Below, piece after piece: positions 1 through 64,000 of a stretch of 64,000 nt of DNA (positions are counted from its first letter, which is position 1; the number at the start of each line of letters is the position of its first letter). Location of the stretch: assembly GCA_964443135.1 (NCBI GenBank), contig CAYUBQ010000002.1, forward strand, positions 10,888 through 74,887. Reading direction: 5' to 3'. Both the position numbers and the translations under genes were made by a program. Under the pieces are notes generated by a model. The model did no database searches and was not told the origin of the DNA. It saw only the letters and a list, made by a program, of their open reading frames with translations. Source of the DNA: an uncultured Desulfobacterales bacterium. Its GTDB lineage: Bacteria > Desulfobacterota > DSM-4660 > Desulfatiglandales > HGW-15.

Positions 1-606
1 GAAGAAGGCGAACCCCCCGCTCCGGCTCTTGCGGGACCGGGTCCCGGATGCGGCCGGCACCTGCCCGGTGAGCTCCACACCCTCGCTCTTCGCCAGGATC
101 TGCGCCACGGCCGCGGCCCCCATGAGGAGCCCTTCGCCGTACCGGTCGTTTTTCAGGTGGGGGACCATGTACCGGTCCCGCACCTCGCCGGCGAGCCCGT
201 CCGGGATCACCCCCTCGGTGCCGTAGCCCACCTCGATCCGCATCTTGCGTTCCTCGACCGTCACGAACAGGAGGACCCCCTTGTCCTCTCCCTCCTTGCC
301 GATGCCCCAGGTCTCGTAGAGCCGGGTGGCGTACTCGTTGTAGTCGGCGCCGCCGATGTCCGGCATGGTCACCACCACCACCGGGATCCCGGTCTTCCGG
401 TAGAGCTCACCGACCACGGCCTCGATCCGCCGCTCCTGGTCCAGGGGAACCACCTCGGCGAAGTCGTTGACCGGGCCGCGGGGCTCGGGAAGGGGCCGCT
501 CGGCCGCAGCCGGCCCGGCAAGGGTCAGGAAAAGCGCCGCCAGGAAGAACGGCCGCACCCAGGGGCGCGCTGCCGGGGCCTTGCGTGGACTGAAGGGTGT
601 GGACAT
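1..606 (-). CDS. TPM domain-containing protein (YgcG/TLP18.3-like) with signal peptide; C-terminal end runs off the window
   Basis: Not in the ORF track because there is no stop in the window. Hand translation from the ATG (complement of 604-606) gives MSTPFSPRKAPAARPWVRPFFLAALFLTLAGPAAAERPLPEPRGPVNDFAEVV...GIPVVVVTMPDIGG...GVLLFVTVEERKMRIEVGYGTEGVIPD, the TPM/YgcG pattern. The 606 nt equal 202 codons, in phase to position 1. Confidence 0.75.
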   Translation of the reverse strand, partial: MSTPFSPRKAPAARPWVRPFFLAALFLTLAGPAAAERPLPEPRGPVNDFAEVVPLDQERRIEAVVGELYRKTGIPVVVVTMPDIGGADYNEYATRLYETWGIGKEGEDKGVLLFVTVEERKMRIEVGYGTEGVIPDGLAGEVRDRYMVPHLKNDRYGEGLLMGAAAVAQILAKSEGVELTGQVPAASGTRSRKSRSGGFAFF

Positions 607-669
607 GGAAGATCCGATTCGTTGGGGTTTGCTTCGCCCGGCCCCGGGAAGGCCGGGCACACTGGGGCC

Positions 670-698
670 ACCATACGGTTCCGCCCCCGGTTTGTCAA
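670..698 (-). promoter_or_regulatory. sigma70-type promoter candidate for the TPM gene (TTGACA-N17-TATGGT on minus strand)
   Basis: -35 is the complement of 693-698 and -10 is the complement of 670-675. The -35 sits in the loop of a CCCGGTT/AACCGGG palindrome. Confidence 0.4.
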
Positions 699-738
699 CC
701 GGGCGCGGGCACCGGGCGCGGCCTCTGCGCCTTTTGCT

Positions 739-767
739 TTGACAACCCCCCGCCCCTTTCCTATGCT
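739..767 (+). promoter_or_regulatory. sigma70-type promoter candidate for nadC (TTGACA-N17-TATGCT)
   Basis: TTGACA at 739-744, a 17-nt spacer, and TATGCT at 762-767, about 40 nt upstream of the nadC ATG. Confidence 0.45.
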
Positions 768-807
768 CATTTCCAGGAGTTCGAACCGGTTACGATCGAG
801 GAGACCC

Positions 808-1677
808 ATGGACCCGCCGCTTCCCGAAATCGACCTCACCTCCCTGCTCGACCTGGCCCTCCGGGAGGACCTGGGACGCGCCGGGGACGTCACCTCCCTC
901 GCCGTGCTGGATGAACAGGCCCGGGGGGAGGCCGTGGTCCGGAGCAAGGAGACCGGTGTCCTGGCCGGCGCCTTCCTCCTCGCGCCCCTGTTCGCCCGGC
1001 TCGATCCGGGCCTCGAGGTGAGGGCGCTCCTGGAGGACGGGGCGCGGCTCGAGCGGGGCCGCGAGATCTGCCGCCTCTCCGGCGCCCTGGCCCCGATCCT
1101 CGCAGGTGAGCGCACGGCCCTCAACTTTCTCCAGCGGTTGAGCGGCATCGCCACCCGGACGGATCGTTTCGTCTCCCTGGTCCGGGGAACCCGCGCCGCG
1201 ATCCTGGACACCCGGAAGACGACGCCGGGGCTCCGCGCCCTGGAGAAGCGGGCGGTCCTGGCCGGGGGGGGACGGAACCACCGGTTCGGGCTCCACGACA
1301 TGATCCTCATCAAGGACACCCACGTCGCAGCGTGCGGGGGCCCAGGCAGGGCGGTCCGCAAGGCCGTCGACTTTCGCAGGGCCCGTCCGGAACGGGCCCG
1401 CCTCAGGATCGAGGTGGAGGTCCAGTCCAGGGCCGAGTTCGAGGAGGCCCTCTCGGCCGGACCCGACCGGATCATGCTGGACAACATGCCCCCCGGGCGA
1501 ATGGCCGACTGCGTCCGGCTCCGGGACGCCCGGTCCCCCGGCGTCGAGCTCGAGGCGAGCGGGAACGTCACCGAGGAGACCCTCCGCGCCGTGGCCGGGA
1601 GCGGCGTGGACTTCATCTCGGCCGGCGGTCTCACCCACAGCGTCCGCGCCCTGGACATCCACCTGATCGTTCTCTGA
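808..1677 (+). CDS. nadC: nicotinate-nucleotide diphosphorylase (carboxylating), quinolinate phosphoribosyltransferase
   Basis: Inner part of track ORF 157..1677, starting at MDPPLPEIDL (ATG 808). Contains the ERTALNFLQRLSGIAT, LDTRKTTPGLR, KDTH and MLDNM motifs typical of NadC. Confidence 0.92.
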   Translation: MDPPLPEIDLTSLLDLALREDLGRAGDVTSLAVLDEQARGEAVVRSKETGVLAGAFLLAPLFARLDPGLEVRALLEDGARLERGREICRLSGALAPILAGERTALNFLQRLSGIATRTDRFVSLVRGTRAAILDTRKTTPGLRALEKRAVLAGGGRNHRFGLHDMILIKDTHVAACGGPGRAVRKAVDFRRARPERARLRIEVEVQSRAEFEEALSAGPDRIMLDNMPPGRMADCVRLRDARSPGVELEASGNVTEETLRAVAGSGVDFISAGGLTHSVRALDIHLIVL

Positions 1678-1718
1678 GCCGCAGGGCTGGTGCCGGTCTG
1701 CAGCAGGCCCCTCTCCGC

Positions 1719-1747
1719 TTGACAGCGGGGCCCCCTCTTCTTATATT
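1719..1747 (+). promoter_or_regulatory. sigma70-type promoter candidate (TTGACA-N17-TATATT)
   Basis: Near-consensus hexamers with a 17-nt spacer, 58 nt upstream of the NifX-like gene. Confidence 0.5.
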
Positions 1748-1804
1748 GCATGCGGTTCCGGGCCCATGCGGCCCGGCCCTTCATCCAAACCCCGGAGAAG
1801 AACC

Positions 1805-2191
1805 ATGAAGATCGCGTTTCCCGTGGAAGAGAACAACGGCCTCGACAGCCCGGTGTACAGCCACTTCGGATCTGCCCCGTGGTTCGTCCTCACCGACGCG
1901 CAGAGCGAGCGGCTCGAGACCGTGACCAACGAGGACGCTCACCACGAGCACGGCCGCTGTCAGCCGGTCCAGGCCCTCGGGGGAAGGCCGGTGGACGCGG
2001 TGGTGGTCGGCGGCATCGGGGCGGGGGCCCTCCGCAAGCTCCAGGCCGAGGGCGTTCGGGTCTTTCGTGGTGTGGAAGGAAGCGTCCGCGAGAACCTGGA
2101 CCTGCTCAACGCCGGCAAGCTGCCCGAGTTCGCCTTCGAGATGACCTGCGCGGGTCACGGGAGCGGAGAAGGGTGTAACCACCACGGGTGA
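1805..2191 (+). CDS. NifB/NifX family (dinitrogenase FeMo-cofactor-binding fold) protein
   Basis: MKIAFPVEENNGLDSPVYSHFGSAPWFVLTD...VDAVVVGGIGAGALRKLQAEGVRVF. Start moved to ATG 1805 inside track ORF 1766..2191. Confidence 0.8.
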   Translation: MKIAFPVEENNGLDSPVYSHFGSAPWFVLTDAQSERLETVTNEDAHHEHGRCQPVQALGGRPVDAVVVGGIGAGALRKLQAEGVRVFRGVEGSVRENLDLLNAGKLPEFAFEMTCAGHGSGEGCNHHG

Positions 2192-2263
2192 CGGCCGCGG
2201 CCTACTCGGCAACCGGCTGAGGGCGCCCCGCCCTCGCGAACCACCTCCACGGAGGAACAGGAC

Positions 2264-2521
2264 ATGCCTCTCCACGACCATCTCTGCCTGGACTGCGGGC
2301 AAACCACCGAGCTGCTGGTCATCGCGGAGGACGACGAGGTCCGCTGCGGGGCATGCGGCGGCACGAACCTCAAACGACTCCTCAGCGCCCACTCCTCGCT
2401 CTCGGGAACCGCCCGGAACGCCATGCCGGGCCCCGGCGACACGGCCTGCTGCGGCAGTTCGCCCGACCGGGCCTCGTGCGCCGGCCCGGGTAGCTGCTGT
2501 GGGAAGGGACCGGCACACTGA
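2264..2521 (+). CDS. FmdB-family zinc-ribbon protein (CxxC...CxxC), Cys-rich tail
   Basis: MPLHDHLCLDCGQTTELLVIAEDDEVRCGACGGTNLKRLLS, the typical FmdB/CxxC_CxxC_SSSS N-terminus. Confidence 0.7.
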   Translation: MPLHDHLCLDCGQTTELLVIAEDDEVRCGACGGTNLKRLLSAHSSLSGTARNAMPGPGDTACCGSSPDRASCAGPGSCCGKGPAH

Positions 2522-2545
2522 CATCGGAAGGACGGCCGAACCTCG

Positions 2546-2833
2546 TCAGCCCGATTTTTCGTTGATCTTGTCGCGAAGCACCGAGGAGTACTTGAAGGTG
2601 ACCACCCGCCGCTCGGGGAGGATCAGATTCTCGCCGCTCTGGGGGTTTCTGCCTCTCCGGGTCCTCTTCCGTTTCATGCAGAACTTCCCGAAGCCCGACA
2701 GCAGGACGTCCTCCCCCTGGGCCAGGGTCTCTTTGATGATCTTCAGCAGGGACTCCACCAGTTCCACCGCATCTTTTCGCTTGTATCCCTGTTCGGCCAG
2801 GGACTCCACCAGGTCCGCCTTCGTCAGTGCCAT
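2546..2833 (-). CDS. ihfA: integration host factor alpha-like (HU/IHF family DNA-bending protein)
   Basis: MALTKADLVESLAEQ...LSGFGKFCMKRKRTRRGRNPQSGENLILPERRVVTFKYS. Start at the internal ATG (complement of 2831-2833) of track ORF 2546..2914. Confidence 0.85.
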   Translation of the reverse strand: MALTKADLVESLAEQGYKRKDAVELVESLLKIIKETLAQGEDVLLSGFGKFCMKRKRTRRGRNPQSGENLILPERRVVTFKYSSVLRDKINEKSG

Positions 2834-2928
2834 GGGACAGGCTCCCCGCAAGATCAACGCCGCGATTGACCGTGTGCAGCCCCCACTCGGGGCCCGAACG
2901 GTTGCTTCCTCCAATGGGCCGTAGGCTG

Positions 2929-2957
2929 AACCTAGTTCCAGGTGTTTGGAAAGTCAA
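2929..2957 (-). promoter_or_regulatory. sigma70-type promoter candidate for ihfA (TTGACT-N17-TAGGTT on minus strand)
   Basis: -35 is the complement of 2952-2957 and -10 is the complement of 2929-2934. Confidence 0.35.
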
Positions 2958-3059
2958 GACAAAAGGGACGTTTCTTGTTTCTTTCGGCGACGTTTGACGG
3001 CTTCGCAATCGCCCCCTCTGCGGCCGCGTTCGGGCCCTCCCGCCGGTCTCGAAAAGGGC

Positions 3060-3088
3060 TTGAACATCCCGTCCTACCCGTCCATAAT
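3060..3088 (+). promoter_or_regulatory. sigma70-type promoter candidate for ubiE (TTGAAC-N17-CATAAT)
   Basis: Hexamers at 3060-3065 and 3083-3088. Confidence 0.4.
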
Positions 3089-3165
3089 GCCCCAGCCCCT
3101 TCGTTCCCGCCAACCGGGCCGGGCGTCTCGACCCCGACCGGACCCTCGAACCTCTGGACAAGGCC

Positions 3166-3909
3166 ATGACCAGCGCGACCGAGCCCTCCCCGGCCCTCCC
3201 TCGAACCGATCCCGAGCACGCGCACCTCATCCGCCGCATCTTCGCCTCGGTCACGGGGACCTACGACTTCCTGAACCATGTCCTGAGCGTCCGGCGCGAC
3301 GTGGCGTGGCGGAGGAAGACCGTCGGCGAGATCCGTTTCTTCCGCACCCGCCGCCTGCTGGACGTGGCCACCGGAACCTGCGACCTGGCCGTCGAGGCCG
3401 CGCGGAGGCACCCGGACATCCGCGTGGTGGGCGCCGACCTGGTCCCGGAGATGATGGTGCGCGGCCGGGCCAAGATCCGGCGCTCCGGCCTCTCCTCCCG
3501 GGTCCGGCTCGTCCAGGGGGACGCCCTGGCCCTTCCCTTCGAGGACGGGGCGTTCGACGCGGCGGCCGTGGCCTTCGGCATCCGGAACATGCCCGACCGG
3601 GTCGCCGCGCTCCGGGAGATGGCCCGGGTGGTGGCTCCCGGCGGTCTCGTCCTGGTCCTGGAGATGGCCCTGCCGCGGTCACCGGCCTTCCGGCGCCTCT
3701 ACGAACTCTATCTGAACCGGATCCTCCCCCGGGTGGCCCGGTTCTTCTCCCCGAACCCCGACGCCTACCGCTACCTGGCCCGGTCCATCATGGACTTCCC
3801 CGATCCCGACACCTTTGCCGGGCTCGTGCGGAGCGCGGGGCTCGAGGGGGTGGAGATCCATCCCCTCACCTTCGGCATCGCCTACCTGCACACCGGGCGC
3901 AAGCCCTAA
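3166..3909 (+). CDS. ubiE: demethylmenaquinone / ubiquinone biosynthesis C-methyltransferase UbiE/MenG
   Basis: IFASVTGTYDFLNHVLSVRRDVAWRR, LDVATGTCDLA and AFGIRNMPD motifs of the UbiE/MenG SAM methyltransferases. Confidence 0.88.
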   Translation: MTSATEPSPALPRTDPEHAHLIRRIFASVTGTYDFLNHVLSVRRDVAWRRKTVGEIRFFRTRRLLDVATGTCDLAVEAARRHPDIRVVGADLVPEMMVRGRAKIRRSGLSSRVRLVQGDALALPFEDGAFDAAAVAFGIRNMPDRVAALREMARVVAPGGLVLVLEMALPRSPAFRRLYELYLNRILPRVARFFSPNPDAYRYLARSIMDFPDPDTFAGLVRSAGLEGVEIHPLTFGIAYLHTGRKP

Positions 3910-3938
3910 CACAAAGCTCACGAAATCCAAATCCTCTG

Positions 3939-3966
3939 CTGACATCCGGACTTTACATGGTATACT
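3939..3966 (+). promoter_or_regulatory. sigma70-type promoter candidate for the response regulator/kinase pair (CTGACA-N16-TATACT)
   Basis: -35 at 3939-3944 and -10 at 3961-3966, preceded by TGG (extended -10-like). Confidence 0.45.
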
Positions 3967-4049
3967 CGTGATCGCTTCGAAGCGGCCCGGCGGTTCCGCG
4001 GTCTCTTGGCAGACCCTTTCAACCTCAACGAGCTCAGGCGAGCGACAAC

Positions 4050-4742
4050 ATGGGAAAAGAACAGATCCTGGTCGTTGACGACGAGGAGGACATCCTGGAG
4101 CTCGTCCGGTTCCACCTGGAACGGGAAGGACACCCGGTCGGCTGCGCCGAGACCGGAGAGAAGGCCCTCGAGCTGGCGCGCGCCGAGAGGCCCGCGCTCG
4201 TGCTCCTCGACCTCATGCTGCCGGGAATCGACGGCCTCGAGGTGGCGAGGCTGATGAAGGCGGACCAGGCCCTCCGGGACATCCCCATCGTGATGCTCAC
4301 GGCCAAGGGGGAGGAGGCCGACGTGGTCACCGGCCTGGAGCTCGGTGCGGACGACTACGTGACCAAGCCCTTCAGCCCCCGGGTCCTGCTCGCGCGGGTC
4401 AAGGCGGTGCTCCGGCGCGGTGGCCGAATGGCGCCCGAACCGGACGAGACCGGCGTCATCCGGCGCCACAACCTCGTCATCCACCCGGGACGCCGCGAGG
4501 TGCTCGTGGACGAGAAGCCCGTCTCCCTGACCTACACGGAGTTCGCCGTCCTGGCCTACCTGGCCCGGCGGCCCGGATGGGTCTTCACCCGGACCCAGAT
4601 CGTGGACGCAGTGCGGGGGGACGACTACCCGGTCACGGACCGATCCGTCGACGTCCAGATCGTGGGGCTCCGCCGAAAGCTCGGCGAGGCCGGGTCCTTC
4701 GTGGAGACCGTCCGCGGCGTCGGATACCGATTCAAGGAGTGA
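4050..4742 (+). CDS. OmpR/PhoB-family response regulator (REC + winged helix)
   Basis: ILVVDDEEDILELV...LVLLDLMLPGIDG...MLTAKGEE...DDYVTKPF...GVGYRF. PhoB-like by sequence and by neighbourhood (PhoR-like kinase, PiT, DUF47). Confidence 0.9.
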   Translation: MGKEQILVVDDEEDILELVRFHLEREGHPVGCAETGEKALELARAERPALVLLDLMLPGIDGLEVARLMKADQALRDIPIVMLTAKGEEADVVTGLELGADDYVTKPFSPRVLLARVKAVLRRGGRMAPEPDETGVIRRHNLVIHPGRREVLVDEKPVSLTYTEFAVLAYLARRPGWVFTRTQIVDAVRGDDYPVTDRSVDVQIVGLRRKLGEAGSFVETVRGVGYRFKE

Positions 4743-4844
4743 CGCATTCGCAAGAACCCGCTCACGCGCCGCGGGTAGCGCTATAACCCGTTGAAATGCC
4801 GTGGGCAGATCTCGAGGTTTCGGGCTTCTTGCGACACCATCAAG
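4740..4844 (+). repeat. copy A of a ~106-nt intergenic repeat family (head TGACGCATTCGCAA, core CAGATCTCGAGG)
   Basis: Hand alignment to copy B (30206-30311): 31/33 identical at the head, a 12/12 core, and about three quarters identity overall with one 1-nt indel. Confidence 0.8.
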
Positions 4845-4857
4845 GAGTGAGCAGACC

Positions 4858-6666
4858 GTGCCCGGAAAGCCCCGACTCCTCTGGCAGCTCTTTCTCACCT
4901 ACCTGCTCATCATCGTTCTGTCCCTGGGCGCCGCGACCTGGTTCGCCGCGAGGACCTTCGACCGGTTCCTCCACGAGCAGTACGCGGCGGACCTGGAGGC
5001 GCGGGCCCGCATCCTGGAGAGCCAGTTCTCCTCCCTGCTCCTCCGAGGCGCCTACGACCGCATCGACCGCCTGGCCAAGGAGATCGGGGAGAAGTCCGCC
5101 ACCCGCGTCACCGTGATCCTGCCTTCCGGCCGGGTGGTCGGCGACACCCACGAGGACCCGGCCGTGATGGACAATCACGCGGACCGGGTGGAGGTGTCCA
5201 GGGCCGTCCGGACCGGGCTGGGCGTGTCCAACCGCTACAGCCGGACCCTGCGGCAGGAGATGATGTACGTCGGGCTCGGCCTCGAGCACGAGTCCGGGCT
5301 CCTCGGCGTGCTCCGGACCGCCGTCCCCTTCACCCCCATCGACCGCGCCATCGGCCGTATGACCTCCAGGGTCCTGCTCGGCGGGATCCTCATCGCCCTG
5401 CTCGCCGCGGGCCTCAGCCTCTGGATCTCCAGGCGTCACTCCCGGCCCCTCGAGGCGATGAAGGAAGGGGCCGAGCGCTTCGCCGCGGGCGATCTGGCCT
5501 TTCGGCTCCCCGTGCCCGACTCCGAGGAGATGAGCGCCCTGGCGGGCGCTCTGAACCGGATGGCCACCGAGCTGGACGAACGGCTCCGGGACATTCGGAG
5601 GCAGCGGAACCAGCTCGAGGCCGTGCTCTCGAGCATGGTGGAGGGCGTCATCGCCCTGGACGTCGAAGAGCGCGTGATCCGGATGAACCGGGCCGCGGCC
5701 CGCATGCTGCAATGCAGCCCGGCCGAGGCGCGCGGGCGGAGCATCCAGGAGGTTTCCAGGAGCAGCGGCCTCCAGCGGTTCGTCGCCGAGGCCCTGGAGA
5801 GCGACGCCCTGGTGGAACGGGACCTGAGCATCTATGCCGAGGGGGACCGGATCGTCCGCGCCCACGGTACCGGTCTCTGGGACGAACGGGGCGCCCGTAT
5901 GGGGGTCCTCATCGTGCTGAACGACATCACCCGGCTGAGGCGGCTCGAGAACGTCCGCCGGGACTTCGTGGCCAACGTGAGCCACGAGATCAAGACGCCC
6001 GTCACGGCGATCCGGGGGTTCGTGGAAACGCTTCGGGAGATGGCGCCGGGAGAGGAGCCTGAGAACAACCGCAGATTCCTGGAGATCATCGCCCGGCACG
6101 TGGAGCGGCTGGAGGCCCTGCTGGAGGACCTGCTCGATCTCTCCCGGATCGAGGAAGAGGAGGAGGCCGGGGGCATCGGGCTCCGGTCCGGGCATTTGGC
6201 GGACGTCCTCCAAGGGGCGGCCGGGATGGTGAGGGAGAAGAACGGGGTGCGGGAGGACCCGTTTCGCATCGCCTGCCCGCCCGACCTCCTGGTCCCCATG
6301 AACCCGATCCTCCTGGAGCAGGCCTTCGTGAACCTCCTGGAGAATGCCGTCAAGTACAGCCCCCCGGGAAGCGAGGTGCACGTCTCCGCCGCAAGGGCCG
6401 AAGGCGAGGTCGTGGTGCGGGTCGAGGACCGGGGCGCGGGGATTGCCGCGGAGCACCTGGATCGCATCTTCGAGCGCTTCTACCGGGTGGACCGGTCCAG
6501 GAGCCGAAAGCTGGGCGGGACGGGGCTGGGCCTGGCCATCGTGAAGCACGTGGTCCAGGTCCACGGGGGACGCGTGGAGGTGGAGAGCATCCCGGGCAAG
6601 GGAAGCACGTTCACGGTCCGGCTGGGAATCGCCGGGGAGGCCTCCCCCTCGGTCTCGACGAGATAG
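4858..6666 (+). CDS. PhoR-like sensor histidine kinase (2 TM, periplasmic domain, HAMP, PAS, HisKA, HATPase_c)
   Basis: RDFVANVSHEIKTPVTAIRGF H-box, plus NLLENAVKYS, DRGAGI and GGTGLGLAIVKH boxes. I prefer the GTG 4858 start, with AAGGAG at 4842-4847, over the track start at 4801. Confidence 0.88.
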   Translation: MPGKPRLLWQLFLTYLLIIVLSLGAATWFAARTFDRFLHEQYAADLEARARILESQFSSLLLRGAYDRIDRLAKEIGEKSATRVTVILPSGRVVGDTHEDPAVMDNHADRVEVSRAVRTGLGVSNRYSRTLRQEMMYVGLGLEHESGLLGVLRTAVPFTPIDRAIGRMTSRVLLGGILIALLAAGLSLWISRRHSRPLEAMKEGAERFAAGDLAFRLPVPDSEEMSALAGALNRMATELDERLRDIRRQRNQLEAVLSSMVEGVIALDVEERVIRMNRAAARMLQCSPAEARGRSIQEVSRSSGLQRFVAEALESDALVERDLSIYAEGDRIVRAHGTGLWDERGARMGVLIVLNDITRLRRLENVRRDFVANVSHEIKTPVTAIRGFVETLREMAPGEEPENNRRFLEIIARHVERLEALLEDLLDLSRIEEEEEAGGIGLRSGHLADVLQGAAGMVREKNGVREDPFRIACPPDLLVPMNPILLEQAFVNLLENAVKYSPPGSEVHVSAARAEGEVVVRVEDRGAGIAAEHLDRIFERFYRVDRSRSRKLGGTGLGLAIVKHVVQVHGGRVEVESIPGKGSTFTVRLGIAGEASPSVSTR

Positions 6667-6687
6667 CGTCCCCGGAACGGTCGCGCG

Positions 6688-7353
6688 CTACTCGGCGATC
6701 ATGGCCCGCATCATGTCCGAGGCGTTCTGGGCGTGGTCCGCGATGGAGCCGATGGTCTCCATGAGCCGGATCAGGTGGAACACGGTCAGGGGGTCCTCGA
6801 CCGTGCTGAAGACCTTGTGGATCAGCTCCCGTTCCAGGTGGTCGGCCTCGTGCTCGGCCTGGCGGATGTCGCGGATGATGGACTTGATCTCGTTCCGAAG
6901 GGCCTCGGACGGGGACTTGAAAAACTCGGCAGCCTTGTCCACGAGCGGGGACAGCGCCTCGATGGCGGGAATGACCTTCCCCACCAGGAAGAGCGTGTCC
7001 TCCCCCACCTCGTCATCGAGGCCCTGGGGCCGGTACGCCAGCCAGTAGAGGGACTCCTCCACCGCGTCCACCACCTTGTCCTGCTCCCGCAGGTACATGA
7101 AGAACTGGAACTTGTCCACCGGCATGAGCACGCCCTTGGGAAGGTGTCCGCGGATGTTCCGCTTGATGGCGTCCGCCTCGGACTCGAGCACGGCCACCTG
7201 GTCCGTGAGGTCGTCGAACATGTCGCACTGCTTGTCCAGGTGGCACTTCACCGCCTTGTGGAACACCCGCGCGCACTCGCTCACCTTGTCCGCATGGCGG
7301 TTGAGGTTCCCGAAGGGAGACTTGTAAAACAGCGACATGAACGTCGTACGCAT
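6688..7353 (-). CDS. DUF47/TIGR00153 family PhoU-like phosphate-transport regulator
   Basis: 221-aa helical protein, ...ESEADAIKRNIRGHL...QAEHEADHLEREL...IGSIADHAQNASDMM, immediately downstream of PiT in the same operon. AAGGGGGA lies 8 nt before the ATG. Confidence 0.8.
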   Translation of the reverse strand: MRTTFMSLFYKSPFGNLNRHADKVSECARVFHKAVKCHLDKQCDMFDDLTDQVAVLESEADAIKRNIRGHLPKGVLMPVDKFQFFMYLREQDKVVDAVEESLYWLAYRPQGLDDEVGEDTLFLVGKVIPAIEALSPLVDKAAEFFKSPSEALRNEIKSIIRDIRQAEHEADHLERELIHKVFSTVEDPLTVFHLIRLMETIGSIADHAQNASDMMRAMIAE

Positions 7354-7371
7354 GGAAGCTTCCCCCTTTGA

Positions 7372-8643
7372 CTACGTAAATAGGGTGACAAGCAGCTTGT
7401 AGATCACCATGGAGAGCACCAGGGTGAACGGGAGGGTGATGAACCAGGAGTAGAGGATGTTCCGGATCACCCGGAGGTCCAGGACCCCCATGCCCCGCAT
7501 GAACCCCACGCCGACGACCGAGCCCACCAGCACGTGGGTCGTGGACACCGGAAGGCCGAGCCGGGAGCAGATCAGGATCGTGGTGGCCGCTCCGAACTCG
7601 GCGCTGAACCCCCGCACGGGGGTGATCTCGGTGATCTTCTTTCCGATGGTCTGCATGACCCGCGAGCCGAAGGCCAGAAGGCCGCCGCCCACGGCGGCCC
7701 CGCCCGCGGCGAGCATCCAGGCCGGGACCTCCACCTGCATGGACACGGTCTGGGTCTTCACCACCGCGAAGATGGCGGCCAGGGGTCCAACGGCGTTGGC
7801 CACGTCGTTTGCGCCGTGGGCGAAGGCCACATAGCAGGCCGTGACGATCTGGAGGTAGAGGAAGACACACTCCACCTTCTCCTCCTCGTCCCCGCGGATC
7901 CAGCGGCACCCCTCGCCGCCGAGGCGGGAGAGCAGGATCTTCCCCGCGTAGCCGGCGGCGAGCGCGAAGGGGACGGCGATGAGGAGGGCCGCGCCGAACC
8001 CCAGGTTCAGGTGCAGGTTTTTCAGCCCCTTGAAGATCACCGACAGGATCAGGACCGTGAACACCACGGTGAGGAGCCACGGGGCGTACCTCTGGGTCTG
8101 CTCGTAGGGGTTCCCGGACGTCTGGATCTTGCGACGTATGAACAGGTACACCCCCCCGCCGATGATGCCGCCTGCCACCGGCGAGATGATCCAGCTCAGC
8201 ACGATGGCGATCACCGTGACCCAGCTCACCGCGCCGAAACCCACGGACATGATGCCGAAGCCCACCACCGCCCCCACGATGGAGTGGGTGGTGGAGACGG
8301 GCAGGCCGAAGTGCGTGGCGATCTGGACCCAGATGCCGGCCGCGAGCAGCGCGGCGAACATGCCCAGAAGGAGCTTCTCCGGGGATCCGGCCAGCAGGCT
8401 CGGGTCGATCATCCCCTTTCGAATGGTGTTGGTCACGTGCCCGCCGGCCATGACCGCGCCGATCATGTTGGCCACTATGGAGACCACCACCGCCTGGTTC
8501 ATGGTCAGGGCGCCCGAGCCGACCGAGGTCCCCATGGCGTTCGCCAGGTCGTTGGCGCCGATGTTGGCCGCCATGTAGAACCCCACGAGCGCCGCAAATC
8601 CCAGGATGTAGTACTCCATACCTGCCGAAAAGAGCTCCAGCAT
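7372..8643 (-). CDS. PiT-family inorganic phosphate transporter
   Basis: Duplicated GANDLANAMGTSVGS / GANDVANAVGP signature. Start taken at MLELFSAGMEYY (complement of 8641-8643) inside track ORF 7372..8808. Confidence 0.9.
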   Translation of the reverse strand: MLELFSAGMEYYILGFAALVGFYMAANIGANDLANAMGTSVGSGALTMNQAVVVSIVANMIGAVMAGGHVTNTIRKGMIDPSLLAGSPEKLLLGMFAALLAAGIWVQIATHFGLPVSTTHSIVGAVVGFGIMSVGFGAVSWVTVIAIVLSWIISPVAGGIIGGGVYLFIRRKIQTSGNPYEQTQRYAPWLLTVVFTVLILSVIFKGLKNLHLNLGFGAALLIAVPFALAAGYAGKILLSRLGGEGCRWIRGDEEEKVECVFLYLQIVTACYVAFAHGANDVANAVGPLAAIFAVVKTQTVSMQVEVPAWMLAAGGAAVGGGLLAFGSRVMQTIGKKITEITPVRGFSAEFGAATTILICSRLGLPVSTTHVLVGSVVGVGFMRGMGVLDLRVIRNILYSWFITLPFTLVLSMVIYKLLVTLFT

Positions 8644-8911
8644 CCGCGTCCGTCTTTTCCCTTTTGCCTCGAGTAGGTGGAGAGTCGTCGTGTGATCCAC
8701 CGCCCGGCGTCTCGCGACCGACGACGGGCGGTCGTTTGTCTTCGAAAACGGACGGATCCATACAGGCCCGATCCCCGGATCTCTACCATTACTCACCCAT
8801 GGAATCAAGGACCTTCAATGGACCCGGACTGCAGAGGTTGTCGAAGTCGGCGTGGGAGGATCACAGCAGCCTGGCGCAGAGCCCGGCCCGCGCTCCTGGG
8901 GCCCGCCGGAG

Positions 8912-10003
8912 CGGGGACGGGGATAAATTCATTACTTGACAGGCCGATCCGGGGTTTGCTAAGAACGATCATGCCCAGAAAATCACGCATTGACACGCCG
9001 GAGGCGCTTCATTTCATCACCGTACGGGGCATCGAGGGCAGAAGGACTTTCCGGGACGACGCGGACCGGGTCAACTTCCGTGATCGACTTGCGCGGATCG
9101 TCACCGACACGAACACGACCTGCTTTGCCTGGGCCCTGATGCCGGACCACGCGCACCTGCTTCTGAGGACCCGGCACGGATCCCTCGCCATGGTGATGCG
9201 ACGGCTGCTCACAGGGTACGCCATCACGCACAACCGGCGGCACGGCCGCCACGGCCCCGTGTTCCTGGATCGCTACCGCTCCGTTCTCTGTCAGGAGGAG
9301 CGCTACCTCGTCGAGCTCGTCCGCTACATCCACCTCAACCCTCTCCGCGCCGGGGTCGTCCCGGACCCGGGTCGACTGGAGACCTACGCCTATGCCGGGC
9401 ACGGTGCCCTGGCCGGCCGGCTGGACTGCCCCTGGCAGGAGGTGCGGACGGTCCTCTCCCGGTTCGGCGAGCGGTCCGAAACGGCCCGCAGGGCCTACCT
9501 CTCCTACGTGCAGGAGGGGGTCTCCCTGGGTCGACGACCGAACCTGACCGGCGGCGGGCTCGTGCGCAGCCTCGGCGGCTGGGAGCAGGTCAGGGAGAGC
9601 CGGCGACGGGGGGAGAGCCCCCAGGGCGACGAGCGGATCCTGGGAGATCCGGACTTCGTCCGGAACGTGCTCGACCGGGCCGGGGAGCGGCTCCACCCCA
9701 GGGACGCCCTGAGCCGGGGGGGAATGGACCTCGCCCGTCTCGCGGAGCGGGCTGCGGAGGCGTTCGGCGTGACGCCGGAGGAGCTGCTCCGCCCGGGCAA
9801 GTACCCGAAGACCGTGAAGGCCCGAAGCGTTTTCTGCTACTGGGCCGTCCGCAAGCTCGGGTACACGGCCACGGGGCTGGCCGGGCGGCTCGGGCTGACC
9901 CAGCCCGCCGTGAGCATCTCGGTCCGCCGTGGGCGGAAGCTCGCACAGGAGTTGAAACTGGGAATCGGGTGAGGACCTTTTTATGAATTCATTCCCGTCC
10001 CCG
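8912..10003 (+). mobile_element. RAYT cassette: tyrosine (HUH) transposase gene bracketed by 21-bp imperfect inverted repeats
   Basis: The left repeat is CGGGGACGGGGATAAATTCAT (8912-8932). The right repeat is ATGAATTCATTCCCGTCCCCG (9983-10003), whose reverse complement CGGGGACGGGAATGAATTCAT matches 19/21. Both flank the gene and its own TTGACA-N18-TAAGAA promoter-like site. Confidence 0.6.
8971..9972 (+). CDS. REP-associated tyrosine transposase (IS200/IS605-type Y1/HUH fold) fused to a DnaA-domain-IV-like C-terminal HTH
   Basis: HUH motif MPDHAHLLL and catalytic-Tyr motif LVRYIHLNPLRAGVV. C-terminal KARSVFCYWAVRKLGYTATGLAGRLGLTQPAVSISVRRG resembles the DnaA C-terminal DNA-binding domain. 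Start at ATG 8971 inside track ORF 8677..9972. Confidence 0.85.
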   Translation: MPRKSRIDTPEALHFITVRGIEGRRTFRDDADRVNFRDRLARIVTDTNTTCFAWALMPDHAHLLLRTRHGSLAMVMRRLLTGYAITHNRRHGRHGPVFLDRYRSVLCQEERYLVELVRYIHLNPLRAGVVPDPGRLETYAYAGHGALAGRLDCPWQEVRTVLSRFGERSETARRAYLSYVQEGVSLGRRPNLTGGGLVRSLGGWEQVRESRRRGESPQGDERILGDPDFVRNVLDRAGERLHPRDALSRGGMDLARLAERAAEAFGVTPEELLRPGKYPKTVKARSVFCYWAVRKLGYTATGLAGRLGLTQPAVSISVRRGRKLAQELKLGIG

Positions 10004-10017
10004 AACCGTGTTTGCGG

Positions 10018-10046
10018 TTGACCTGCCCTTTTCGGTCCTTTATACT
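10018..10046 (+). promoter_or_regulatory. sigma70-type promoter candidate for the MltD-like gene (TTGACC-N17-TATACT)
   Basis: Hexamers at 10018-10023 and 10041-10046. Confidence 0.45.
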
Positions 10047-10098
10047 CCGCCGTCAAGCGGGGCAAACGCAACACATTGACAAAAAAAGGAGAAATCAC

Positions 10099-11949
10099 GT
10101 GAAAAACCGTCCGTTCGTCCCCTGGACCTTCGCAGCCGTGTTGGCCCTGTTTCTCGCCCTGAACACCGGGTGCGTGAGACCGCGGCCCGCCCAGGACCTG
10201 ACGGCCGCCCCGCCGGCCGTTGCGGAACCCGAAACGCAACCGCCCGTGCGCGGGGACTCCCACGAAAAAGCGCCCCTGCCGCGACTCGAGGATCAACCGG
10301 CCGGACCCACCCGGCTAGACACCCTCGATGCGGTGGCAGCGGACGAGGGTCACACCGATGCCGGCGGTTCCAGGGCCCGGGAATCCATCGCCGACGGCGA
10401 GCTCACCAACCAGGAGCGCCTCGACTCGGCCATGGAGTTCTACCAGGCCTCGAGCGACTTCTGGGAGCAGGGCGATCTGGACAATGCCATGGGGGCCCTG
10501 GACAAGGCCTACTCCCTCATTCTCCGGGTGAAACCGGACGCCGATCCGGAGCTTCTCCAGCAGAAGGAGGACCTCCGCATCACCATCTCGCGCCGCATCG
10601 TCGAGGTCTACTCCTCCCGGTTCACTGTGGCCAACGGCAACCACATGGCCATCCCCCTGGTCATGAACGACGAGGTGGAAAAGGCCCTGAAGCTCTTCAA
10701 GGGCTCCCACCGGAAGTTCTTTCTGGAGTCCTATCGCCGCTCGGGCCTGTACCGTCCCATGATCCTGGAGGCCCTCAACGAGGCCGGGCTCCCCGAGGAG
10801 CTCTCCTGGCTGCCGCTGATCGAGAGCGGGTACAAGGTGCGCGCCCTCTCCCGGGCCAGGGCCCTGGGGCTGTGGCAGTTCATCGCCTCCACGGGATACA
10901 AGTTCGGGCTCAAGCGGGATCAGTGGATCGACGAGCGGATGGATCCGGACAAGGCCACCCTGGCCGCCATCGGCTACCTCAAGGAGCTGCACCAGATCTT
11001 CGGGGAGTGGACCACCGTCCTGGCCGCGTACAACTGCGGCGAGCGCCGGGTCCTCAACCGGATCAAGGCCCAGAAGATCCAGTACCTGGACGACTTCTGG
11101 GACCTGTACCGGAGGCTCCCACGGGAGACCGCCTTCTACGTGCCCAAGTTCCTGGCCGTGCTCCACATCGTGAAAAACCCCGAGGCCCACGGCTTCGACC
11201 TCCCGGAGGTTTACTCCCCCCGGCCCGTGGACGTGGTGGGGGTCGACAAGCAGATCCACCTCAAGACCATCGCCCAGCACCTCGACATGAGCTACGGCCT
11301 GCTGCGCGAGATGAACCCCGAGCTGCGACAGTACCTGACGCCGGAGGGTCCTTACACCCTCAAGGTGCCGGAAGGCAAGGGCGACGTCCTCGTGGCCAAG
11401 CTGGGGGACATCCCGGCGTGGAGCCGGCCGCAGCCCACCCACGTGGTGCATACCGTACGCAAGGGGCAGACCCTCTCGGGGATCGCCAGTCGCTACGGAA
11501 CGTCGGTCCGCGCCGTCATGAACATGAACGGGCTTCGCAGCAAGAACTACGTGAAGGTGGGCTGGCGCCTCAAGGTCCCGACCCGGGGAGGCACCGCCGC
11601 CGTGGCCGCAGCCTACTCCAAGAAGGGCGGCCTCACCACCTACCGCGTCCGGAAGGGGGACTCCCTCTGGAAGATCGCCAAGCGGTTCTCCACCACCACC
11701 GGGGCCATCCAGAGCGTCAACGGGCTCCGGACCACCCGGCTTCAGATCGGCCAGACGCTCAAGGTCCCGGCGGGCAGCAGCACGGGGTCCTCGGCCACCG
11801 TCCGCACCTATCGGGTCAAGCGCGGGGACTCACCCTACCTGATCGCCCGGAGACACCGGATGGAGCTCTCCGACTTCCTCAAGGTCAACCGCCTCACGCC
11901 CACGAGCACCATCTACCCCGGCCAGGTCGTGAAGGTCACTTCCCACTAG
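10099..11949 (+). CDS. MltD-like lytic transglycosylase lipoprotein with three C-terminal LysM domains
   Basis: Lipobox LALNTGC. SLT core LSWLPLIESGYKVRALSRARALGLWQFIASTG. Three LysM repeats (HTVRKGQTLSGIASRY, YRVRKGDSLWKIAKRF, YRVKRGDSPYLIARRH). GTG 10099 start with AGGAG upstream. Confidence 0.88.
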   Translation: MKNRPFVPWTFAAVLALFLALNTGCVRPRPAQDLTAAPPAVAEPETQPPVRGDSHEKAPLPRLEDQPAGPTRLDTLDAVAADEGHTDAGGSRARESIADGELTNQERLDSAMEFYQASSDFWEQGDLDNAMGALDKAYSLILRVKPDADPELLQQKEDLRITISRRIVEVYSSRFTVANGNHMAIPLVMNDEVEKALKLFKGSHRKFFLESYRRSGLYRPMILEALNEAGLPEELSWLPLIESGYKVRALSRARALGLWQFIASTGYKFGLKRDQWIDERMDPDKATLAAIGYLKELHQIFGEWTTVLAAYNCGERRVLNRIKAQKIQYLDDFWDLYRRLPRETAFYVPKFLAVLHIVKNPEAHGFDLPEVYSPRPVDVVGVDKQIHLKTIAQHLDMSYGLLREMNPELRQYLTPEGPYTLKVPEGKGDVLVAKLGDIPAWSRPQPTHVVHTVRKGQTLSGIASRYGTSVRAVMNMNGLRSKNYVKVGWRLKVPTRGGTAAVAAAYSKKGGLTTYRVRKGDSLWKIAKRFSTTTGAIQSVNGLRTTRLQIGQTLKVPAGSSTGSSATVRTYRVKRGDSPYLIARRHRMELSDFLKVNRLTPTSTIYPGQVVKVTSH

Positions 11950-11950
11950 C

Positions 11951-11986
11951 CGCCGCCGGAGCAGACACTGCGGCGCCGTTTGTTTG
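11951..11986 (+). terminator. possible intrinsic terminator after the MltD-like gene
   Basis: CGCCGC (11951-11956) pairs with GCGGCG (11970-11975), followed by CCGTTTGTTTG. The stem is short and the loop long, so this is weak. Confidence 0.3.
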
Positions 11987-11987
11987 A

Positions 11988-12070
11988 GATCCGGGGACAC
12001 CATACTTATTTCGTTCGCCCCTCGAGGGCAATGGACTCATCCCATGAAATAAGTATGGTGTCCCCGGATC
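11988..12070. repeat. perfect 25-bp inverted repeat (GATCCGGGGACACCATACTTATTTC) with a 33-nt spacer, between convergent genes
   Basis: The left arm at 11988-12012 equals the reverse complement of the right arm at 12046-12070. The spacer contains the 10-nt palindrome CCCTCGAGGG. Confidence 0.9.
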
Positions 12071-12085
12071 TTGTCCCCGGATCTT
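12060..12085. repeat. 13-nt tandem duplication GTCCCCGGATCTT x2 at the right edge of the inverted repeat
   Basis: 12060-12072 and 12073-12085 are identical. The second copy overlaps the MATE stop codon (12084-12086). Confidence 0.85.
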
Positions 12086-13499
12086 ACCGCTGCTCCCCTT
12101 CCTCGAAAGCCCGGTTCAGGATGCGCCGGGCGTAGACCGCGGTGAAGAGCGCCGCCGCCCAAGTGATGCCGAAGATCCCCCACCAGATCCCCAGGAGACC
12201 CGTGCCGACGGCGTGGACCAGGACGCCGAACACGGCCGCGGGCAGGACGATCTGCCTCGCCAGCCCGATCCAGATGGCGAAGAACGGGCGCTTGATTCCC
12301 TGGAGCGCGGCCACGTGCACGAAGAGCACCACGTAGGCGTAGAGGACCAGGGCGTCGATCCGGAGGTACACGGCTCCGATCTCCACCACGGTGGGGTCGT
12401 CCGTGAAGATCCCCATGAGGGGCCGGGCCAGGAGGAAGACGCCGGCCATTCCGCCGGCCATGACCACGGCGCCGTAGACGAGGGAGGTTCGAAGCGCTTC
12501 CCGGACCCGGCCGTGGAGCCGGGCCCCGTTGTTCTGCGCCACCAGGGCCAGGGTGGCCGTGTTGAGGCCGATGGTGGGGATGAGCACGATCTGCTCCACG
12601 CGCATGGCGGAGCCGTAGGCCGCCACGGCCTTCTCCCCGAAGACGCTCACGAAATAGGTGATCACGAAGATCCCGATCCCCACGGTGAGGAGGTTCACCA
12701 TGGCCGGGAACCCCTGCCGCAGGATCTCGCCCAGGGCCTCCCGGCCGGGAACGGCGTCCCGGGGACCCAGGCACGCCAGGATCCCGGTGCGCGCCACTTG
12801 CCGGCCCAGGTAGGCGCACCCGATCACCTGGATGAGCACCGTGGCGAGGGCGATCCCGGCGATGCCCATGCCCGGCACGCCCAGCCCCCCGTAAACGAAC
12901 CAAGGGTCCAGCCCCACGTTCAGAACGAACCCGACGATGAGAAAGTTCCGGAAGGAGCGGGTGTCCCCCAGCGCGTACAGGACCGCGTTGAGCATGTAGA
13001 CCATCACGAAAAAGACCGAACCCAGAAAGATGATGTGCATGTAGACGAGGCAGGTGTCCAGGTAGTCCCCGGAGGCCCCCAGTGCGGTGAAGAGGAAGGG
13101 CGAGGCGGCGAGGCCGAAGGCGGTGAGCCCGGCCGAGATCCCCAGCCCCACACCGAGTGCCTTCAAGGCCATCCGGCCGGCCTTGTCGCGGTCGCCCTCG
13201 CCGAAGGCGTTTCCGATGAGGGCCGTGGCCCCCGTGCCGAAGCCCGATCCCGCGGCGATGATGATGAAGAAGACGGGCAGGGAGAGGCTCAAGGCGGCCA
13301 GGGCGCGGGTGGAGATGAGCCCGGCAAAGACCGTGTCCACCACGTTGTACATGGTGCTGAAAAAGAGCCCCACGCTCGCCGGCACGGCCAGCCGCCGCAC
13401 CAGCAGGGGAACGGGAAGAGAGGTGAGGTCCCCGAATCGCGGGGCTCCGGGAGTGGGACGGGCGGCCCGGGCCTCGCATGGACGGGCTTCCCCGGTCAT
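12084..13499 (-). CDS. MATE family efflux transporter
   Basis: 12-TM profile with N-terminal ...LLVRRLAVPASVGLFFSTMYNVVDTVFAGLIS, typical of MATE/NorM proteins. Confidence 0.88.
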   Translation of the reverse strand: MTGEARPCEARAARPTPGAPRFGDLTSLPVPLLVRRLAVPASVGLFFSTMYNVVDTVFAGLISTRALAALSLSLPVFFIIIAAGSGFGTGATALIGNAFGEGDRDKAGRMALKALGVGLGISAGLTAFGLAASPFLFTALGASGDYLDTCLVYMHIIFLGSVFFVMVYMLNAVLYALGDTRSFRNFLIVGFVLNVGLDPWFVYGGLGVPGMGIAGIALATVLIQVIGCAYLGRQVARTGILACLGPRDAVPGREALGEILRQGFPAMVNLLTVGIGIFVITYFVSVFGEKAVAAYGSAMRVEQIVLIPTIGLNTATLALVAQNNGARLHGRVREALRTSLVYGAVVMAGGMAGVFLLARPLMGIFTDDPTVVEIGAVYLRIDALVLYAYVVLFVHVAALQGIKRPFFAIWIGLARQIVLPAAVFGVLVHAVGTGLLGIWWGIFGITWAAALFTAVYARRILNRAFEEGEQR

Positions 13500-13512
13500 C
13501 CGCAGGCCCGGA

Positions 13513-13842
13513 TCAGTCCTTGTCCCTGCTCAGGTAGTCTCCGAGCAGGCCGCGGCTGTGCTCGTCCTCGTGGCAGTAGACGCACAGGTTCTCCCAGTTG
13601 GAGCCGTCCCGCGGGTTGTTGTGGTGGTTTCCGTCCTTGTGGTGGACGGTGAGGAGGTGGCGGTCGGCGTGATCGAACTCCCGCCCGCACTTGGCGCAGA
13701 TCAGGCCGTGGATCCGGAGCGACGCCTCGCGGTAGTCCACGGTTTTGGGGGCGGTCTCTCCGCGGAGCCTGCGCACCGCCTCGTCCACGTCCTCGGGTCG
13801 GATCCGCCTGGACCCCTTGCGCCTCGGCCGGTCATCCCTCAT
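13513..13842 (-). CDS. yajD: YajD-family HNH nuclease
   Basis: GLICAKCGREF...LTVHHKDGNHHNNPRDGSNWENLCVYCHEDEH, the YajD HNH signature. Confidence 0.85.
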   Translation of the reverse strand: MRDDRPRRKGSRRIRPEDVDEAVRRLRGETAPKTVDYREASLRIHGLICAKCGREFDHADRHLLTVHHKDGNHHNNPRDGSNWENLCVYCHEDEHSRGLLGDYLSRDKD

Positions 13843-13945
13843 GGAACGGTCCCCCTTTCCCCCGGTATCCTCCCGGTTCCGGACTTTTTGCGTATCATAC
13901 CTCGCCCGGGGGGGTTTGAAAAGGGGAACGGGGCGGCATGCCGGT

Positions 13946-15547
13946 CTAGGCGAGCCAGACCGACTCCAGGTGGCTCCCGTGAAACTCCACCACCATCCGG
14001 GGCCGGTTCCTCCCCAGGTCCCACGGCACGAAGCAGGCGAGGTGATCCAGGAGGTCGCGCTCGCCGGGCCCCACCCGCGGCTCGACCGCTTCCAGGGCCT
14101 CGCGGACCGTGGCCAGGATGAGCCGGTCGCCCTGAACGGCCGCGTTCACGGCCCGCAGGTGGTTTGCGGTCTGGAGCTGCTCCACCGCCTCTTCCCAGTG
14201 GACCCCTTCCACCTTGCGCCGCAGCACGTATCCGTTCCCGCGGTCGCGGACGGCCAGGACCGGGGGGTTGACGAGAAGGCGGGCGTTTCGCGCCCGAACC
14301 CCGGCGGTCGAGCGGGCGAGCCGCTCGAGCAGCGCCTTCTCCCGCCGGATCCGGTCCAGCTGCCTGGCCTGCACCCGTTCGAAGATGAAGAGCTCGCCGT
14401 CCAGGGTCAGCTCCTTGAGCCGGGTGGGGTCGAACCCCAGGTCCAGGAAGTCCCCGATGGTGAGGGCATCCTGGAGGGTGGCCCCGCGCGCCTCGAGCCA
14501 GGACCCCAGGGCCGGCCTCGCGTAGTTGGGGAGAGCCTCGATGGTCCGGGCCGGGTTGCGCTCGAGCTCCTCGGGAAGCCTCAGGATGAGGGGGCGATCC
14601 CCGAAGACCAGCTCCGGCTCCGAAGCGAGCTCCGGAGGTGCGTAGGACTTGGTCTTGAGGGAGAGCACGGCCGGGTCCAGGACGATCTGCTCCAGGGAGT
14701 CCCCGCCCGTGTACCCGAGCAGGCCGGCGATCCTTCGGCGGAACCCGATCAGCTTGGTGACGTAGCGGGTGAACATGAACCGCATGAGGGATGTGATGCG
14801 GCCCTCGGTCAGCTCCCGGTCGAAGTAGGTGAGAAGCGCCGCGTACAGGTCGCGGAACTCCGCGATGGTGTGCTTGACCATCTCCTCGTTGTCCCGCATG
14901 TCGATGGCCGCCCTCTTGCGGGTCAGGTGGTGCATCACCCGCAGGACCGGCTCCTTGAGATTCCGGTCCCGGAAACGGGACGGGACGTAGATCATGAAGT
15001 TTCCGGTCCCCTCCGGGCCCGCGTCCCCCAGGATCGCCTCCAGGGGCTCCCAGGCCTGCTTGGTGTAGATCGTGTAGGTGGGGTCCTCGGGCGAGATGAT
15101 GTTGTCCAGGAGCCCCACGGCGGCTTTTTCCTGGAGGAACCGGCGGAAGTGCTCCAGCACCAGACCTCCCAGGCCCTTGCGCCGGAAAGGCGCCGCCACC
15201 TCCACGTAAACCAGGTAGTAGCAGGGAAGCGGTTTCTTGAGGTAGAGCATGTTGAGGCGGCCCAGGTTCTCCCCGGTCTCCCCGTTGATCTCGAGGACCC
15301 CGAAGCCGTTCCGGCTGTTCTCGGGCCTGAGCGGGTGGACGCGGGCCCCGGAGACGGTTCGCTCCACCAGTCCCCAGAGGTTGTCGAAGAGATCGGCCAC
15401 CGCGGGGGACCCCTCGATCCCGGACCGCGCTCCCTCGTCGATGAGTCCGATCAATCCGAGACGCTCGTGGAGCTTGAGCCCCGGAGACGCTGTCGCCTCT
15501 TCCCCGTCCTTCAGCCCCTTCCCGGCTGCATCCGTACCGTCCGGCAT
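13946..15547 (-). CDS. hypothetical 533-aa protein: N-terminal GNAT-like acetyltransferase fold plus ~380-aa domain of unknown function
   Basis: YLVYVEVAAPFRRKGLGGLVLEHFRRFL fits the GNAT acetyl-CoA motif A (R/Q-x-x-G-x-G/A). I recognise nothing in the rest. Start at MPDGTD (complement of 15545-15547). Confidence 0.6.
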   Translation of the reverse strand: MPDGTDAAGKGLKDGEEATASPGLKLHERLGLIGLIDEGARSGIEGSPAVADLFDNLWGLVERTVSGARVHPLRPENSRNGFGVLEINGETGENLGRLNMLYLKKPLPCYYLVYVEVAAPFRRKGLGGLVLEHFRRFLQEKAAVGLLDNIISPEDPTYTIYTKQAWEPLEAILGDAGPEGTGNFMIYVPSRFRDRNLKEPVLRVMHHLTRKRAAIDMRDNEEMVKHTIAEFRDLYAALLTYFDRELTEGRITSLMRFMFTRYVTKLIGFRRRIAGLLGYTGGDSLEQIVLDPAVLSLKTKSYAPPELASEPELVFGDRPLILRLPEELERNPARTIEALPNYARPALGSWLEARGATLQDALTIGDFLDLGFDPTRLKELTLDGELFIFERVQARQLDRIRREKALLERLARSTAGVRARNARLLVNPPVLAVRDRGNGYVLRRKVEGVHWEEAVEQLQTANHLRAVNAAVQGDRLILATVREALEAVEPRVGPGERDLLDHLACFVPWDLGRNRPRMVVEFHGSHLESVWLA

Positions 15548-15578
15548 GGGTCCTCTCCCTCGAAACCGACTGCGCGCC

Positions 15579-15614
15579 AAAAAAAAAGAGGCGGAGCCTG
15601 TGTGCTCCGCCTCT
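15579..15614 (-). terminator. strong Rho-independent terminator (minus strand)
   Basis: The minus strand reads AGAGGCGGAGC-ACACAG-GCTCCGCCTCT followed by T9, an 11-bp GC-rich stem with a poly-U tail. Confidence 0.8.
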
Positions 15615-15750
15615 TTCTGTTTCCCGTTGTGTTCAGTCGGGCTTTTGCACACACCTAGGCCATCCGGGTCCCCCGGTAAAGTAGATAAAATAAAAGCCCG
15701 GTGCGTGTGCGCGCATCATGATGGGTGTCGAATCTCCTGCTGCAAAACGT
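15579..15750 (-). ncRNA. candidate ~170-nt small RNA (or small-protein mRNA) between its own promoter and terminator
   Basis: Bounded by an A-tract + TTGACA-N18-TAACAT promoter and the terminator above. Contains an internal CGGGCUUUU...AAAAGCCCG long-range stem and a CCGGG/CCCGG hairpin. Family not recognised. Confidence 0.35.
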
Positions 15751-15756
15751 GAGCGA

Positions 15757-15786
15757 ATGTTAGGCCAACCCGGGAACGCCTGTCAA
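15757..15786 (-). promoter_or_regulatory. sigma70-type promoter candidate (TTGACA-N18-TAACAT, minus strand) with upstream A8 tract
   Basis: -35 is the complement of 15781-15786 and -10 is the complement of 15757-15762. A UP-element-like A-run is the complement of 15791-15798. Confidence 0.45.
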
Positions 15787-15829
15787 CGGATTTTTTTTCG
15801 TCGCCTCTCGAACGCACCGCGGCTGCGGT

Positions 15830-16228
15830 TCATCCCAGGTCCGCCCGGTAGACCCGCTGCAGGAAGGTCTTGTATGCCTCCCAGTTGTTGAACACGTTCC
15901 TCGGGTCCTCGAACACCGTCTCGTAGGAGACGACCATCTCGTCGAACGCCGTGTAACGGGAGGGGACCCGGTCCAGCATCCGGTCCCAGGCCAGGGCCTC
16001 CAGGTAGTTGGCCACCGCCTCGGGACGCATCTCCTCCAGGCGAACCGGGCCTTCCCGGACGGCCCGGACGAAGACGTCGGCCCCCGCTCTGCCGCACTCC
16101 ACCGCCTCCACGAGCGCCTCCCGCGACCCGTAGGGGCCGAGGGGCCGGGCTTCGTCACCGGGCCGCGGCGCCCCGCCGCACCCGGCGATCAGCAGAACGG
16201 CCAGGACCATGACCGAGGCTCGTCCCAT
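15830..16228 (-). CDS. hypothetical lipoprotein
   Basis: MGRASVMVLAVLLIAGCGG lipobox, with AAGGGAG 7 nt upstream of the ATG. No recognised family. Confidence 0.6.
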   Translation of the reverse strand: MGRASVMVLAVLLIAGCGGAPRPGDEARPLGPYGSREALVEAVECGRAGADVFVRAVREGPVRLEEMRPEAVANYLEALAWDRMLDRVPSRYTAFDEMVVSYETVFEDPRNVFNNWEAYKTFLQRVYRADLG

Positions 16229-16287
16229 GCGCCCGCTCCCTTTCTCCCCGCTCCTCACGGACCTCGACCGAAGGGGGGGAGGAAAGC

Positions 16288-16521
16288 TCAGTCGTCGTTC
16301 GGCTCCACCCAGACGATCTGGTTCTTGTTCACGATGAGGACCTTGCCGGATCCGTCGCGGGTTTCCACGTCCGTCATCACCACGAAGGGCGAGTCCGAAC
16401 GGGTGAAGAGCTCCGAGACCCGGTCTTTGATGCCGATGTTGACCTGGCCTGTCAGGGTCGAACCGTCAGTGGTCTTGACGGTGACCCCCCTGTACTCCTT
16501 CCTGTAGCTGTCCGTCGCCAT
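16288..16521 (-). CDS. small hypothetical protein (77 aa), beta-rich, Sm/PilZ-like pattern
   Basis: MATDSYRKEYRGVTVKTTDGSTLTGQVNIGIKDRVSELFT...GKVLIVNKNQIVWVEPNDD, with GAGGAG upstream of the ATG (complement of 16519-16521). Confidence 0.55.
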   Translation of the reverse strand: MATDSYRKEYRGVTVKTTDGSTLTGQVNIGIKDRVSELFTRSDSPFVVMTDVETRDGSGKVLIVNKNQIVWVEPNDD

Positions 16522-16686
16522 GGGGTGACTCTCCTCTGATGCCGGCCGGCACATCGGGGCGTCCCGGCTTCCGCCCGGACCGGAGTTCCAGGCCCCGGTC
16601 GGGGGCTTCTTCGCCGTTCGAACCGCTGCCAGGGTGCCGAGTATAGAGCAAATCGTCCCGGCGCGCAAGTCGGCGCCCGGAAGGGC

Positions 16687-18000
16687 TCAAGCCGTTTCCG
16701 GAGTCGCGATGTCCAAATGCACGTCCCGCTGGGGAAAGGGGATCTCGATGCCGTACTCCTTGAACCGGTCCCACACCTCGAGCAGGATGTCGCTCCGGAT
16801 GTTCACGGTCCCGTTCTGGGGATCCTCGATCCAGAACCTGAGCTCCAGGTCCACGGAGCTGTCTCCGAACCCCACCAGGCGGCAGACGGCCTCCGGCGCC
16901 TCGAGCACCCGGTCCATCATCCTGGCCGCTCCCACCACCAGGTCCATGGCCTTGCGGGGATCCGACCCGTAGGAGATGCCGATGGGCACCTTGAGACGGA
17001 TCTTCCGGCTGGAAAAGGACCAGTTGACCACCTGCTGGGTGATGAGGTCCTCGTTGGGGATGAGGTACTCCTTGCCGTCCCGGGTCACCACGGAGACGTA
17101 GCGGCCCTTGAGGTTGGAAATCCAGCCGTAGACGTCACCCGTCTGGATCACGTCGCCGGGCTTGATGGACTTGTCCAGGAGCAGGATGATGCCGCTCACG
17201 AAGTTTCCCACCACCTTCTGGAGACCGAAGCCCACGCCCACGCCGACGGCCCCGCTGAACACCGCCAGGGCCGTGAAGTCGATGCCCACGCTGTTGAGCG
17301 CCACCAGGAACACCAGGGTGAAAAGGGTGATCTTGACGACCTTGCTCAGGAGCACCGTGGTGGACGGGGTCAGCCCGGAGACCTGCCGGAGCCTCCGCTC
17401 CGCCGTTTCCCCCAGCCAGGACCCCAGCCGGAGGAGGACCAGGAGCACCACCACGGCCTTGAGGAGGGAGAGGAGCGTCAGCTGGACATTGCCGATGCTG
17501 AACCCGAACTCGTCCAGGAGGGCCAGGCCGGGACCGAGCACGCCGATGATGTGAAGCGCGGCGAGCATCCAGGCCGTGCCGGAGACGAACCGCGACCAGA
17601 ACCGGTCCAGCAGCATGGAGGAGACCAGCTTGATGGTCAACCAGGCCACGAGGAGGGTCAGGACGATGCCCAGGAGAAAGGTCTCCCCTCCGGCCCGCCT
17701 CACCACCAAGGAAGCCAGCCAGAGGAGCACCGTGACCGCCGCCGCGGGGACCAGGTGGACCGCCTCCTCCAGCAGCCTCCGGAGCCGGGTCCAGGAGCCC
17801 GGCCGGCCCTCCAGGAGCGCCGCGATCCGCCCTTCGAGGTACCTCCGAACGGGTCGCCCCGCCATCTCGCCCGCCACCACGACCGCCAGGACCACCAGCC
17901 CCTGGACCATCGTCTGGGGGGCGAAGATCCGTTCCCCCAGCCACTGCCGGGCCCCATCCAGCCAGGCCCGCACGTTCTCGGCGGAAAAGAACTCGTTCAT
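16687..18000 (-). CDS. mechanosensitive ion channel (MscS family, extended N-terminal TM region)
   Basis: C-terminal MscS core ...GFGLQKVVGNFVSGIILLLDKSIKPGDVIQTGD..GWISNLKGRYVSVVTRDGKEYLIPNEDLI. Confidence 0.88.
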   Translation of the reverse strand: MNEFFSAENVRAWLDGARQWLGERIFAPQTMVQGLVVLAVVVAGEMAGRPVRRYLEGRIAALLEGRPGSWTRLRRLLEEAVHLVPAAAVTVLLWLASLVVRRAGGETFLLGIVLTLLVAWLTIKLVSSMLLDRFWSRFVSGTAWMLAALHIIGVLGPGLALLDEFGFSIGNVQLTLLSLLKAVVVLLVLLRLGSWLGETAERRLRQVSGLTPSTTVLLSKVVKITLFTLVFLVALNSVGIDFTALAVFSGAVGVGVGFGLQKVVGNFVSGIILLLDKSIKPGDVIQTGDVYGWISNLKGRYVSVVTRDGKEYLIPNEDLITQQVVNWSFSSRKIRLKVPIGISYGSDPRKAMDLVVGAARMMDRVLEAPEAVCRLVGFGDSSVDLELRFWIEDPQNGTVNIRSDILLEVWDRFKEYGIEIPFPQRDVHLDIATPETA

Positions 18001-18158
18001 GATCCTCCTTCGCCGCCCACGTAGAGCATGCGGGCGTACTTGCGGCGCCGTCCCGTCTTCTCGTAGAGCCGGACGGCCTTCTCGTCGGCAAAGTCCACGT
18101 AGAGCGAGAGGCTCCCTCCTTGGCCGGTTCTGTCCCTGTCCCGTCTTCCGTCCGACAT
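17997..18158 (-). pseudogene. possible remnant of the C-terminus of a GNAT acetyltransferase
   Basis: GGSLSLYVDFADEKAVRLYEKTG resembles the last beta-alpha-beta of GNAT proteins, but the acetyl-CoA-binding core is absent. ATGA overlap with mscS. Confidence 0.25.
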
Positions 18159-18259
18159 TCTAGCCTCCCGGCCTTTCCTGCTCAAGCAAACAATCCCGGT
18201 GCGATGGGGATGGCGCACCCCCGGCCTTTGTGATATGGAATGGGGCTCGGGAGGACGAG

Positions 18260-19486
18260 ATGGGACTGTTCAAGATCTTCGCCGGGAAGAGCCCGGAGGA
18301 GTTGGAAGCCAGGGGCGACGCCCTGTTCGAGGCCGGGGAGTTCGGTCGGGGCAAGATCGAGTACGAGAACGCCCTGGAGAAGTGCCGCAAAAAGCCGGAC
18401 CGGGACAAGGCCCTGGAGGGCCGCCTGGTCGAGAAGTCCAGCAGGGCCCGGGAGGCCCTGGCCGTTCGGCACAAGGAGGAAGGGATCGAGATCCTCGACT
18501 CCGACTACGACGAGGCCGCGGAGGAGTGCTTCCGACTCGCCCTGGCGCTCACCGAGGACCCGGAGCTGGTCCGGGAGCTGGAGGGGCTCCTGGACGCCAT
18601 CGGCACCCGACGGCGGTCGGAGCCCCTCCTGCCCGATCCGGACGAGGACCTTTTCGAGGGAAACGACGAGTCCGGCGGCGGTCCCGGCCGCGGCGAGACC
18701 TTCAACGCCCTGCTGAGCTCCCTCCCCGGTCCGCTCCAAAAGGCGTTTCGCGGCTACGGCGAGGCGTTCCGGGACGGCTACGTGGCCTTGAACCAGGGCG
18801 ACTTCCGGCGCGCCGCGGAGAGGCTGTCCGAGGCCCTGGAGGAAAACCCGGAAGGGGACCGCATCCTCCCGGAGCTCGCCACGGCCTACCTGAACCTGGA
18901 CATGCAGACCGAGGCCTGGGACCTGGCCGAGGCGTTCCTCCAGGCCCACCCGGACGACCTCCAGGGCTATCCGGTCCTCTGCGAGGTGCTCTGGTCTTTG
19001 GGCGAGTACGAAACGGCCCTCCAGCGGCTGGACGCCTGTCCCTCCCCCCTGGCCGACTCCCTGCCCATCCTGCACCTGCGGGGAGAGACGCTCCTCCGGG
19101 CCGGGCGGACCGCCGAGGCCGAGCGGCTCTACGAGGAGGCGCAGGAGGCCCACGGCTTCGACCCGGATCTGGCCCGAGCCCTGGCCGGGGTCTACGAGCT
19201 CCGCGGCCGGAAGGAGGAGGCCCGGGACCTCTACGGGAAGCTCCTGAACGAGTGCCGCACCTGCGCGGGACCGAGCGACCCCGTGTCCAAGCAACGCTTC
19301 GCTCAGCTGAGCTTCGAGCTGGGGGACCGGAGCCCCGGCGTGCTCCAGCTCTTTCTCTCCCTGGCCCGGGAGCACCCGGCCGGCCGGGCCGACTACTACG
19401 ACAAGGTCAGCCGGATCTACGCGGACCAGGGAAACCGGGAAGAGGCCGAGCGGTTCGAGGGGTTCGCCCTCCAGGCCCGGGAGTGA
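18260..19486 (+). CDS. TPR repeat-containing protein
   Basis: Repeated A-x-x-x-Y/F-x-x-A-L helical hairpins (e.g. RAAERLSEALEENPEGD, AEAFLQAHPDDLQG, AERLYEEAQEAHGFDPD). Start at MGLFKIF (18260). Confidence 0.75.
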   Translation: MGLFKIFAGKSPEELEARGDALFEAGEFGRGKIEYENALEKCRKKPDRDKALEGRLVEKSSRAREALAVRHKEEGIEILDSDYDEAAEECFRLALALTEDPELVRELEGLLDAIGTRRRSEPLLPDPDEDLFEGNDESGGGPGRGETFNALLSSLPGPLQKAFRGYGEAFRDGYVALNQGDFRRAAERLSEALEENPEGDRILPELATAYLNLDMQTEAWDLAEAFLQAHPDDLQGYPVLCEVLWSLGEYETALQRLDACPSPLADSLPILHLRGETLLRAGRTAEAERLYEEAQEAHGFDPDLARALAGVYELRGRKEEARDLYGKLLNECRTCAGPSDPVSKQRFAQLSFELGDRSPGVLQLFLSLAREHPAGRADYYDKVSRIYADQGNREEAERFEGFALQARE

Positions 19487-19733
19487 ACACGGTCCCCCGG
19501 CTTCCCCTCCCCTTGCACAGTTTTCCGTTTCCGATGCCCAGCTTTCTGTGCTGACGCCGCCCCCGGTCCGGTCTTCTCTCAACCGTTTCCATCCCGGGAA
19601 CGGTCCCTGCAGGCATCGAAGGCTTCCCTCGGCACCTGCATCGCCCCGTACTTTCAGCCGCTTGACCCCGCCGCCTCCGGAACCCCTCAGGTGCCGACCT
19701 CCGTGTGCCCCGATCCCGCCGAAGCGGCATGAT

Positions 19734-19841
19734 TCTTGATGGAGTCGAGAAGAGCCTGGGGCTTCCAGGCACTTCAAGACGGAAGCGGGGCCGCTGAACC
19801 CGGTGCTCGACGACGGTCGCCGGGTTTCCTGAGGAGACACC
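19734..19841 (-). repeat. copy D: degenerate, inverted copy of the ~106-nt repeat family, abutting RAYT-2
   Basis: Shares three ordered blocks with the reverse complement of copy B: TCTTGATGGAGTCG (14/14), TGAACC(C)GGTG, and GGGTTT. Its length (108 nt) is the same. The middle is diverged. Confidence 0.45.
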
Positions 19842-19862
19842 GCTTTCGGGGGAGTTGGAACC

Positions 19863-20945
19863 ATGCCCAGAGCCTCCAGAATCGACGCGCCGGGCGCGCT
19901 CCACCACGTCACGGCCCGGGGAATCGAGCGGCGAAGAATCTTCGAGGCGGACGCCGACCGGGAGGATCTTCTCCACCGCCTCGGAACCCTCCTCCCCGAG
20001 AGCGGCACGACCTGCCTCGCCTGGTGCCTGATGCCCGATCACTTCCACCTCCTCCTGGAGACCGGCACGGTGCACCTCTCCACGGTCATGAGACGTCTCC
20101 TGACCGGATATGCCGCGGGGTTCAACCGGCGGCACGGCAGGAGAGGCCCTCTCTTCGGGGGTCGGTTCCGATCGGTCCTGTGCCAGGAGGAGACCTTCCT
20201 GCTGCCGCTGGTGCGCCACCTCCACCTGAACCCGCTGAGGGCCGGTCTGGTCGACGGCCTGGAGGGGTTGGAGGCCTATCCCTACACGGGTCACGGTGCA
20301 CTGGTGGGGAGGGCGGCGGTCCCGTGGCAGGAGACCGGCCGCGTCCTGGATCGATTCGGCGGGAACGGCCGGTCGGCCGCGGCCCACTACCGCGCCTTCG
20401 TCGCCCGTGGTGCGGCCCTGGGAAGGCAGCCCGACCTGACCGGGGGCGGGCTGGTTCGAAGTGCGGGCGGCTGGAGCCGGCTCAAGGCCCTTCGCAGGCG
20501 CAACGCGGATCCGGTCGGAGACGAGCGGATCCTGGGGGACAGCGACTTCGTGCAGCAGACCCTGGCCCGGGCGGGCGAGAACCTGGAACGGAGGACGCGG
20601 CGGACCCTGGAAGGGGTGACCCTGGAACGGATCGCCTCCAGGGTGGCGGCGCTCTGGGGCATGGAGGATGCCGAGGTCTGGGCCCCGGGCAGGCAGCGCC
20701 GCCGCGTGGAGGCGCGCAGCGTCCTCTGCTACTGGGCGGTGCGGGAGCTCGGTTTCACCATGACGGACCTGGCCCGAAGGCTCGACCTCTCGGTCCCCGC
20801 CGTGAGCAAGTCGGTGCTTCGGGGGGAACGGCTCGTGAGAGAACGGGACCAGGGGCTTCGGGGACCCCCGGCCGCTCAGGCGGGCGGGGGTGATCCGTCT
20901 CAGTCGAACGGGCCTTCCGGCAAGCCCGCTCCGATTCGTTCTTGA
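19863..20945 (+). CDS. RAYT paralogue (HUH fold + DnaA-domain-IV-like HTH) with His at the catalytic-Tyr position
   Basis: Collinear with the gene at 8971 for at least 130 residues (MPRxSRIDxP...MPDHFHLLL...). The motif reads LVRHLHLNPLRAGLV where copy 1 has LVRYIHLNPLRAGVV (CAC at 20217-20219 versus TAC at 9325-9327). Confidence 0.85.
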   Translation: MPRASRIDAPGALHHVTARGIERRRIFEADADREDLLHRLGTLLPESGTTCLAWCLMPDHFHLLLETGTVHLSTVMRRLLTGYAAGFNRRHGRRGPLFGGRFRSVLCQEETFLLPLVRHLHLNPLRAGLVDGLEGLEAYPYTGHGALVGRAAVPWQETGRVLDRFGGNGRSAAAHYRAFVARGAALGRQPDLTGGGLVRSAGGWSRLKALRRRNADPVGDERILGDSDFVQQTLARAGENLERRTRRTLEGVTLERIASRVAALWGMEDAEVWAPGRQRRRVEARSVLCYWAVRELGFTMTDLARRLDLSVPAVSKSVLRGERLVRERDQGLRGPPAAQAGGGDPSQSNGPSGKPAPIRS

Positions 20946-20984
20946 CGGACCGGCCGTACCGTATCGACCTCCGGCCGGTCTGTC
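20944..20984. repeat. 13-bp-stem hairpin starting inside the RAYT-2 stop codon
   Basis: GACGGACCGGCCG (20944-20956) pairs with CGGCCGGTCTGTC (20972-20984) with one G-T pair and a 15-nt loop. There is no T-run, so this is either a REP-like hairpin or a terminator. Confidence 0.4.
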
Positions 20985-21111
20985 AGGAGGATTTTCCCCC
21001 CGTCGCTCCCTCGTCCTCTCTCCTCTTGCGATGGTGCCCCACTTCCGGGTATCTTGCCGGAAGGGTCGGCCGCCGGCCCCCGCGAACGCCCCCTATGCCC
21101 TGGAGGAGGCC

Positions 21112-22314
21112 ATGGAGAGTCAGACTCTGATGGAGCGGGCCCGAGACCTGCAACCCCGCCTGACCCGAATCCGGCGGGAAATCCACCAAAACCCCGAGAT
21201 CGGTTTCCAGGAGATCGCGACCACGGAACGAATCCGGTGCGAGCTGGCCGGGCTGGGCGTGGAAATCCTGCCCCTGAACCTTGGAACCGGCCTCGTCGGG
21301 CTCCTGAGAGGGGAACGGGGCGGCCCGGGGCCGGTCACGGCCCTGCGGGCCGACCTGGACGCCCTGCCCGTGACCGAACGGACGGGGCTGCCCTATGCGT
21401 CCCGCAATGCCCGCGTCATGCACGCGTGCGGGCACGACGGCAACATCACCATGCTTCTCGGCGCCGCGCAGCTCCTCTCCGAGAACCGGGAGCAATTCTC
21501 CGGCGCGGTCAAGTTCCTGTTCCAGCCCGCCGAGGAGATCTTCGGCGGGGCGGAGGCCATGATCGAGGCGGGCTGCCTTCGCGAGCCCACCGTGGACCGC
21601 ATGGTGGCCCTTCACGGGTGGCCGGACATCGAGGTGGGCAAGGTGGGGGTTCAGGCCGGCCCCCACATGGCGTCGGCGGACCGGTTCGAGATCCGCGTCC
21701 GGGGGGCCGGGGGCCACGGGGCCTACCCCCACCTGGCACGTGACCCGGTGACGGCCGCGGCCCACGTGGTGACCGCGCTCCAGACCGTGATCAGCCGGGA
21801 GACGAGCCCCATGGACCGGGCCGTGCTCTCGGTCTGCACGCTGGAGGCGGGGACGGCCTTCAACGTGATCCCGGACGAGGTGGTCCTGGGAGGGACAGCG
21901 CGGTGCGAGAACGAGTCGGTGCGGGCGGCGATTCGGGAGAAGGTGGACCGGGTGGTCCGCGGGACCGCCGGCGCCATGGGCTGCGAGGGCGGGACGGCGT
22001 GGACCGGCCTGGTCCCGCCCCTGGTGAACGACGAAACCGCCTGCCGGGAGATCGCCGGGGCCGCCGAGGACGTCCTGGGGCCGGGGGCGGTGGAGGCCCC
22101 GGGCCTGACCATGGGCTCCGAGGACTTCGCCCTCTTCCTGGAGCAGGTGCCCCGGGGGGCCCTGGTCCGCATCGGTCTGAAGGAGCCGGGAAGGGAGGCC
22201 ATGCGGCTCCACAACGACCGGTTCGACTTCAACGACGACGCCCTGCCCGTGGGCGCGGCCCTGCTGGCCCGGCTGGTGCTCCGGACCCACGGTCCCTCGG
22301 GAAAGGAGAGGTAG
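21112..22314 (+). CDS. M20D-family amidohydrolase (N-acyl-amino-acid amidohydrolase / hippurate hydrolase-like)
   Basis: RREIHQNPEIGFQE, ALRADLDALP, MHACGHDGN, and a C-terminal GSEDFA motif. Start at MESQTL (21112) with GGAGGAGG upstream. Confidence 0.88.
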   Translation: MESQTLMERARDLQPRLTRIRREIHQNPEIGFQEIATTERIRCELAGLGVEILPLNLGTGLVGLLRGERGGPGPVTALRADLDALPVTERTGLPYASRNARVMHACGHDGNITMLLGAAQLLSENREQFSGAVKFLFQPAEEIFGGAEAMIEAGCLREPTVDRMVALHGWPDIEVGKVGVQAGPHMASADRFEIRVRGAGGHGAYPHLARDPVTAAAHVVTALQTVISRETSPMDRAVLSVCTLEAGTAFNVIPDEVVLGGTARCENESVRAAIREKVDRVVRGTAGAMGCEGGTAWTGLVPPLVNDETACREIAGAAEDVLGPGAVEAPGLTMGSEDFALFLEQVPRGALVRIGLKEPGREAMRLHNDRFDFNDDALPVGAALLARLVLRTHGPSGKER

Positions 22315-22329
22315 CCTGGCGGAAAGCCC

Positions 22330-23121
22330 CTACGGCGTGTAGGCGGGAATCCCCAGGGAGTAGCCGCCGTCCACCACGAGGAGCGTGCCCGTGCAGTAGC
22401 GGGATCGGTGCGAGAGGAGATAGCGCACGGCCTCGACCACGTCCTCGGGGCGGCCCTGGTCGCCCAGGGGAATGCGGGACCTCTTGGTCCGGTGCTCGGC
22501 CAGGGCGGCCTCGTCCCGAAGTCCCTCCCGGACCCCCTCGGTGTCGATGAGGCCCGGAAGGACGGCGTTCACCCGGATGCCGTGGGGGGCCAGCTCCACG
22601 GCGAGCACGCGGGTGAGCATGTTGAGCCCGGCCTTGGAGGACGCGTAGTGGGCCACGCCGGGGCGGGCGACCCGGCTGGCCGTGGAGCTCACGTTCACGA
22701 TCCGGCCTCCCCCGCCGCGGGCGATCATCTCCCGGGCCACGGCCCGGGTGGTGAGGTAGGGCCCCTTGAGGTTCGTTCCCTGGACCCGGTCCCACTCCTC
22801 CTCCTCCAGCTCCATGAGCCCCGTGACGGGATAGAGCCCGGCGTTGTTCACCAGCCCGTCCACCCGGCCGAACCGCTCCAGGCAGGCCGCGACCAGCCGG
22901 TCCACGTCGGCTTGTTGCGAGACGTCCCCGGCGACGCAGACGAGCCGCTCCCCGGCCGCCTCGGAGCAAAGACGCTCCAGCCCCTCGCCTCCCCGCGCGC
23001 AGGCCGCCACCCGGCCCCCCCGGGAAAGCAGATCCCGGACCACGGCCCGTCCGATTCCCCGGCTGGCCCCGGTCACGATGACGACCCGATCGGCGACCTC
23101 CTCCGTCACCCGCCGCTCCAT
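22330..23121 (-). CDS. SDR-family oxidoreductase (FabG-like)
   Basis: VTGASRGIGRA, NNAG, and YASSKAG (YxxxK) motifs. Confidence 0.88.
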   Translation of the reverse strand: MERRVTEEVADRVVIVTGASRGIGRAVVRDLLSRGGRVAACARGGEGLERLCSEAAGERLVCVAGDVSQQADVDRLVAACLERFGRVDGLVNNAGLYPVTGLMELEEEEWDRVQGTNLKGPYLTTRAVAREMIARGGGGRIVNVSSTASRVARPGVAHYASSKAGLNMLTRVLAVELAPHGIRVNAVLPGLIDTEGVREGLRDEAALAEHRTKRSRIPLGDQGRPEDVVEAVRYLLSHRSRYCTGTLLVVDGGYSLGIPAYTP

Positions 23122-23154
23122 TCTCCTTGTCCTCCTCGCCCTTTTCGCGGGCCT

Positions 23155-24402
23155 CTAGGTACAGAGCTCGATCACGAGACCGGCGAACACCTGGGCCGTC
23201 TCCACGAGCTCGTCCGCGGTCACGTACTCGTCCACGGTGTGGGCCCGGGAGAAGTCCCCGCCCCCGTACATGATGCCGGCCACGCCGTTCGTGGAGGTCC
23301 AGTAGGCGTTTCCCAGGGAGGAGTAGCCGGCCATGTTGCCCGTGGGAACCACGTCCTTTCCGGTCAGCTCGGCAACCACGGCCTGAACCGTCTTCACGAA
23401 GGGGTGGTCCGGGCCGATCCCGCCGGTCTGCCGGTCGTTCAGGAGGCGCATGCTCTCCACCACGAAGCCGGGGTCCTTCGCCTGGAGCTCCCGGACCGTG
23501 CGGTCCATGAACGCCTTCACCACCTCCTTCTTGCGGGCGGGCCGGATGTCGAAGGTGATCCTGCACCGCTCCGGCACCACGTTGATCGCCTCGCCTCCCT
23601 GGAGGATGCCCAGATTCACCGTGGTGGCGCCCATGAGCGGGTCCTCGTGGACCTCGAACCGCCGCACCGCGCTGGCCAGGTCGATGGCCCGGTCCACGGC
23701 GTTGATCCCCTCGGCCGGGTTTCCCCCGTGGGCCGGCCGGCCCTTGAGGACGTACTCGTACCAGAGCCGCCCCCGCGCCAGGCAACCCACGGTGTCGATG
23801 CCCGTGGGCTCGCCCGCGATGTGGTAGTCGGGCCTGGGAAAACCGTTCTCCTCGAACCCCCGCTCGATCAGGTAGCCCATGCCGGGCCACTGGCCGATCT
23901 CGTCGTCCACCGTGGAGGTGAGGAGCAGGTCCCCCTGGAGCTCCACCCCCGCTTCCCGGAGCGCCCGGTAGACGATGAGCTGGACCGCCAGGTGGGCCTT
24001 GGTGTCCTCGGCCCCGCGGCCGTAGATGCGCCCGTCGTGGAGCTCGCCGCCGAAGGGCGGGTGGCTCCAGGCGCTCTCGTCGCCCGTCCCCACCACGTCC
24101 ATGTGGGCGTCCAGGCAGAAGACCGGGCCGTTCCCGTTTCCGCGGACCCGGGCCACCACGTTGGGCCTGGGGACGGTGAGCCCCAGAGCCTCGATCTCCT
24201 CCCTCGGGGCCTCCACCACCATGGGGTCCAGCCCCTCGGCCCGGTAGTTCCCGAGCATGGCCTCGGCCATGCGGGCGTAGTCCCCGGGCGGGTTCACCGA
24301 GGGGATGCGAACCAGTTCCCGGGTGATGCGGATCAGGTCGTCCCGGGCCTGTTCCACCCGGGCGGCGACCGCCGCGCGAAGCGCCTTCTTGTCCGTGCTC
24401 AT
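23155..24402 (-). CDS. M20-family metallopeptidase (ArgE/DapE/ACY1-like)
   Basis: LVRIPSVNPPGD, LDAHMDVV, GRGAEDTK, and TVDDEIG metal-ligand motifs. Confidence 0.88.
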   Translation of the reverse strand: MSTDKKALRAAVAARVEQARDDLIRITRELVRIPSVNPPGDYARMAEAMLGNYRAEGLDPMVVEAPREEIEALGLTVPRPNVVARVRGNGNGPVFCLDAHMDVVGTGDESAWSHPPFGGELHDGRIYGRGAEDTKAHLAVQLIVYRALREAGVELQGDLLLTSTVDDEIGQWPGMGYLIERGFEENGFPRPDYHIAGEPTGIDTVGCLARGRLWYEYVLKGRPAHGGNPAEGINAVDRAIDLASAVRRFEVHEDPLMGATTVNLGILQGGEAINVVPERCRITFDIRPARKKEVVKAFMDRTVRELQAKDPGFVVESMRLLNDRQTGGIGPDHPFVKTVQAVVAELTGKDVVPTGNMAGYSSLGNAYWTSTNGVAGIMYGGGDFSRAHTVDEYVTADELVETAQVFAGLVIELCT

Positions 24403-24421
24403 GTCAGCCTCCTGATGTACT

Positions 24422-24460
<39 letters not shown>

Positions 24461-24472
24461 AATGGCGTGAGC

Positions 24473-25456
24473 TCAGCCTTCGCCGCCCTTCAAGTGGCAG
24501 GCGATCCACCGGCCGTCCGGTCCGGGACGCAGATCCGGCACCTCGCGGCGGCAGGCCTCGATCTCGTGGGGGCAGCGGGGCCAGAACCGGCAGCCCGGCG
24601 GGAAGCTCTCGGGGTCGGGCGGCTCCCCGATGCCCTGGGCCTCTTCCGTGCCGGTCCCCGGCCTCTTCCCGATCATCGGGATGGCCGAGATGAGGAGGCG
24701 CGTGTAGGGATGGACCGGACGGTCGAAGAGGGCCGCCGTCTCCCCCATCTCCACGACCCTTCCGGCGTACATGACCGCCAGCCGGTTGCACATCATGCGC
24801 ACCACGCTCAGGTTGTGGGAGATGAAGATGTAGGTCAGGTCGAACCGCTCCTTCAGGTCCAGGAACAGCTTGAGGATGGTGGCCTGGACCGAGACGTCGA
24901 GACCCGAGGTGGGCTCGTCCAGGACCACCAGGGAGGGGTTCAGGCAGAGGATGCGGGCCAGCCCCAGCCTCCGCTGCTGCCCGCCGCTGAACTCGTGGGG
25001 GTAGAGCGAGAGGTGCTCCTCGCCCAGGCCCACCGCGGCCAGCATCTCCCGGACCCGCTCCCGAACCGACCGGCGGTCCAGGTCCGTGTGAATGACCAGG
25101 GGCTCGGCCAGGATCCGGCGCACCTTCCACATGGGGTCCAGGGAGGAGCCCGGGTCCTGGTAGACGTACTGGATCTCCCGCTTGAGCCGGGTGGAAGCCC
25201 GTCTGCTCAGACGGGTGATGTCCCGCCCCTTGAAGCGGACCTCCCCCTCGGTGGGCCGGTAGATGCCCAGGATGGTCTTGCCCAGGGTGGACTTGCCGCA
25301 CCCGCTCTCGCCCACCACGCCGAAGGTCTCGCCCGGAAGGACCTGGAAGGTGACGCCGTCCAGGGCCTTGACCCGCCGCAGCTTCCCCTCCAGGAAGCCC
25401 CCGGAGCCCTTGAAGTGCTTGCGCAGGCTGTAAACGTCCAGAATGGGCTCTGTCAT
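24473..25456 (-). CDS. peptide/nickel-type ABC transporter ATP-binding protein (DppF/OppF-like)
   Basis: Walker A GESGCGKST, LSGGQ-like FSGGQQRR, Walker B VVLDEPTSGLD, and a C-terminal oligopeptide-ATPase Cys motif. Start at MTEPILD (complement of 25454-25456), ATGA overlap with the upstream gene. Confidence 0.9.
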   Translation of the reverse strand: MTEPILDVYSLRKHFKGSGGFLEGKLRRVKALDGVTFQVLPGETFGVVGESGCGKSTLGKTILGIYRPTEGEVRFKGRDITRLSRRASTRLKREIQYVYQDPGSSLDPMWKVRRILAEPLVIHTDLDRRSVRERVREMLAAVGLGEEHLSLYPHEFSGGQQRRLGLARILCLNPSLVVLDEPTSGLDVSVQATILKLFLDLKERFDLTYIFISHNLSVVRMMCNRLAVMYAGRVVEMGETAALFDRPVHPYTRLLISAIPMIGKRPGTGTEEAQGIGEPPDPESFPPGCRFWPRCPHEIEACRREVPDLRPGPDGRWIACHLKGGEG

Positions 25457-26460
25457 GGCTTCGGCTCCACCGGGTGGAAGCACCGGACCCAGTGGCCCGG
25501 CTCGATCTCGACCTTCTCCGGCCGCCCCTTCCGGCAGTCGGCCGAGGCCGACGGGCAGCGCGGGTGGAACCGGCAGCCCTCCGGCGGCCGGAGCAGGCTG
25601 GGGACCTCCCCCGGGATGTCCCGGATGTCGCCCTCGGGGTTGGGCAGGCTCTCCAGGAGCTCCCGGGTGTAAGGGTGCCCCGGCCGTTCGAAGAGGCGCT
25701 CCGAAGGGGCGTCCTCCATGTCCTGACCGGCGTACATGACCACGATGCGCCGGCAGATCTGGCTCGCCACGCCCAGATCGTGGGTGATGAAGAGGACCGA
25801 GACGTTCATCTCCCGAACCAGGCCTCGGAGGAGGGCCAGGATCTGGGCCTCCACGGTCACGTCCAGGGCCGTCGTGCACTCGTCCGCGATGACCAGGCTC
25901 GGCCGGGGGAGGAGCGCCATGGCGATCATGAGACGCTGGCGCTGTCCCCCGCTGAACTGGTGCGGGTACTTTTTGAGCTGCTCCCAGGGCGAGGGGATGT
26001 GCACCTCGCGGAGCATGTCCCGGACCCGTTCCATCTCGAGGCTTCCGGACGGGCTCCGGCCGCCCTTCCACTTGAGGATGTCCCGTACCTGGGTCCCCAC
26101 GGTGAAGACCGGGTTCAGGGAGTTGAAGGGGTCCTGGGGGACCAGGGAAATTTCCCTTCCCCGGACCGTGGCGTTGAGCTCCTTCTCGGGCATGGCCAGC
26201 AGGTCCCGGTGGTCGAACCGGATGCTCCCTCCGGTGATCCGGGCCGACGGGGGAAGAATGCGGAGCACGCCGCGGACCGTGGTGGTCTTGCCGGACCCGC
26301 TCTCGCCGATCAGGCCCACCACCTCGCCGCGCCCCACGAAGAGCTGCACCCGGTCCAGGGCCTGCACCACCCCCCGGTCCGTGTGAAAGTGCACGGTGAG
26401 ATCGTTCACCTCCAGCAGCCTGTCGCCCGAATTCGTCACACCCTTCTTGTCAGCCTCCAA
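25453..26460 (-). CDS. peptide/nickel-type ABC transporter ATP-binding protein (DppD/OppD-like)
   Basis: GESGSGKTT, FSGGQRQR, and VIADECTTALD. The start is uncertain: TTG at 26460 as in the track, or GTG at 26439. Confidence 0.88.
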   Translation of the reverse strand: MEADKKGVTNSGDRLLEVNDLTVHFHTDRGVVQALDRVQLFVGRGEVVGLIGESGSGKTTTVRGVLRILPPSARITGGSIRFDHRDLLAMPEKELNATVRGREISLVPQDPFNSLNPVFTVGTQVRDILKWKGGRSPSGSLEMERVRDMLREVHIPSPWEQLKKYPHQFSGGQRQRLMIAMALLPRPSLVIADECTTALDVTVEAQILALLRGLVREMNVSVLFITHDLGVASQICRRIVVMYAGQDMEDAPSERLFERPGHPYTRELLESLPNPEGDIRDIPGEVPSLLRPPEGCRFHPRCPSASADCRKGRPEKVEIEPGHWVRCFHPVEPKP

Positions 26461-26562
26461 TCGCCTGGTCGCATGCTCGATCTGTTTTCCGCGCCTTTTC
26501 CTTCTGGGCTCTGATCTCTTCTTTCATTTTTTCTCACCTTTCACTGTCAACCCTCACCGCCT

Positions 26563-27417
26563 TCAGTCGAACCCCCTCCGGATCCTCGGGTCGAGGATGT
26601 CCCGCAGACCGTCCCCCAGCATGTTGAACCCCATCACCACGATGAAGATGGCGAGCCCCGGAAAGGTGGCATACCACCAGGCATCGGGCAGGTACTGGCG
26701 GGACTCGGCGATGGTCACTCCCCACTCCGGCGTGGGAGGCTGGGCGCCCACCCCCAGGAAGCCCAGGGTGGCGGCCGTGAGGATGGTGAACCCCATGCCG
26801 ATGGAGCTTCGCACGATGATGGAGGAGGAGACGTTGGGCAGCACGTGGAGCAGGATGGTCCGGATGCTTCCGGCCCCCACCGCCTCCGTGGCCTCCAGGA
26901 AGGCCCGCTTCTTGAGGGCCCGCGTCTCCGCGTAGACGATCCGCGTGAACCAGGGCCAGTAGGTGATGGAGAGGGCCAGGATGACGCTTCGAATGCTCGG
27001 CCGGAACGACTGGGCCAGGAAGATGGCCAGGATCACCTGCGGGATGGCGAGAAAGATGTCGGCCACCCGCATGATGCCCTCGCTGAAGAGGTTCTCGAAG
27101 TAGCCGGCCACCAGCCCCAGGGGAACCCCGATGAGGAGCGACGCCCCCACGGCGATCACGGCGATGACCAGCGTCACCCGGGTGCCGAAGAGGAGCCGGC
27201 TCAGGATGTCCCGGCCCATGCTGTCCGTCCCAAGCAGGTGCTCGGCCGAAGGGGACTTCAGCCGCTCCGCCGGGTGGATCTGGAAGGTATCCTCGGGATA
27301 GGGCGCCAGCACCGGAGCGAACAGGGCCGCCAGGACCAGCACGAAGATGATGACGAACCCGATGAAGGCGAGCCGGTCGCGGGTGAACCTTTTCCATGCC
27401 AGGCGAAACCTTTTCAT
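26563..27417 (-). CDS. ABC transporter permease (DppC/OppC-like)
   Basis: MKRFRLAWKRFTRDRLAFIGF...HLLGTDSMGRDILSR. Start at the complement of 27415-27417. Confidence 0.9.
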   Translation of the reverse strand: MKRFRLAWKRFTRDRLAFIGFVIIFVLVLAALFAPVLAPYPEDTFQIHPAERLKSPSAEHLLGTDSMGRDILSRLLFGTRVTLVIAVIAVGASLLIGVPLGLVAGYFENLFSEGIMRVADIFLAIPQVILAIFLAQSFRPSIRSVILALSITYWPWFTRIVYAETRALKKRAFLEATEAVGAGSIRTILLHVLPNVSSSIIVRSSIGMGFTILTAATLGFLGVGAQPPTPEWGVTIAESRQYLPDAWWYATFPGLAIFIVVMGFNMLGDGLRDILDPRIRRGFD

Positions 27418-28433
27418 GTCTCCGCCTTCCTGGGGTCGATGAGGGACAGGGCGATGTCCACGAGGAGGTTCACGGTCACGTAGGCGATCCCCGCCCACAG
27501 GGTCACGCCGAGGATCGCCTGGTAGTCCGATAGCACGATGGCGTTGAAGGCGTAGAGCCCCAGCCCGGGCCAGTCGAACACGGTTTCGATCACCACGGTC
27601 CCGGCAAGGAGCAGCCCGAAGAGGAGCCCGATCTGGGTGACCGTGGCGATGATGGCATTCCGGAGAAGGTACTTGTAGACGACGAGCCCGGGGGGCAGGC
27701 CCATGGCCCGCTCATAGGTGATGAAGTCCTGCTGGACCACATCCAGGACCCCGGAGCGGGTGAACCGCGTGATGGTGGCGAAGGAAGCGAAGGCCAGGGT
27801 GAGGGCCGGCAGGATCATGTGGACCGAGGCGCTCCAGAGGGCCCCGCCGTTCAGGGTCAGGAGTGCATCCAGGATGTACATGCCCGTGATGGCGGCCGGG
27901 GGATCGACGTCCATGCCGATGCGTCCCCCGAGGGGGGTGATCCCCAGCCACATGCTGAAAAAGAGCTGCATCATGATCCCCAGCCAGAAGCTGGCGATGG
28001 CGAGCCCGGCCACGGTCACCCCGCGGAGGAGGTGGTCCAGGGCCGAGTTCCGTTTGAGCGCGGCCACGATCCCCAGGGGGACGCCGATGAGGATGGAGAG
28101 CCCCATGGAGACCAGGGTGAGCTCGAGGGTTGCGGGGAAGCGGTCCACCAGGTCGTCGAACACCTTGCGCCCGGAGTAGAGACTCTTGCCCATGTCCCCC
28201 CGGGCCAGGCGCTTCAGGTAGAGGACGAGCTGCACGTGAAGGGGCTCGTCGAACCGGTACTGCTTGCGGAGCTGCTCCACCTGCTCGGGCGTGGCCATCT
28301 CGCCGGCCACCAGGGCGGCGGGATCGGCCGGGATCACGCGCGAGATCACGAACACCAGGACGAGGAGCCCCAGGATCGTGGGCACGGCATAGACCATTCG
28401 CTTGAACGCGTAGATGAGGAGGCTGCGATTCAT
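27414..28433 (-). CDS. ABC transporter permease (DppB/OppB-like)
   Basis: MNRSLLIYAFKRMVYAVPTILGLLVLVFVISRVIPADP. ATGA overlap with the downstream permease. Confidence 0.9.
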   Translation of the reverse strand: MNRSLLIYAFKRMVYAVPTILGLLVLVFVISRVIPADPAALVAGEMATPEQVEQLRKQYRFDEPLHVQLVLYLKRLARGDMGKSLYSGRKVFDDLVDRFPATLELTLVSMGLSILIGVPLGIVAALKRNSALDHLLRGVTVAGLAIASFWLGIMMQLFFSMWLGITPLGGRIGMDVDPPAAITGMYILDALLTLNGGALWSASVHMILPALTLAFASFATITRFTRSGVLDVVQQDFITYERAMGLPPGLVVYKYLLRNAIIATVTQIGLLFGLLLAGTVVIETVFDWPGLGLYAFNAIVLSDYQAILGVTLWAGIAYVTVNLLVDIALSLIDPRKAET

Positions 28434-28497
28434 GAAAAACAGATGCCTCCCTCCCCTGCGCGGGGAGGGAGGCGGTGTCGGGTTGTCCGGATGTGGA

Positions 28498-30108
28498 TCA
28501 CGCCAAGTGGATCCAGCGGCACTCCTGCCCGTTTCCAACGGGGCAGAACCGCAGCCCCTCGACACTCTTGCGGTACGGTCCGTACCACTTGGTGTTGTAG
28601 ATCCAGATGTCGGCCGCGTCGTCCACCACGATCCGGCTCGCCTTCTCGTAGAGCTCCTTGCGCACGGGGCGGTCGCTCACGGTCCGGGCGCGGGCGAGGA
28701 GATCGTCCACCTCCGGGTTCTTGTACCAGGAGGAGGCCTTCCAGGCGCCCCAGCGGGAGGAGCTGTACATCTCGCCGATCCAGTTCTCCGGATCCGCGTA
28801 GTAGGTGCTCACCCAGTGGATCCACATGTCCGGAGAGGTGTCCATGTCCTTGGCCTTGCCCGAGAGGGTCGGCCAGGTCTCGCGGACGATGTTCACCTCG
28901 ATCCCGATCTGCCGCAGACCTGCCTGGAGGATCAATGCGGCGTCGTCGGTCTGGGAGTACCCGGTCATGGGGTGGATGTTGAGCGGCCGGTCCACCTTGA
29001 CCTTGGCCTTGGCCAGCTCGGCCTTGGCCTTCCCCAGGTCGAAGGAGTAGCCCTTCAGGTCGTCCGGAGAACCCCACATGTTGTTGGGGATGGGGCCGGG
29101 GTTCCGCGCCACCCGGCCCTTGAGGATCTCGTTGTTGAAGGAGCCGTAGTCGAAGGCGTAGCTGATGGCGCGGCGTACATGGACGTCGTTGAACGGGGGG
29201 CGCTGGTTGTGCATCCGGATCAGGAAGATCCGCATGGACTGCTCCTCGTAGACGTTGATGTCCTTTGCCCCCTCGAGCTTGGCGATCTGCTCCACGGGGA
29301 GGTAGCCGTCGCAGCCGTGGATGTCCCCCTTCATGAGGGACATGACCCTCGAGGCGGTCTCGTGGATGGTCCGAAACTCGATCCTGTCCACGTGCTTTCC
29401 TTCCCAGCCCATCCAGTGGTCCTTGAAGCGCTTTCCCTTCCAGCCCACGCCCGGGGTGTACTCCTCCAGGATATAGGCTCCCGATCCCGCCTCGTTCTGG
29501 CTGAGCCACTCGCTGCCCCAGGGACCGGGCTTGCCTTCCAACACCTTGGGGTTCACCACGCAGAAGGTGGGCAGGATACTGAGGAACGGCGCATAGGGCT
29601 CCTTGAGGGTGAAGGCCACGGTGTATCGGTCCACCGGTTTCACGCCCTCCGAATCGATCACCGGCTTGAACAGCGCCGATGCCCCCTTGCCCAGGGCCAG
29701 GAGCCGCTCCATGCTGTACTTGACCGCTTCGGCCGTGACCTCGTCGCCGTTGTGGAACTTCGCACCCTTGCGGAGCTTGAAGGTCCAGGTCCGCTCGTCG
29801 TCGCTCACGGTGAAGCTCTCGGCCAGCCAGGGATGAATCTTGGGCGGGTTGTCCAGGTACCGGTAAAGGTGATCGTACAGGTTGAGCCGGAGATTCTCCG
29901 AGGTCACGTCGTAGATGGCGTGGGGATCCATGCTCTGGAACTCGCTGGGTCCTCCCCAGATGAAGCGGGGCGACTCCGCCGCCCACGCGTGAAGGGGGTG
30001 GAGCTGAAGCCCCGAGAGTGCGAGCGATCCTACGCCGACGGTCTTGATGAAGTCCCGCCTGCTGATCCCCTTGCCGCTGTCTTTGCCGGATGGGCCTCTT
30101 CCTTCCAT
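28498..30108 (-). CDS. ABC transporter substrate-binding protein, family 5 (peptide/nickel), Tat signal
   Basis: Twin-arginine leader GISRRDFIKTVGVGSLALSG followed by a family-5 SBP body. Start at MEGRGPS (complement of 30106-30108) with AAGGAG 8 nt upstream. Confidence 0.88.
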   Translation of the reverse strand: MEGRGPSGKDSGKGISRRDFIKTVGVGSLALSGLQLHPLHAWAAESPRFIWGGPSEFQSMDPHAIYDVTSENLRLNLYDHLYRYLDNPPKIHPWLAESFTVSDDERTWTFKLRKGAKFHNGDEVTAEAVKYSMERLLALGKGASALFKPVIDSEGVKPVDRYTVAFTLKEPYAPFLSILPTFCVVNPKVLEGKPGPWGSEWLSQNEAGSGAYILEEYTPGVGWKGKRFKDHWMGWEGKHVDRIEFRTIHETASRVMSLMKGDIHGCDGYLPVEQIAKLEGAKDINVYEEQSMRIFLIRMHNQRPPFNDVHVRRAISYAFDYGSFNNEILKGRVARNPGPIPNNMWGSPDDLKGYSFDLGKAKAELAKAKVKVDRPLNIHPMTGYSQTDDAALILQAGLRQIGIEVNIVRETWPTLSGKAKDMDTSPDMWIHWVSTYYADPENWIGEMYSSSRWGAWKASSWYKNPEVDDLLARARTVSDRPVRKELYEKASRIVVDDAADIWIYNTKWYGPYRKSVEGLRFCPVGNGQECRWIHLA

Positions 30109-30205
30109 GATGGGTCTCCTTTCCATTGGGACTGCTGATGGTTCTGGTCTGGGGGCCGGCCTCGACCCTGCCCGGCGTCCTTTCTCCGAACGGTCTTCCG
30201 AAGAC

Positions 30206-30311
30206 TGACGCATTCGCAAAAACCCGCTCACGCACCGCTGGGGACGATATCACCGGTTCATCTCCCAGGGACAGATCTCGAGGACACGGGCTTTTGTACG
30301 ACTCCATCAAG
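30206..30311 (+). repeat. copy B of the ~106-nt intergenic repeat family
   Basis: Fills nearly the whole gap between the aminotransferase stop (30314) and the SBP leader. Here it is in the opposite orientation relative to the flanking genes compared with copy A. Confidence 0.8.
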
Positions 30312-30313
30312 AC

Positions 30314-31156
30314 TCAAGCCGGTCGGACCCGATTCCGTAAGGCGGCCTGAAGCCTGCGCGTGACCGGACCGGGTCCGGAGGCCCTGAACCCGCCGTTCAG
30401 GAACCGGAGAACCGGGGTGACCTCCACGGTGGTGCCCACGATCATGATCTCCTCCGCCCGTTCGGCCCGCTCCACCGGAAGGGCCTCCTCTCGGACCGGG
30501 ATGTGGAGCTCCCGGCAGAGATCCAGGACCACGGAGCGGGTGATGCCGCCGAGGATGGCGTCCGTCCGGGGCGGGGTGACGACCTCCCCGCCGAAGGCGG
30601 CCAGCACATTGCTGTGGGTGCCCTCCGTCAGAACGCCTTCCCGCTCGAAGAGCGCCTCGGAGGCGCCGGCGTCCATGGCCTCCTGGTGGGCCAGGACGTT
30701 GGGAAGAAGCCCGATCGTCTTGAGATCGCATCGGGCCCAACGCCGGTCCGGCGCGAGGATCACATCGACGCCGTGCTCCATCTCCTCCACATGGGGAGCG
30801 AAAGAGCGTGCAGAGGCGAAAACCGTGAGGGGCGTTCCCTCCGGGGGAAACCGGTGGGTGCGGGGCGCCGCCCCCCGCGTCACCTGCAGGTAGACCGTGG
30901 CGTCCCCCCCCATGAGCCCGTTTCTCGCCACGAGGCTCTCGGCCACCTCGGCGAGGGAACCGAAGTCGGTTTCGTGAAACCGCAGGGCCCGGGCGCCCCG
31001 CGCCAGCCGCTCCAAGTGGGCTCGGGTCTCGAAAAGCCTTCCTTCGTAGCTTCGAATGACCTCGTAGAGGCCGTCGGCGAACAGGAAACCGCGGTCATCC
31101 GGTGAAACGGCGACCTCGTCCCTGTCCAGATACAGGCCGTTGAAGTAAGCGATCAT
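30314..31156 (-). CDS. class IV aminotransferase (D-amino-acid / branched-chain transaminase fold)
   Basis: DRGFLFADGLYEVIR, ...CDLKTIGLLPNVLA..., and LTEGTHSNVLA motifs. Start at MIAYFNG (complement of 31154-31156). Confidence 0.85.
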   Translation of the reverse strand: MIAYFNGLYLDRDEVAVSPDDRGFLFADGLYEVIRSYEGRLFETRAHLERLARGARALRFHETDFGSLAEVAESLVARNGLMGGDATVYLQVTRGAAPRTHRFPPEGTPLTVFASARSFAPHVEEMEHGVDVILAPDRRWARCDLKTIGLLPNVLAHQEAMDAGASEALFEREGVLTEGTHSNVLAAFGGEVVTPPRTDAILGGITRSVVLDLCRELHIPVREEALPVERAERAEEIMIVGTTVEVTPVLRFLNGGFRASGPGPVTRRLQAALRNRVRPA

Positions 31157-31220
31157 GGTGATCGATCCGTGGGTTCTCGTGTCTTCGAAAGCCGCGTGGG
31201 GCAATGATCTCGGAGGCTTC

Positions 31221-31249
31221 ACCTTAGGTCAGCCGACGCGTCCTGTCAA
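31221..31249 (-). promoter_or_regulatory. sigma70-type promoter candidate for the aminotransferase/ABC operon (TTGACA-N17-TAAGGT, minus strand)
   Basis: -35 is the complement of 31244-31249 and -10 is the complement of 31221-31226. Confidence 0.45.
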
Positions 31250-31393
31250 CGGTCAGACGGCTCTTTTCTGATTCCGGAGGCAGAACATACGCCCAGGATT
31301 TGCCTTGACACACCGCACCCCGAGGGCGTGCAATGGGAGAAGCAACAGGCACCTGCGACAAACTGGTATCCTGCCTTCACTCGAGGACCGGCC

Positions 31394-32497
31394 ATGCAGA
31401 ACCCGCCCTCTCCGGATCCGATCCGATTTCTCCGGTTCACCATGGACAACCTGCCCATCGGCGTGCTCACCGTGGACGCGAGCAGAAGGGTGACCAGCTT
31501 CAACCCGCAGGCCGAGACCGTCACCGGGTACTCGAAGGAGGAGGTGCTGGGAAGGTTCTGCGGCGAGGTGCTCCAGGGCGGCATGTGCAAGGAACAGTGC
31601 CCGCTGGCGAGCGTGATCCGGAGGCGGGCCCCCATGGTCCAGCTGGAGACCACCATCCGGGACCGCCACGGCAGGACCATCCCGGTCCGTCTTCAGACCG
31701 CCGCGCTGCTCGACGACGACGGCCGGCTCATCGGCGGGGTGGAGACCTTCCAGGACATCACCTACATCAAGGGCCTCGAGCGCGACAAGGCCGCATTCGT
31801 CTCCATGGTCGCCCACGACATGAAGTCGTCGCTCACCGTCATCGGGGGGTTCGCCCGCAGGCTCAGCAAGCCGCGGGTCCGGAAGAACGAGGAGAAGCTG
31901 GGACGGTATCTGGAGATCGTCCTGAACGAGACGGAACGGCTCGAGTCCATGATCCGGGACTTCCTGGAGTTTTCCCGGCTCGAGACCGGATCGCTCAAAC
32001 TGGAGTTCCGCCCCGTGTCCCTGAACGAGGTGATCGAGCAGCTTGCGGCCACCTACCAGGTGCAGGCGGAGCAGCTCGGGATCCGGCTGGAGGTGGGCAC
32101 CGACCCGGAGCTGGGGTCCCTGACCGCCGACGCCGAGCGCCTGAGACGGGTCTTCAAGAACCTCCTGGACAACGCGCTCAAGTTCTCCGACCCCGGGGGG
32201 AGGGTGAGGATCACCACGCAGGACGCGGGCCCCTTCGTGCAGGTCCGCGTCGAGGACGAGGGGGTGGGGATCGAAGAGGCGGAGCTGCCCCACATCTTCG
32301 ACCCCTACTTCCGCGCGAACAACCGGCCCGAGGCGAGCGGTTTCGGCGTCGGCCTCGCCGCGGTCAAAGCGGTGGTGGAAGGGCACGGAGGGCGCGTCGA
32401 GGTGGAAAGCGAGCCGGGACGCGGGTCCGTATTCACCGTCCACCTGCCCAGGGTCCCGGCGCCGGAGGACGCCGCGGCGCAGCCGGCGCGCAGCTAG
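31394..32497 (+). CDS. cytoplasmic PAS-domain sensor histidine kinase
   Basis: PAS domain (LPIGVLTVDASRRVTSFNPQAETVTGYSKEEVLG) with a Cys-rich insert, H-box FVSMVAHDMKSSLT, and N/G boxes. Start at MQNPPSP (31394). Confidence 0.88.
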   Translation: MQNPPSPDPIRFLRFTMDNLPIGVLTVDASRRVTSFNPQAETVTGYSKEEVLGRFCGEVLQGGMCKEQCPLASVIRRRAPMVQLETTIRDRHGRTIPVRLQTAALLDDDGRLIGGVETFQDITYIKGLERDKAAFVSMVAHDMKSSLTVIGGFARRLSKPRVRKNEEKLGRYLEIVLNETERLESMIRDFLEFSRLETGSLKLEFRPVSLNEVIEQLAATYQVQAEQLGIRLEVGTDPELGSLTADAERLRRVFKNLLDNALKFSDPGGRVRITTQDAGPFVQVRVEDEGVGIEEAELPHIFDPYFRANNRPEASGFGVGLAAVKAVVEGHGGRVEVESEPGRGSVFTVHLPRVPAPEDAAAQPARS

Positions 32498-32931
32498 CCC
32501 CGGACCGACTTTTTCATGTAGGACTCCAGGGCCTCCTGGAGGGTGGCCGCCGCGAGGAACGCACAGTGCCGATCCTCTTCCGGAAGACCGCCCAGAATGC
32601 CGAGAATGGCCTCGCCGGAGATCTCCGTGACCTCGTCCGGGCTCTTTCCCAGGGCCAGCTCCGCGGCGAACGACCCGCAGACCGCGCTGGAGCCGCAACC
32701 GTCGGTCCGGTAGGCCGCCTCCGAGACGCGGTCCTCCCGGAGACGCAGGAAGATCTCCATGGTGTCCCCGCACGAACCGGTGAGCCGCCCGTACCCGTCC
32801 GGATTCTCCAGGGCGCCTTCGTATCGGGGGTTGCGCCACCGTTCGTAGGCCACCTCCCCGTAGTCCTGCCTGGCTTCCTCGTAGACCTGCTCCTGCAGGT
32901 CGCGAACAAACGCGTCGAAATCGTCGGCCAC
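32494..32931 (-). CDS. NifU/IscU N-terminal-domain Fe-S cluster scaffold-like protein
   Basis: GSCGDTMEIFL...DGCGSSAVCGS...LPEEDRHCAFLAAATL, the three-Cys IscU pattern. GTG start (complement of 32929-32931) with AAGGAGGA 8 nt upstream. Confidence 0.8.
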   Translation of the reverse strand: MADDFDAFVRDLQEQVYEEARQDYGEVAYERWRNPRYEGALENPDGYGRLTGSCGDTMEIFLRLREDRVSEAAYRTDGCGSSAVCGSFAAELALGKSPDEVTEISGEAILGILGGLPEEDRHCAFLAAATLQEALESYMKKSVRG

Positions 32932-33072
32932 CGTCCTGGTCCTCCTTGATCTGCAGCCGGCCCCGGGGGCCGGCGCCGGTCCTGATGACGATCCATGGTG
33001 CCTGATACTGTTTTGAACTGCAACGCAAATTGATACCATGAAACCGCTCTCGAAACGATCGTGAAACAGGTC

Positions 33073-33101
33073 TTGACAACCATGTGTATACGGTATACAA
33101 A
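33073..33101 (+). promoter_or_regulatory. TTGACA -35 box followed by a perfect 7-1-7 palindrome TGTATACgGTATACA (33085-33099) covering the -10 region: promoter plus operator candidate
   Basis: TTGACA at 33073-33078, with TATACA/TACAAA at spacers of 15-17 nt. The palindrome is exact. Confidence 0.45.
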
Positions 33102-33152
33102 AGCGGTTCTGCATCGCTCTTTACCGTGAAAATACCCCTCGGTGGGCCGGGC

Positions 33153-33222
33153 GTAGGGCGGCATTTCATATGCCGCCGCAAGGTTGGCGACAAGCACGGC
33201 GGGGTGTAAAACCCCGCCCTAC
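33153..33222. repeat. REP-like doublet: two GTAGGGCGG-headed hairpins in inverted orientation
   Basis: 33153-33177 is GTAGGGCGGCATTTCATATGCCGCC. The reverse complement of 33198-33222 is GTAGGGCGGGGTTTTACACCCCGCC. Each folds into its own 7-8-bp hairpin. Confidence 0.6.
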
Positions 33223-33343
33223 GAAAACCCCTGTTTTCATCAGCGGGGGTGACCGGACGCCGGTCATGGACGTTTGAACCGAAACCCCGCCCGTCTGGAC
33301 AGGCCCCGCATCCTGCCGCCTGCGCTTCCGGAGGTTCGTGCTC

Positions 33344-35131
33344 ATGCTCTTTGACCTGCTCCTGTTCGGCTCTCTGGGCATCTTCCTGCTGGGAACGGCC
33401 TGGAAAATGTTCCCCTGGTTCTCCCGGGGGATCGGACCGGGCTCCCGGGGGATCCCACGGTCCCGAAGGGTCCGCGCCGCCCTTCTCGGCGCCGCCCGGA
33501 CCGTCTTCAGCCGGAACGTTCTGACCGTCTTTCGCGTCGTCCTCGTGGACGGCCTTCTCCAGTGGAGGATCCTCAAGGAGGACCGCCTCCGCTGGGTCAT
33601 GCACTTCTCCGTCTTCGCCGGGTTCATCCTGCTTCTCCTGATGCACGCCCTGGACGACCTGATCACGGCGAACCTGTTCGAATCCTACTACAGCACCGTC
33701 AACCCCTGGTTCTTCCTGCGGGACCTGGCCGGCGTGCTCGTGCTCGCGGGGCTCGCGCTGGCCGTGCTCCGGCGGACCGTCTGGAAGGTCCCCCGCCTGA
33801 GGACCCGGGCGCCGGACGTGATCGCCCTCGCCTTCCTGGCCCTGATCGTGGTCTCCGGCTTTCTGCTCGAGGGCGCCAAGATGGGCTCACACGACGCCTA
33901 CCTGCGCATGGTGGAGGAGTGGGCGGACCCGGACGCCGTCGATGAGGTCCGGGCCCTGGAGAGCTACTGGATCCAGGAGCTCGGGCTCTACGCCACGCAC
34001 CTCTCCCCGCCGTTCTCCGAGGACCGGCTGGCCCAGGGCCGCGAGCTCCACGAGATGAACTGCGCCTTCTGCCACGCCCCGTCCCAGTGGGCCTTTGCGA
34101 GCTACGGGGCGAACCGGGCCATGGCGCCTGCCGCCTCTTTCCTGGACCGGGTGGACGCGACCCTCGTCTTCTGGCACATCCACATCCTCGCCTGCTTCGC
34201 GGGGCTCGCCTACCTGCCCTTCAGCAAGATGTTCCACGTCGTCGCCACCCCAATCGGTCTCGTGGTCAGCAGGCTCACGGACCGGGAGCGCTCCGACGCG
34301 GCCAACGTCGCCACCCGTCAGGCCGTGGAGCTGGACGCCTGCACCCAGTGCGGGACGTGCAGCCTGAGATGCTCCCAGGCGGGTGCGGCCATGGCCATGG
34401 GCAACCCCTACATCCTTCCCTCGGAGCGAATGGCCTGTCTTCGGCGGGCGGGCCTGGGAGGCCGTCTCGAGCCGGCCGAGCGGGAGGCGATCCGCCGGGG
34501 CGCCGTCATCTGCTCCAACTGCGACCGGTGCACGGTGGTCTGCCCGTCGGGCATCAACCTGAAGGAGCTCTGGGTCTCAGTGCGGGAGGAGCTGATCCAG
34601 CAGGGGGACCCCGAGCCCGCCCTGCTCTCGCCGTTTTCCCATCTTCGCGGCCTCCGGAGGGACGATCTGGAGGCGGTGACGGACTACGCCCGTCCCCTGA
34701 GCCGGGCCCTGCACGTCCTCGTCCCCAACGGGAAGGCCCGAGCGCCCGAGGTCGAGGCCCCGCCCCTGGACCTGACGGAGCAACCGGACATGCCGGTGGA
34801 CCCCGACCTGGAGTCGGGGCACTTCGCCGACTGCTTCGGCTGCCGGACCTGCACCTCCGTCTGCCCTGTGGTGGGCAACTACGAGGACCCCGAGCAGACC
34901 CTCGGGCTCCTGCCCCACCAGATCATGTACTGCCTGGCCCTCGGGATGCCGGCCATGGCTTCCCGGTCCCGCATGCTCTGGGACTGCGTCACCTGCTACC
35001 AGTGCGAGGAGCACTGCCCGCAGGGCGTGCGCATCACGGACATCCTCTACACGCTGAAGAATCGCGCCGTTCGGGTCGAGGCAGGCCGCGCTGCGCCTTC
35101 CCCGGCCGAGGAGCGGACCGGGCCGGCCTAG
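33344..35131 (+). CDS. fusion protein: NarI/HdrE/DsrM-like 5-TM cytochrome-b-type membrane domain (with a CXXCH loop) plus a cytoplasmic domain with four CxxCxxCxxxC iron-sulfur motifs (HdrC-like)
   Basis: TM helices with positive-inside loops and a terminal-helix motif LPFSKMFH. Cys motifs are CTQCGTCSLRC, CSNCDRCTVVCP, CFGCRTCTSVCP and CVTCYQCEEHCP. ATG 33344 preferred (GGAGG 9 nt upstream) over the track start at 33338. Confidence 0.8.
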   Translation: MLFDLLLFGSLGIFLLGTAWKMFPWFSRGIGPGSRGIPRSRRVRAALLGAARTVFSRNVLTVFRVVLVDGLLQWRILKEDRLRWVMHFSVFAGFILLLLMHALDDLITANLFESYYSTVNPWFFLRDLAGVLVLAGLALAVLRRTVWKVPRLRTRAPDVIALAFLALIVVSGFLLEGAKMGSHDAYLRMVEEWADPDAVDEVRALESYWIQELGLYATHLSPPFSEDRLAQGRELHEMNCAFCHAPSQWAFASYGANRAMAPAASFLDRVDATLVFWHIHILACFAGLAYLPFSKMFHVVATPIGLVVSRLTDRERSDAANVATRQAVELDACTQCGTCSLRCSQAGAAMAMGNPYILPSERMACLRRAGLGGRLEPAEREAIRRGAVICSNCDRCTVVCPSGINLKELWVSVREELIQQGDPEPALLSPFSHLRGLRRDDLEAVTDYARPLSRALHVLVPNGKARAPEVEAPPLDLTEQPDMPVDPDLESGHFADCFGCRTCTSVCPVVGNYEDPEQTLGLLPHQIMYCLALGMPAMASRSRMLWDCVTCYQCEEHCPQGVRITDILYTLKNRAVRVEAGRAAPSPAEERTGPA

Positions 35132-35186
35132 GGGACGGTACAGTGAAACGACCCCCAGGGGGTCCCGAGACAACACGGAACCAGAC

Positions 35187-36020
35187 ATGAAGACCTATGC
35201 ACTCTACCTGGGCTGCAACATCCCCGCGCGGGTCCAGTCCTACGAAACGGCGTCCCGCGCGGTCCTGGAGAGGCTCGGGGTTCGGCTCCTCGACAGTCGG
35301 GAGTTCGCCTGCTGCGGATACCCGCTGAGGAACCTGGACCGGGGCGCCTATCTCCTCTCCGCCGCCCGCAACCTGGCCCTGGCCGGCCGCACGGGACACG
35401 ACATGCTGGTCCTGTGCAGCTGCTGCTTCGGCTCCCTCAAGGCCGCGCAGCACCAGCTCCGCCGTTACCCGGAAGCGCGCAGGGAGGCGGACCGGAGGCT
35501 CCGCCGGGAAGGTCTCCGTTACGACGGCGACATCGAGGTCAAGCACCTTCTGAGCGTCCTCCGGCACGACGTCGGGCTGGAGGCCCTGAAGACCCACATC
35601 AGACGTCCATTCGAAGACCTCAGGATCGGGGCGCACTACGGGTGCCACGTCCTTCGGCCCAGCCACGTCACGGAGTTCGACGACCCCGTCGCACCCACCC
35701 TGTTCGAGGCCCTCGTCGAGGTCACCGGGGCCCAGTGCGTCGAGTGGGACCCGCGGATGGACTGCTGCGGGGCGCCCCTGCTGGGCGTGAACGACGAGCT
35801 CAGCCTGGACCTGACGCGCGGCAAGCTGAGGAAGGCCGCCGAGGCCGGGGTGGACCACCTGTGCACGGCCTGCCCCTACTGCCAGCTTCAGTTCGAAACG
35901 GTCCAGCGGAAATGGATCGCGGGAAACGGAAGCGGCACACCGGCGGTGGCCTCCCTGGTCTACCCCGAGCTGCTGGCCCGCTGCATGGGCCTGGAAGACG
36001 AACGGTTGAAACGGCCATAA
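35187..36020 (+). CDS. hdrB: heterodisulfide reductase subunit B-like (two CCG domains)
   Basis: LGCNIP...ACCGYP...LCSCC and YGCHVL...DCCGAPLL...CTACPYC. Confidence 0.88.
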   Translation: MKTYALYLGCNIPARVQSYETASRAVLERLGVRLLDSREFACCGYPLRNLDRGAYLLSAARNLALAGRTGHDMLVLCSCCFGSLKAAQHQLRRYPEARREADRRLRREGLRYDGDIEVKHLLSVLRHDVGLEALKTHIRRPFEDLRIGAHYGCHVLRPSHVTEFDDPVAPTLFEALVEVTGAQCVEWDPRMDCCGAPLLGVNDELSLDLTRGKLRKAAEAGVDHLCTACPYCQLQFETVQRKWIAGNGSGTPAVASLVYPELLARCMGLEDERLKRP

Positions 36021-36074
36021 CCCCCCGGGGGAGCCCTTCGAGGGGCGAAGCCGGGGTCTCATCCGGAGCGGAAC

Positions 36075-39000
36075 GTGAAACGCGAAGAAACAGGCGCGGT
36101 ACTGGTTGTTGGAGGGGGAATCACCGGAATGCAGTCGGCGCTGGACCTGGCCAACTCCGGTTTTTTCGTCTATCTCGCGGAGCGATCGAGCTCGATCGGG
36201 GGAATGATGTCCCAGCTGGACAAGACCTTCCCCACCAACGACTGTGCCATGTGAATCATCTCGCCCAAACTGGTCGAGGTCGGCCGGCACATCAACATCG
36301 AGCTGCTCACGCTCACCGAGGTCAAGGAGATCACCGGGGAGCAGGGGGACTTCCAGGTCCGCGTGGTCCGGCACCCCCGGTACGTGGACGTGGACAAGTG
36401 CATCGCCTGCGGCGCCTGCACCGAGAAGTGCCCCCGCAAGGTCCCGGACGAGTACAACGAGAGCCTGGTCCCCAGAAAGGCGATCTACGTGAAGTACGCC
36501 CAGGCCGTTCCCCTCAAGTACGCCATCGACCCGGAGCAGTGCATCAAGCTGACCCGGGGGAAGTGCGGGAACTGCGCCAAGGTGTGCCCCACCGGGGCGA
36601 TCGACTACGAGGACACGGAGAAGGAGAACGTCCTTCGGGTCGGCGCCGTGGTGCTCGCCGACGGATCGGAGACCTACGACCCCGGGGGGCACGACACCTA
36701 CGGCTACAGGAAGAACCCCGACGTGGTCACCAGCATCGAGTTCGAACGGATGCTCTCCGCCTCGGGTCCCAGCGGGGGACACCTGGTCCGCCCTTCGGAC
36801 GGGAAGGAGCCGTCCCGGATCGCCTGGCTCCAGTGCGTGGGATCCAGGGAGCCGGCCCTGGGAAACCGCGGCTACTGCTCCGGCGTCTGCTGCACCTACG
36901 CGGTCAAGGAGGCGGTGCTGGCCAAAGAGCACTGCGGGGGGGACCTGGACGCGGCCGTCTTCTACATCGACATCCGAACCACCGGAAAGGACTTCGAGCG
37001 CTACTACGAGCGCGCCAGGGAGGAGCAGGGGGTCCGCTTCGTCAAGGCCAGGATCTCGCACCTCGCCAGGCGGAACGGGTCGAACCTCATTCGCTACGTG
37101 GACGAAGCGGGCAAGCGGGTCGAAGAGCCTTTCGACATGGTGGTCCTCTCCGTAGGCCTCGGCGCGAACCGGAAGAGCGCCGAGCTGGCCGAGACCCTGG
37201 GCGTCCAGATGGACCCCTACCGGTTCGTGAGCACGAGCAGCTTCCACCCGGTTCGGACCTCGAGGCCCGGGATCTACGTCTGCGGCGCCCACCAGGCGCC
37301 CAAGGACATCCCCTCCTCCGTGGTGGACGCCAGCGCGGCCGTCGTCGAGGTGGCCGCCGATCTGGCCGACACGCGCTGGACGCTCACCCGGACCGCCGAG
37401 CTCCCCGAGGAGCGGGACGTGCGCGGCGCCCCCCCGCGGATCGGGGTGTTCGTCTGCTGCTGCGGCACCAACATCGCCGGGGTCGTGGACGTTCCTTCGG
37501 TCGTGGAGTACGCCCGGTCCCTGCCCGGGGTGGCCTACGCGGAGGAGAACCTGTTCAGCTGCTCCCAGGACACCCAGGACAAGATGACCCGGATGATCCG
37601 GGAAAAAGGGCTCAACCGGGTGGTGGTGGCCGCCTGCACGCCCAAGACCCACGAGCCGCTCTTTCAGGAGACTTTGACCAGCGCGGGCCTGAGCAAGTAT
37701 CTCTTCGAGATGACCAACATCCGCAACCAGTGCTCCTGGGTACACCGGGACCAGCCCGAGGCCGCCACGCAGAAGGCCAAGGAGCTGGTCGCCATGTCCG
37801 TGGCCAAGGCGAGCCGCCTCACCCCCCTGAGCGAGCCGGTCCTGGAGATCACCCCGACCGCCCTGGTCGTCGGGGGCGGCATCGCCGGCATGGAGGCGGC
37901 GAGGAGCCTCGCCAACCAGGGGTACCCCACCTACCTGGTCGATCGGAACCGGCGTCTCGGGGGGCAGGCCCTGACCCTTCACGAGACGTGGAGAGGGGAG
38001 TCGATCCAGGCCTATCTCTCCGAGCTGATCGAGGACGTCGAGCTGCACCCCGGGATCCAGATCTTCCTGAAGGCCGAGGTGGACGAGGTGGACGGGTTCG
38101 TCGGCAACTTCCGGACCATGATCCGCCAGGGCCGCGAGAGCCGGATGATCGAGCACGGCGTGACCATCGTGGCCACCGGCGCGCTCGAGTACAAGCCGCG
38201 CGAGCACCTCTACGGGGAGCACCCCAACGTGGTCACCGGACTGGAGCTCCAGGACCGGCTGATCCGGGAGGACCCCTCGCTTCGCGAAGCCCGGACCGCG
38301 GTGTTCCTCCAGTGCGTCGGGTCCCGCATCCCGGAACGCCCTTACTGCTCCAAGGTGTGCTGCACCCAGTCCATCAAGAGCGCGCTGGCCCTGAAGGGGA
38401 TCAACCCTTCCATGCGGATCTTCGTCGTCTACCGGGACATGCGGCCCTACGGGCTGAGGGAGGACCTGTACCGGAAGGCGAGGGAGGCGGGCATTATCTT
38501 CATCCGCTACAGGTCGGAGGAGGGCTTCGACGTGGTCTTGGAGGACGGGCGACTGCGGACGGCCTTCACGGACACCGGCCTGCACCGGAAGATGGAGATC
38601 CACCCGGACCTCCTGGTGCTGGCCTCCGCCGTGGTCCCGAGCGAGCAGTCGCGGCTCGCTCAGCAGTTGAAGATCTCCCGGAACGACGACGGGTTCTTTG
38701 CGGAGGCCCACGTCAAGCTTCGCCCGGTCGACTTTTCCACCGAAGGGGTCTTTGTCTGCGGGCTGAGCCACGCCCCCAAGCCCGTGGACGAAAGCATCGC
38801 CCAGGCCCAGGCTGCGGCGGCCAGGGCTGCGACCCTTCTTGCGGCCGGGCGGATCCCGGTGAGCGGAACGGTGGCGGCCGTGGATCCGGATCTGTGCAGC
38901 ATGTGCGGAGTATGCGCTTCCATCTGCCCCTACTCCGCTCCCGGCGTGGACGAAAAGACCGGCAGGATGAGCATCCAGAGCACCCTGTGCAAAGGCTGCG

Positions 39001-39089
39001 GGCTGTGCACAGCCTCCTGCCGGTCCGGGGCGATCCGGTTGAACGGCTTTGACAACAACCAGATCCTGGCGATGATCGAGCAGGTGTGA
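36075..39089 (+). CDS. hdrA: tandem HdrA-type FAD/Fe-S flavoprotein (QmoA-like module fused to a full HdrA/QmoB-like module), with in-frame TGA at 36252-36254 read as selenocysteine
   Basis: GTG 36075 (GGAG upstream) opens the same frame as track ORF 36363..39089. N-terminus is [19 protein letters not shown]...[20 protein letters not shown] second FAD fold is [19 protein letters not shown]. Also present are YCSGVCC and YCSKVCC motifs and four ferredoxin-type CxxCxxCxxxCP motifs. Confidence 0.75.
36258..36280 (+). promoter_or_regulatory. candidate bacterial SECIS hairpin downstream of the in-frame UGA
   Basis: AUCUCGCC / CAAACU loop / GGUCGAGGU, an 8-bp stem with one G-U pair and one bulged U, beginning 4 nt after the UGA. 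Confidence 0.35.
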
Positions 39090-39128
39090 CCGGGGCACGC
39101 CGCTCCGCCGGGGGAAAGGGAGGGCGCC

Positions 39129-39584
39129 ATGATCGAGATCATCCAGCTCAAGAGCATCCGCATGCTCGGCAATCTCACGGACGAGATGCTCGAGAAGATC
39201 CAGCCCGTCACCACCCTCGTGGATTTCCAGGCGGGGGAGTACATCTTCCGGGAGGGGGAGTACGCGGAGTACCTCTACTCGATCCTGGACGGGGAGGTGG
39301 GGCTGGAGACCGAGAAGAACCCTTCCAAACGCATTCTCGTCACCAAGATCAGCCGGTGCATGACCCTGGGCTTCTCGGCCCTCCTGGACACCGAGTACCG
39401 AAAGTACGTCGGGTTCGCCAAGGCGATCACCGACGTGAAGCTCTTCGCCTGGAAGGGCGTGGAGCTGGAGAAGCTCTTCGTCAACGACTACGAGATGGGG
39501 TTCCTGATCATGCGGCGCATCGCAAACACCATCCAGAAGCGACTCCAGATCACCAAGACCCAGCTCGTGGACATCTACCAGTAG
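39129..39584 (+). CDS. cyclic-nucleotide-binding (cNMP/Crp-type beta-barrel) domain protein without an HTH
   Basis: FQAGEYIFREGEYAEYLYSILDGEVGLE...RCMTLGFSALL, the cNMP-binding fold. At 151 aa there is no DNA-binding domain. Confidence 0.75.
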   Translation: MIEIIQLKSIRMLGNLTDEMLEKIQPVTTLVDFQAGEYIFREGEYAEYLYSILDGEVGLETEKNPSKRILVTKISRCMTLGFSALLDTEYRKYVGFAKAITDVKLFAWKGVELEKLFVNDYEMGFLIMRRIANTIQKRLQITKTQLVDIYQ

Positions 39585-39591
39585 CGCCTCG

Positions 39592-39620
39592 GCGGGGCGG
39601 GCCTCCAGGGTCCGCCCCGC
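39592..39620. terminator. GC-rich hairpin between convergent genes (possible bidirectional terminator)
   Basis: GCGGGGCGG (39592-39600) pairs with CCGCCCCGC (39612-39620) with an 11-nt loop. No U-tract. Confidence 0.3.
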
Positions 39621-39630
39621 TCTCTCGGGC

Positions 39631-41001
39631 CTACTCCTCGAAAGCGTCCAGGATCTTTGCGCGCCTTCGGAAGAACCCCGTACTCAACATGAGGTACACG
39701 AACCCGATTGCCACCCAGATGCCGCCCGCCGTCTTGGCCCTCGGGGAGAGGTTCACGAACAGGATCAGGCAGGTCAGGAAACCGAAGAACGGCACCAGCA
39801 GGTAGCGAACCGCGTCCCATCCCTTGCGTCTCTTCTGCCGGATGAAGTAGTGCGCGATCACCGACAGGTTCACCAGCATGAACGCAGAGAGGGCCCCGAA
39901 GTTGATCATGGTGATGATCGTCTCCATGTCCTGGGTCGCGCCGATGACCGCGATTCCGGCCAGGATCAGCAGGCTGTAGACAGGGGCCTTCGTGCGGGGA
40001 TGGAGATAGGCGAAGATCCGCCTGGGAAGCGCCTCGTCCCGGCCCATGCCATACAGGACCCGGGCCACCCCGGCCTGGGAGTCGATGGCGTTCGCCAGGG
40101 CCCCGGCGATCACGGAGATGCTCACGAAGGTGACGAGCGTTTGCCCTCCCGCCCGGCCGATCGCCTCGAAGAAGGCGGTGTCGGCGGACTCGAACAGGGT
40201 CCAGTCGGGGTGGACCGACTGGGCGCAGTAGGCCTGGAGGATGAAGAGAAAGGCCATGAAGAAACAGACGGAGATCGTGCCCCTGGAGAGCGTCTTCCCC
40301 GGCTCGTGGACCTCCTCGGCCAGGGTGGTCATGGCATCGAACCCCATGAAGGAGAAGCATGCGATGGAGGTGCCCAGCAGGAGGGCGCCCATCTCGAAGG
40401 TCTCGGGGTTGTAGAAAGGCAGCGTGGTGAACCCCCAACCCACGCCCTGGGCGAGCGAGGTGAAGGAGGAGACCACCGTGTACAGCACGGCCAGGAGCAT
40501 GAAGATCACCAGGAAGGCGTTCACCCGGGAAACGCTCTTCACGCCGAGGAGGTTCACCACGGTGATGAGGACGATGGCCGTGACCACGATCCCCCAGTAG
40601 GGCAGGCTCGGGAACATCATCTGCACGAAGATCCCCACCACGATGTAGTTCAGGATGGGAAACAGGGCATAGTCGAGCAGGATGGTCCATCCGGCGAAGA
40701 ACCCGGCATACGGGTGAATGGCGCGCTGGGTGTAGGTGAAGGCGGAACCCGCGATGGGGTAGGCCCCGGCCATCTGGCCGTAGCTGTAAGCGGTGAAAGA
40801 CATGGGAATCACGGCGATGAGGTAGGCCAGGGCCATGTGCCCCATAGAGGCGGCCGTGACCGCACCGAACACGATCACCGGCGCGATGGGAACCATCATA
40901 CCCACCCCGTAGATGAACACGCTCCAGAAACCCAACTCCCGCTTGAGCTCCTGCTCGTAGCCGAAACGCTCCAGGTTTTCGGTGCCTCTGTTCTCGCCCA
41001 T
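39631..41001 (-). CDS. APC-superfamily amino acid/polyamine permease
   Basis: 12-TM profile with N-terminal LKRELGFWSVFIYGVGMMVPIAP...AYSYGQMAGAYPIAGSAFTY, typical of the APC family. Confidence 0.85.
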   Translation of the reverse strand: MGENRGTENLERFGYEQELKRELGFWSVFIYGVGMMVPIAPVIVFGAVTAASMGHMALAYLIAVIPMSFTAYSYGQMAGAYPIAGSAFTYTQRAIHPYAGFFAGWTILLDYALFPILNYIVVGIFVQMMFPSLPYWGIVVTAIVLITVVNLLGVKSVSRVNAFLVIFMLLAVLYTVVSSFTSLAQGVGWGFTTLPFYNPETFEMGALLLGTSIACFSFMGFDAMTTLAEEVHEPGKTLSRGTISVCFFMAFLFILQAYCAQSVHPDWTLFESADTAFFEAIGRAGGQTLVTFVSISVIAGALANAIDSQAGVARVLYGMGRDEALPRRIFAYLHPRTKAPVYSLLILAGIAVIGATQDMETIITMINFGALSAFMLVNLSVIAHYFIRQKRRKGWDAVRYLLVPFFGFLTCLILFVNLSPRAKTAGGIWVAIGFVYLMLSTGFFRRRAKILDAFEE

Positions 41002-41091
41002 CCTTTTCCTCCTCTGGTGATTGGCGTTTTCCCGCAGGTCGTTCTCAGGCCGTTCCTTCAGAGGGATCTGCAGAGTACCTCCAGCCGTGGG

Positions 41092-42276
41092 CTACCCCTC
41101 CGGTTCCCAGAGCTTCTGGATCTCGCGCCAGTCCTCCTCGGACGCCGGCGGAGACTGGCATCGGGCCCCCTCCGCCTCGTGGCAGGGAGGCGTAAAAGCT
41201 CCCCGCTCCATCAACCTCCGGATGTTGCCCCGGTAGATCTCGTCCACCTCCGCGTGATGCATGGGCTCCTGTTCCAACCACAGGTTCCGGGGGTGAATGG
41301 ACTTCTCGTACATGCGCTTGAACAGCTCGGTCCGCAGATCCTTGGTCCAGTTGCTGTTGAGGTTCATAACCCGGTACTGGCGCAGGCTCTCGATGTCGAT
41401 GATCGCGGCGACCATGGTGTTGCTGCCCGAGGCCTGGTAGGAGATGACCTCGCCACGGTAGTTCACGATGTGTGAGTTGCCTCCGCCCACGTCGAAAGGG
41501 TGCCGGATCTTCGGGTGGACGTAGACGGGTCCGACGTTGGGGCACAGCATGTAGACCGAGTTGAACTCCGCGTGGCCGCGGTTCTGGACCATCCAGCTTC
41601 CGCCGCCCGGGTAGCCGGACCCGGTCATGGGCATGGCCTCGCTCGGGCGGTAGACCAGCTCCGCGCCGTTGAGGGCCAGCGCGCGCACGGCCTCGGGGTA
41701 CTCCCCGTCGCTGCAGCAGATGGTGCCGATGTTCCCGACGTCTTCGGTCTTGAGCACCGGGTAGAAGGCGTCGATGTCGTCGCCGAACAGCTCCACCCAG
41801 CGGTCGTAGACGTCGTGCGGCGTGCAGGATCGCTCCCGGCACCAGACGTGGTTCTTGGCCGCCTTGTGAACCATCTGTCCCTGGGGATCGATCACGAACA
41901 TGGTGTTGAAGTAGCGATCGGCGATCACCTCGGGCCAGCGCGCCTTGCACTGGGCGATGATGTAGGTCTCGTACTCCCGGGCGAGGGCGGCGAGCCGGTC
42001 CGTCTCCTCGCCGGGAACCTCGATGAAGATCTCCCGGGCCGCGAGGGTGTGCGGGATGTCGAACACCTCGTCCGTGAAACCGGTGAGCGCACCCTCGGCC
42101 AGGGCGACGATCTTGACCGGCATGTTGATGTTCGTGATCTCCACCGCGGCCCGCAAAGCGTCCTCGATGTTGTCCAGGTTCTCGCGGATCTCGCTTCGCC
42201 GGCTCACACCGTGTACGATGGTCGAAAGGCCGATGGCCAGGTACGGGGGTATGGGCTTCTGCTGTGGGTTTTCCAT
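41092..42276 (-). CDS. carbon-nitrogen hydrolase (nitrilase superfamily amidase-like) with ~70-aa C-terminal extension
   Basis: E-K-C triad contexts ALAEGALTG, HKAAKNHVW, and IGTICCSDGEYPE. Start at MENPQQK (complement of 42274-42276) with AAGGAGAAGG upstream. Confidence 0.82.
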   Translation of the reverse strand: MENPQQKPIPPYLAIGLSTIVHGVSRRSEIRENLDNIEDALRAAVEITNINMPVKIVALAEGALTGFTDEVFDIPHTLAAREIFIEVPGEETDRLAALAREYETYIIAQCKARWPEVIADRYFNTMFVIDPQGQMVHKAAKNHVWCRERSCTPHDVYDRWVELFGDDIDAFYPVLKTEDVGNIGTICCSDGEYPEAVRALALNGAELVYRPSEAMPMTGSGYPGGGSWMVQNRGHAEFNSVYMLCPNVGPVYVHPKIRHPFDVGGGNSHIVNYRGEVISYQASGSNTMVAAIIDIESLRQYRVMNLNSNWTKDLRTELFKRMYEKSIHPRNLWLEQEPMHHAEVDEIYRGNIRRLMERGAFTPPCHEAEGARCQSPPASEEDWREIQKLWEPEG

Positions 42277-42323
42277 GAGGGCCTTCTCCTTCCGGAAATT
42301 TCCCGCTGGAGCCTTGGGAAAAG

Positions 42324-42344
42324 GGAATGAATGGGATTCATTCC
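42324..42344. promoter_or_regulatory. perfect 9-3-9 palindrome GGAATGAATgggATTCATTCC in the divergent gntR / CN-hydrolase control region (operator candidate)
   Basis: Exact inverted repeat 48 nt upstream of the hydrolase ATG, next to an unusually AT-rich patch (42361-42385). Confidence 0.45.
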
Positions 42345-42405
42345 TACCATATTGGGATGCCCAGTTCAATAATATATTAAATTGGGCTGATCAATCGAAG
42401 GCCCC

Positions 42406-42434
42406 TTGATTCCACCCGTGCGTCTCCATAGAAT
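42406..42434 (+). promoter_or_regulatory. sigma70-type promoter candidate for the GntR gene (TTGATT-N17-TAGAAT)
   Basis: Hexamers at 42406-42411 and 42429-42434. Confidence 0.45.
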
Positions 42435-42482
42435 GGGAGGGCCTCCACGCACAAACGGAAAGGCAACACATCAGGAGGACCC

Positions 42483-43229
42483 ATGAAGGAAAGGGTGTCC
42501 ACGACCCGGCAGGTGGTCGACACCATCGTCTCCGGTATCCGCAAGGGGACGTTCCAGCCCGGCCTGCGGCTCCCGTCCCAGCGGGAGATGTCCCGGCTGT
42601 TCGGCGTGAGCCGGACTGCGGTCCGGGAAGCCATCAAGATCCTGGAAGGCCGGGGGATCGTTGCGAGCCGGCGGGGAAGCGGCATCTTCATCCGCAAGGG
42701 ACCGGACGGATTGTGCGTGGGGGACAATGTCCGTTCCGGCCGGGCCCTGGTGATGAGCACGGAGGAGGTGATGTCCTTCGCCCGGCAGATCTGGTATGCC
42801 TCCCTGGAGCAGGCCGTGCAACAGGCCACGGACGAGGAGATCGCCCAGCTCCACGCCCTGAGCCGCGAGTTCCACGAAGGCTGCAGCAACGCCACACCGA
42901 TTCAGGAGGCGTACATCTACGAGACCTCCTTCGGCATGAGGATATGCAAGGCGTCAGGAAACCCGCTGAACTACGCGATCATGCTCCAGCTTCTCGAGAT
43001 CACCACGGACATCGACTACGGTGTCGTGTCGGACCGTGCCCTGTACAAGAAGGTCACCGCCATCGATCTTCGCATCACGGAGGCCATGAAGGAGCGGGAC
43101 ACGGGCCGGGCCCTTCTCTGGGCCGGGGAGAGGGACCGTGAGATCCAGAAGATCGTCGGACGCCGGCCCGGGCTGGTGGAGGATCGGCGCTACAACATCC
43201 TCCTGAGCCTCTCCCTGCAGGACGCTTGA
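42483..43229 (+). CDS. GntR-family transcriptional regulator (FadR/FCD subfamily)
   Basis: N-terminal wHTH LPSQREMSRLFGVSRTAVREAIKILEGRGIV plus an all-helical C-terminal FCD-like domain. Confidence 0.88.
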   Translation: MKERVSTTRQVVDTIVSGIRKGTFQPGLRLPSQREMSRLFGVSRTAVREAIKILEGRGIVASRRGSGIFIRKGPDGLCVGDNVRSGRALVMSTEEVMSFARQIWYASLEQAVQQATDEEIAQLHALSREFHEGCSNATPIQEAYIYETSFGMRICKASGNPLNYAIMLQLLEITTDIDYGVVSDRALYKKVTAIDLRITEAMKERDTGRALLWAGERDREIQKIVGRRPGLVEDRRYNILLSLSLQDA

Positions 43230-43267
43230 CCACGAACCTCATCCACACGCTCCCCGTCTTCCACCTT

Positions 43268-43345
43268 TGACGGATCCCAAAAACCCGCTCACCCGCCGCT
43301 GGAAACGCCATAACCTATTGATGTTCCCGGGGCAGATCTCAAGGA
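43268..43345 (+). repeat. copy C (5' two-thirds) of the ~106-nt repeat family
   Basis: TGACGGATCCCAAAAACCCGCTCACCCGCCGCTGG...GGGGCAGATCTCAAGGA. It has a 14/14 block AAAAACCCGCTCAC and an 11/12 core versus copy B. The 3' arm is missing. Confidence 0.65.
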
Positions 43346-43575
43346 GCGCGTGAGGCGACTGCGCGAGCTCGGCGGCAGGCCCCGGCGCAGGCGGCCCCTG
43401 GTCGATGGAGGCCGCCCCCGGACGACCGGCATGCCGGAGCACGTGCGGCGGCAGGCGCCGTCCCAGGTGGCACGTGGGCGGGCTCTGGTTCCGAGGGAGG
43501 GGAACACGCGGAACCTGGGCGGTCCGGAATGCCGTTTGCATGTCGAATCAAGGAGATGGGAGCCATTCGGGCGGC

Positions 43576-43604
43576 TTGACCCCGGGGAAAACACGGTGTA
43601 ACAT
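43576..43604 (+). promoter_or_regulatory. sigma70-type promoter candidate for the plus-strand pel genes (TTGACC-N17-TAACAT)
   Basis: Hexamers at 43576-43581 and 43599-43604, about 100 nt upstream of pelC. Confidence 0.4.
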
Positions 43605-43702
43605 GGCGGATCTCATAACCTTTGATTTTTCGGTCATTTGTGGAACACCATCTCGAGTCCGGCAACCTGCGGGGGTCCCTGAACCAGGGCGGGGGGAGAC
43701 GC

Positions 43703-44263
43703 ATGGCGAAGAGAAGCAAGAGGGTTGCAGCAATCGGCGCCGTCATTTTGACGTTTCTGGCGGGGTGCGCCTACCAGCGAGGGACGGTGGAGACGGGGAC
43801 CGTGCTCCAGGAAGGGCGGCACGCCGCGATCCTTCCGCTGGTGAACCTCACCACCTACCCCCACGCCGGCCGCATCGTCGGGGACCTGCTGACCACGGAG
43901 ATGTACGCGTCCTCCGGCTTTCGGATCATGGAGAGCACCGAGATGCTCGAACGGCTCAAGGGCGATGAGGAGGATCTCGACCGGGTCCTGGACCGCACGG
44001 TGGCGCAGAGGATCGGCGCACGGCTGGCGGTGGACACGGTGGTCTTCGGCTCGGTCACCGAGTACCGCTACAAGCGCGGTCTGGACGAGGACCCCGTGGT
44101 CGGGATCAACATCCGCATGCTGGACGTGAAGAGCGGGAACATCCTCGCGGTCGGCAGCCGATCCGAGACGGGCGGTTGCTTCTGGTTCTGCGAGGACTCC
44201 CTGAACCGCCTGGCCCAGAAGGTCTGCCACGACCTCGTGCGCCGGATGGTCAAGGTGAATTGA
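43703..44263 (+). CDS. pelC: PelC-like outer-membrane lipoprotein
   Basis: Lipobox LTFLAGC, about 170-aa mature size. AAILPLVNLTTYPHAGRIVGDLLTTEM...VVFGSVTEY fits the PelC/CsgG-like fold. Supported by the pel gene context. Confidence 0.65.
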   Translation: MAKRSKRVAAIGAVILTFLAGCAYQRGTVETGTVLQEGRHAAILPLVNLTTYPHAGRIVGDLLTTEMYASSGFRIMESTEMLERLKGDEEDLDRVLDRTVAQRIGARLAVDTVVFGSVTEYRYKRGLDEDPVVGINIRMLDVKSGNILAVGSRSETGGCFWFCEDSLNRLAQKVCHDLVRRMVKVN

Positions 44264-45768
44264 GTCCGAGTCTCCGCCAGAACCGCCGGTTTCGACCCCT
44301 GCTTCCCGTCCTGGTCCTGCTGGCCTGGGGCCTCTGGGGGACCGTCGGCCTCCCCGGTCCGGACCGGGACGCCCGGGCGGAACCGGCCGCCGGAGAGGCC
44401 GATCCCGGAACCGAGGCCCTGCCGCCGGCCCTCGTGAGGCAGATGGACCTGATCCGCGCCCGGATCCTGGCCCGGAAGGGCCTGGTCCCCGACTCCCTCT
44501 CCCTGTACCGGGACCTCCGCGCCCGCTACCCCGGGGACCGGGAGATCTGGATCGACTACATCGAGACCCTGGTCAACGAAGGGTTCTTCGAGGCGGCCGG
44601 GGGCGAGCTGAGCCGGTTCCTGGACCGGTATCCCGGCGACCCCCGCGCCTCCCGCATCCGGGCGAGGCTCCTCTACGAGCAGGGTCGGTTCGAGGCCGCC
44701 TTTCCCGTGTACGAGGGGCTCCTCCGGACGTTCCCCGAGGACGCGGGGATCTGGTCCGACTACGGCTACGCCCGGCAGGAGACCGGCGACTGGGCCGGCG
44801 CGCTCGACTGCTTCTCGCGGGTCCTGGAGCTCGACCCGGAGAACGGCGACGTCCTCCGCAGCCTTCACGGCATCCTTCGCGATCACCTGCCCAGGCTGGA
44901 CGCGGGCTTCCGTCTCTACCGCCAGGACGAGGGGGATGCGGACTGGACCACATGGTTCCTCCGCTACGAACGGCACTGGACGGAGCGCTCCTGGTGGACC
45001 TTCTCCTACGACCGGATCCGGATGGAGCGGTCCGAGCAGCCCTTTCTTCCGGCCGTGAACGAGACCGTCCACGACGCCTCGGTCCGGGCCGCCTACACCT
45101 TCAACCGCCTTTTCACGGGCCGGGCCGGGGCCGCCGTCTTCTCGGGCATGGGCGGCGGGGCCGGCGCGTTTCTCGGGCTGGAGGCCCGGCCGACCCGGGG
45201 CCTGGTCCTGCGTGCGGACTACGCGCACGCCCGGCCCTGGTACGACCCCATGGAGGCCGTGGCCGAGGAGGGCCGGGAGCACCCCCTGGTGATCTCGGCG
45301 GACTGGTCCGGCTGGGACCCGTGGCTCTTGTACGCGGAGGCGCGGCAGACCGACTACGAGGTCCGGGACCTGGAGGAGTACGGACGCCGGAGAGGGGTTC
45401 TGGGCGTGCTCTCGAGGCGCTTCGGCCACAACCCGCTCCTTCTGGTGAGCTACACCTGGGCCCGGACCCGGTTCGAGTACGGGAGCGAGACCTTTCGGCC
45501 CGTCCTCCTGATCGAGCGGGAGCACGTGCATGGGCTCTCCGCCCTCCTCGAGCACCGGCCCTGCACCTACTGGACCTACCGCCTCTACGGCGGGGTCCGG
45601 AGGGACACCGCCCGCGATCTGGACGCCTGGTTCGTCCGCCCGGAGATCCTGGTCCGGCTGGGGAACCGGGTGGAAGGACGCTTCTCCTTCGAGCAGTCGA
45701 GCGAGGCGGGAAACGTGCTCGGCGGCACCAGCCGCACCTTCGAGGCGGGTCTCCGTGTCCTGTTCTGA
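44260..45768 (+). CDS. TPR + C-terminal beta-barrel outer-membrane protein (PelB C-terminal porin-like)
   Basis: N-terminal signal/TM, then TPRs (YRDLRARYPGDREIW, LSRFLDRYPGDPRA...). The C-terminal half has alternating beta-strand patterns and ends ...FEAGLRVLF (terminal Phe). The start is uncertain: TTG 44260 overlaps the pelC stop. Confidence 0.6.
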   Translation: MSPSLRQNRRFRPLLPVLVLLAWGLWGTVGLPGPDRDARAEPAAGEADPGTEALPPALVRQMDLIRARILARKGLVPDSLSLYRDLRARYPGDREIWIDYIETLVNEGFFEAAGGELSRFLDRYPGDPRASRIRARLLYEQGRFEAAFPVYEGLLRTFPEDAGIWSDYGYARQETGDWAGALDCFSRVLELDPENGDVLRSLHGILRDHLPRLDAGFRLYRQDEGDADWTTWFLRYERHWTERSWWTFSYDRIRMERSEQPFLPAVNETVHDASVRAAYTFNRLFTGRAGAAVFSGMGGGAGAFLGLEARPTRGLVLRADYAHARPWYDPMEAVAEEGREHPLVISADWSGWDPWLLYAEARQTDYEVRDLEEYGRRRGVLGVLSRRFGHNPLLLVSYTWARTRFEYGSETFRPVLLIEREHVHGLSALLEHRPCTYWTYRLYGGVRRDTARDLDAWFVRPEILVRLGNRVEGRFSFEQSSEAGNVLGGTSRTFEAGLRVLF

Positions 45769-45811
45769 CCGGGAAATCGCACCAACCGCCCTTGAAGGCG
45801 CCGTTTTCGTG

Positions 45812-46651
45812 ATGAAATTGAAACCAAGCCTCGACACCTGGCTCTGCTTCTACGGGCTGGAGGCCCCTCCCGAGGCCTACGCCCGGTTCGACCTGGTGGT
45901 CTTCGACAGCACCTGGCACCCCGACCTGGTGCGGAGGGAGGACGGGGGGCCCGTGATCCTGGGCTACCTGAGCGCGGCCGAGGTCCTGGAGGGGGGGCCC
46001 TTCTGGCCCCGGGCGGCGGGGCGGGACATCCTGGTCCGGAAGAAACCCCAATGGAACTCCTGGGTCCTGGACCTGCGCGACCCGGCCTGGCGGGATTTCC
46101 TGGTCCGCGAGGCGGTGCCCGGGATCCTGGAGCAGGGCTTCGACGGCATCCTCCTGGACACCCTGGACTCGGCCCTGGCCCTGGAGCTCTGGACGGACCC
46201 GGCCCGCTGGCGCGGGACCCGGGAGGCCGTGATCCGGCTGGTGGAGGAGATCCGCCGCTCCCGGCCGGACACGCTGATCGCGGTCAACCGGGCGCTCCCG
46301 GTCCTGGGGGAGATCGCCCCCTCTCTGGACCTCCTGGTCCTGGAGGGCCTCTCCAGTGTCTACGGAGGCCCGGGGACCGGGTACGTGCCCGTTGCGCCGG
46401 AGGAGCGGCGGCGCCTCCTCGAATGGCTGGAGGCGGGCCGGGCAGAGCGGCCGGGGCTCCCGGTCCTCACCCTGGACTACGCCCCGGAGGACCGGCCGGA
46501 CCTCGTGAACAACGCCGTGGCCCGGGCCCGGCGGAAAGGATTCGTCCCCTATGTCAGCACGCTCGAGCTGGACCGGATCTACCGTCACACGCTGGACGGC
46601 GGCTGCACTCCTGGCGGCGCTCCTCGCCCTTCCGGCGGCGGCGCCGGCTGA
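45812..46651 (+). CDS. TM1410/GH114-like putative glycoside hydrolase (PelA hydrolase-domain analogue), no obvious signal peptide
   Basis: WLCFYG...VILGYLSAAEV...WNSWVLDLRDPAWRDFLV...GFDGILLDTLDSA, the TIM-barrel pattern of this family. Confidence 0.65.
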   Translation: MKLKPSLDTWLCFYGLEAPPEAYARFDLVVFDSTWHPDLVRREDGGPVILGYLSAAEVLEGGPFWPRAAGRDILVRKKPQWNSWVLDLRDPAWRDFLVREAVPGILEQGFDGILLDTLDSALALELWTDPARWRGTREAVIRLVEEIRRSRPDTLIAVNRALPVLGEIAPSLDLLVLEGLSSVYGGPGTGYVPVAPEERRRLLEWLEAGRAERPGLPVLTLDYAPEDRPDLVNNAVARARRKGFVPYVSTLELDRIYRHTLDGGCTPGGAPRPSGGGAG

Positions 46652-48668
46652 GGTCCCTCTCCAGAGAAAGGTGCTGGTGCTCCTGGACCGGGAGGGCCCC
46701 CGGGCCCATCTGGAGAACATCGTCTACGAGACCTGCCAGATGGTGCTCAACTACTACGGCATGCTGCCGGAGTACCGGAACGTCGACGCCGGCCCGCTTC
46801 CCGGCGACGAGGCCATGGCCGCCTACCGGGGCGTGATCACCGCCTTTTCCGGGAGCGGGCCCGAGGACTCGAAGGCGTGTCTGGCGTGGCTCCTCCGGCA
46901 GATGGAGGCCGGCCGGAAGCTGATCGTGCTCGGCTCCCTCGGCGTGCCGGCGTCCGGGGACCCCGAGTCCGAGGCGGACCGCCTGGCGAGCGACGTCTAC
47001 GGCGGGCTGGGCCTCCGGCACGAGGGGAACCACACCGGCGTCCGGTCCCTTCTCCGGTACGCACGCAAGGACCCCGCAGGGATGGAGTTCGAGCGGGACC
47101 TCCCCGCCTTTCCGGAGATCTACGAGCAGTACGTGCCCACGGACGAGGACCTCCACGTCTTTCTGAGCGTCCGTCGGATCGACCGGCCCGAGTCCGAGAG
47201 CGCCGTGGTCGTCACGGGACCCGCCGGCGGTTTCGCCATGGTGGAGTACATGCGGTGGCAGGACCCGGTCACCTTCAAGAAGCAGTGGTACCTGGACCCG
47301 TTCCGGTTCTTCCGCGAGGCCCTGGGCCTCGAGTCCGCGCCCGCTCCCGACCCCACCACCCTGAACGGCCTCCGGGTGGCGATCTCCCACGTGGACGGCG
47401 ACGCGTTCAGCGGCCTCTCCCGCATCGACGACGACCAGCGCCTGTGCGGGGAGGTGATCCGGGACCGGGTCCTGGAGCGGTTCGACTTCCCCGTGACGGT
47501 CTCGGTCATCACCGGGGAGGTGGCCCCCGAGGCCCTGGGGAGCGAGCGGTTGAAGGAGCTCGCCCGGGAGATCTTCGCCCTGCCCAACGTGGAGCCTGCG
47601 AGCCACTCCTACTCCCACCCGTACTACTGGGACCCCGCCTTTTCCGGCAAGAGCCGCTACCACCGGCTCCACGGGATCGAGATCCCGGGCTACGCGTTCG
47701 ACCCGGCCGTGGAGATCGACGGGTCCGTGGCCTACATCAACCGGGAGCTGGCCCCGCCCCACAAGCCCTGCCGGGTGTTCCTCTGGACCGGGAACTGCGA
47801 GCCCCGGGCCTCGGACCTGGCCCGGTGCGACCGGCTGGGGCTCCTGAACATGAACGGGGGCGACACGCTGTTCGACGAGCTGTCCGACTCCTACACTTCC
47901 GTGGCCCCCTACTACCGGAACGTCCGGGGGGAGATCCAGGTCCACACGGGGCAGGCCAACGAGACCATCCTCACCAACCTGTGGGAGGGTCCCTATCAAG
48001 GCTACCGGAACGTCATCACCACCATGGAGCGGACCGGCTCGCCCCGCAGGGTGGCCCCCATCGACATCTACTACCACTTCTACAGCGCCGAGTACCCGGC
48101 GTCCCTCGAGGCTCTCCAGGACGTCTACGCCTGGGCCCTCGGGCAGGAGACCGCCCGCATGTTCACCTCCCGGTACCTGGAGATGGTGCAGGGATACCTG
48201 GACGCAGGCATGCGTCGGCTCGGGCCCGGCCGCTGGGAGGTTCGGGACTACGGCGCCTGCACCACCGTCCGGTTCGAGGACCCGTCCCTCCGGGTGGACC
48301 CGGGCCGGTCGGAGAACGTCCTCGGGTGGATCCGGGGGCCCCAGGGGCTCTTCGTCTCCCTGGCGCCCGACCGGGAGCGGGCCGTGGTCCAGCTGTCGGA
48401 GAACGCCGTCCCGCCCCGGGAGGCCCCACCCTGCGTGCGAAAGGCCGGCGGGCGGGTGGAAATCGTCGGGAGGGAGGAGAACCGGCTGTCTCTCCGGTAC
48501 CGGGGCTTCGGCGAGGGGATGATCCAGATCGCCGGGCTGGAGCCCGGCCGGACCTGCACGGTCTCGGGCTCCGCCCTGGGGGAGAGCGGGTTCCGGCGCG
48601 CCCCCGACGCCGACGGAACCCTGACCCTGAGCCCCGTCTTCACGGGCACGCTGGAGGTCTCATGGTGA
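46551..48668 (+). CDS. secreted polysaccharide deacetylase-like protein (CE4-type motifs; PelA deacetylase-domain analogue)
   Basis: Signal peptide WTAAALLAALLALPAAAPA. ISHVDGDAF (Asp-Asp-type motif 1) and SHSYSHPYYW (H-x-x-x-H motif 2). Overlaps the preceding gene by 101 nt in another frame. Confidence 0.65.
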   Translation: MSARSSWTGSTVTRWTAAALLAALLALPAAAPAEVPLQRKVLVLLDREGPRAHLENIVYETCQMVLNYYGMLPEYRNVDAGPLPGDEAMAAYRGVITAFSGSGPEDSKACLAWLLRQMEAGRKLIVLGSLGVPASGDPESEADRLASDVYGGLGLRHEGNHTGVRSLLRYARKDPAGMEFERDLPAFPEIYEQYVPTDEDLHVFLSVRRIDRPESESAVVVTGPAGGFAMVEYMRWQDPVTFKKQWYLDPFRFFREALGLESAPAPDPTTLNGLRVAISHVDGDAFSGLSRIDDDQRLCGEVIRDRVLERFDFPVTVSVITGEVAPEALGSERLKELAREIFALPNVEPASHSYSHPYYWDPAFSGKSRYHRLHGIEIPGYAFDPAVEIDGSVAYINRELAPPHKPCRVFLWTGNCEPRASDLARCDRLGLLNMNGGDTLFDELSDSYTSVAPYYRNVRGEIQVHTGQANETILTNLWEGPYQGYRNVITTMERTGSPRRVAPIDIYYHFYSAEYPASLEALQDVYAWALGQETARMFTSRYLEMVQGYLDAGMRRLGPGRWEVRDYGACTTVRFEDPSLRVDPGRSENVLGWIRGPQGLFVSLAPDRERAVVQLSENAVPPREAPPCVRKAGGRVEIVGREENRLSLRYRGFGEGMIQIAGLEPGRTCTVSGSALGESGFRRAPDADGTLTLSPVFTGTLEVSW

Positions 48669-51268
48669 GCCCGGAGAATGCCGGGAAGGAGCTGGACCCG
48701 GCCACGGAACCCACCGGATCCAAAGCCGCTTCCGGCTACAACCGCCTCTCCCTGATGCGGTTCCGGGCGTGGCAGATTCTCCTCGTGCTGCTGGTGCTGG
48801 CCGGGGTCTCCTTTCTCCTGTTCCCGCGCGAGCGGAGGCTCGTCGACTTTCACCTGGAGCGGGGCCGGACCCGGGACGCCCTGGTCGAGCTCGACCGCAT
48901 GCTGAGGAAGAGGCCGACCGACCCGGCGCTCCTGGAGCTCGCGGCCGAGACCCGCTTTCGAGCCGGCGACATGGAGGAGGCGATCCGCCTGCAGGAGCAG
49001 GCCGCCCGGCTCTCCCCGGGGGACAAGAGCGCCTGGGAACGGCTCGCCCGGTTCCACGAGTGGAGCCGGAACCCGGCGGAGGCCCTCAGGGTCTACGAGC
49101 GCATCGCCTCCCTGGAGCCCGCGGACCGGGCGGCCCGGGAGAAGATCATCGAGTACGCCCGCTACCTGGGGCGCACCGACCTGGAGGCTGCGGCCGTGGC
49201 GAGCCTCCTGGAGCACGGCGAGGAGCCGGGCCCCGGGGAGGAGCCCCTCCTTCGGGAGCTGACCCGGACCCTGAAGGCCCTGGCCGGGGAGCGAACAGCC
49301 GGTGGGGAGGATCCCCTGCTCGACGAGCTTCTGGTCCGGCTCCACCTGGTGCGATCGGACCTCCTCGAGGAGCGGGGCGAGACCGGGATCTCCGAGGCGG
49401 CCCGGACGGACGCGGCGGAGGCCGCCCTCCACTTCTTCCTGGTGAACGGCCGGCTGGACGACGGCCGAGCCTTCGGCCGGCGTCTGGACCGGAGTCTCCA
49501 GGAGGGCGTGGCCTTCCGCCGGACCTGGGTGGACCTCCTCCGCTGGAACGGGCTCCCGGAGCGTGCCCTGGCCCTGCTGGACGAACTCCTCCAGGAGGAG
49601 CCCGGGAACCGGGAGCTCCTGCGCCTCGCCGGGGAGATCGCCGCTCGGACCGGAAACGTCCGGCGGCTCGCCCTCTCGCTCGAGGAGCAGCTTCGGCTCG
49701 ACCCGGAGTCCGAGAGGCTTCGGGCCTCCCTGGCCGAGCTCTACCGGTTCTCCGGCGATCCCGGCCGGGCCGTTTCCCTGTACGAGGCCCTCCACCGGGA
49801 TCACCCCCGGAACCGGGCCTACCTGGACGCCATGCTTGCAGCGGCCGAGGACGCCGCCGACCCCGCGATCAAGGTGCGGGCCGCGGATTTGGCGGCCGGT
49901 GTGGATCCCCGGGACGCCGACCTCCTCGAACGGCGGGCGGAGCTCTACCTGGCCGCGGAGAAGCCGGGAAAGGCCTGGCCCCTCCTGAGCGTTCTGGCCG
50001 GGCGGGCCGGGGGGGACGAGAAGGCGGTCCGGAGGATGCTCGAGGTGGCCGGGTACACGGACGATCCGGGGACCCTGAAGAAGGCCCTGTCCCAGGCCCT
50101 CTCCCTGAGGCCGACGGACCGGGACCTGCGCCTGGAGGCTGCGGACGCCTTCCTCTGGCTGGAGGGGCCGGAGCGGGCCTACCGGGCCCAGCTCGAGCTC
50201 GTGAAACAGGGCGGCGCCACGCGAGAGGACGTGTTCCGTCTGATCGAGCTGGCCCTGTTCACGAACCGGCCCGAGAACGAGCGGGAGGCCGTGACGCTGG
50301 CCGCCCGGCGGCTCCGGGGACCGGAAGTGCGCGTCCTTCGCGACCGCGCCGCGCAGCTCCCGGAGGGCCTCTCGGACCAAGAAATGCTCGCGGCCGTTCG
50401 GACCTACCTGGATCGGCACCCCGGGGACACCGCCTTCCGGGACCGCCTGATCCGGCTCTACATCGAGTCCGGACGCCCGGGCCGGGCCGCGCCCCTCCTG
50501 GCCGACCGGTCCGAACGGTCCCCCGGCGACCTTCAAAAGGCCCTGGACGCGGGGGAGGCCTATCTCCAGGCGGACCGGCTGAAGCAGGGCCTTCCCTACT
50601 TCGAACGGGCCCTGGCCCTCGACCCGGGGAACGCGGCTCTCCAGAGACGGCTGGTGACCTACCACGGCTGGCTCGGGATGCGGGAGGAGCAGATCGCCGG
50701 GCTGATCCGGCTCGAGGAAGAGGGCCTCCTGGAGCCCGGGGAGCGGACCCGGCTGGCCGGGGCCCTCCTGGAACGGGGAGAAGGGGAACGCGCCCTGGAG
50801 ATCCTCCGGCCTGTGGAGGACCGGGACCCCCTGCCGAAGGAGGGAGGGATCCTCCTGGCCGCGGCCTACGACGCCGCCGGGCAGCGGGAGCGGGCCCTCG
50901 CCGTTTACGAGAGGCTCGCGCGGGACCACCGGGACGACCCGGCCCTCCTGGCCGAGCTGGGGGACCGGGCCCTCTGGCTGGACCGGCTGCCCGCCGCCCT
51001 GGCATTCTACGAGGCGGCCCTGCGGCTCGAGCCGAAGAACCTCCGCGCGCTCAAAGGAAGCGGCCAGATCTACGCCTGGAACAACAACCCGGAGCGGGCC
51101 ATCGCCCGGTTCGAGGCCTACAACCGGCTCGAGCCGGACGACTTCGAGGTGCGGTACCAGCTGGGGGAGCTCTACTTCGCGAACGAGCGGAAAGGTGCGG
51201 CCTTCAAGGAGTACCGGAAGACCCTGGGCCTGATCGACCGGAGGAAAAAGGCCGTCACTCCTCCTTGA
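48662..51268 (+). CDS. membrane-anchored multi-TPR protein (PelB N-terminal TPR-scaffold analogue)
   Basis: One N-terminal TM (WQILLVLLVLAGVSFLLF) followed by about 800 aa of TPR hairpins. ATG 48662 overlaps the deacetylase stop (ATGGTGA). It is the in-frame tail of track ORF 46877..51268. Confidence 0.7.
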   Translation: MVSPENAGKELDPATEPTGSKAASGYNRLSLMRFRAWQILLVLLVLAGVSFLLFPRERRLVDFHLERGRTRDALVELDRMLRKRPTDPALLELAAETRFRAGDMEEAIRLQEQAARLSPGDKSAWERLARFHEWSRNPAEALRVYERIASLEPADRAAREKIIEYARYLGRTDLEAAAVASLLEHGEEPGPGEEPLLRELTRTLKALAGERTAGGEDPLLDELLVRLHLVRSDLLEERGETGISEAARTDAAEAALHFFLVNGRLDDGRAFGRRLDRSLQEGVAFRRTWVDLLRWNGLPERALALLDELLQEEPGNRELLRLAGEIAARTGNVRRLALSLEEQLRLDPESERLRASLAELYRFSGDPGRAVSLYEALHRDHPRNRAYLDAMLAAAEDAADPAIKVRAADLAAGVDPRDADLLERRAELYLAAEKPGKAWPLLSVLAGRAGGDEKAVRRMLEVAGYTDDPGTLKKALSQALSLRPTDRDLRLEAADAFLWLEGPERAYRAQLELVKQGGATREDVFRLIELALFTNRPENEREAVTLAARRLRGPEVRVLRDRAAQLPEGLSDQEMLAAVRTYLDRHPGDTAFRDRLIRLYIESGRPGRAAPLLADRSERSPGDLQKALDAGEAYLQADRLKQGLPYFERALALDPGNAALQRRLVTYHGWLGMREEQIAGLIRLEEEGLLEPGERTRLAGALLERGEGERALEILRPVEDRDPLPKEGGILLAAAYDAAGQRERALAVYERLARDHRDDPALLAELGDRALWLDRLPAALAFYEAALRLEPKNLRALKGSGQIYAWNNNPERAIARFEAYNRLEPDDFEVRYQLGELYFANERKGAAFKEYRKTLGLIDRRKKAVTPP

Positions 51269-52277
51269 CCTTCGCCTCGAAGTGCTCGAAGGCGTCGACG
51301 ATGTCCAGATAGACGCCGTCGAACCCCGCGTCGACGATCCGGTCCAGGGCGGACGCCTCCCCGCCCATCAGGATGCGCCGCCACGCCTCCATCCAGTACT
51401 TCACCTTGTAGTTGCCCGGCCAGTCCGGGTTCTCCTCCCCGAGCCAGGGCGGGGGGGAGCTCTTCCACTCCGGCTTCCAGTAGGGCCGGTACTCCTCGGC
51501 CTCGCCGATGCTCATGTAGGCCAGCACGAAGCGGTTTCCCCCGCACGCCTTCTGCCGGAGCGCCGCGACCTCCCGGCGCGAGAAGGGGACGTCGCCGTGG
51601 AAGAAAGGATCGGTGACGACCATGTCGTACCGGGTCTCCCGCACGGCGTCCACGAAGGCGTCCCGGTCGGTGTAGCTGCACATGTTCAGGAGGTAGAGGA
51701 AGTTCTCGGCCTCCGCCGGCGAGGAAAGGGGGCGGCAGTGGTGTCGAAACGGGCGGGCCGGGTGGGCGGGAATGCGGTCCAGGGCCCGGCTGGTCGCGGC
51801 GAAGCCGATGTATCCCCGCCCGCTGTTGAGCCGGTAGGAGCGCTCGACCTGCTCCCGGCTCCGGCAGTAGTCCGTCACCAGGACCAGAAGGCCGCTTTGC
51901 TGCGCCACCGCCAGAAGCCCGTTCAGCCGGCGCCGGACCGCCTCCGGCGTGGGTCGGCCCAAGCCGCCGTACCCGAAGAACAGGCTCTCCTGGCCCACGC
52001 CGTCGACGGCCGCCACGTACCGGGCCGACACCCGGTCCCCGGGGTCCCCGCCCTCGGTCAGGAGCTGGAGCCCGTTCTGGGGCACCACGAGGAACCCGGG
52101 CCGCTGCTCCCGGGCGTAGGCGCCGATGCGCACCACCAGGTCCCGCATCTCCGCGCGGTAGTCGCGGGGCCTGCTGCCCTCGGGCTCGTCCTTACGCGGG
52201 GCCTCGCGCGTGCAGCCCCCCAGGAGGAGCAGGGAGAGAAACAGGACACAGCTCGTGGGGAAAGCGATCGCTCGCAT
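51255..52277 (-). CDS. MJ1477/TM1410-family (GH114-like) putative glycoside hydrolase lipoprotein
   Basis: Lipobox LLLLGGC. YMSIGEAEEYRPYW...WPGNYKVKYW...GFDGVYLDIVDAFE. Last gene of the minus-strand pel operon. Confidence 0.78.
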   Translation of the reverse strand: MRAIAFPTSCVLFLSLLLLGGCTREAPRKDEPEGSRPRDYRAEMRDLVVRIGAYAREQRPGFLVVPQNGLQLLTEGGDPGDRVSARYVAAVDGVGQESLFFGYGGLGRPTPEAVRRRLNGLLAVAQQSGLLVLVTDYCRSREQVERSYRLNSGRGYIGFAATSRALDRIPAHPARPFRHHCRPLSSPAEAENFLYLLNMCSYTDRDAFVDAVRETRYDMVVTDPFFHGDVPFSRREVAALRQKACGGNRFVLAYMSIGEAEEYRPYWKPEWKSSPPPWLGEENPDWPGNYKVKYWMEAWRRILMGGEASALDRIVDAGFDGVYLDIVDAFEHFEAKVKEE

Positions 52278-52365
52278 GGTTCACGGTCCTTGGGGTGGTC
52301 TTGTCCGGGGAACGTATGGTTTCGTCATCCCCGCGTGTGGATCCTGTCCTTTTTGACCCTCGAGG

Positions 52366-53757
52366 TCAACCTGTTTCGGCGCTGCCCTGCACACGCAGGT
52401 CCGAGGCCCGTCGAAACACCTGGTACTCCAGGCCTCCCACGGTCCGGTTCACGAGGAAGAAACCGGCCGCAGCGGCCGTCAAGGAGGCGGCCAGGAAGCC
52501 GGTCCCGTGGAATCGCCAGCCCGCCTCGATGGAGAGCAGGGTGAAGACGGCGTTCAGCAGGCAGAACAGCCCGTTCAGCCTCAGCAGGAGGCCGTACTCG
52601 TCGAGGTACTGGATGATGAGAAAGTAGAAGAAGTAGAGGGAGAAGAAGATGGTGCCGGTCAGCAGGTAGTGGAACACGAAGGGGTTGGACCACGGGATGG
52701 GGACGATGCCGATGTAGACCAGGAAGAGGACGAGCATGCAGGCCCCGCCGTAGAACAGGAACAGGGAGGAGGAGGTCTGGGCGATCCCGCCGAACAGCTT
52801 CTCCTTCTCCACGGCCAGCTCCCGAAAGGGGAAGTTGTTCGAGAGCTTGAAGATGAACCGCTCGTAAGGGCCGTTGATGCTCCTCTTGATGCCCTTGTAG
52901 ATGATCAGGGAGCCGACCATCATGATGGTCAGGGCCACGAAGAACGGAAAGTCGTACTCCCCGTAGAAGTGAAACACCCCGTCCACGGACTTCCCGGTGG
53001 CCGGGTGAAACCAGAAGAGGATCTTGTCCACCCAGAACCCGAACATGAACAGGAATGCGGACAGACCGATCCGCCCGGCCTGGGCCCGTTTCAGGAAGGC
53101 GTCGTCCAGGCGGACCTCCGCGCGGAGGTAGAGCTTTACCACGTAGGAGTACCCGCCCGCCGCCGGGATCGCCACGCCGATGGAGAAGAAGAGGAGCAGG
53201 GCCTGGGTCTCCGTCATGCGGGTGGCCCCGAAGAGGATCAGGGTGGTCCCCATGCCGAGCCCGAACAGCTTCAGGAGCAGACGCTCGCGGCGCACCGAGC
53301 TGAGGACCGTGCCGATGCACCAGAACAGGCTCAGAACGGCGGTGAGACCGATGAAGGTGATCTTGAGGTTCACGTCGATGGAGGAGAACGGCACCACCAG
53401 CACGGCGGCGAGCAAAAGGGCCAGCACGGTCACCAGGATGGTCAGGACCATGAGGCTGTTGACGATGTCGTGAAACGTCCCCAGGTAAACCTTGTCCGCC
53501 ATGTGGCGGGTGAACAGGGTGTGAAAGGGGGAGGTGAGGACGAGAGAGAGGGCGGTCGCATAGGTGACGAGGAGGTAAAAGAGCACGGGAGCGCGGCTCG
53601 TCATCAGGTGAACGGTGACGCCCATCACGGCCAGGCAGAAGATGGTGAGAAACCACGCGCCCACCGCCTCGAAGGAGTCCAGCGACTCCTCGAGGAGGAG
53701 CCTGGTCATGGAGGGCCGGCGCTTCAGCCGCTCAACCAGCCGTACGATATCGCCCAT
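52366..53757 (-). CDS. pelG: PelG-like polytopic membrane protein (Pel exopolysaccharide export/polymerisation component)
   Basis: About 12 TM helices, about 460 aa, directly downstream of pelF. The assignment rests mainly on size, topology and conserved gene order. Confidence 0.65.
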   Translation of the reverse strand: MGDIVRLVERLKRRPSMTRLLLEESLDSFEAVGAWFLTIFCLAVMGVTVHLMTSRAPVLFYLLVTYATALSLVLTSPFHTLFTRHMADKVYLGTFHDIVNSLMVLTILVTVLALLLAAVLVVPFSSIDVNLKITFIGLTAVLSLFWCIGTVLSSVRRERLLLKLFGLGMGTTLILFGATRMTETQALLLFFSIGVAIPAAGGYSYVVKLYLRAEVRLDDAFLKRAQAGRIGLSAFLFMFGFWVDKILFWFHPATGKSVDGVFHFYGEYDFPFFVALTIMMVGSLIIYKGIKRSINGPYERFIFKLSNNFPFRELAVEKEKLFGGIAQTSSSLFLFYGGACMLVLFLVYIGIVPIPWSNPFVFHYLLTGTIFFSLYFFYFLIIQYLDEYGLLLRLNGLFCLLNAVFTLLSIEAGWRFHGTGFLAASLTAAAAGFFLVNRTVGGLEYQVFRRASDLRVQGSAETG

Positions 53758-55210
53758 GCATGAGCTCCCGGTAGAGGTCCCGGTACCGCTTCAGGACCAG
53801 GTCTTCGCCGTATCGGTTCTCGATCCGGCGGATGCCGTTCTCCGCCATGCGATCGGCTGCGGTCTCGTCCCGGAGCACGGCGAGGGCGGCCTCCGCGATC
53901 CCCTCGGCGTCCATGACGCGGCGCACCGAGCCCGCCTCTCCGATCCCGTCCCCTTCCCCGAGGAGGAGCTCGCGACAGGCGCCCACGTCGGTGGCCACCA
54001 CGGGGAGGCCGCTCGCCATGGCCTCCATGACGGCCAGGGGCATGGCCTCCTTGACGCTGGTGAGGAGGAGGACGTCCATCTCCCGGTAGTAGGGGATCAC
54101 GTCGGCGGGGCCGGTGAAGGTGAGGGTCTCACCCAGACCGAGCATCTTCACCAGGTCCCTGCACTCCTGGTAGTAGCCGGGCTGGTCGTCGGTGGGGCCG
54201 ACGGCGAGGGCTCGGACGTCCGGCAGGGCCTGCCGGATGAGTGCCACCACCTGGATGAAGGTCTTGATGTCCTTGACGGCGTCCACCCGCCCGACGAACC
54301 CCACGGTCGGCGGCCGGGTCCTGCACCGCTCCCGTCTCGCCTCCAGGAACCGCGGGATGTCGATCCCGTTCGGGATCACCTGGATGCGCTCCGGGTCCGC
54401 GCCGTACTCCTCCTCCAGCCTGCGGTTCCCCTCGAACAGGGTGACGATCCGGTCGCAGGCGTTGTACTGCCACAGGCAGAGGGCGGTGAAGCTGTCGATC
54501 CACATCTCCTTCAGGTAGGCGTCGTCCAGCCACTCGCTCTTGAGCAGCTCCATCTCCCGCTCCTGGAGGTAGATGCCGTGCTCCGTGATCAGGCCGGCCC
54601 GGTCGTCGAGCACGGCCTTGAGGCAGGTCACCAGGCCCCCGTAGCCCGTCCCCGGGGAGTGATAGACCGCGGCCTCCGGGATCCGGGGCAAAATCGTGAG
54701 GAGGCGGTAGAGGATCAGGTGGATGTTTCGAACGTTGTAGAAGTACTTCAGGAACCCCGCGTCCCCCCGGAACTCCTCGTAGAGGCGGGTGAGCAGGGAG
54801 AACGCGGGCTCGTCCTGGAAGAAGTTCCGAAAAACGCCGGGGGAGAGCTCGAAGATCACCTCGCGGAGGGTCTCGATGCTCCCGTCGGAGAGCCTCCCCT
54901 CCTTCCACTCCGTCATCAGGCGGTAAAGCCCTTCGGAGAGGGCGGCCCATCGTTTCCGGGAGATTTTCAGGGGCGCGGACGCCTCGATCTCGGTGCAGTC
55001 GAAAATGTCGAACTCCTGGTACGACACGACGTTTTCCGGGAGCCGGTATCTCCGATCCTCCGCCTTCTTCTCCTCGGCGACGAGGGCCACCACGGCGAAC
55101 GAGAGCTCCTCGAGGTTCTCCATGAGCCACTGGAGCCACGAGGAGACCCCGCCCGTGACGTAGGGGTAGCTTCCCTCTACAACCAGGCAGATGTCAGCAC
55201 TCTTCGCCAT
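53732..55210 (-). CDS. pelF: PelF-type GT4 glycosyltransferase
   Basis: N-terminal ICLVVEGSYPYVTGGVSSWLQWL motif as I recall for PelF proteins, plus the GT4 C-terminal E-x7-E region (SVKEAMPLAVMEAMASGLPVVATDVG). Start at MAKSAD (complement of 55208-55210). Confidence 0.82.
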   Translation of the reverse strand: MAKSADICLVVEGSYPYVTGGVSSWLQWLMENLEELSFAVVALVAEEKKAEDRRYRLPENVVSYQEFDIFDCTEIEASAPLKISRKRWAALSEGLYRLMTEWKEGRLSDGSIETLREVIFELSPGVFRNFFQDEPAFSLLTRLYEEFRGDAGFLKYFYNVRNIHLILYRLLTILPRIPEAAVYHSPGTGYGGLVTCLKAVLDDRAGLITEHGIYLQEREMELLKSEWLDDAYLKEMWIDSFTALCLWQYNACDRIVTLFEGNRRLEEEYGADPERIQVIPNGIDIPRFLEARRERCRTRPPTVGFVGRVDAVKDIKTFIQVVALIRQALPDVRALAVGPTDDQPGYYQECRDLVKMLGLGETLTFTGPADVIPYYREMDVLLLTSVKEAMPLAVMEAMASGLPVVATDVGACRELLLGEGDGIGEAGSVRRVMDAEGIAEAALAVLRDETAADRMAENGIRRIENRYGEDLVLKRYRDLYRELMHGRYRTAG

Positions 55211-56190
55211 GCGCTTGCCGCCTCTTTGACGCGGTCCGGGATGAACACCCCGCCCCCCGATTCGATGAGCAGGTAGAGGTCCTGGAACGTGTCGTAGTTC
55301 CTGCTTCGGAACGCCAGCTCGAACTCGTAGCTGATCCACTTGGGGAAGTAGTAGTCGCCCGTTGCCCGGGCCTGCCGGTAGATCATGTCCGCCTCCTCGA
55401 CCCGGTCCGCCTCGAGCAGGTAGCGGACGGCGAAGAGGGCGTCGTCCTCGGTCTTGCCCCGGTGAAAGGCCCGGATGGCGCAGTCGCAGGCCTTGGAGGC
55501 GTAGAACGGCTTCATCACCGGATCGGCCAGATCGAGGTAGCTGATCTCATGGTACAGGTTGGCCAGGTGGACCAGGTCCGAGGGGCCCGTCTCGGGCGAG
55601 GCCTCCAGCTGGTTGATCTCGTGGAGGATCTTGTCCATCTTCTTGTTCAGGACGTCGATGGCCATGAGCACGACGCTCTGGTGCGGGCTCAGCCGGACGA
55701 TGTACTTCAGGAGGCCCGACTTGGTGGCGGACCAGTCCATGTCCCCGATGAGGCCGACCATCTTCAGCCCCTGGCTTCTCGTCAGCCCCCGGATGAGCAG
55801 GGCCTCGGAAACGGGCATGGTGCGGCCCTCGAACGACCTCTGGAGGACCAGAAGGACGTCCTGGTTGACCTTGTGAAACGACTCGGACCGGACCGGGTGG
55901 ATCGGGTAGAACCGCAGGAAGAGGCAGAAGAAGAGGGCCGAGGCCGGCCCGATGACCGGAATGGCGGAGACGACCACCAGAAACGCGAGGAACCCGCGGT
56001 TCATCACACGCTTTCGGAGCATCCTGTCGGTCCCCATCAGGAGGCCGTTGATCAGCACGGTCAGCCCGACGGCCGTGGCGTGGGAAAGGAAGAACCCCGC
56101 CAGCTCGGTGTGCCCCGAAATGCCTCCCAGGAGGAAGTAGGCCGAGGAAAGCTCCGTGACGGTCCAGTAGACATAGAGCTTGTACTTCAC
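55177..56190 (-). CDS. pelE: PelE-like inner-membrane protein with C-terminal helical (TPR-like) domain
   Basis: GTG start in a GTGA overlap with the pelD stop. N-terminal TM helices followed by a helical repeat region. Position between pelD and pelF. Confidence 0.6.
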   Translation of the reverse strand: MKYKLYVYWTVTELSSAYFLLGGISGHTELAGFFLSHATAVGLTVLINGLLMGTDRMLRKRVMNRGFLAFLVVVSAIPVIGPASALFFCLFLRFYPIHPVRSESFHKVNQDVLLVLQRSFEGRTMPVSEALLIRGLTRSQGLKMVGLIGDMDWSATKSGLLKYIVRLSPHQSVVLMAIDVLNKKMDKILHEINQLEASPETGPSDLVHLANLYHEISYLDLADPVMKPFYASKACDCAIRAFHRGKTEDDALFAVRYLLEADRVEEADMIYRQARATGDYYFPKWISYEFELAFRSRNYDTFQDLYLLIESGGGVFIPDRVKEAASAWRRVLTSAWL

Positions 56191-57413
56191 GCCGGCACCT
56201 CGGGCTTCCCGGGCCATGCGGGCGCCGACTCGAAGGCGAGCTCCGGGTGGGCCCGGGACAGCCGCCTGATCACGTAGGGGACGTTCGCCTCCGCGGCCAT
56301 GGCCAGGCAGAGGGTCAGCTCGTCTTCGCCGGTCATCACCAGCATGTCGTAGAGCCGCAGGGAGGACGCGAGGGCCCTCGCCCGCTCCTCGGTGACGGGT
56401 CCGGTGACGCGCAGGACCGCATAGGGGAGCCCGTAGCGGCGGTACCGGGCCGTGGTCCGGGCCATGACGCGCTCGCCCTCCTCCCGCTTGTACACGAGGA
56501 CCGACGAGAAGACGCTCATGGGAAGGAGCTCCTCCAGGTGGAGGCGGTTCTCGATCAGGACCTTGATCCAGTGGGCGGCGATCTTGAGCAGGTTGATCAC
56601 GTTGTCGGAGAGGTTGATGAACCGGATCTCCTCCAGCAGGAGGACGTACCGGAGCGCCCCGGCCTGGGAGAGGATGGGAACGGCCATGACCAGCCGGTTC
56701 TCGATCTCCTTGGGGACGACCACCTCCTGCTCCGTGGCGGCGACCTTGATGATCTCCGGCATCTCTTCGGTCTTCCACTCGAGCGTGTCCGGAAGAGACG
56801 TCCCTCCGAAGGAGACGGCACGGACGAAGGTGCCGCTTCCCCGGGGCTCGAAGAGGCTCGACTTCTCCACGTGGCAGTGGGAGTGGAGGACGTAGAGGAT
56901 CTCGTTGAAGAAGGCGTCCCGCTCCGGGATCTCCTCCAGGCGCCTCAGGGCCTGGTACATGATCCTCGGAGACTCCATGTCCACGAGGACATCCTGGAAG
57001 GCGTCCTGGAGAGCCCGGTCCCTCTCGGAGAGCTCGATGGTCACCCGCTCCAGCCGCTTGCGCAGGATGGTGTTGGTCAGCTCGGTCCCCAGGACCCTCC
57101 TGTCCGTCCCGGTCCGCACGAACCCGATGAGGAGGAGCGCGGTGACGAAGAAGGTGACCTCGAGGTAGCGCCCGGCGAGGAACCCGGGCAGACCGGCGCC
57201 CATGTCGGCGAAGAGGAGAGCCGCCGTTCCCGCCGCGGCCCCGATCATTCCCCGGACGCCGTAGTAGAGAGCGAGCGCCAGCCCCACGAAGGCCGTGACC
57301 AGGAAGTAGAGCTCCAGCCCGAGGATTTCTTCCCTTCGCAGGATCAGGACGGTGCCGTAGAAGAGGACGATCTCTCCCAGGAACGCCGTTTGTTTCCATT
57401 TCGAAGACGACAT
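56187..57413 (-). CDS. pelD: PelD-like c-di-GMP receptor (4 TM + GAF-like + degenerate GGDEF)
   Basis: Four N-terminal TM helices. The C-terminal ...SSLRLYDMLVMTGEDELTL keeps an RxxD I-site five residues before a degenerate GG(D/E)EF position. Confidence 0.7.
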   Translation of the reverse strand: MSSSKWKQTAFLGEIVLFYGTVLILRREEILGLELYFLVTAFVGLALALYYGVRGMIGAAAGTAALLFADMGAGLPGFLAGRYLEVTFFVTALLLIGFVRTGTDRRVLGTELTNTILRKRLERVTIELSERDRALQDAFQDVLVDMESPRIMYQALRRLEEIPERDAFFNEILYVLHSHCHVEKSSLFEPRGSGTFVRAVSFGGTSLPDTLEWKTEEMPEIIKVAATEQEVVVPKEIENRLVMAVPILSQAGALRYVLLLEEIRFINLSDNVINLLKIAAHWIKVLIENRLHLEELLPMSVFSSVLVYKREEGERVMARTTARYRRYGLPYAVLRVTGPVTEERARALASSLRLYDMLVMTGEDELTLCLAMAAEANVPYVIRRLSRAHPELAFESAPAWPGKPEVPA

Positions 57414-57470
57414 GCACCCGCTCCGGCCGGTTCGTTCGCGTCACGGCCTCTGTCCGGGGGTCGAACCGAA

Positions 57471-57812
57471 TCAGGCGGCAAACGCCCGGACGGCTTCTTC
57501 CCTGCTCTCGAAGATACGGAAGACCTGGTCCATGCGCACCACCTTGAACAGGTCCTGCACCTGGCTGGAGACGCTGCACAGGAGCAGGTCCCCCCGGCCC
57601 TCATCCTTCACCTTTCGGAGGCAGGAGAGGAGGGCGCCGCAGCCCGAGCTGTCCACAAAGATCAGCCCGGACATGTCGAACACCACCTGCCTGTGCTGTT
57701 CCAGGATCGGCGCGACCTCGTTCTTGAACTCCTGGCTGTTGCCGGCGTCCAGGGTGTCGCCGGGGATCATCACCAACGTGACCTCCCCGGCGGGCTCCGT
57801 CCGAAGCTCCAT
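57471..57812 (-). CDS. STAS-domain anti-sigma-factor antagonist (SpoIIAA/RsbV-like)
   Basis: 113 aa, with ...VVFDMSGLIFVDSSGCGALL keeping the phosphorylatable DSSG serine context. GGAAGGAGGG upstream of the ATG (complement of 57810-57812). Confidence 0.88.
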   Translation of the reverse strand: MELRTEPAGEVTLVMIPGDTLDAGNSQEFKNEVAPILEQHRQVVFDMSGLIFVDSSGCGALLSCLRKVKDEGRGDLLLCSVSSQVQDLFKVVRMDQVFRIFESREEAVRAFAA

Positions 57813-57844
57813 CCGACCCTCCTTCCGCGTGTGCACCGGTCCCG

Positions 57845-60800
57845 CTATGTCGGAAGCGGACGCTTCTTCACGAGCCGGACCTGGTTGGTTCCGTCGGGCG
57901 CGCGGGAGTACGTCACGCCGTCCATGTAGTTTTCCATGATGATCAGACCGAAGCCGTGGTCCCGGATCGGGTCGGCGGGGGCCGAACCCTCCTCCGCGCC
58001 CAGGAACGGCTTTCCCCAGTGGTGGAGGGTGAACTCCCACCGGTCGGCAAACACCTCCGCCGACAGCTGAATGCGTCCCGAGGGATCCTCCTCGTAGGCG
58101 TGCTTCACGATGTTGGAGACGGCCTCGTTCAGCGAGATCCCGATCTGCCACTGGGTGTCCTCGTGCGTCCCCTCCAGGCCGCCGGACGTGCACGCACGCC
58201 GGACGAAGTGGCGGAGCGTGTCCAGCTCGTCGAGCCGGCTCTCGAGCTCCAGATCCATCCGGGAAAGCGGTTCGCCCCCCCGTTCCCCGCCGATCTTGAC
58301 AGCCACGCAGGTGAGGTCGTCCAGGAACGTCCGGATGTGGGAAAACGCCGTCACGGTGTCCCGGACCTTCTCGATGACCTGCTCCACGGGGAGCCGGGCC
58401 GCCTCTTCGATGCAGCGGGAGAGCCGCTCCCGGCCGAAGAGCCGTCCCCGCTCGTCCCGGGCCTCGGTGACACCGTCCGAGTAGAAGAAGAAGAGGTCCC
58501 CCTCCTCGAAGGGGACCGAGGCCTGCCGGTAGGTCTCGTTCATCCGGAAGCCCAGGGGGACGTTGTACCCCTCCAGCAGGGTCGTCTCGTCCGCGGCGGC
58601 CCGCACGTGAAGGGTTCGCGGGTGGCCGCAGTCCACGAAGTCGAGCCGGCGGGCGTCCAGGTCGAACCGCGCGTAGGTGAGGGTGACGAAGGCCTCCAGG
58701 TCGATGAGCTCCTCGACCATGCGATCGTGGACGCTCTGCACGATGTCCCCGGGGAGGGGCACCATGCAGGCGGGAGAGAGCATGGCGCTCAAGGCCTTGA
58801 GAAAGTGTCCCTTGGTCCCGGCGCCGAGGAGCGCAGCGGGGACCCCCTTCCCCATGACGTCGCCCACGATGAGATCGAAGACCCTGTCGGACAGGGAGAT
58901 GAACTCGTAGAAATCGCCGTCGATGCGCTGGGACGGGATGGTCATGGCGGCGATCCGGACCCCCTTCAGGTTCCTGGGCGGCGAGGCCAGGAGCAGGGTC
59001 TGCTGGATCTTGGAGCCGATCTCGATCTCCCGCTCCCGGGCCTTGGACAGGTCCCGCTCGGCGCGCTTCAGCTCGAGGATCTCGCCCAGCTGCTCGGCGA
59101 CCACCTGGAGAAGCGTGCGTTCCTCCACGAGAAAGGGACCCTCGTCGCGCTCGGGGCGTTCCTCCTTGTAGAACACCTCGATGAGACCGGTTTTTCGTCC
59201 GTTGAGCTTCACCGGCCGGCTCAGACCCCACTCCGTCTCCCGGAACCCGGCCGAGCGGAACACCTGCTTCCCGTAAGTAATCCGCGCGCAGGCGATGTCG
59301 GGGTAGAGAAACGCGGGGGGAATGAGCTCCAGGATGCCGCGCAGGATGTCGATCGCACGGGCCTCCGGCCGGCCTTTGAGCCGCGAGATGGCGTACAGGC
59401 AGTAGACCTGCTTGTACCGCATGTCGAGCTCCTGCGTCCTCCGCCGAAGCGCCTCTTCGGCCTCCTTTCTCTCCGTGATGTCCCGCACGATGCCCAGGGC
59501 GTTCCAACGGCCCTTGACCTTGCCCGTCGACAGCGACAGCTCGATGGGGAACTCGGTCCCGTCCGAGCGGCGTGCGGCCAGCTCGCGGGTCCTTCCGATC
59601 ATGGCGCCTTCGCCGTTCTCCTTCCAGGCCTGGACGGCCTCCGCATACTGCTCCCGGAACCTCTCCGGGGCCAGCAGGGTGTGGGCGTCCCGCCCCAGGG
59701 CCTCGTCCTCGGTGTAGCCGAACATGTACTCGGCGGACCGGTTCCAGTAGTTGATCACGCCGTCCTGGTCGACGGAGATGATGGCGTCCTGGGCGGCGCT
59801 GGCCAGGTTCCGGAACCGCTCCTCCACCTCCGCCCGGGCCTCCTCCGCCTCGCTGCGCTCGGTCACGTCCCGGAAGATGGCGCGCGTGGAGACCGGCCGC
59901 CCTTCCTCGAACCTGCAGTTGACGTTCCCCTCCACGACGACCCTCCGCCCGTCCTTGGCCAGAAAGACCGCCTCCAGGTCCCTGACGGACTTCCCCGAGA
60001 GCACCTCCTCGAACGCATCCTTGCAGTGGGACAGGCTCTCCGGGGCGATGACGTCGAAGAGGTTCAGCTCGGATACCTCCTTCGCGGTGTAGCCGAGGGT
60101 CTTGGTCCACATCCGGTTGACGTACAGGAACCGTCCGTCGGAAGAAACCGAGTGGATCAGGTCGTTGGCGCTGTCGAAGAGATCCCGGAGCCGCTCCTCG
60201 CTCTCCTTGAGGGCGGTCTCGGTCCGCTTCCGCTCCTCGATCTCCTCTGTCAGACGGGCGTTGGCCACGGAGAGCTCCTGCGTCCGCTGCTTCACCCGCT
60301 CCTCCAGCTCCGCGTGCGCTTTCCGGAGGGCGGTCTCGGCCGCCTCCTTCTTCCGAAAGAGGAGGGCGTTCTCGATGGCCGCGGCCGCGGCGCCGCTCAG
60401 GGCCGTCAGCAGGTAGAGGTCGGACTTTCGAAAGCCGAAGGGCTTGTCCACCGAGTGCACGTACAGGGCGCCCATGGTCCGGGACTTGCTCACGAGAGGC
60501 ACACACATGACGGACTTGATCCGCTTGAGCTCCATGCTCTCGGGGAGGTCCTCGTCCTCCTCCTCGGTGTCGGCCATGATGACGGCCTTCCCCTCGGCGA
60601 GCGTCCGCCGCACCACCGTGAGGCTGTACTCGGACCGCGAGTCCCCGTCCGGGAACTTGGAGCGGGTGGCGAGCTCCCTCAGCTCGCCGCTCTCCTCGTC
60701 GATCAGCAGGATGGCCATGGTGTCGCCGGACTCGAGCGTGGAGGACACCGACTCCACGATCTGGTACAGCAGACCCGACAGGTCCAGGGACTGCATCAGC

Positions 60801-61237
60801 AGGTTGGAGATCTCGTGGACCGTCTCCAGCTTCTCCCGGTCGGTGATCCGCCGGTCTTTGAGGAAATTGAAGCGCTCGCTCTCCGTCTCCAGGCCCGCGA
60901 GATCGATCATGTACCGGGAGATGAGGCCCTCCTCCTCGTAGACCCGGCCGACGGTCACCAGGATGTTGCCGACGGAGATGTGCTGACCCAGGGAGACGGG
61001 GACCTCCACGCCGGGTTCGATCCGCCGGCCGTCGGTCCAGGTCCCGTTCCGGCTGTGGAGGTCCACCACGTGGTACGCCTCCCCCCGCCTGAGGATCTTC
61101 AAATGCTCACGCGAGACCGACAGGTCGTTGATGCGCACGTGGTTGGTCGTCCCCCTGCCCACGTTCACCTCGTCTTCCTCGAGCGGAAACTCAATCCCAT
61201 CGAACCGGCCGTTGATGACATAAAGCTTGGTTTTCAT
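57845..61237 (-). CDS. 1130-aa multidomain signalling protein: FHA - GAF - PAS - PAS - unassigned module - PP2C/SpoIIE phosphatase - RsbW/SpoIIAB-type serine kinase (HATPase_c)
   Basis: FHA (NVGRGTTNHVRINDLSVSREHLKI...SRNGTW). GAF (...MCVPLVSKSRTMGALYV). Two PAS S-boxes ending DVTERSEAEE and DITERKEAEE. PP2C (GDFYEF...GDVMGKGVPAAL...YSDGVTEA). Kinase N-box NEAVSNIVKHAY and G-box DHGFGLIIM. Start at MKTKLYV (complement of 61235-61237). Confidence 0.88.
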   Translation of the reverse strand: MKTKLYVINGRFDGIEFPLEEDEVNVGRGTTNHVRINDLSVSREHLKILRRGEAYHVVDLHSRNGTWTDGRRIEPGVEVPVSLGQHISVGNILVTVGRVYEEEGLISRYMIDLAGLETESERFNFLKDRRITDREKLETVHEISNLLMQSLDLSGLLYQIVESVSSTLESGDTMAILLIDEESGELRELATRSKFPDGDSRSEYSLTVVRRTLAEGKAVIMADTEEEDEDLPESMELKRIKSVMCVPLVSKSRTMGALYVHSVDKPFGFRKSDLYLLTALSGAAAAAIENALLFRKKEAAETALRKAHAELEERVKQRTQELSVANARLTEEIEERKRTETALKESEERLRDLFDSANDLIHSVSSDGRFLYVNRMWTKTLGYTAKEVSELNLFDVIAPESLSHCKDAFEEVLSGKSVRDLEAVFLAKDGRRVVVEGNVNCRFEEGRPVSTRAIFRDVTERSEAEEARAEVEERFRNLASAAQDAIISVDQDGVINYWNRSAEYMFGYTEDEALGRDAHTLLAPERFREQYAEAVQAWKENGEGAMIGRTRELAARRSDGTEFPIELSLSTGKVKGRWNALGIVRDITERKEAEEALRRRTQELDMRYKQVYCLYAISRLKGRPEARAIDILRGILELIPPAFLYPDIACARITYGKQVFRSAGFRETEWGLSRPVKLNGRKTGLIEVFYKEERPERDEGPFLVEERTLLQVVAEQLGEILELKRAERDLSKAREREIEIGSKIQQTLLLASPPRNLKGVRIAAMTIPSQRIDGDFYEFISLSDRVFDLIVGDVMGKGVPAALLGAGTKGHFLKALSAMLSPACMVPLPGDIVQSVHDRMVEELIDLEAFVTLTYARFDLDARRLDFVDCGHPRTLHVRAAADETTLLEGYNVPLGFRMNETYRQASVPFEEGDLFFFYSDGVTEARDERGRLFGRERLSRCIEEAARLPVEQVIEKVRDTVTAFSHIRTFLDDLTCVAVKIGGERGGEPLSRMDLELESRLDELDTLRHFVRRACTSGGLEGTHEDTQWQIGISLNEAVSNIVKHAYEEDPSGRIQLSAEVFADRWEFTLHHWGKPFLGAEEGSAPADPIRDHGFGLIIMENYMDGVTYSRAPDGTNQVRLVKKRPLPT

Positions 61238-61436
61238 GGAAATCCCGGCGGAAGGAGGTGCCCCGGAAAGCCTCGTTCGATCCAAAACCTAATGGTTTTC
61301 TTCCGTGATTGTCAACGAATTCAGCTTGCAACCGAATCGGGTCGAGCCTCCGGTTTCCCCGCCTTGTCAAACCCGCCGCGATCTTCTAGGGTGGACGGAG
61401 TCGAACGCCCGCCCCGGGACGACGGAGGAAAGAGCC

Positions 61437-62144
61437 ATGGAAGCGGACAACCACACGGGCGGGAATCCGTCATCAGACCCCTTTACGGTGCTGGCCGATC
61501 TCCTTCCCCCGGGGCTCGAGCTGGTCCTCACCCCGGAGGAGGAGGCCGTGGTCCGGGACGCGCTCGAGGAGCCGATCGCCCTGGCGGCGCGGCCCCTTAT
61601 GGTGCAAAAGGCTCTGGCCGTGGCCGCCGCCGCCCACCGGGGCCAGGTGCGGAAAGGCTCGGCGCGGCCCTACATCCTCCATCCCGTGGCCGTGGCCCAG
61701 CTCCTCGTCGAGGCCGGGTGCGGGGACGAGGTGATCGCAGCCGGGCTCCTCCACGACACCCTGGAGGACACGAGCCTGACCCTCGGGGAGCTCCGGGACC
61801 AGTTCGGAGCAAAGGTTGCCAGCGTCGTGGCCGGCTGCAGCGAGCCCCACAAGTCGGTCCCCTGGGAGAAGCGGAAGCGACACACCCTCGTGACGCTGAA
61901 AGCCGCGCCCTGGGAGGTGCGGGTGGTCACCTGTGCGGACAAGCTGGACAACCTGCTCTCCCTGTCCGTGGACCTCGAGGAGCAGGGCGACGCCCTGTGG
62001 GGCCGTTTCTCGAGGGACCGGGACGACCAGGCCTGGTACTACCGCGCCGTCCTGGAGCGCCTTTCCGAAGGCCCCGAGCTGTACGATCCCGGGCTGGAGC
62101 TCCTCCGCCAGCTCCGCCGGGCCGTAGGGGACGTTTTTGCATAA
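61437..62144 (+). CDS. HD-domain protein, RelA/SpoT-type (p)ppGpp hydrolase fold (small alarmone hydrolase-like)
   Basis: AAAAHRGQVRKGSARPYILHPVAVAQLL...IAAGLLHDTLEDT. Start at MEADNH (61437) with GGAGGA upstream. The last five codons and the stop lie in repeat e. Confidence 0.8.
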   Translation: MEADNHTGGNPSSDPFTVLADLLPPGLELVLTPEEEAVVRDALEEPIALAARPLMVQKALAVAAAAHRGQVRKGSARPYILHPVAVAQLLVEAGCGDEVIAAGLLHDTLEDTSLTLGELRDQFGAKVASVVAGCSEPHKSVPWEKRKRHTLVTLKAAPWEVRVVTCADKLDNLLSLSVDLEEQGDALWGRFSRDRDDQAWYYRAVLERLSEGPELYDPGLELLRQLRRAVGDVFA

Positions 62145-62153
62145 TTGCATAAC
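62127..62153 (+). repeat. 27-nt repeat, copy e (GGGGACGTTTTTGCATAATTGCATAAC)
   Basis: Identical core to copies f and g (which are inverted). Contains the TAA stop of the HD gene (62142-62144). Confidence 0.95.
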
Positions 62154-62190
62154 GCGACCCCTTCCCATCCCTCCGGTCTGCCGAGCCATC

Positions 62191-62217
62191 GTTATGCAAT
62201 TATGCAAAAACGTCCCC
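62191..62217 (-). repeat. 27-nt repeat, copy f (inverted)
   Basis: GTTATGCAATTATGCAAAAACGTCCCC is the exact reverse complement of copy e. Copies e and f form a 27-bp stem with a 37-nt spacer. Confidence 0.95.
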
Positions 62218-62237
62218 TGCGATCGGCCCGTGCTTGC

Positions 62238-62264
62238 GTTATGCAATTATGCAAAAACGTCCCC
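62238..62264 (-). repeat. 27-nt repeat, copy g (inverted, direct with f)
   Basis: Exact third copy. It encodes the last residues (GRFCIIA) and the TAA stop (complement of 62239-62241) of the molybdopterin oxidoreductase. Confidence 0.95.
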
Positions 62265-64000
62265 CAGTTTTTGACAGAATCTTCTCGGGGGTGATGGGGA
62301 GGTCCCGGATCCTCACGCCCACGGCGTCGTACACGGCGTTGGCGACGGCGGACGCCACGCAGACCATACTGCCCTCCCCGACGCCCTTGGCGCCGAAGGG
62401 ACCGGTGGGCTCGCGGGACTCCACAATGACGGCGTCGAGCTCGGGCACGTCCACGGATCGCAGCAGCCGGTAGTCCCTGAGGCTCCCGTTCCGGACCTTC
62501 CCCTTCTCGAGGACCAGCCCCTCGGTGAGGGCCCACCCGATGCCCATGACGCCCCCGCCGGTGATCTGCCCCTCGACCAGGTCCGGGTTGACGGCCCGGC
62601 CCACGTCGAACGCCCCGGTGAGCCGGACCACCCGCACCTCCCCCGTGTCCGTGTTCACCTCGACCTCGGCGAAGTGCGCGCCGTAGTACCCGGGCATGGA
62701 GGGGGCCACGCCGGAGAAGGTCTCCACGATCTGCTCGCAGCGGGCCATGTCCGTGATCTGGGTCTTGCGCATGAGGTCCGCCACGAAGAGGCCGTGCTCC
62801 GGGTCTTCCCGGTCGTGGATCCAGCTCTTTCGGATCTCCAGGTCCTCGGGGGGAACGCCCAGCTCCGCGGCGGCAGACTCGAGGATCCGCCTCCGGGCCT
62901 TCCCGGACGCCTTTTGTACGGCGAGCCCGCCGCAGTAGGTCTGACGGCTGCCGTGGGTGCCGCCGTCCAGGGGCGTCACGGAGGTGTCGGTGGGCGAGAG
63001 GCCGATCTTCTCCATCTCGATTCCCAGCACCTCCGAGGCGATCTGGGCGAGCGCCGTCCGGTTGCCCTGCCCGTCGTCCGCGGCCGCGGTCACCAGTCCG
63101 ACCGTGCCGTCCGCGTGGATCATGACCGTGGCGGAGGCGGGGTCGGGCAGGCCCCGGGCCGCGCCGGTCCCGTGGAGGAGCACGGCCATCCCGCGTCCCC
63201 GCTTCACGGGGCCCCGGGCCGCCTCCCGGTTCAGCGCGGCATTCCAACCGAACACCCGGCCCCCTTTCTCCAGGCATTCCTCGAGGCCGTTGCTGCGGAT
63301 CTCGTCGTCGAAGACCGGATCGATCCGGCCGAGGCGGCGGTAGTTCTTCAGCCTGAACGCCACCGGGTCCATCCCCAGCTCCCGGGCGATCATGTCCATC
63401 TGGGACTCCTGGGCGAAGTTCATCTGGGGGTTGCCGTACCCGCGGAACGCACCGCCGGGGCTCGTGTTGGTGAAGACCGCGGCCGCCTGAAAATCCACGT
63501 TGGGAATGTCGTAGAGCCCCACGCCGGTGGAGAGGCAGTCCGCGAGGACGCCGATGTAGTGGGTGCCGTATGCGCCGGCGTCCGCGAGGATTTTGATCTC
63601 GTTCGCCGTCAGGACGCCGTCCCGGGTGACGCCGGTCCTGAGATCGACGGTCATGGGGTGCCGGGACTCCGTGGCGGTGAGCTCCTCCCTCCGGCTGAAG
63701 GAGATCCTGACAGGACGCCCGGTCTTTTTGGACAGGCTGCAGCACAGGGTCTCCAGCCCGTGCACCAGGCCACAGCGGCCGCCGAAGGACCCTCCCGTGT
63801 GAGGCTTGACGATCCGGACCCGGTTCATGGGGAGACCCAGGGCGCCCGAGAGATACATCTGGCTCCAGTGGGGCAGCTGCGTGGACGAGTAGACCGTCAG
63901 GCGCCCGTCCGCCCCGTAGTCCGCCAGGCAGGTCCCGATGGGCTCCAGGGGCGTGTGCTTCTGCTTGGAGGTGTGAAAGCGGTTCTCGAGAACCAGGTCG
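62239..64000 (-). CDS. xanthine dehydrogenase/aldehyde oxidase-family molybdopterin-binding subunit; N-terminal part lies beyond the window end
   Basis: The frame stays open upstream of the track Met (63858) to position 64000 (...ENRFHTSKQKHTPLEPIGTCLADYGADGRLTVYSSTQLPHWSQMYLSGALGLP...VRIVKPHTGGSFGGR). Typical MoCo-binding motifs GGAFRGYG and GPFGAKGVGE. Confidence 0.88.
   Translation of the reverse strand, partial: DLVLENRFHTSKQKHTPLEPIGTCLADYGADGRLTVYSSTQLPHWSQMYLSGALGLPMNRVRIVKPHTGGSFGGRCGLVHGLETLCCSLSKKTGRPVRISFSRREELTATESRHPMTVDLRTGVTRDGVLTANEIKILADAGAYGTHYIGVLADCLSTGVGLYDIPNVDFQAAAVFTNTSPGGAFRGYGNPQMNFAQESQMDMIARELGMDPVAFRLKNYRRLGRIDPVFDDEIRSNGLEECLEKGGRVFGWNAALNREAARGPVKRGRGMAVLLHGTGAARGLPDPASATVMIHADGTVGLVTAAADDGQGNRTALAQIASEVLGIEMEKIGLSPTDTSVTPLDGGTHGSRQTYCGGLAVQKASGKARRRILESAAAELGVPPEDLEIRKSWIHDREDPEHGLFVADLMRKTQITDMARCEQIVETFSGVAPSMPGYYGAHFAEVEVNTDTGEVRVVRLTGAFDVGRAVNPDLVEGQITGGGVMGIGWALTEGLVLEKGKVRNGSLRDYRLLRSVDVPELDAVIVESREPTGPFGAKGVGEGSMVCVASAVANAVYDAVGVRIRDLPITPEKILSKTGGRFCIIA

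Follow-up and report, generated by a model that had tools for sequence, protein, structure and literature searches.

A predicted c-type heme site in an insert of a NarI-type cytochrome b fused to HdrC-like domains from uncultured Desulfobacterota

In Hdr-like, Dsr, Tmc, Hme and EMO systems, the membrane anchor is usually a cytochrome b of the NarI type. To our knowledge, the described representatives bind b hemes only and leave the contact with the periplasm to a separate cytochrome c subunit. The window, i. e. the whole 64-kb stretch of DNA analyzed here, encodes a membrane protein of this type with a CXXCH motif in one of its loops, which raises the question whether a single polypeptide could carry its own periplasmic c heme in addition to b hemes and iron-sulfur clusters. 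The reading frame of this membrane subunit, a polypeptide of ~65 kDa, was listed from a GTG codon; homologues begin at its third codon and hence ATG 33344 is the probable true start (Table 1). [quoted passage not shown] Its full-length AF2 model is confident, including the loop in question (pLDDT 91, pTM 0.86).

Table 1. Features of the membrane subunit gene and of the downstream genes, with positions counted from the first nucleotide of the window.
Feature	Position	Strand	Remarks
Membrane subunit gene	33344..35131	+	ORF listed from GTG 33338; 597 aa from 33338
TM2 with His89 and His103	33602..33646	+	predicted heme b ligands on the cytoplasmic (His89) and periplasmic (His103) side
TM4-TM5 loop, aa 181-274	33878..34159	+	acidic, helical, predicted periplasmic (AF2 model, charge)
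Insert of ~60 residues, aa 191-250, inside the TM4-TM5 loop	33908..34087	+	missing in short-loop relatives
Met191	33908..33910	+	no variation among 70 diverse sequences or within the loop alignment; candidate sixth (distal) c-heme ligand
CXXCH, Cys242-Ala-Phe-Cys245-His246	34061..34075	+	proposed covalent heme c attachment site; His246 proposed as proximal ligand
TM5 with His282 and His300	34181..34237	+	invariant; 18-residue spacing as for E. coli NarI His187/His205
First helical dicluster ferredoxin domain	34316..34567	+	Cys335/338/341/345 and Cys392/395/398/402
Second dicluster domain, the true HdrC-like one	34826..35029	+	Cys499/502/505/509 and Cys550/553/556/560
HdrB-like subunit	35187..36020	+	two CCG domains
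HdrA-like flavoprotein, ~1005 aa	36075..39089	+	in-frame TGA (selenocysteine) at 36252-36254
cNMP-binding-domain protein, 151 aa	39129..39584	+	conserved last gene of the cluster

According to the original prediction, the loop between TM4 and TM5 harbors a heme c attachment motif. Indeed, the codons tgc gcc ttc tgc cac lie in frame and read C-A-F-C-H (residues 242–246), and the peptide around them, LAQGRELHEMNCAFCHAPSQW, agrees with the one given there. With the amino-acid composition of the window, about 0.002 CXXCH motifs would be expected by chance per 600 residues. The motif is present in 120/120 close homologues, in all 227 site-covering sequences among a set of 270 homologues that includes representatives at 50% clustering, and in 111/111 sequences that a second search added. 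Overall, it is retained in 338/338 site-covering homologues at identities down to ~29%, i. e. in orthologues as well as in distant paralogous architectures, with both X residues varying freely. A chance match is excluded. Most database sequences without the motif are incomplete fragments, come from frameshifted reads (P0190, P0238, P0265) or are chimeras with HdrB (P0229, P0252). True exceptions are the short-loop relatives P0256 and P0258 as well as P0180, a single database sequence from which the whole loop is absent while everything else is kept. Judging from the latter, the c heme may be dispensable for the core of the electron wire proposed below.

The assignment to a NarI-type cytochrome b scaffold is likewise borne out. 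PF02665 (Nitrate_red_gam) matches with 29.8 bits (gathering cut-off 22.9, E 6e-7), and the family profile aligns with E. coli NarI chains (E 1e-7 to 4e-7) over NarI residues 170–218, a segment that contains His187 and His205, with which the TM5 His pair aligns. In TM2, His89 and His103 are both invariant in 121 sequences; in 70 diverse sequences, His103 is invariant and His89 is at least 90% conserved. These four histidines are predicted to ligate two b hemes in the manner of NarI. NarI and its relatives DsrM, HmeC, TmcC and HdrE share the five TM helices, the N-out/C-in orientation and the His pairs in TM2 and TM5, and serve as membrane anchors for a cytoplasmic FeS module. They differ, however, in that they are separate subunits in which TM4 and TM5 are joined by a short connection and which bear no c heme. 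An identification as TmcC was rejected, since the protein reaches 18 bits with the respective model, the cut-off of which is 240. The loop of the window protein comprises ~94 residues with 15 D+E versus 7 K+R, in good agreement with the acidic stretch of ~90 residues originally described.

The best solved structural match is the mycobacterial EtfD/EMO 9OJN from M. smegmatis (E 1.5e-6 over 515 columns), with a sequence identity of 17%. EMO, EtfD and HdrF resemble the window protein in that one chain harbors an N-terminal NarI-like cytochrome b with five TM helices and then a helical 2×[4Fe-4S] HdrC-like domain; the HdrF in question is that of Desulfobacterium autotrophicum. Yet all hemes of EMO/EtfD are of b type with three conserved His, whereas the window protein possesses four invariant His and the CXXCH in its 60-residue insert. 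Moreover, a Pfam search revealed no CCG domain in the window protein, unlike in EMO/EtfD/HdrF: a second HdrC-like domain replaces the CCG domains of EMO, HdrB is encoded separately and HdrA is the partner. More EMO-like are the fused relatives (~709 aa; P0130, P0143 and P0205), which combine NarI-like TM, HdrC-like and two CCG domains within a single polypeptide and adjoin etfAB, also together with sHdr-type genes.

This kinship leads to an alternative that we regard as unlikely, but far from negligible. The c heme could be real and nevertheless pair internally with the distal b heme to tune or extend the quinone-side redox center, rather than act as a docking point for periplasmic cytochromes. 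It would then stand in for the stacked 'twin' heme b of EMO, which is predicted for HdrE as well. The EMO of S. aciditrophicus in fact harbors a third heme at the distal (periplasmic-side) site with three His ligands only (10.64898/2026.08.18.745454). In keeping with such a replacement, P0256 and P0258 have neither the insert nor a second His in TM2 and thus show a three-His pattern, whereas all insert-bearing proteins are of the four-His type. Furthermore, some family members are encoded beside donors that normally feed quinone, namely glpA/glpB-like genes at locus L011 as well as etfAB and sHdr-type genes in the case of the fused variants. The location of the EMO twin heme under TM helices II-III instead of in the TM4-TM5 loop (10.64898/2026.08.18.745454) does not fit this alternative, and an exposed acidic loop would also be expected of a docking surface for basic cytochromes.

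That the motif binds heme at all is suggested by the insert itself. Met191, Trp211, Cys242, Cys245 and His246 are the only invariant residues of the entire loop, and all five lie within the insert. When a loop profile was compared with the PDB, nearly all of the 60 matches listed were c-type cytochromes (3vrd_A, E 7.7e-6; CcoP, E 2e-5), aligned at a helix and the CXXCH; they include the heme subunit of FCSD, CcoP and cytochrome c1/QcrC. The helix preceding the motif follows the pattern G-x-x-(L/I/V)-(H/N)-x-x-x-C, a specific match to c-type cytochromes. As to a conserved distal Met or His, Met191, which sits 51 residues upstream of the CXXCH, is probably the distal ligand of the c heme. The class I-like heme site of the original prediction thus stands with regard to helix and motif, but not for the loop as a whole. 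No cytochrome c family was detected in the whole protein by Pfam at E ≤ 0.01, and no invariant Met or His follows the CXXCH in the loop alignment. The loop-only AF2 model (pLDDT 78) found no match in the PDB by Foldseek (all E > 4), and hence the loop is not a recognizable cytochrome c fold. A canonical class I fold was rejected on these grounds, i. e. the missing Pfam family and Foldseek match and an invariant Met upstream instead of downstream.

It is improbable that the CXXCH is no covalent heme site but, together with its conserved His, serves in the periplasm as a redox-active dithiol/disulfide or binds a metal (Zn/Fe/Cu). CXXC motifs do serve disulfide exchange and metal binding, and the lack of a Pfam cytochrome c match would fit such a function, as would the search for ccm/ccs genes, which detected none in the window (nor in 16 flanks of related loci). 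Proteins with a WWD motif were not found in the window or the related loci either. However, an invariant His immediately follows the second Cys in all 338 sequences, the helix pattern and the PDB matches are those of c-type cytochromes, an invariant Met is on hand as sixth ligand, and the setting is a heme protein in lineages rich in c-type cytochromes. In one relative, cytochromes c with four and eight hemes adjoin the operon, which points to maturation capacity among the relatives.

A covalent c heme would further require that the motif faces the maturation side. The original prediction had located the loop in the periplasm and the FeS portion in the cytoplasm, an arrangement that is well supported. 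Hydropathy, AF2 helices and charge bias concur in five TM helices, and the mean net charge over 70 homologues is +5.5 and +4.1 for loops 1-2 and 3-4, but −1.6 and −7.8 for loops 2-3 and 4-5. Because of this positive-inside bias and the homology to NarI, an N-out/C-in topology is predicted with the TM4-TM5 loop outside and both HdrC-like domains inside; by the same topology and the homology to NarI and EtfD, the CXXCH would be exposed on the periplasmic side. An inverted topology, in which the cysteines of a cytoplasmic loop would provide extra FeS or regulatory ligands near the ferredoxin domains, has only the general Cys richness of the protein in its favor and is highly improbable given the odd number of TM helices with FeS domains, HdrB and HdrA that are necessarily cytoplasmic, the enrichment of K+R in loops 1-2 and 3-4 and of D+E in loops 2-3 and 4-5 across the 70 homologues, and the homology to two proteins of solved topology.

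On the cytoplasmic side, the fusion to an HdrC-like domain was correctly recognized, although two dicluster domains are present rather than one. Their 16 FeS cysteines are arranged as 4 × CX2CX2CX3C and are all invariant. HdrC chains from the PDB match the family profile (E 1e-19), while TIGR03290 (HdrC) reaches 49 bits against an equivalog cut-off of 160; the domain is therefore HdrC-like, but not an HdrC equivalog. QmoC was considered and rejected, since NF038018 scores 64 bits against 300, matches the FeS part alone and has the opposite domain order. QmoABC nevertheless offers a parallel in form of an HdrC-like dicluster domain fused to a NarI/HdrE-type cytochrome b and partnered by the HdrA-like QmoA/B. 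It differs in that the FeS part of QmoC precedes the TM part, no c heme is present and HdrB is missing from Qmo.

The membrane subunit gene is the first in a conserved order with genes for the HdrB-like, the selenocysteine-containing HdrA-like and the cNMP-binding protein. HdrB and Sec-HdrA are encoded downstream of the membrane subunit at 12 loci, down to ~52% identity, and the HdrB-like gene keeps its place at every related locus. An HdrABC-type gene set is found side by side, i. e. the HdrA flavoprotein, the HdrB with two CCG domains and the HdrC-like portion. All scores of these Hdr-like proteins fall below the equivalog cut-offs of the methanogen enzymes, and the complex is accordingly Hdr-like rather than a CoB-CoM reductase. 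Downstream of the hdrA UGA, the RNA folds into a small hairpin that is no better than those of shuffled sequences (z = −0.29).

Taken together, we favor, with a probability of roughly 75%, a polytopic cytochrome that would hold three hemes and four [4Fe-4S] clusters in one chain and would be linked to HdrB/HdrA. The strictly conserved third-heme site in an outward-facing loop suggests that this one polypeptide probably constitutes an electron wire from the periplasm through the membrane to FeS clusters and a selenium-containing heterodisulfide-reductase-like enzyme. The motif and its conservation, the limits of the insert, the predicted topology, the domains and the synteny are shown directly by the sequences; covalent heme binding, the Met ligation, the redox partners and the direction of electron flow are what we infer from sequence features and gene context. 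In the proposed wire, the five-helix NarI-type bundle would hold one b heme between His89 and His300 on the cytoplasmic side and another between His103 and His282 on the periplasmic side. The c heme would be held by the insert via thioethers to Cys242 and Cys245, with His246 as proximal and Met191 probably as distal ligand. After TM5, the two cytoplasmic HdrC-like domains with two cubane clusters each could pass electrons to the separate HdrB-like (CCG) and selenocysteine HdrA-like (FAD) subunits. The resulting chain would run from the c heme via the distal and the proximal b heme and four FeS clusters to HdrB/HdrA. Its periplasmic end may be served by a quinone site close to the distal heme, by soluble c-type cytochromes or by both, whereas the cytoplasmic end would be an Hdr-type thiol/disulfide and flavin module.

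Such a wire would do the job of the Tmc, Hmc and DsrMKJOP complexes, which rely on a separate cytochrome c subunit. TmcABCD, HmcABCDEF and DsrMKJOP likewise connect periplasmic c heme(s) via a membrane cytochrome b to a cytoplasmic CCG protein of the HdrD/HdrB type. This CCG protein is thought to act on DsrC. Yet their cytochromes c are separate multiheme proteins (TmcA, HmcA, DsrJ), in contrast to the predicted single c heme in a loop of the b subunit, and HdrA is not a component of these complexes, unlike in the operon described here. A further parallel comes from HotSeep-1, in which an HdrA subunit is encoded beside a protein said to bind heme c and to contain a CCG domain, and the complex was proposed to act as a cytochrome c oxidoreductase that would feed either DsrC or ferredoxin (Murali et al. 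2023, PMC10553843). Compared by their published description only, the HotSeep-1 proteins AMM42179/AMM42180 fit the fused variants of the present family; neither a NarI-type scaffold nor the position of a heme site is described in that paper (PMC10553843). No description of a c-heme insert in a NarI-like domain was found in the searchable literature, and publications on HdrF of Db. autotrophicum, the EMO cryo-EM structure, type II sHdr and Desulfatiglans make no mention of a c-heme site in this domain.

A more far-reaching reading is put forward tentatively, as possible but not probable. The protein could be the membrane arm of an undescribed membrane-anchored HdrABC-type complex that is widespread in uncultured Desulfobacterota and couples bifurcation to the periplasm. 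The flavin of the selenocysteine HdrA would be wired through HdrC, four cubanes and two b hemes to an outer His/Met-ligated c heme. Flavin-based electron bifurcation or confurcation could thereby be coupled directly to menaquinone, to the pool of periplasmic cytochromes c or to both, and in this way to the proton-motive force. As regards evolution, the insert would represent an alternative to the 'twin heme b' of EMO/HdrE for building a three-heme NarI-type module.

The protein had originally been regarded as unusual, but it does not stand alone: its family is large, with members almost exclusively from uncultured Desulfobacterota. The putative c-heme insert marks a recognizable subfamily of at least 115 clusters at 50% identity, which at present carries no annotation beyond '4Fe-4S dicluster domain-containing protein'. 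The same module seems to be reused with three kinds of cytoplasmic partners, i. e. Sec-HdrA/HdrB, GlpAB-like dehydrogenases, and EtfAB within sHdr-type clusters for sulfur oxidation. If the c-heme module is real, a single chain would span periplasm, membrane and cytoplasm with seven redox centers. This would bear on the coupling, in anaerobes, between flavin and thiol chemistry in the cytoplasm and the periplasmic cytochromes and quinones, as well as on the evolutionary origin of the third heme in EMO/HdrE-type proteins.

The CXXCH motif that had been read in the 597-aa membrane subunit as a site of haem c attachment was both located and quoted exactly: window positions 34061-34075 (tgc gcc ttc tgc cac) translate in frame to Cys242-Ala-Phe-Cys245-His246, within the peptide ...LAQGRELHEMNCAFCHAPSQW... 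(residue numbering follows the ORF, although the ATG at 33344 is the likely start, since homologues begin at ORF codon 3). By chance, about 0.002 such motifs per 600 residues are expected from the amino acid composition of the window's genes. Among the likely genes of the window, CXXCH recurs only once, as CVYCH in an HNH endonuclease of 109 aa, where it belongs to the zinc/active-site region of the HNH fold and is no haem site. Pfam assigns to the membrane subunit a NarI domain (PF02665, 29.8 bits; cut-off 22.9), followed at approximately residues 327-410 and 497-564 by two dicluster domains of the Fer4_8 type, while the QmoC, HdrC, GlpC and SdhB-type FeS proteins of NCBIfam match below threshold only. 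Its 16 invariant cysteines form four CX2CX2CX3C motifs and thus suffice for four [4Fe-4S] clusters.

The motif is conserved throughout the family. A search of 5.8 billion proteins with the membrane subunit gave 2305 matches, and C-x-x-C-H stands at the same position in all of the best 120 (48-95% identity), with variable intervening residues (AF, EF, AY, MD, VD, AG, AE, LD, IS, QS and others). The membrane domain alone, used in a word-index-free search of 50%-clustered representatives, retrieved 676 relatives, and 115 of these matched at E <= 1e-30. According to a loop HMM, 227 homologues cover the site and every one of them carries the motif; a second search added 111 more, again without exception. 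When 70 diverse members with identities down to 29% are aligned, the membrane half shows full conservation of His103, Met191, Trp211, Cys242, Cys245, His246, His282 and His300, and His89 is conserved above 90%; in a loop-only alignment, invariance is limited to Met191, Trp211, Cys242, Cys245 and His246.

Hydropathy indicates five TM segments, and the full-length AF2 model (pLDDT 91, pTM 0.86) folds the TM4-TM5 loop into five short helices (pLDDT 84-98). Mean net charges (K+R minus D+E) across 70 homologues alternate, with +5.5 for loop 1-2, -1.6 for 2-3, +4.1 for 3-4 and -7.8 for 4-5. NarI topology is established, and the TM5 histidine pair aligns with His187/His205 of E. coli NarI. As the FeS domains and the HdrB and HdrA partners are necessarily cytoplasmic, charge bias and NarI alignment place the TM4-TM5 loop in the periplasm, where cytochrome c maturation acts, which is the predicted orientation.

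When compared with all PDB sequences, the loop profile matches c-type cytochromes almost exclusively among the 60 hits listed; they include the haem subunit of flavocytochrome c (3vrd_A, E 7.7e-6), CcoP (2e-5 to 2e-4), cytochrome c1 and QcrC of actinobacteria, with alignments at the helix G-x-x-(L/I/V)-(H/N)-x-x-x-C-x-x-C-H. Hence, the class I-like character of the original prediction holds for the attachment segment, and not for the loop as a whole. A class I cytochrome c domain was rejected because Pfam recognizes no cytochrome c family in the membrane subunit, no invariant residue follows CXXCH within the loop alignment, the candidate sixth ligand Met191 lies 51 residues upstream of it, and the loop modelled alone (pLDDT 78) finds no Foldseek match in the PDB.

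Among relatives with a short loop, the stand-alone proteins P0256 and P0258 end after TM5. In the alignment they lack the stretch that starts at Met191 and ends shortly past CXXCH, about 60 residues in all, yet keep TM5 and the segment that follows the motif. All five invariant loop residues fall within this stretch, and judged by these alignments the loop carries a true insert, which is more than mere length. Nor do these two proteins have the second histidine of TM2 (His103 is Asp or Gly), which leaves them with the three-His pattern that the 'twin-haem' proteins EMO and HdrE are reported to have, whereas all insert-bearing members have four His; the c haem and a bis-His distal b haem may thus have been gained together. 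P0180 (503 aa), a single database sequence in which the whole loop is cleanly deleted while four His and both FeS domains are kept, may be a natural variant without c haem or an assembly artefact.

Coordinates of the features discussed
Feature	Sequence	Position	Strand	Remarks
PAS histidine kinase	window	31328..32497	+	directly upstream of membrane subunit, with NifU-like gene
NifU-like FeS scaffold protein	window	32494..33114	-	directly upstream of membrane subunit
Membrane subunit	window	33338..35131	+	597-aa ORF
HdrB-like protein	window	35187..36020		two CCG domains; next gene
HdrA-like flavoprotein	window	36075..39089		TGA at 36252-36254, canonical Cys position
cNMP-binding protein	window	39129-39584		151 aa, cyclic-nucleotide-binding domain only; last gene of cluster
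HNH endonuclease	window	13513-13842		109 aa
GH114-like hydrolase	window	51255..52277	-	Pel-type set
PelG-like exporter	window	52366..53757	-	Pel-type set
DUF3492/GT4 glycosyltransferase	window	53732..55339	-	Pel-type set
Signalling protein	window	57845-61285	-	1146 aa
34%-identical copy and neighbours	L011	6958-12546		betaproteobacterial MAG
Cytochrome module	L013	4602-8882		directly upstream of operon
Fused variant	L014	8001-10124		~709 aa
Fused variants	L015/L016	8001-10130		~709 aa

The HdrA-like gene is started 96 codons late, at 36363, in the mechanical ORF list and cut in two by public gene calls; translation further upstream yields an FAD-binding N-terminus and an in-frame TGA, which define the full-length gene as encoding a selenoprotein. 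This TGA is kept in 13 of 13 related loci, and the hairpin following it is no better than shuffles. Twelve loci, with identities as low as about 52%, share the order membrane subunit, HdrB, Sec-HdrA, and nine of them are closed by the cNMP-binding gene, whose product may be a regulator or a subunit; a gene of this type also lies near etfAB in L014. The NifU-like and PAS histidine kinase genes are syntenic in three relatives (L001, L003, L006), and in L002 and L005, too, NifU-like genes are found in the vicinity of the operon. Close relatives of the membrane subunit all stem from uncultured Desulfobacterales or Desulfatiglandales MAGs. Elsewhere in the window are a Pel-type exopolysaccharide gene set (51255-55339) and a signalling protein of FHA, GAF, three PAS, SpoIIE (PP2C phosphatase) and HATPase_c_2 domains.

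A transmembrane electron wire within one polypeptide is the best-supported reading of these sequences, with a probability of roughly three in four. Electrons would pass between a periplasmic c haem, two b haems (the distal one held by His103/His282, the proximal one by His89/His300) and four cubane clusters, which would connect to HdrB, with its non-cubane clusters for thiol/disulfide chemistry, and to the FAD of HdrA. Covalent attachment of the haem, its ligation by His and Met, the partners and the direction in which electrons flow are all putative. Such a protein would resemble Tmc, Hmc and DsrMKJOP in function, which, however, use separate cytochrome c subunits.

Of the solved structures, 9OJN (EtfD/EMO of M. 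smegmatis) comes closest, at E 1.5e-6 with 17% identity and 515 aligned columns; HdrC chains and NarI come next. In L011, a copy retaining CASCH stands between genes for GlpA/GlpB-like flavoproteins, which come before it, and an HdrB-like gene, which comes after; HdrA is missing from this cluster, and the arrangement resembles a GlpC equivalent that is split and anchored in the membrane. The fused variants, on Desulfobacterota-like contigs, join the c-haem NarI domain to two CCG domains and a single HdrC-like one; their neighbours (etfAB, tusA, a lipoate-binding protein (GCV_H), dsrE/dsrH, lipoate ligase/assembly and radical-SAM genes) recall in arrangement the type II sHdr-etfAB-emo sulfur-oxidation clusters described by Dahl's group (PMC11094781). 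The haem-c/CCG protein adjacent to HdrA in HotSeep-1 (Murali et al.) may, from its description, belong to the fused members of the family. Hence, the insert-bearing module appears with at least three cytoplasmic partners, i.e. Sec-HdrA/HdrB, GlpAB-like proteins and EtfAB.

In the main alternative, which we consider less likely, the c haem is real but works internally, together with the distal b haem and the quinone site, and takes the place of the second haem that is stacked at the distal site in S. aciditrophicus EMO. Where the module occurs with GlpAB-like proteins or EtfAB, donors that feed quinone, this association speaks for a role on the quinone side. Directly upstream of the operon in L013 lie genes for two cytochromes c, one tetrahaem and one octahaem, for a Fer4_11 FeS protein and for an NrfD-like membrane protein. 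This Qrc/Nhc-like module faces the periplasm and is a candidate redox partner. These 4- and 8-haem proteins imply that this lineage matures c-type cytochromes; ccm/ccs genes were not found in the 64-kb window or the 16 fetched flanks.

Taken together, the CXXCH site is a real, strongly conserved feature, and its original interpretation as an inserted c-haem site on a NarI-type scaffold is upheld. The searchable literature on HdrF, EMO/EtfD and type II sHdr describes no c-haem site. The putative c-haem insert is a new element on the known NarI/EMO-type membrane anchors of Hdr-like systems, and would define a widespread, uncharacterised subfamily.

Follow-up and report, generated by a model that had tools for sequence, protein, structure and literature searches.

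A fused HdrA-like flavoprotein gene of Desulfobacterota with an in-frame UGA predicted to encode selenocysteine

Within the 64,000-nucleotide stretch of DNA analyzed here (the window), the gene at positions 36075–39089 very probably encodes a selenoprotein of 1004 residues, with selenocysteine (Sec) inserted as residue 60 at an in-frame UGA by means of an mRNA hairpin at 36270–36287. Comparative sequence data make it nearly certain that the TGA at 36252 specifies Sec within a double-HdrA flavoprotein. Three lines of evidence, each independent of the others, support this reading, namely the pairing of Sec and Cys codons at one site across orthologues, a downstream hairpin that appears to be selected only in the copies with TGA, and an exact positional match to HdrA proteins. 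The kind of selenoprotein is already known: HdrA is a long-known CxxU family from the first selenoproteome surveys, and current understanding is unchanged by the present case.

Results

Gene Boundaries and Reading Frame

A first-pass annotation of this DNA had proposed that the TGA lies in frame with both a GTG at 36075 and the ORF 36363–39089. We confirmed this on the sequence: 59 codons separate the GTG from the TGA, the 908-aa ORF continues in the same frame, and translation ends at the TGA at 39087–39089 to give 1004 residues. The translated peptide agrees with the one given earlier. The GGAG reported ahead of the GTG is present, with a spacing of 6 nt. The start at 36075 is unambiguous, since no other in-frame ATG, GTG or TTG occurs between it and the preceding stop codon (TAA, 36018–36020). 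The features of the gene are as follows:

36065–36068, + strand: Shine-Dalgarno-like GGAG, 6 nt ahead of the GTG start, read from the sequence
36075–36077, + strand: GTG start codon; the encoded N-terminus matches the M-x-K-D/E-K-x-G-x-V starts of full-length homologues
36075–39089, + strand: full predicted selenoprotein gene, 1004 codons plus the TGA stop, for a fused double HdrA-like FAD/FeS protein (translation, Pfam, homologues)
36243–36245, + strand: TGT for Cys57, which opens the CxxU pair and aligns with Cys194 of HdrA in 5ODC
36252–36254, + strand: in-frame UGA, proposed to encode Sec60
36363–36365, + strand: GTG of the shortened 908-aa product of ORF callers; not the real start, as the product would lack both the GxGxxG FAD fold and the CxxU motif
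39087–39089, + strand: TGA, the true stop; homologues end there too, and the next gene begins at ATG 39129

TGA is an ordinary stop codon in this DNA, terminating 19 of the 38 predicted genes of the window, the HdrA gene included, and genetic-code reassignment was ruled out on this basis. We also scanned the window for in-frame TGA codons with high-GC3 coding sequence on both sides. The sole match was at 39087, which was judged to be a true stop followed by a gene in the same frame rather than a further selenoprotein codon.

Sec and Cys Codons Across Orthologues

The orthologue set comprised the window and 82 gene copies from 80 other species-level Desulfobacterota genomes, including the 97%-identical MAG CAYVVQ01 (L001). 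Alignment with Cys- and Sec-containing HdrA homologues, which had been suggested earlier as a check, showed TGA at the 36252 site in 71 copies (the window included; 70 elsewhere) and TGY in 12, of which nine have TGT and three TGC. Coding sequence is conserved on both sides of the site, with the 59 upstream codons being 62–98% identical across orthologues, and the N- and C-terminal parts are contiguous in all loci (tblastn). Full-length Cys homologues are 1006–1013 aa long. In a neighbour-joining tree, the Cys copies form about five clades nested among the Sec copies, as expected for repeated replacement of Sec by Cys.

In gap-free alignments, residue 60 falls on Cys197 of 5odc_A and on X197, a non-standard residue, of 9sfi_A. 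This bears out the earlier placement of the TGA at the second Cys of the HdrA motif FPTxDCxxC, which reads FPTNDC-A-M-U here. The earlier statement that the position is a known Sec site in HdrA agrees with Sec197 of Methanococcus maripaludis (PMC13518236) and the deltaproteobacterial HdrA genes (PMC1794560, PMC1976440, PMC2702500). Two of the TGA-bearing orthologues come from MAGs of the Olavius delta-1 symbiont (L022), for which the selenoproteome is documented (PMC1976440), and of Desulforapulum autotrophicum (L064), whose strain HRM2 carries selABCD (PMC2702500). Within the 64-kb window itself, ARAGORN detected no tRNA, and Pfam searches of approximately 50 ORFs detected no selA, selB or selD.

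It had also been predicted that standard ORF calling would drop the FAD-binding N-terminus. This is what the databases contain: among the best 120 homologues, 89 lack the first 50–105 residues, and the closest database protein (P0001) begins at the position equivalent to 36363. The Sec/Cys pair, the conserved downstream hairpin and the exact positional match to HdrA all favor the earlier proposal of 1004 codons rather than 908.

A Conserved Hairpin Downstream of the UGA

The candidate SECIS element lies within the coding sequence:

36270–36287, + strand: proposed bacterial SECIS hairpin, starting 15 nt past the UGA, with a 7-bp stem (CUGGUCG/CGGCCGG) and the apical loop AGGU (36277–36280)

This hairpin is the minimum-energy structure of the region and has a folding energy of −9.1 kcal/mol in isolation (z = −3.3). 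In a context of 40–49 nt, its stability does not exceed that of shuffled sequence equally rich in GC (z = −0.35). Energy in context is thus not decisive, and the case for the hairpin rests on comparative data.

At the eight hairpin sites capable of synonymous change, 5 of 568 site-sequences were off consensus in the TGA copies, compared to 381 of 852 at flanking third positions of these copies and 20 of 96 at the hairpin sites of the Cys copies (Fisher p = 2e-95 for hairpin versus flank and 7e-14 for TGA versus Cys copies, p-values that ignore sequence relatedness). At third positions 24, 27, 30, and 33, the 71 TGA copies showed no variation, whereas among the 12 Cys copies 13 of the 48 site-sequences varied. 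Of the 71 TGA copies, 70 retain an intact stem, as against two of the 12 Cys copies; likewise, the loop AGGU is invariant in the TGA copies, whereas five of the 12 Cys copies have AAGU. Pairing of the stem reaches 99.8% across TGA copies, with a compensatory double change from C-G to U-A in two loci (L019 and L055). Given that the other six of the seven pairs never vary, support from covariation is limited to one pair. The visible constraint extends over the 18 nt of the hairpin and no further. Together, these patterns support an RNA hairpin that is apparently under selection only in the TGA copies and decaying in the Cys copies. Rfam searches yielded no family at the gathering threshold in the window and, around the site at E ≤ 10, only a chance microRNA match; the search for a second copy of the hairpin in the window gave only a three-mismatch match at 48881, no better than chance.

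The first-pass annotation had nominated a different hairpin, at 36258–36280, as the candidate SECIS. Under this alternative, Sec would still be inserted, with the functional element being an 8-bp stem with a bulged U and the loop CAAACU. The claim that this sequence folds was upheld, given its energy of −8.3 kcal/mol in isolation (z = −3.0), and 91% of its cells are paired across the alignment. However, it is not a conserved element. Of 70 sequences, 39 cannot form its pair 12-24 (G36263–C36275) and nine cannot form its pair 7-29, no pair has a compensating change, shuffles score equally, and the 5′ arm lies on synonymous sites that vary freely (entropy up to 1.64 bits). The apparent conservation comes from the 3′ arm, which coincides with the 5′ arm and loop of the frozen hairpin at 36270–36287; the two structures overlap and are mutually exclusive. 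Moreover, the loop of the upstream structure starts 14 nt from the U of the UGA and lacks a G among its first nucleotides, which we take to be a misfit to the usual bacterial SECIS under the bSECISearch model. With the broken pair and no covariation among the 71 aligned sequences, we dropped this very improbable candidate in favor of the hairpin at 36270–36287.

Alternative Readings of the UGA

If the TGA were instead a genuine stop, the locus would produce a 59-residue peptide and a separate, restarted protein of about 908–944 residues. Gene callers do give such a split product for 89 of the best 120 database entries, and a GTG is available at 36363. However, the codon after the TGA is ATC, ATT or GTN, with no conserved start, and the positions of the called restarts vary between genomes. 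Restart at 36363 would also lose the GxGxxG FAD fold and a conserved segment, both of which are contiguous in the Cys homologues and in solved HdrA structures. A frozen hairpin would have no role under this model, which we consider highly unlikely.

Read-through of the UGA as Cys, Trp or Gly, either by near-cognate reading or through a reassigned code, would be compatible with the function of Cys at position 60 in 12 orthologues. Against this, TGA ends half of the window genes, including the HdrA gene, which indicates a standard code. Bacterial SelB-dependent insertion is marked by just such a stem-loop as the one here, 15 nt past the UGA and conserved in the TGA copies alone, and TGA-bearing orthologues occur in lineages documented as Sec users (PMC1976440, PMC2702500). 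We therefore give such read-through very little credence. One further alternative is that the TGA reflects an error of sequencing or assembly, or a nonsense mutation of recent origin, so that the gene is a pseudogene or its true codon is TGC or TGT. A single substitution would indeed give the Cys of the 12 orthologues, and the source is apparently an uncultured-organism assembly: its closest relatives in the genome scan are MAGs, and the 908-aa ORF product has no entry in the contig collection. This alternative is effectively refuted by the recurrence of the TGA in 70 other gene copies, from genomes assembled independently, in which the coding sequence is intact to either side and the hairpin is under purifying selection not shared by the Cys copies.

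Protein Architecture

The 1004-residue product with the predicted Sec60 comprises two HdrA-like modules:

36090–37367, + strand: HdrA-like module 1, residues 6–431; phmmer match to residues 143–566 of 5odc_A (E = 2e-118)
37407–39080, + strand: HdrA-like module 2, residues about 445–1002; aligns to residues 3–243 and 323–650 of 8rvu_a

Pfam analysis of the full product identified two Rossmann/FAD regions and several 4Fe-4S domains. Module 1 contains a thioredoxin-reductase-like FAD domain with an inserted 2×[4Fe-4S] ferredoxin domain, the CxxU pair, and Lys278, which aligns with Lys409 of 5ODC. By sequence match, the features of the HdrA fold (GxGxxG FAD domain, inserted ferredoxin, flavin Lys) are thus all present in this module, which is without the N-terminal and C-terminal domains of HdrA. 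In module 2, a second FAD domain, which has no inserted ferredoxin, is accompanied by the N-terminal [4Fe-4S] domain of HdrA and by a C-terminal ferredoxin domain. It has no Cys pair, and the position of the motif departs from DKTFPTxDCxxC. As judged from these matches, the protein is a fused HdrA pseudo-dimer with complementary domain loss and a BamE-like domain plan.

Genomic Context

The HdrA gene lies in a conserved operon with the first two of three neighboring genes on the same strand:

33338–35131 (start approximate), + strand: NarI-type membrane domain joined in one protein with two HdrC-like 4Fe-4S dicluster domains (Pfam Nitrate_red_gam and Fer4 families)
35187–36020, + strand: HdrB-like protein; Pfam matches two stretches to the cysteine-rich CCG domain (E = 5e-22)
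39129–39584, + strand: cyclic-nucleotide-binding-domain protein of 151 aa (Pfam cNMP_binding)

In nearly every locus with enough flanking sequence, the HdrB-like gene directly precedes the HdrA gene, and the NarI/HdrC-like gene is syntenic in most related loci; the full three-gene synteny with the fused HdrA extends to most of the 80 genomes. The cNMP-binding gene holds the same position in seven loci (L001–L006 and L018) and may close the operon. Pfam searches of the window gave no AOR, FlpD/MvhD or Nuo-type domains. It is conceivable, albeit tentative, that the fused HdrA, HdrB-like, and NarI/HdrC-like proteins form an uncharacterised quinone-coupled flavin-based electron-bifurcating or confurcating complex, i.e., a membrane-anchored counterpart of BamDE or HdrABC that is conserved across many Desulfobacterota. 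A limited literature search found no published description of this three-gene arrangement, which is weak evidence.

Discussion

Comparison With Known Systems

HdrA appears among the CxxU selenoprotein families (PMC9312934; PMC1794560; PMC1976440). In the HdrA of M. maripaludis (PDB 9sfi), Sec197 forms a Cys-Sec bridge with selenosulfur density between FAD and cluster A3 (PMC13518236). HdrA Cys197 ligates the N-terminal cluster of the partner protomer, and fused HdrAs show such complementarity (PMC9012536). The present protein shares with the HdrA selenoproteins (COG1148, CxxU; M. maripaludis) an identical motif, FPTxDCAM-U-I-x-x-PK, in which Sec60 aligns with position 197, and its module 1 has the same FAD domain, inserted ferredoxin domain, and conserved Lys (K278 versus Lys409 of 5ODC). 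Nevertheless, M. maripaludis HdrA is a homodimer, whereas the bacterial protein is a fusion of two HdrA units. Methanogen HdrA partners MvhAGD or soluble HdrBC, in contrast to the membrane cytochrome-b/HdrC-like and HdrB-like proteins encoded here. The hairpin is of bacterial type and lies inside the ORF, whereas archaea place the SECIS in an untranslated region.

Among bacterial elements, the SelB-binding SECIS of E. coli fdhF is likewise a stem-loop within the ORF, immediately after the UGA, in which a short, GC-rich upper stem carries an apical loop containing GGU. The fdhF loop is AGGUC, and its G and U are located at nt 23–24 from the U of the UGA. The loop of the present hairpin is AGGU, with the G/U at nt 27–29; it lies 5 nt farther from the UGA than in fdhF, and the conserved stem has no bulged U.

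The architecture also resembles that of BamE from the Geobacter metallireducens class II benzoyl-CoA reductase, in which two HdrA units are fused and Cys59-Cys62 form a disulfide next to the bifurcating FAD (bioRxiv 10.64898/2026.04.10.717634). As compared by published description, both proteins are fused HdrA dimers of ~1000 residues, with Cys59-Cys62 corresponding to Cys57-Sec60 and Lys280 to Lys278. The N-terminal unit of BamE holds the Cys pair and Lys at the bifurcating FAD, and the second unit is described as non-bifurcating. The BamE gene of Desulfococcus multivorans is reported to carry a Sec codon (PMC5109826). We nonetheless did not class the protein as BamE, because Pfam searches of the window revealed no bam cluster: no genes for BamB (tungsten AOR), BamC, BamF (MvhD-like), or BamGHI (NuoEFG-like) were seen nearby, and NarI/HdrC-like, HdrB-like, and cNMP-binding neighbors stand in place of bamBCDEFGHI. 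In addition, BamD is soluble and is described as similar to an HdrB/HdrC fusion, whereas in this operon the HdrB-like protein is separate and the HdrC-like one is membrane-anchored. The architectural likeness to BamE stands.

The deltaproteobacterial Sec-HdrA proteins of Syntrophobacter fumaroxidans, Syntrophus aciditrophicus, Desulfobacterium autotrophicum HRM2, and the Olavius delta-1 symbiont belong to the same family and phylum and share the TGA-split annotation (PMC1794560, PMC1976440, PMC2702500). Fusions of hdrA with hdrA have already been noted (PMC1794560). The hdrA genes described in these papers are mostly located beside hydrogenase-type mvhD/frhD genes, whereas none is present in this operon. 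The two upstream genes are built from the same NarI-type, HdrC-like, and HdrB-like CCG blocks as EMO (ETF:menaquinone oxidoreductase)/HdrDE/HdrF of D. autotrophicum (bioRxiv 10.64898/2026.08.18.745454; PMC2702500). They differ in being split into two genes after the HdrC-like part, in the duplication of that part, and in their linkage to a fused HdrA rather than to ETF.

We also rejected an identity with QmoABC: the flavoproteins are fused here, the membrane part comes first, the operon includes an HdrB-like CCG protein, and Pfam revealed no aprBA in the window. QmoABC consists of the separate flavoproteins QmoA and QmoB and of QmoC, in which an N-terminal HdrC-like part precedes a C-terminal cytochrome b, and its genes lie beside aprBA. 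These features are also described in PMC3333476.

Proposed Mechanism

By analogy with the standard bacterial mechanism, the hairpin at 36270–36287 would recruit SelB.GTP.Sec-tRNASec when the ribosome reaches the UGA at 36252–36254, and Sec would enter as residue 60 in place of termination. In the folded protein, module 1 would hold Cys57-x-x-Sec60 next to FAD, and module 2 would provide the HdrA N-terminal [4Fe-4S] domain opposite which the equivalent of residue 60 sits in crystals of HdrA dimers. Judging from Sec197 of Methanococcus HdrA and the Cys59-Cys62 pair of BamE, the Cys57-Sec60 pair most likely switches between selenol/thiol and selenenylsulfide forms or ligates the cluster. As far as gene order and domain content indicate, the HdrB-like and NarI/HdrC-like proteins may carry a high-potential branch to the menaquinone pool.

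Implications

The practical consequence concerns annotation, as gene callers routinely shorten HdrA selenoproteins. Both the ORF called in the window and 89 of the best 120 database entries are without the FAD fold and the Cys-Sec pair, and therefore domain or structure inference on them starts from a decapitated protein. The corrected gene marks the organism as a predicted Sec user, which bears on how other TGA-interrupted genes of this genome are read. More broadly, the contribution of Sec at the HdrA flavin site is called unresolved in the 2026 Methanococcus structure paper (PMC13518236). With 71 predicted Sec copies, 12 Cys copies, at least five apparent switches from Sec to Cys, and decaying hairpins, this family offers a natural experiment on Sec at that site.

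Gene model and assignment of the in-frame TGA

The fused HdrA-like gene (36075–39089, forward strand) starts at a GTG that is the earliest start available downstream of an in-frame TAA (36018–36020) and is preceded, on inspection of the sequence, by GGAG at 36065–36068. From this GTG the frame extends 59 codons to the TGA at 36252–36254 and then remains open to a TGA stop at 39087–39089, totaling 1004 codons. The first-pass annotation had proposed this reading over the 908-aa piece from GTG 36363 that is all the mechanical ORF list holds for the gene. The window has a G+C content of 67%; the 908-aa piece shows the codon-position G+C pattern typical of a real gene (GC3 = 0.93), and the 59-codon head, though weaker (GC3 = 0.73), ranks top among its three frames. 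Since half of the window's 38 predicted genes (19), the HdrA-like gene among them, end in TGA, the genetic code is standard and the recoding local.

We used the read-through product as query in a protein-database search and evaluated the best 120 matches. The eight closest proteins (76–98% identity) are all 899–918 aa long and cover ~90% of the query, while more distant proteins (61–68% identity) span 1006–1013 aa and carry the N-terminus MPKDKTGSVMVVGGG...FPTNDCAMC. Overall, 31 of the 120 are full length with cysteine; the other 89 have lost their N-terminus, starting at or beyond the TGA (899–954 aa vs. about 1006–1013 aa), and nine of these truncated matches begin with the SPK motif, no more than one or two residues from the motif position. 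This pattern is the expected product of gene callers halting at a selenocysteine (Sec) codon, in line with the earlier expectation that ORF calling shortens the gene, and represents systematic mis-annotation across public collections.

A genome scan at the DNA level, with one genome per species, returned 80 loci, all from Desulfobacterota (Desulfobacterales, Desulfatiglandales, Syntrophales, and relatives). Across these loci and the window, 71 gene copies carry TGA at the motif position, nine carry TGT, and three carry TGC. In every locus, the upstream 59 codons adjoin the downstream part (62–98% identity). A sequencing error or pseudogene is excluded by the presence of TGA in 71 copies with contiguous coding on both sides. 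The TGA at 36252–36254 is thus very probably a Sec codon within a 1004-codon gene, as first proposed, given a comparative signal that combines TGA at a known Sec site, orthologues with cysteine there, and a hairpin whose constraint is confined to TGA copies. Neither tRNA nor sel genes were found within the 64-kb window.

In two loci (L043, 2750–9681; L046, 4280–about 11200), the fused HdrA gene is present as a tandem pair of paralogues, both with TGA and the identical 18-nt hairpin. Separately, a Sec-candidate scan flagged same-frame, high-GC3 sequence after the 39087–39089 stop, running into a cNMP-binding gene (ATG 39129). We rejected the 39087 TGA as a Sec codon, since homologue C-termini and a separate downstream gene in six related loci (L001–L006) indicate a true stop.

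Position of the putative SECIS element

We aligned the 60 nt from the TGA onward in all gene copies, counting from the U of the codon. In the 71 TGA copies, nt 19–36 read CUGGUCGAGGUCGGCCGG almost invariably. Within this hairpin, the Val, Glu, Val, and Gly codons show zero variation at their third base (nt 24, 27, 30, and 33); in these copies, nearby four-fold sites on the 5′ side (Ser nt 12, Pro nt 15) and on the 3′ side (nt 54, 57, and 60) have entropies of 1.6–1.8 bits. The 12 Cys copies encode the identical protein sequence LVEVGR, but their hairpin sites vary (GTA/GTG, GAA, GTT, GGA, AGA/AGG). Deviations from consensus at hairpin sites number 5/568 in TGA copies compared to 20/96 in Cys copies, and 381/852 at flanking third positions of TGA copies. 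Fisher tests of these site contrasts gave p = 7e-14 and 2e-95; relatedness among the sequences makes these values look more significant than they are, though the contrast is still plain.

The conserved segment forms a 7-bp stem capped by the loop AGGU, the lowest-energy fold in the region. Pairing holds in 99.8% of aligned cells; at the sole variable pair, both bases have changed in two loci (L019 and L055), giving U-A in place of C-G. The loop resembles AGGUC, the loop of the Escherichia coli fdhF SECIS, and the spacing from the UGA is presumably within the range used by bSECISearch. We therefore place the putative SECIS at 36270–36287. The first-pass annotation erred only here, having nominated a hairpin at 36258–36280: its pair G36263–C36275 is broken in 39 of 70 sequences with no compensating change. 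The two hairpins overlap and are mutually exclusive, and the rejected one looks conserved because its 3′ arm belongs to the frozen element 36270–36287.

A further site resembling the SECIS 18-mer lies at 48881–48898 (CTGGTCGAGCTCGACCGC, three mismatches); such matches occur at chance level, and no in-frame TGA was seen adjoining it.

Direction of Sec/Cys exchange

In a neighbor-joining tree of the 400 residues downstream of the codon, Cys copies fall into roughly five distinct clades embedded among Sec copies, a count that is approximate given the crude tree. The hairpin is still intact in L037 and L059, whose branches to Sec relatives are the shortest of any Cys copies. In three other Cys copies (L042, L048, and L050), stem pairs and the G of the loop are gone. 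This distribution is consistent with Sec having been replaced by Cys repeatedly, the dispensable SECIS decaying afterward.

Protein architecture and relationship to known HdrA proteins

Pfam searches identified two FAD/Rossmann regions and several 4Fe-4S domains. Residues 6–431, a thioredoxin-reductase-like domain with an inserted ferredoxin domain, align to HdrA 143–566 of the HdrABC-MvhAGD crystal structure (5ODC; E = 2e-118), confirming the HdrA-type family assignment. Residues about 445–1002 align to HdrA 3–243 and 323–650; in this second unit the motif is replaced and the Cys pair absent. Residue 60 aligns with Cys197 of 5ODC, Cys57 with Cys194, and K278 with Lys409; in PDB 9sfi the same column as residue 60 holds a non-standard residue 197 within FPTDDCAM-X-ILAPK. 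The codon hence falls at the second Cys of the motif, as originally noted.

HdrA is a CxxU selenoprotein family in selenoproteome surveys, and Deltaproteobacteria carry several copies, hdrA-hdrA fusions among them (PMC9312934, PMC1794560, PMC1976440). Sec-containing HdrA genes are described in the genomes of Desulfobacterium autotrophicum (PMC2702500) and Desulfococcus multivorans, the latter having a Sec-containing BamE plus selA, selB, and selD (PMC5109826). Our result correctly amends the annotation of one member of this family, and its novelty is low because HdrA has long been known as a selenoprotein family.

In the methanogen structure, Cys197 ligates the cluster of the partner protomer's N-terminal domain, and in fused or tandem HdrAs, Cys197 and this domain are complementary in presence (PMC9012536); the protein here shows exactly the same complementarity. 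Cryo-EM of the Methanococcus maripaludis complex, published in 2026, found Sec197 with selenosulfur-bond density between cluster A3 and FAD; the authors propose a Cys-Sec electron shuttle and regard the role as unresolved (PMC13518236). BamE is the fused HdrA dimer of class II benzoyl-CoA reductase, and its N-terminal unit contains the bifurcating FAD, Lys280, and Cys59-Cys62, a disulfide in one conformational state (10.64898/2026.04.10.717634); residue numbering is offset by two in our protein. No tungsten AOR, MvhD, or NuoEFG-type genes occur within the window, and thus the protein has BamE architecture yet is not BamE.

Genomic neighborhood

The gene is flanked as follows:

About 33338–35131: NarI-type membrane domain, then two HdrC-like dicluster domains
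35187–36020: HdrB-like protein with two CCG domains, directly upstream
39129–39584: cyclic-nucleotide-binding-domain protein, downstream

The order membrane/HdrC-like, HdrB-like, fused HdrA is repeated in most of the 80 loci. Jointly, the two upstream genes have the same domain content as EMO (ETF:menaquinone oxidoreductase), HdrDE, and HdrF (10.64898/2026.08.18.745454, PMC2702500), although here, unlike in EMO/HdrDE, it is split over two genes. We found no published description of the three-gene unit. From domains and gene order, our reading is that the operon would encode a membrane-anchored Hdr-type complex with a high-potential branch reaching the quinone pool. This conserved membrane-linked operon may merit separate study.

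The same protein family also occurs in other contexts. Around one Cys copy (L037, 5185–15041) the gene arrangement resembles BamDEF: an HdrD-like FeS+CCG gene precedes it and two MvhD/FlpD genes follow. A few kb upstream are genes for a sulfur-transport-family protein and a 'putative Se/S carrier protein-like' product (PF11823). In L043, the tandem pair is followed by two FeS proteins and a NAD/FAD-binding (DHODB-type) flavoprotein in place of the membrane partner.

The operon is closely preceded by a PAS-HisKA-HATPase sensor kinase (31397–32497, forward strand) and a NifU-N-like FeS-scaffold gene (32497–33114, reverse strand). Locus L001 has an 88% identical kinase in the same position, and weaker kinase matches are upstream in L022, L032, L034, L041, L054, and L068.

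Other features of the window

Pfam returned nothing at E ≤ 1e-5 for two long ORFs with strong coding G+C patterns (13949–15652, reverse strand, 568 aa; 46551–48665, forward strand, 705 aa). The approximately 2.6 kb at 48668–51255 contain no ORF that passes a simple GC3 filter, and very long ORFs overlap there on both strands. ORFs at 8677–9969 and 19863–20942 weakly match the IS200-like Y1 transposase family (E about 1e-5 to 5e-7), the former reaching no per-stretch threshold; both may be transposase genes that are either REP-associated or degenerate. A Pel-like exopolysaccharide cluster (51258–55339, reverse strand) comprises a GH114 domain protein, a PelG-family exporter, and a DUF3492 plus glycosyltransferase-1 protein; adjoining ORFs (56190–57413) have no Pfam match. 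Finally, 57848–61285 (reverse strand) encodes a 1146-aa signaling protein with FHA, GAF, several PAS, SpoIIE phosphatase, and HATPase_c_2 (anti-sigma-kinase-like) domains.

Follow-up and report, generated by a model that had tools for sequence, protein, structure and literature searches.

The HsbR/HsbA pair of Pseudomonas aeruginosa (PA3346/PA3347) and the CrsR/CrsA pair of Shewanella oneidensis each combine a REC-PP2C-kinase/anti-sigma protein with a STAS partner (PMC6482189), and both pairs influence biofilm formation (PMC5085249, PMC6482189). HsbR and CrsR each bind RpoS through their kinase-like domain (PMC6482189), and phosphorylated HsbA acts on the diguanylate cyclase HsbD (PMC5085249). 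In Vibrio fischeri, biofilm that depends on polysaccharide has the STAS protein SypA as its key output (PMC4517449, PMC10120452), by a mode of action, target included, given as still unknown (PMC4517449). In the HenR/All4160 system of Anabaena PCC 7120, the phosphorylation of the STAS domain is governed by a PP2C phosphatase together with kinases that are proteins of their own (PMC13555669). The window, the whole 64 000-nucleotide stretch of DNA analysed here, carries at the head of its pel genes a pair which, by sequence and by analogy, appears to be of the partner-switching type, sharing its PP2C-kinase core and its STAS partner with the published HsbR/HsbA and CrsR/CrsA systems.

Organization of the pel locus

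The minus strand encodes, in order, a sensor phosphatase/kinase (57845..61237, 1130 aa), a STAS-only protein (57471..57812, 113 aa), a PelD variant (56187..57413, 408 aa), a putative PelE (55177..56217, 346 aa), the GT4 glycosyltransferase PelF (53732..55210, 492 aa), the polytopic membrane protein PelG (52366..53757, 463 aa) and a PelA-hydrolase-like GH114 lipoprotein (51255..52277, 340 aa). The genes and domains described in the initial annotation were all confirmed in place, with scores far beyond chance. The sensor gene is separated from the STAS gene by 32 nt, the STAS gene from pelD by 57 nt and pelG from the GH114 gene by 88 nt, while pelD/E, pelE/F and pelF/G overlap by 26-34 nt. Terminator-like sites were found in none of the gaps from the sensor gene through the GH114 gene; the interval between STAS and pelD also held no stable hairpin or Rfam element. 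A crude scan detected no sigma-70-like promoter. The module and the pel genes are presumably co-transcribed.

Sequence models from Pfam, NCBIfam and the PDB gave no match to the pelD gene product. Its AlphaFold model had P. aeruginosa PelD 156-455 for all eight of its best PDB matches (E from 1.7e-9 to 9e-8), and a profile search reached GAF+PelD_GGDEF proteins and epimerase-PelD fusions; together with synteny, these matches suggest that the protein is PelD. It consists of N-terminal membrane helices, a GAF domain and a short degenerate GGDEF domain (GEDEL). The I-site residues R353-x-x-D356 and R384 were invariant in 48 homologues and match the c-di-GMP-binding residues needed in PelD of P. 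aeruginosa and B. cereus (PMC7112168). As the I-site is kept, a c-di-GMP input through PelD is plausible.

In all related loci the candidate pelE gene is flanked by pelD and pelF, and the first 110 aa of its product hold membrane helices; the gene was assigned by context alone (position, size and membrane helices) because no family model matched. PelF scored 386 bits with the NCBIfam equivalog NF038011 (cut-off 100) and comprises DUF3492 and Glycos_transf_1, and PelG, with many hydrophobic segments, matched PF16933 (9.1e-59, 200 bits). The GH114 lipoprotein matched PF03537 (1.3e-15) and TIGR01370 (190 bits, cut-off 181), and has a hydrophobic stretch and 'LLGGC' at its N-terminus. A GH114 gene also follows pelG in L001, L002, L018, L020, L021 and L057.

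The same locus includes a convergent set of genes on the plus strand (43619..51268), which by Pfam are probable Pel export or modification genes. These encode a CsgG-like lipoprotein (43619-44263), a TPR protein (within 43969-45768), a second GH114 protein (within 45512-46651), a 705-aa protein (46551-48668) and an 868-aa TPR protein (48662-51268), the TPR, GH114 and CsgG-like assignments being from Pfam. The last three are conserved, standing convergently behind the pel operon in L001, L002, L015, L020, L021 and L045, and lie upstream of pelD in the same direction in L030.

The sensor phosphatase/kinase and its STAS partner

The sensor is a cytoplasmic protein, devoid of hydrophobic segments, with the domain order FHA, GAF, PAS, PAS, GAF-like module, PP2C and HATPase_c_2; its ATG at 61237 is consistent with the N-termini of homologues P0057-P0059. 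The FHA domain (60950..61219, minus strand; aa 7-96) matched PF00498 (1.4e-13, aa 25-90) and the Yop-YscD_cpl model PF16697 (1.5e-14, aa 7-96). Its translation keeps the canonical GR, SRxH and NGT residues (G27-R28, S42-R43-x-H45 and N64-G65-T66), which we take to be those that contact phospho-threonine. The GAF domain (60371..60787, minus strand; aa 151-289) matched PF13185 (1.9e-15) and PF01590 (5.3e-15), and the two PAS domains (59462..60205, minus strand; aa 345-450 and 473-592) matched PF00989 (1.3e-28, in two stretches) and TIGR00229 (2.4e-55).

Between the second PAS domain and the phosphatase is a small alpha/beta domain flanked by long helices (59063..59425, minus strand; aa about 605-725), with the signature YCLYAIS...PFLxEERTLL; the module as a whole is conserved in P0056-P0062. 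The core of its AlphaFold model has a pLDDT above 90. A weak Pfam GAF match (E=0.19) and Foldseek matches that were mostly to GAF domains (NifA GAF, 3cit), with E of 4e-3 or above, suggest that this module is probably a small GAF-like domain.

The SpoIIE/RsbU-type PP2C phosphatase (58292..58879, minus strand; PF07228, 1.3e-39) spans aa 787-982 by Pfam, although the fold begins near aa 735, and it aligns with the structures of SpoIIE, SiaA and Rv1364c. All of its acidic motifs are intact (GD775FYE, GD793VMGKG, SD921G and D973D974), and their Asp and Gly columns are invariant or nearly so among homologues (alignment A3). The RsbW/SpoIIAB-type HATPase_c_2 domain (57866..58243, minus strand; aa 999-1124; PF13581, 1.8e-18) has an intact N box (E1038, N1042, H1046) and G2 box (G1095-F-G1097-L). 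In the G1 box, H1073-W-G-K-P-F takes the place of the D-x-G seen when the domain is aligned to RsbW (6m36) and SpoIIAB (1til). In GHKL ATPases this Asp contacts adenine. The kinase is thus atypical, with the G1-box Asp replaced by His1073, but of 115 fused homologues 110 have His in this column, four Asp and one Tyr; the substitution is a family-wide trait and not decay. The domain is predicted to act as a kinase despite the substitution.

The STAS protein matched PF01740 (3.4e-18) and the anti-sigma factor antagonist model TIGR00377 (63 bits, cut-off 53), and its gene has a good Shine-Dalgarno sequence, GGAAGGAGGG. A length of 114 aa was rejected, as the ATG sits at 57812 and gives 113 aa. 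Ser55, in FVDSSGCG, aligns with the DSSG motif of SpoIIAA; it is predicted to be phosphorylatable and the STAS protein to be the output of the module. The PF07228, PF13581 and PF01740 matches bear out the PP2C, RsbW-type kinase and STAS set proposed in the initial annotation; as to catalytic motifs, those of the phosphatase stood, while the kinase departs at the G1 box in the manner of its family.

Conservation of the STAS-pelD adjacency

Related loci were sampled through the PelD profile (51 loci), and a STAS homologue led to one more, L057. Apart from the window, 16 of the sampled loci have STAS immediately ahead of pelD in the same orientation. In the PelD tree, this adjacency was found in 17/19 loci of one clade, counting loci with enough upstream sequence, against 0/22 in its sister clade. 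The clade with the adjacency is one branch of sulfate-reducer relatives; the arrangement spans 45-100% PelD identity and GC contents from 45% to 67%, and two basal loci (L011, L030) have no module. The sensors within the clade are of several types: FHA-GAF-PAS-PP2C-kinase, REC-PP2C-kinase (which precedes pelD in L004, L026 and L045), REC-PAS3-PP2C-kinase, and REC-PP2C without kinase. STAS still adjoins pelD in L005 and L027, whose sensors lack the kinase/anti-sigma domain. STAS is the constant element beside pelD, and the sensor domains are swapped modularly. The link of the module to the pel locus, both physical and evolutionary, looks real.

The module is not confined to pel loci. The FHA...kinase and STAS cassette occurs in L052 without neighbouring pel genes, as do cassettes in L054, L060 and L062, and close STAS homologues elsewhere lie immediately upstream of a polysaccharide-initiating Bac_transf gene in three of nine loci (L056, L059, L061). 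Identity to the STAS protein of the window was 47-56% for non-pel homologues and 37-50% for pel-linked REC-type proteins, so STAS tracks its sensor and not PelD; by sequence, the pel-linked STAS proteins form no separate lineage. The fused PP2C-HATPase_c_2 core gave 1751 matches at E<=1e-10 among 8000 candidates scored, and many REC-PP2C-HATPase_c_2 proteins have 47-50% identity to the core in the window. Two points of the initial annotation were not supported or were overstated: it took SypE and Rv1364c as the known examples, but the core belongs to this huge family, in which HsbR/HsbA and CrsR/CrsA, not named there, are characterised members with this architecture, and the order with an N-terminal FHA is not unique, as FHA+GAF+PP2C+HATPase_c_2 was found in 8 of the best 120 homologue clusters and the L052 copy lacks pel genes.

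Models for regulation of Pel synthesis

It is tentatively proposed that a partner-switching pair was recruited as the regulatory head of the Pel operon, with STAS gating the Pel synthase. The sensor would integrate phospho-threonine, read by FHA, with ligand or redox inputs to the GAF domain, the two PAS domains and the GAF-like module, and these would set the balance of the two C-terminal activities on STAS Ser55, which the PP2C domain would dephosphorylate and the RsbW-type domain phosphorylate. In one phospho-state, STAS would bind some cytoplasmic portion of the synthase formed by PelD, PelE, PelF and PelG, the most plausible candidates being PelF and the GAF/GGDEF region of PelD, and binding would gate polymerization in parallel to c-di-GMP at the PelD I-site. 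That the target is the Pel machinery is suggested by the complete and intact module, the operon-like layout, the conserved adjacency, the constancy of STAS while sensors vary, its position upstream of other polysaccharide genes and the precedents of SypE/SypA, HenR/All4160 and HsbA-P/HsbD. Direct gating is the most likely reading, although STAS forms no pel-specific lineage, the cassette exists without pel in L052, the module is missing from the basal loci L011 and L030 and from all of the sister clade, the kinase has His for Asp in the G1 box, and the RpoS binding described for the kinase-like domain in HsbR and CrsR favours a transcriptional route (PMC6482189).

Such a route, the main rival, is given a lesser but appreciable chance. 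The HATPase_c_2 domain would sequester a sigma factor, as in CrsR and HsbR, and dephosphorylated STAS would bind the domain and so free the sigma factor for transcription of the pel operon and the module, STAS never touching the Pel proteins. Transcriptional control is a live rival because the kinase-like domain of CrsR and HsbR binds RpoS (PMC6482189); the same REC-PP2C-kinase/anti-sigma architecture precedes pelD in L004 and L026, STAS has evolved in step with the sensor and not with PelD, and the cassette is also found without pel genes (L052, L054, L060, L062). However, no sigma factor gene lies near the locus in the window or in related loci, the crude scan detected no sigma-70-like promoter, and STAS remains against pelD in the two loci (L005, L027) without the kinase/anti-sigma domain. 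The post-translational control of Pel through FHA, GAF/PAS and PelD in the initial annotation, which overall was partly supported, keeps its FHA and I-site residues, but the level of control is an interpretation with a transcriptional competitor.

Indirect control, in which one STAS phospho-form activates a diguanylate cyclase encoded elsewhere and c-di-GMP then acts through the PelD I-site, is improbable. It has a precedent in HsbA-P/HsbD of P. aeruginosa (PMC5085249), and the invariant R353, D356 and R384 match residues needed elsewhere (PMC7112168), but no GGDEF, EAL or HD-GYP gene was found by motif search in the window or by Pfam among selected neighbours in the related loci, and the position of STAS exactly beside pelD would be left unexplained. 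Least probable is a general signalling cassette that came to lie upstream of pel by chance and regulates something else. The very large cassette family, with its many contexts, and STAS sequences that are not pel-specific would allow it; against it, the adjacency persists to about 45% PelD identity and across GC contents of 45% to 67% despite replaced input domains, the genes run on one strand with gaps that are short and free of terminators, and STAS genes turn up ahead of other polysaccharide genes as well. The STAS-pelD arrangement suggests, without proving, a new control of Pel besides c-di-GMP.

Comparison with known systems

HsbR/HsbA and CrsR/CrsA resemble the pair in the window in having PP2C followed by an RsbW-type domain in a single chain, with an adjoining gene for the STAS substrate and its phosphorylatable serine (Ser56 in HsbA, Ser55 in the window). 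The likeness is one of published architecture, and the inputs differ, a phosphorelay-fed REC in HsbR and CrsR against FHA-GAF-PAS-PAS-GAF-like here. Furthermore, hsbRA is encoded apart from the pel genes and takes effect by way of FlgM, HsbD and RpoS, whereas the module in the window is inside the pel operon. SypE/SypA of V. fischeri is similar in that a STAS-only protein, whose gene lies within an exopolysaccharide locus, is under the control of a single protein with kinase and phosphatase activities. However, the order in SypE is kinase-REC-PP2C rather than sensors-PP2C-kinase, and the Syp locus has many glycosyltransferases in place of synthase-dependent Pel.

Rv1364c of Mycobacterium tuberculosis likewise has PAS, PP2C and an RsbW-like domain in one chain, and the family profile from the window aligns to its structure (3ke6, E=6e-9), the alignment ending before the G1 box. 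Rv1364c also has a STAS domain within the same polypeptide and no polysaccharide context, whereas STAS is separate and in a pel operon here. HenR/All4160 shares PP2C and STAS at polysaccharide synthesis, and there STAS directly controls a biosynthetic enzyme (PMC13555669); in All4160 STAS is fused to a glycosyltransferase and the kinase and phosphatase are separate, while in the window STAS is free and the two activities are fused.

Canonical Pel of P. aeruginosa and B. cereus shares the pelDEFG core and PelD with GAF, degenerate GGDEF, RxxD I-site and second Arg, although the PelD of the window is too divergent for the Pfam and NCBIfam models. No partner-switching genes are described for these canonical loci: the word 'STAS' is absent from PMC7112194 and PMC7112168, and PMC7112194 likewise has no mention of 'anti-sigma', 'PP2C' or 'SpoIIE'. 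The Pel literature searched holds no description of a partner-switching link to Pel, in agreement with the initial annotation, which knew of no such Pel-wired module. The fused PP2C-kinase core is already common; judged by that literature and by the conservation of the STAS-pelD adjacency in the PelD tree, the new element would be its wiring to Pel.

Organization of the pel operon

The region has a GC content of about 66% and, as a result, contains many spurious open reading frames; codon-position GC and family searches picked out one series of minus-strand genes. This series consists of the gene for the sensor protein (61237..57845, 1130 aa), the gene for a STAS-only protein (57812..57471, 113 aa), pelD (57413..56187, 408 aa), pelE (56217..55177, 346 aa), pelF (55210..53732, 492 aa), pelG (53757..52366, 463 aa) and a last gene carrying a GH114 domain (52277..51255, 340 aa). 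Gaps of 32 nt, 57 nt and 88 nt separate the sensor gene from STAS, STAS from pelD and pelG from the GH114 gene respectively, while pelD/E, pelE/F and pelF/G each overlap by 26–34 nt. The gene order proposed in the initial annotation was confirmed by Pfam and NCBIfam domains together with the tight spacing, the sole correction to a coordinate being the start of the STAS gene, now placed at 57812. The putative pelE matches no model and was assigned from its position, length and membrane helices only.

No terminator was found in any intergenic gap of the operon, including that between STAS and pelD, where one would have separated the regulator from the synthase genes. The STAS–pelD spacer folded no better than shuffled sequences (z = +1.4), and Rfam gave no match anywhere in the whole window. 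An attenuator or riboswitch between the genes was rejected for these three reasons.

PelF matched the NCBIfam equivalog NF038011, a GT4 glycosyltransferase, with 386 bits against a cut-off of 100, and PelG matched PF16933 with 200 bits against a cut-off of 29. The pelD product matched no Pfam or NCBIfam model, and no PDB sequence was matched by a PelD profile with the threshold relaxed to E ≤ 10. A structure was therefore predicted by AlphaFold from 48 homologues (pLDDT 75.7) and compared with the PDB using Foldseek; its eight best matches were the eight chains of Pseudomonas aeruginosa PelD 156–455 (E 1.7e-9 to 9e-8, TM 0.5–0.57). The protein has the build expected of PelD: a membrane anchor, a GAF domain and a degenerate GGDEF domain with an RxxD I-site. 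In the alignment of PelD homologues R353-x-x-D356 is invariant, five residues before the degenerate GEDEL, as is R384. An exhaustive PelD profile search recovered 198 representatives, including GAF+PelD_GGDEF proteins and epimerase–PelD fusions, the latter being typical of Gram-positive bacteria. R353, D356 and R384 correspond to the residues on which c-di-GMP binding depends in PelD of P. aeruginosa (R367/D370/R402) and Bacillus cereus (R363/D366/R395) (PMC7112168). Three lines of evidence, the fold match, the I-site alignment and the profile search, thus place the protein in the PelD family, which makes the c-di-GMP input suggested in the initial annotation plausible, the I-site residues being kept.

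Neighbouring genes

Five genes on the plus strand (43619–51268) are convergent with the pel operon and encode a CsgG-like lipoprotein, a TPR protein, a second GH114 protein, a 705-aa protein that matches no family and an 868-aa TPR protein. Of these, the last three are kept beside the pel operons of seven related loci (L001, L002, L015, L020, L021, L045 and L030). When features of PelA (hydrolase plus deacetylase), PelB (TPR plus porin) and PelC (lipoprotein ring) were sought, the locus showed the two GH114 genes, the two TPR proteins, the CsgG-like lipoprotein and the 705-aa protein, but no deacetylase or porin domain was recognised. The convergent genes are probably the export and modification part that completes the pel locus.

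A gene for an HD_4 (RelA/SpoT-like HD) protein (61305–62144, plus strand) lies divergent from the sensor gene. It was found in none of the related loci; it is therefore probably unrelated and was rejected as a part of the module. A 29-nt AT-rich element, GCGTTATGCAATTATGCAAAAACGTCCCC, occurs in three copies, one of them inverted, within 140 bp (62127–62264), where no match is expected by chance. The copies sit between the HD_4 gene and a convergent gene for a molybdopterin-binding oxidoreductase, and supply the final codons and the stop codons of the ORFs on either side. Unrelated neighbours at 36255–43229 and 62239–63858 encode a ferredoxin/pyridine-nucleotide-disulphide oxidoreductase fusion, a cNMP-binding protein, an amino-acid permease, a carbon-nitrogen hydrolase, a GntR/FCD regulator and a molybdopterin-binding oxidoreductase subunit.

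The STAS gene is conserved upstream of pelD in one PelD clade

Related loci were collected with the PelD profile from species-representative genomes (17 loci) and metagenomes (34 loci), and one more, L057, was added through its STAS homologue. They were annotated by phmmer with the window proteins, key proteins were checked with Pfam, and a neighbour-joining tree of PelD was calculated. In the PelD clade of the window, which spans PelD identities down to about 45% and GC contents of 45% to 67%, STAS immediately precedes pelD, in the same orientation, in 17/19 loci for which 500 bp or more of sequence before pelD was available, the exceptions being L011 and L030. In the sister clade this is so in none of 22 loci, and the place before pelD is taken by a TPR protein. 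The outgroup Desulfacinum hydrothermale DSM 13146 (L015) has a split set 2.3 kb upstream, consisting of STAS, a stand-alone RsbW and a divergent REC-PP2C gene.

The sensor at the head of these operons is variable. The FHA-GAF-PAS-PAS-GAF-like-PP2C-kinase form is present in the window, L001–L003, L020, L021 and L057; a REC-PP2C-kinase protein replaces it in L004, L023, L026 and L031, a REC-PAS3-PP2C-kinase protein in L045, and in L005 and L027 a REC-PP2C protein that lacks the kinase domain. The element that is constant across all sensor types in the clade is the STAS gene adjoining pelD, and this constancy is the strongest argument for a functional link, with STAS as the output.

Two further features were seen in REC-type loci. 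In L005 (15113–17202), L023, L026 and L027, pelG is followed by genes for a PAS-HisKA_3 histidine kinase and a NarL/LuxR-type response regulator, which are candidates for donating phosphate to the REC-PP2C protein that heads the operon. A small ORF of 131–153 aa is conserved between enolase and the REC-PP2C-kinase gene (L004, 4268–4660; L045, 4028–4441; L031, 4359–4817), with a weak LexA_DNA_bind match in one of the three loci.

Domains and catalytic motifs of the sensor and STAS proteins

The sensor protein has no hydrophobic segment and matched the Pfam models for FHA, GAF, two PAS, SpoIIE/PP2C and HATPase_c_2 domains with E-values of 1e-13 to 1e-39. The module at about aa 605–725 carries a signature strongly conserved in the seven closest homologues and a weak Pfam GAF match; it models as a small alpha/beta domain flanked by long helices, and its Foldseek matches are mostly GAF domains with weak E-values. 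It is tentatively described as GAF-like.

In the PP2C domain (PF07228, 1.3e-39) the metal-binding Asp motifs D775, D793, D921 and D973/D974 are all present, in columns that vary little or not at all among homologues. The N and G2 boxes of the kinase domain are intact in the sensor and conserved across the fused PP2C-HATPase_c_2 family. The G1 box of GHKL ATPases is expected to read DxGxG/F, and its Asp contacts adenine, as in RsbW and SpoIIAB; the Asp of these two proteins aligns with His1073 of the sensor. Among the 120 best homologues of the core, 115 had an alignable kinase domain (the protein from the window being one of them), and the G1 column holds His in 110, Asp in four and Tyr in one. 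The motif LHHxGxxF (sensor aa 1071–1078; domain at 57866–58243 of the window; homologues P0056–P0175) is likewise present in 110/115. The stand-alone RsbW-like kinase near pelD in Desulfacinum retains the Asp. As judged from this alignment, the replacement of Asp by His is a signature of the fused family under selection, and not decay, since it is kept in 110 of 115 members. Degenerate catalytic motifs had been named in the initial annotation as something that would refute its reading; for the kinase, degeneracy was rejected in that form, the N and G2 boxes being under selection and the exception in the G1 box a conserved family-wide trait. His in place of the adenine-binding Asp could mean altered nucleotide binding or use, or a role in docking only.

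The STAS protein matched PF01740 at 3.4e-18 and the anti-sigma-antagonist model TIGR00377 above its cut-off. Its FVDSSGCG sequence aligns on the DSSG phosphorylation motif of SpoIIAA, with Ser55 as the predicted phosphorylatable serine.

The sensor–STAS cassette outside pel loci

Close STAS homologues in other contexts are 47–56% identical to the STAS protein of the window, whereas the pel-linked STAS proteins of REC-type loci are only 37–50% identical to it. The STAS protein thus follows its sensor, and on these identities whole sensor–STAS cassettes seem to have been exchanged; a dedicated lineage of pel-linked STAS proteins was rejected on the same figures.

In L052 (3390–8351) and L057 (2215–7339) the same order of epimerase, FHA-GAF-PAS-PP2C-kinase and STAS genes is shared, but only L057 runs into pelDEFG-GH114; L052 has no pel genes and an unrelated convergent gene after STAS. 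Either pel has been lost or moved in L052, or the cassette has other targets. Cassettes also stand alone (L054, L060 and L062) or near flagellin (L058). In three of nine non-pel loci, L056 (1015–3556), L059 (1651–4415) and L061 (357–1456), STAS (47–54% identity to that of the window) is the gene just before a Bac_transf gene, whose product is a phosphoglycosyl transferase that initiates polysaccharide synthesis. STAS comes after an RsbW-type kinase or a REC-PP2C-kinase in L056 and L059, and an MBOAT acyltransferase follows in L061. These loci repeat the theme of STAS heading polysaccharide genes.

Possible action of the STAS protein on Pel synthesis

In the best-supported of the proposed mechanisms the sensor would set the phosphorylation state of Ser55, and the STAS protein, as the output of the module, would act on the Pel synthase itself in parallel to c-di-GMP at PelD. 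Such direct action is put at a little short of an even chance, because STAS is kept next to pelD, the genes are laid out like an operon in which no terminator, hairpin or known RNA element was found, and there are three published precedents: SypE/SypA of Vibrio fischeri, HenR of Anabaena PCC 7120 with the STAS-glycosyltransferase All4160, and phosphorylated HsbA with HsbD. Control at transcription is the main rival to the post-translational control of Pel suggested in the initial annotation. The kinase-like domain of HsbR and CrsR keeps RpoS bound until the STAS protein frees it (PMC6482189), and an equivalent arrangement here would have the kinase-like domain hold a sigma factor until STAS releases it. 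No sigma factor gene was found at the window locus or at any related locus, and the kinase/anti-sigma domain has been lost in L005 and L027 while STAS remains; this reading is considered unlikely.

A relay, in which STAS acts through a diguanylate cyclase, appears very unlikely. When all ORFs of the window were searched by motif, neither a GGDEF (diguanylate cyclase) gene nor a Hanks kinase was detected, so that both the c-di-GMP relay and a source of phospho-threonine are without local support. That STAS and pelD have no functional link and stand together by pure coincidence is likewise very unlikely given the conservation of their adjacency.

Taking direct action on the synthase further, the STAS protein may be a phospho-controlled subunit or inhibitor of the Pel synthase that docks PelD or PelF, and the HsbA-like STAS subfamily may be a portable 'plug-in' regulator; the two together are possible but on balance doubtful. 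If true, a synthase-dependent exopolysaccharide machine would gain a second post-translational switch beside c-di-GMP, and evolution would repeatedly have put HsbA-like STAS proteins before polysaccharide machines (pelD, and Bac_transf in other phyla) with exchangeable sensor cassettes. Pel is among the most widespread biofilm polysaccharides, and we know of no established post-translational control of it other than c-di-GMP binding to PelD. A conserved serine-phosphorylation switch heading Desulfobacterota pel operons would add a second input, integrating phospho-threonine, GAF/PAS ligands or, in relatives, two-component phosphorelays. To our knowledge, no target has yet been assigned to STAS regulators such as SypA; here the candidates would be just four synthase proteins, which would make the question easier to test. 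It has been proposed that pel operons mark syntrophic sulfate reducers that form aggregates (PMC10553843), and a pel switch therefore also bears on consortium assembly.

Comparison with known systems

When the core of the sensor (C-terminal 530 aa) was used as query, 1751 of the mere 8000 candidates that were scored matched at E ≤ 1e-10, with the core about 50% identical and N-termini of REC, PAS, GAF, HAMP/dCache or FHA-GAF type. The combination FHA+GAF+PP2C+HATPase_c_2 was present in 8/120 top clusters. Given this large family, the recurrent combination and the published HsbR and CrsR, the fusion of antagonistic activities is not new in itself, and nor is the N-terminal FHA domain; the initial annotation had cited SypE/SypA and Rv1364c for the first and was aware of no example of this domain order with the second.

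In its DSSG-bearing STAS protein and its PP2C domain retaining the Asp motifs, the module agrees with the partner-switching type (RsbU/RsbV/RsbW, SpoIIE/SpoIIAA/SpoIIAB). A REC-PP2C-kinase/anti-sigma protein with an adjacent STAS gene is the architecture of HsbR/HsbA and CrsR/CrsA (PMC6482189, PMC5085249). By published domain description, the likeness lies in PP2C followed by HATPase_c_2 in one chain with the STAS gene adjacent; the difference is the N-terminus, which is a REC domain fed by a phosphorelay in HsbR and CrsR but FHA-GAF-PAS-PAS in the window. REC versions occupy the position of the window sensor in L004, L005, L026 and L045. The cluster names of ten REC-type homologues included no named Pseudomonas or Shewanella member, and the literature search returned no G1-box motif information for CrsR. 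The family profile matched the Mycobacterium tuberculosis Rv1364c structure 3ke6 in the PDB, in an alignment that ended before the G1 box.

The two systematic papers on Pel loci (PMC7112194, PMC7112168) make no mention of STAS, anti-sigma antagonists or PP2C, and no STAS/PP2C link was found in the work on pel operons of syntrophic sulfate reducers (PMC10553843) or in searches of the open-access literature for pelD with STAS. As far as that literature goes, no PP2C/kinase–STAS module at a Pel locus has been described, in keeping with the initial annotation, which was aware of none.

SypE/SypA resembles the module in its logic and in having a STAS-only protein inside an exopolysaccharide locus, here 57 nt upstream of pelD in a conserved arrangement from which we infer control of the locus. 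The domain order differs, SypE having an RsbW-like kinase, then REC, then PP2C, while the sensor of the window has its sensory domains, then PP2C, then the kinase. The module is rated as a switch of a familiar type whose connection to Pel is newly observed and whose input side is modular.
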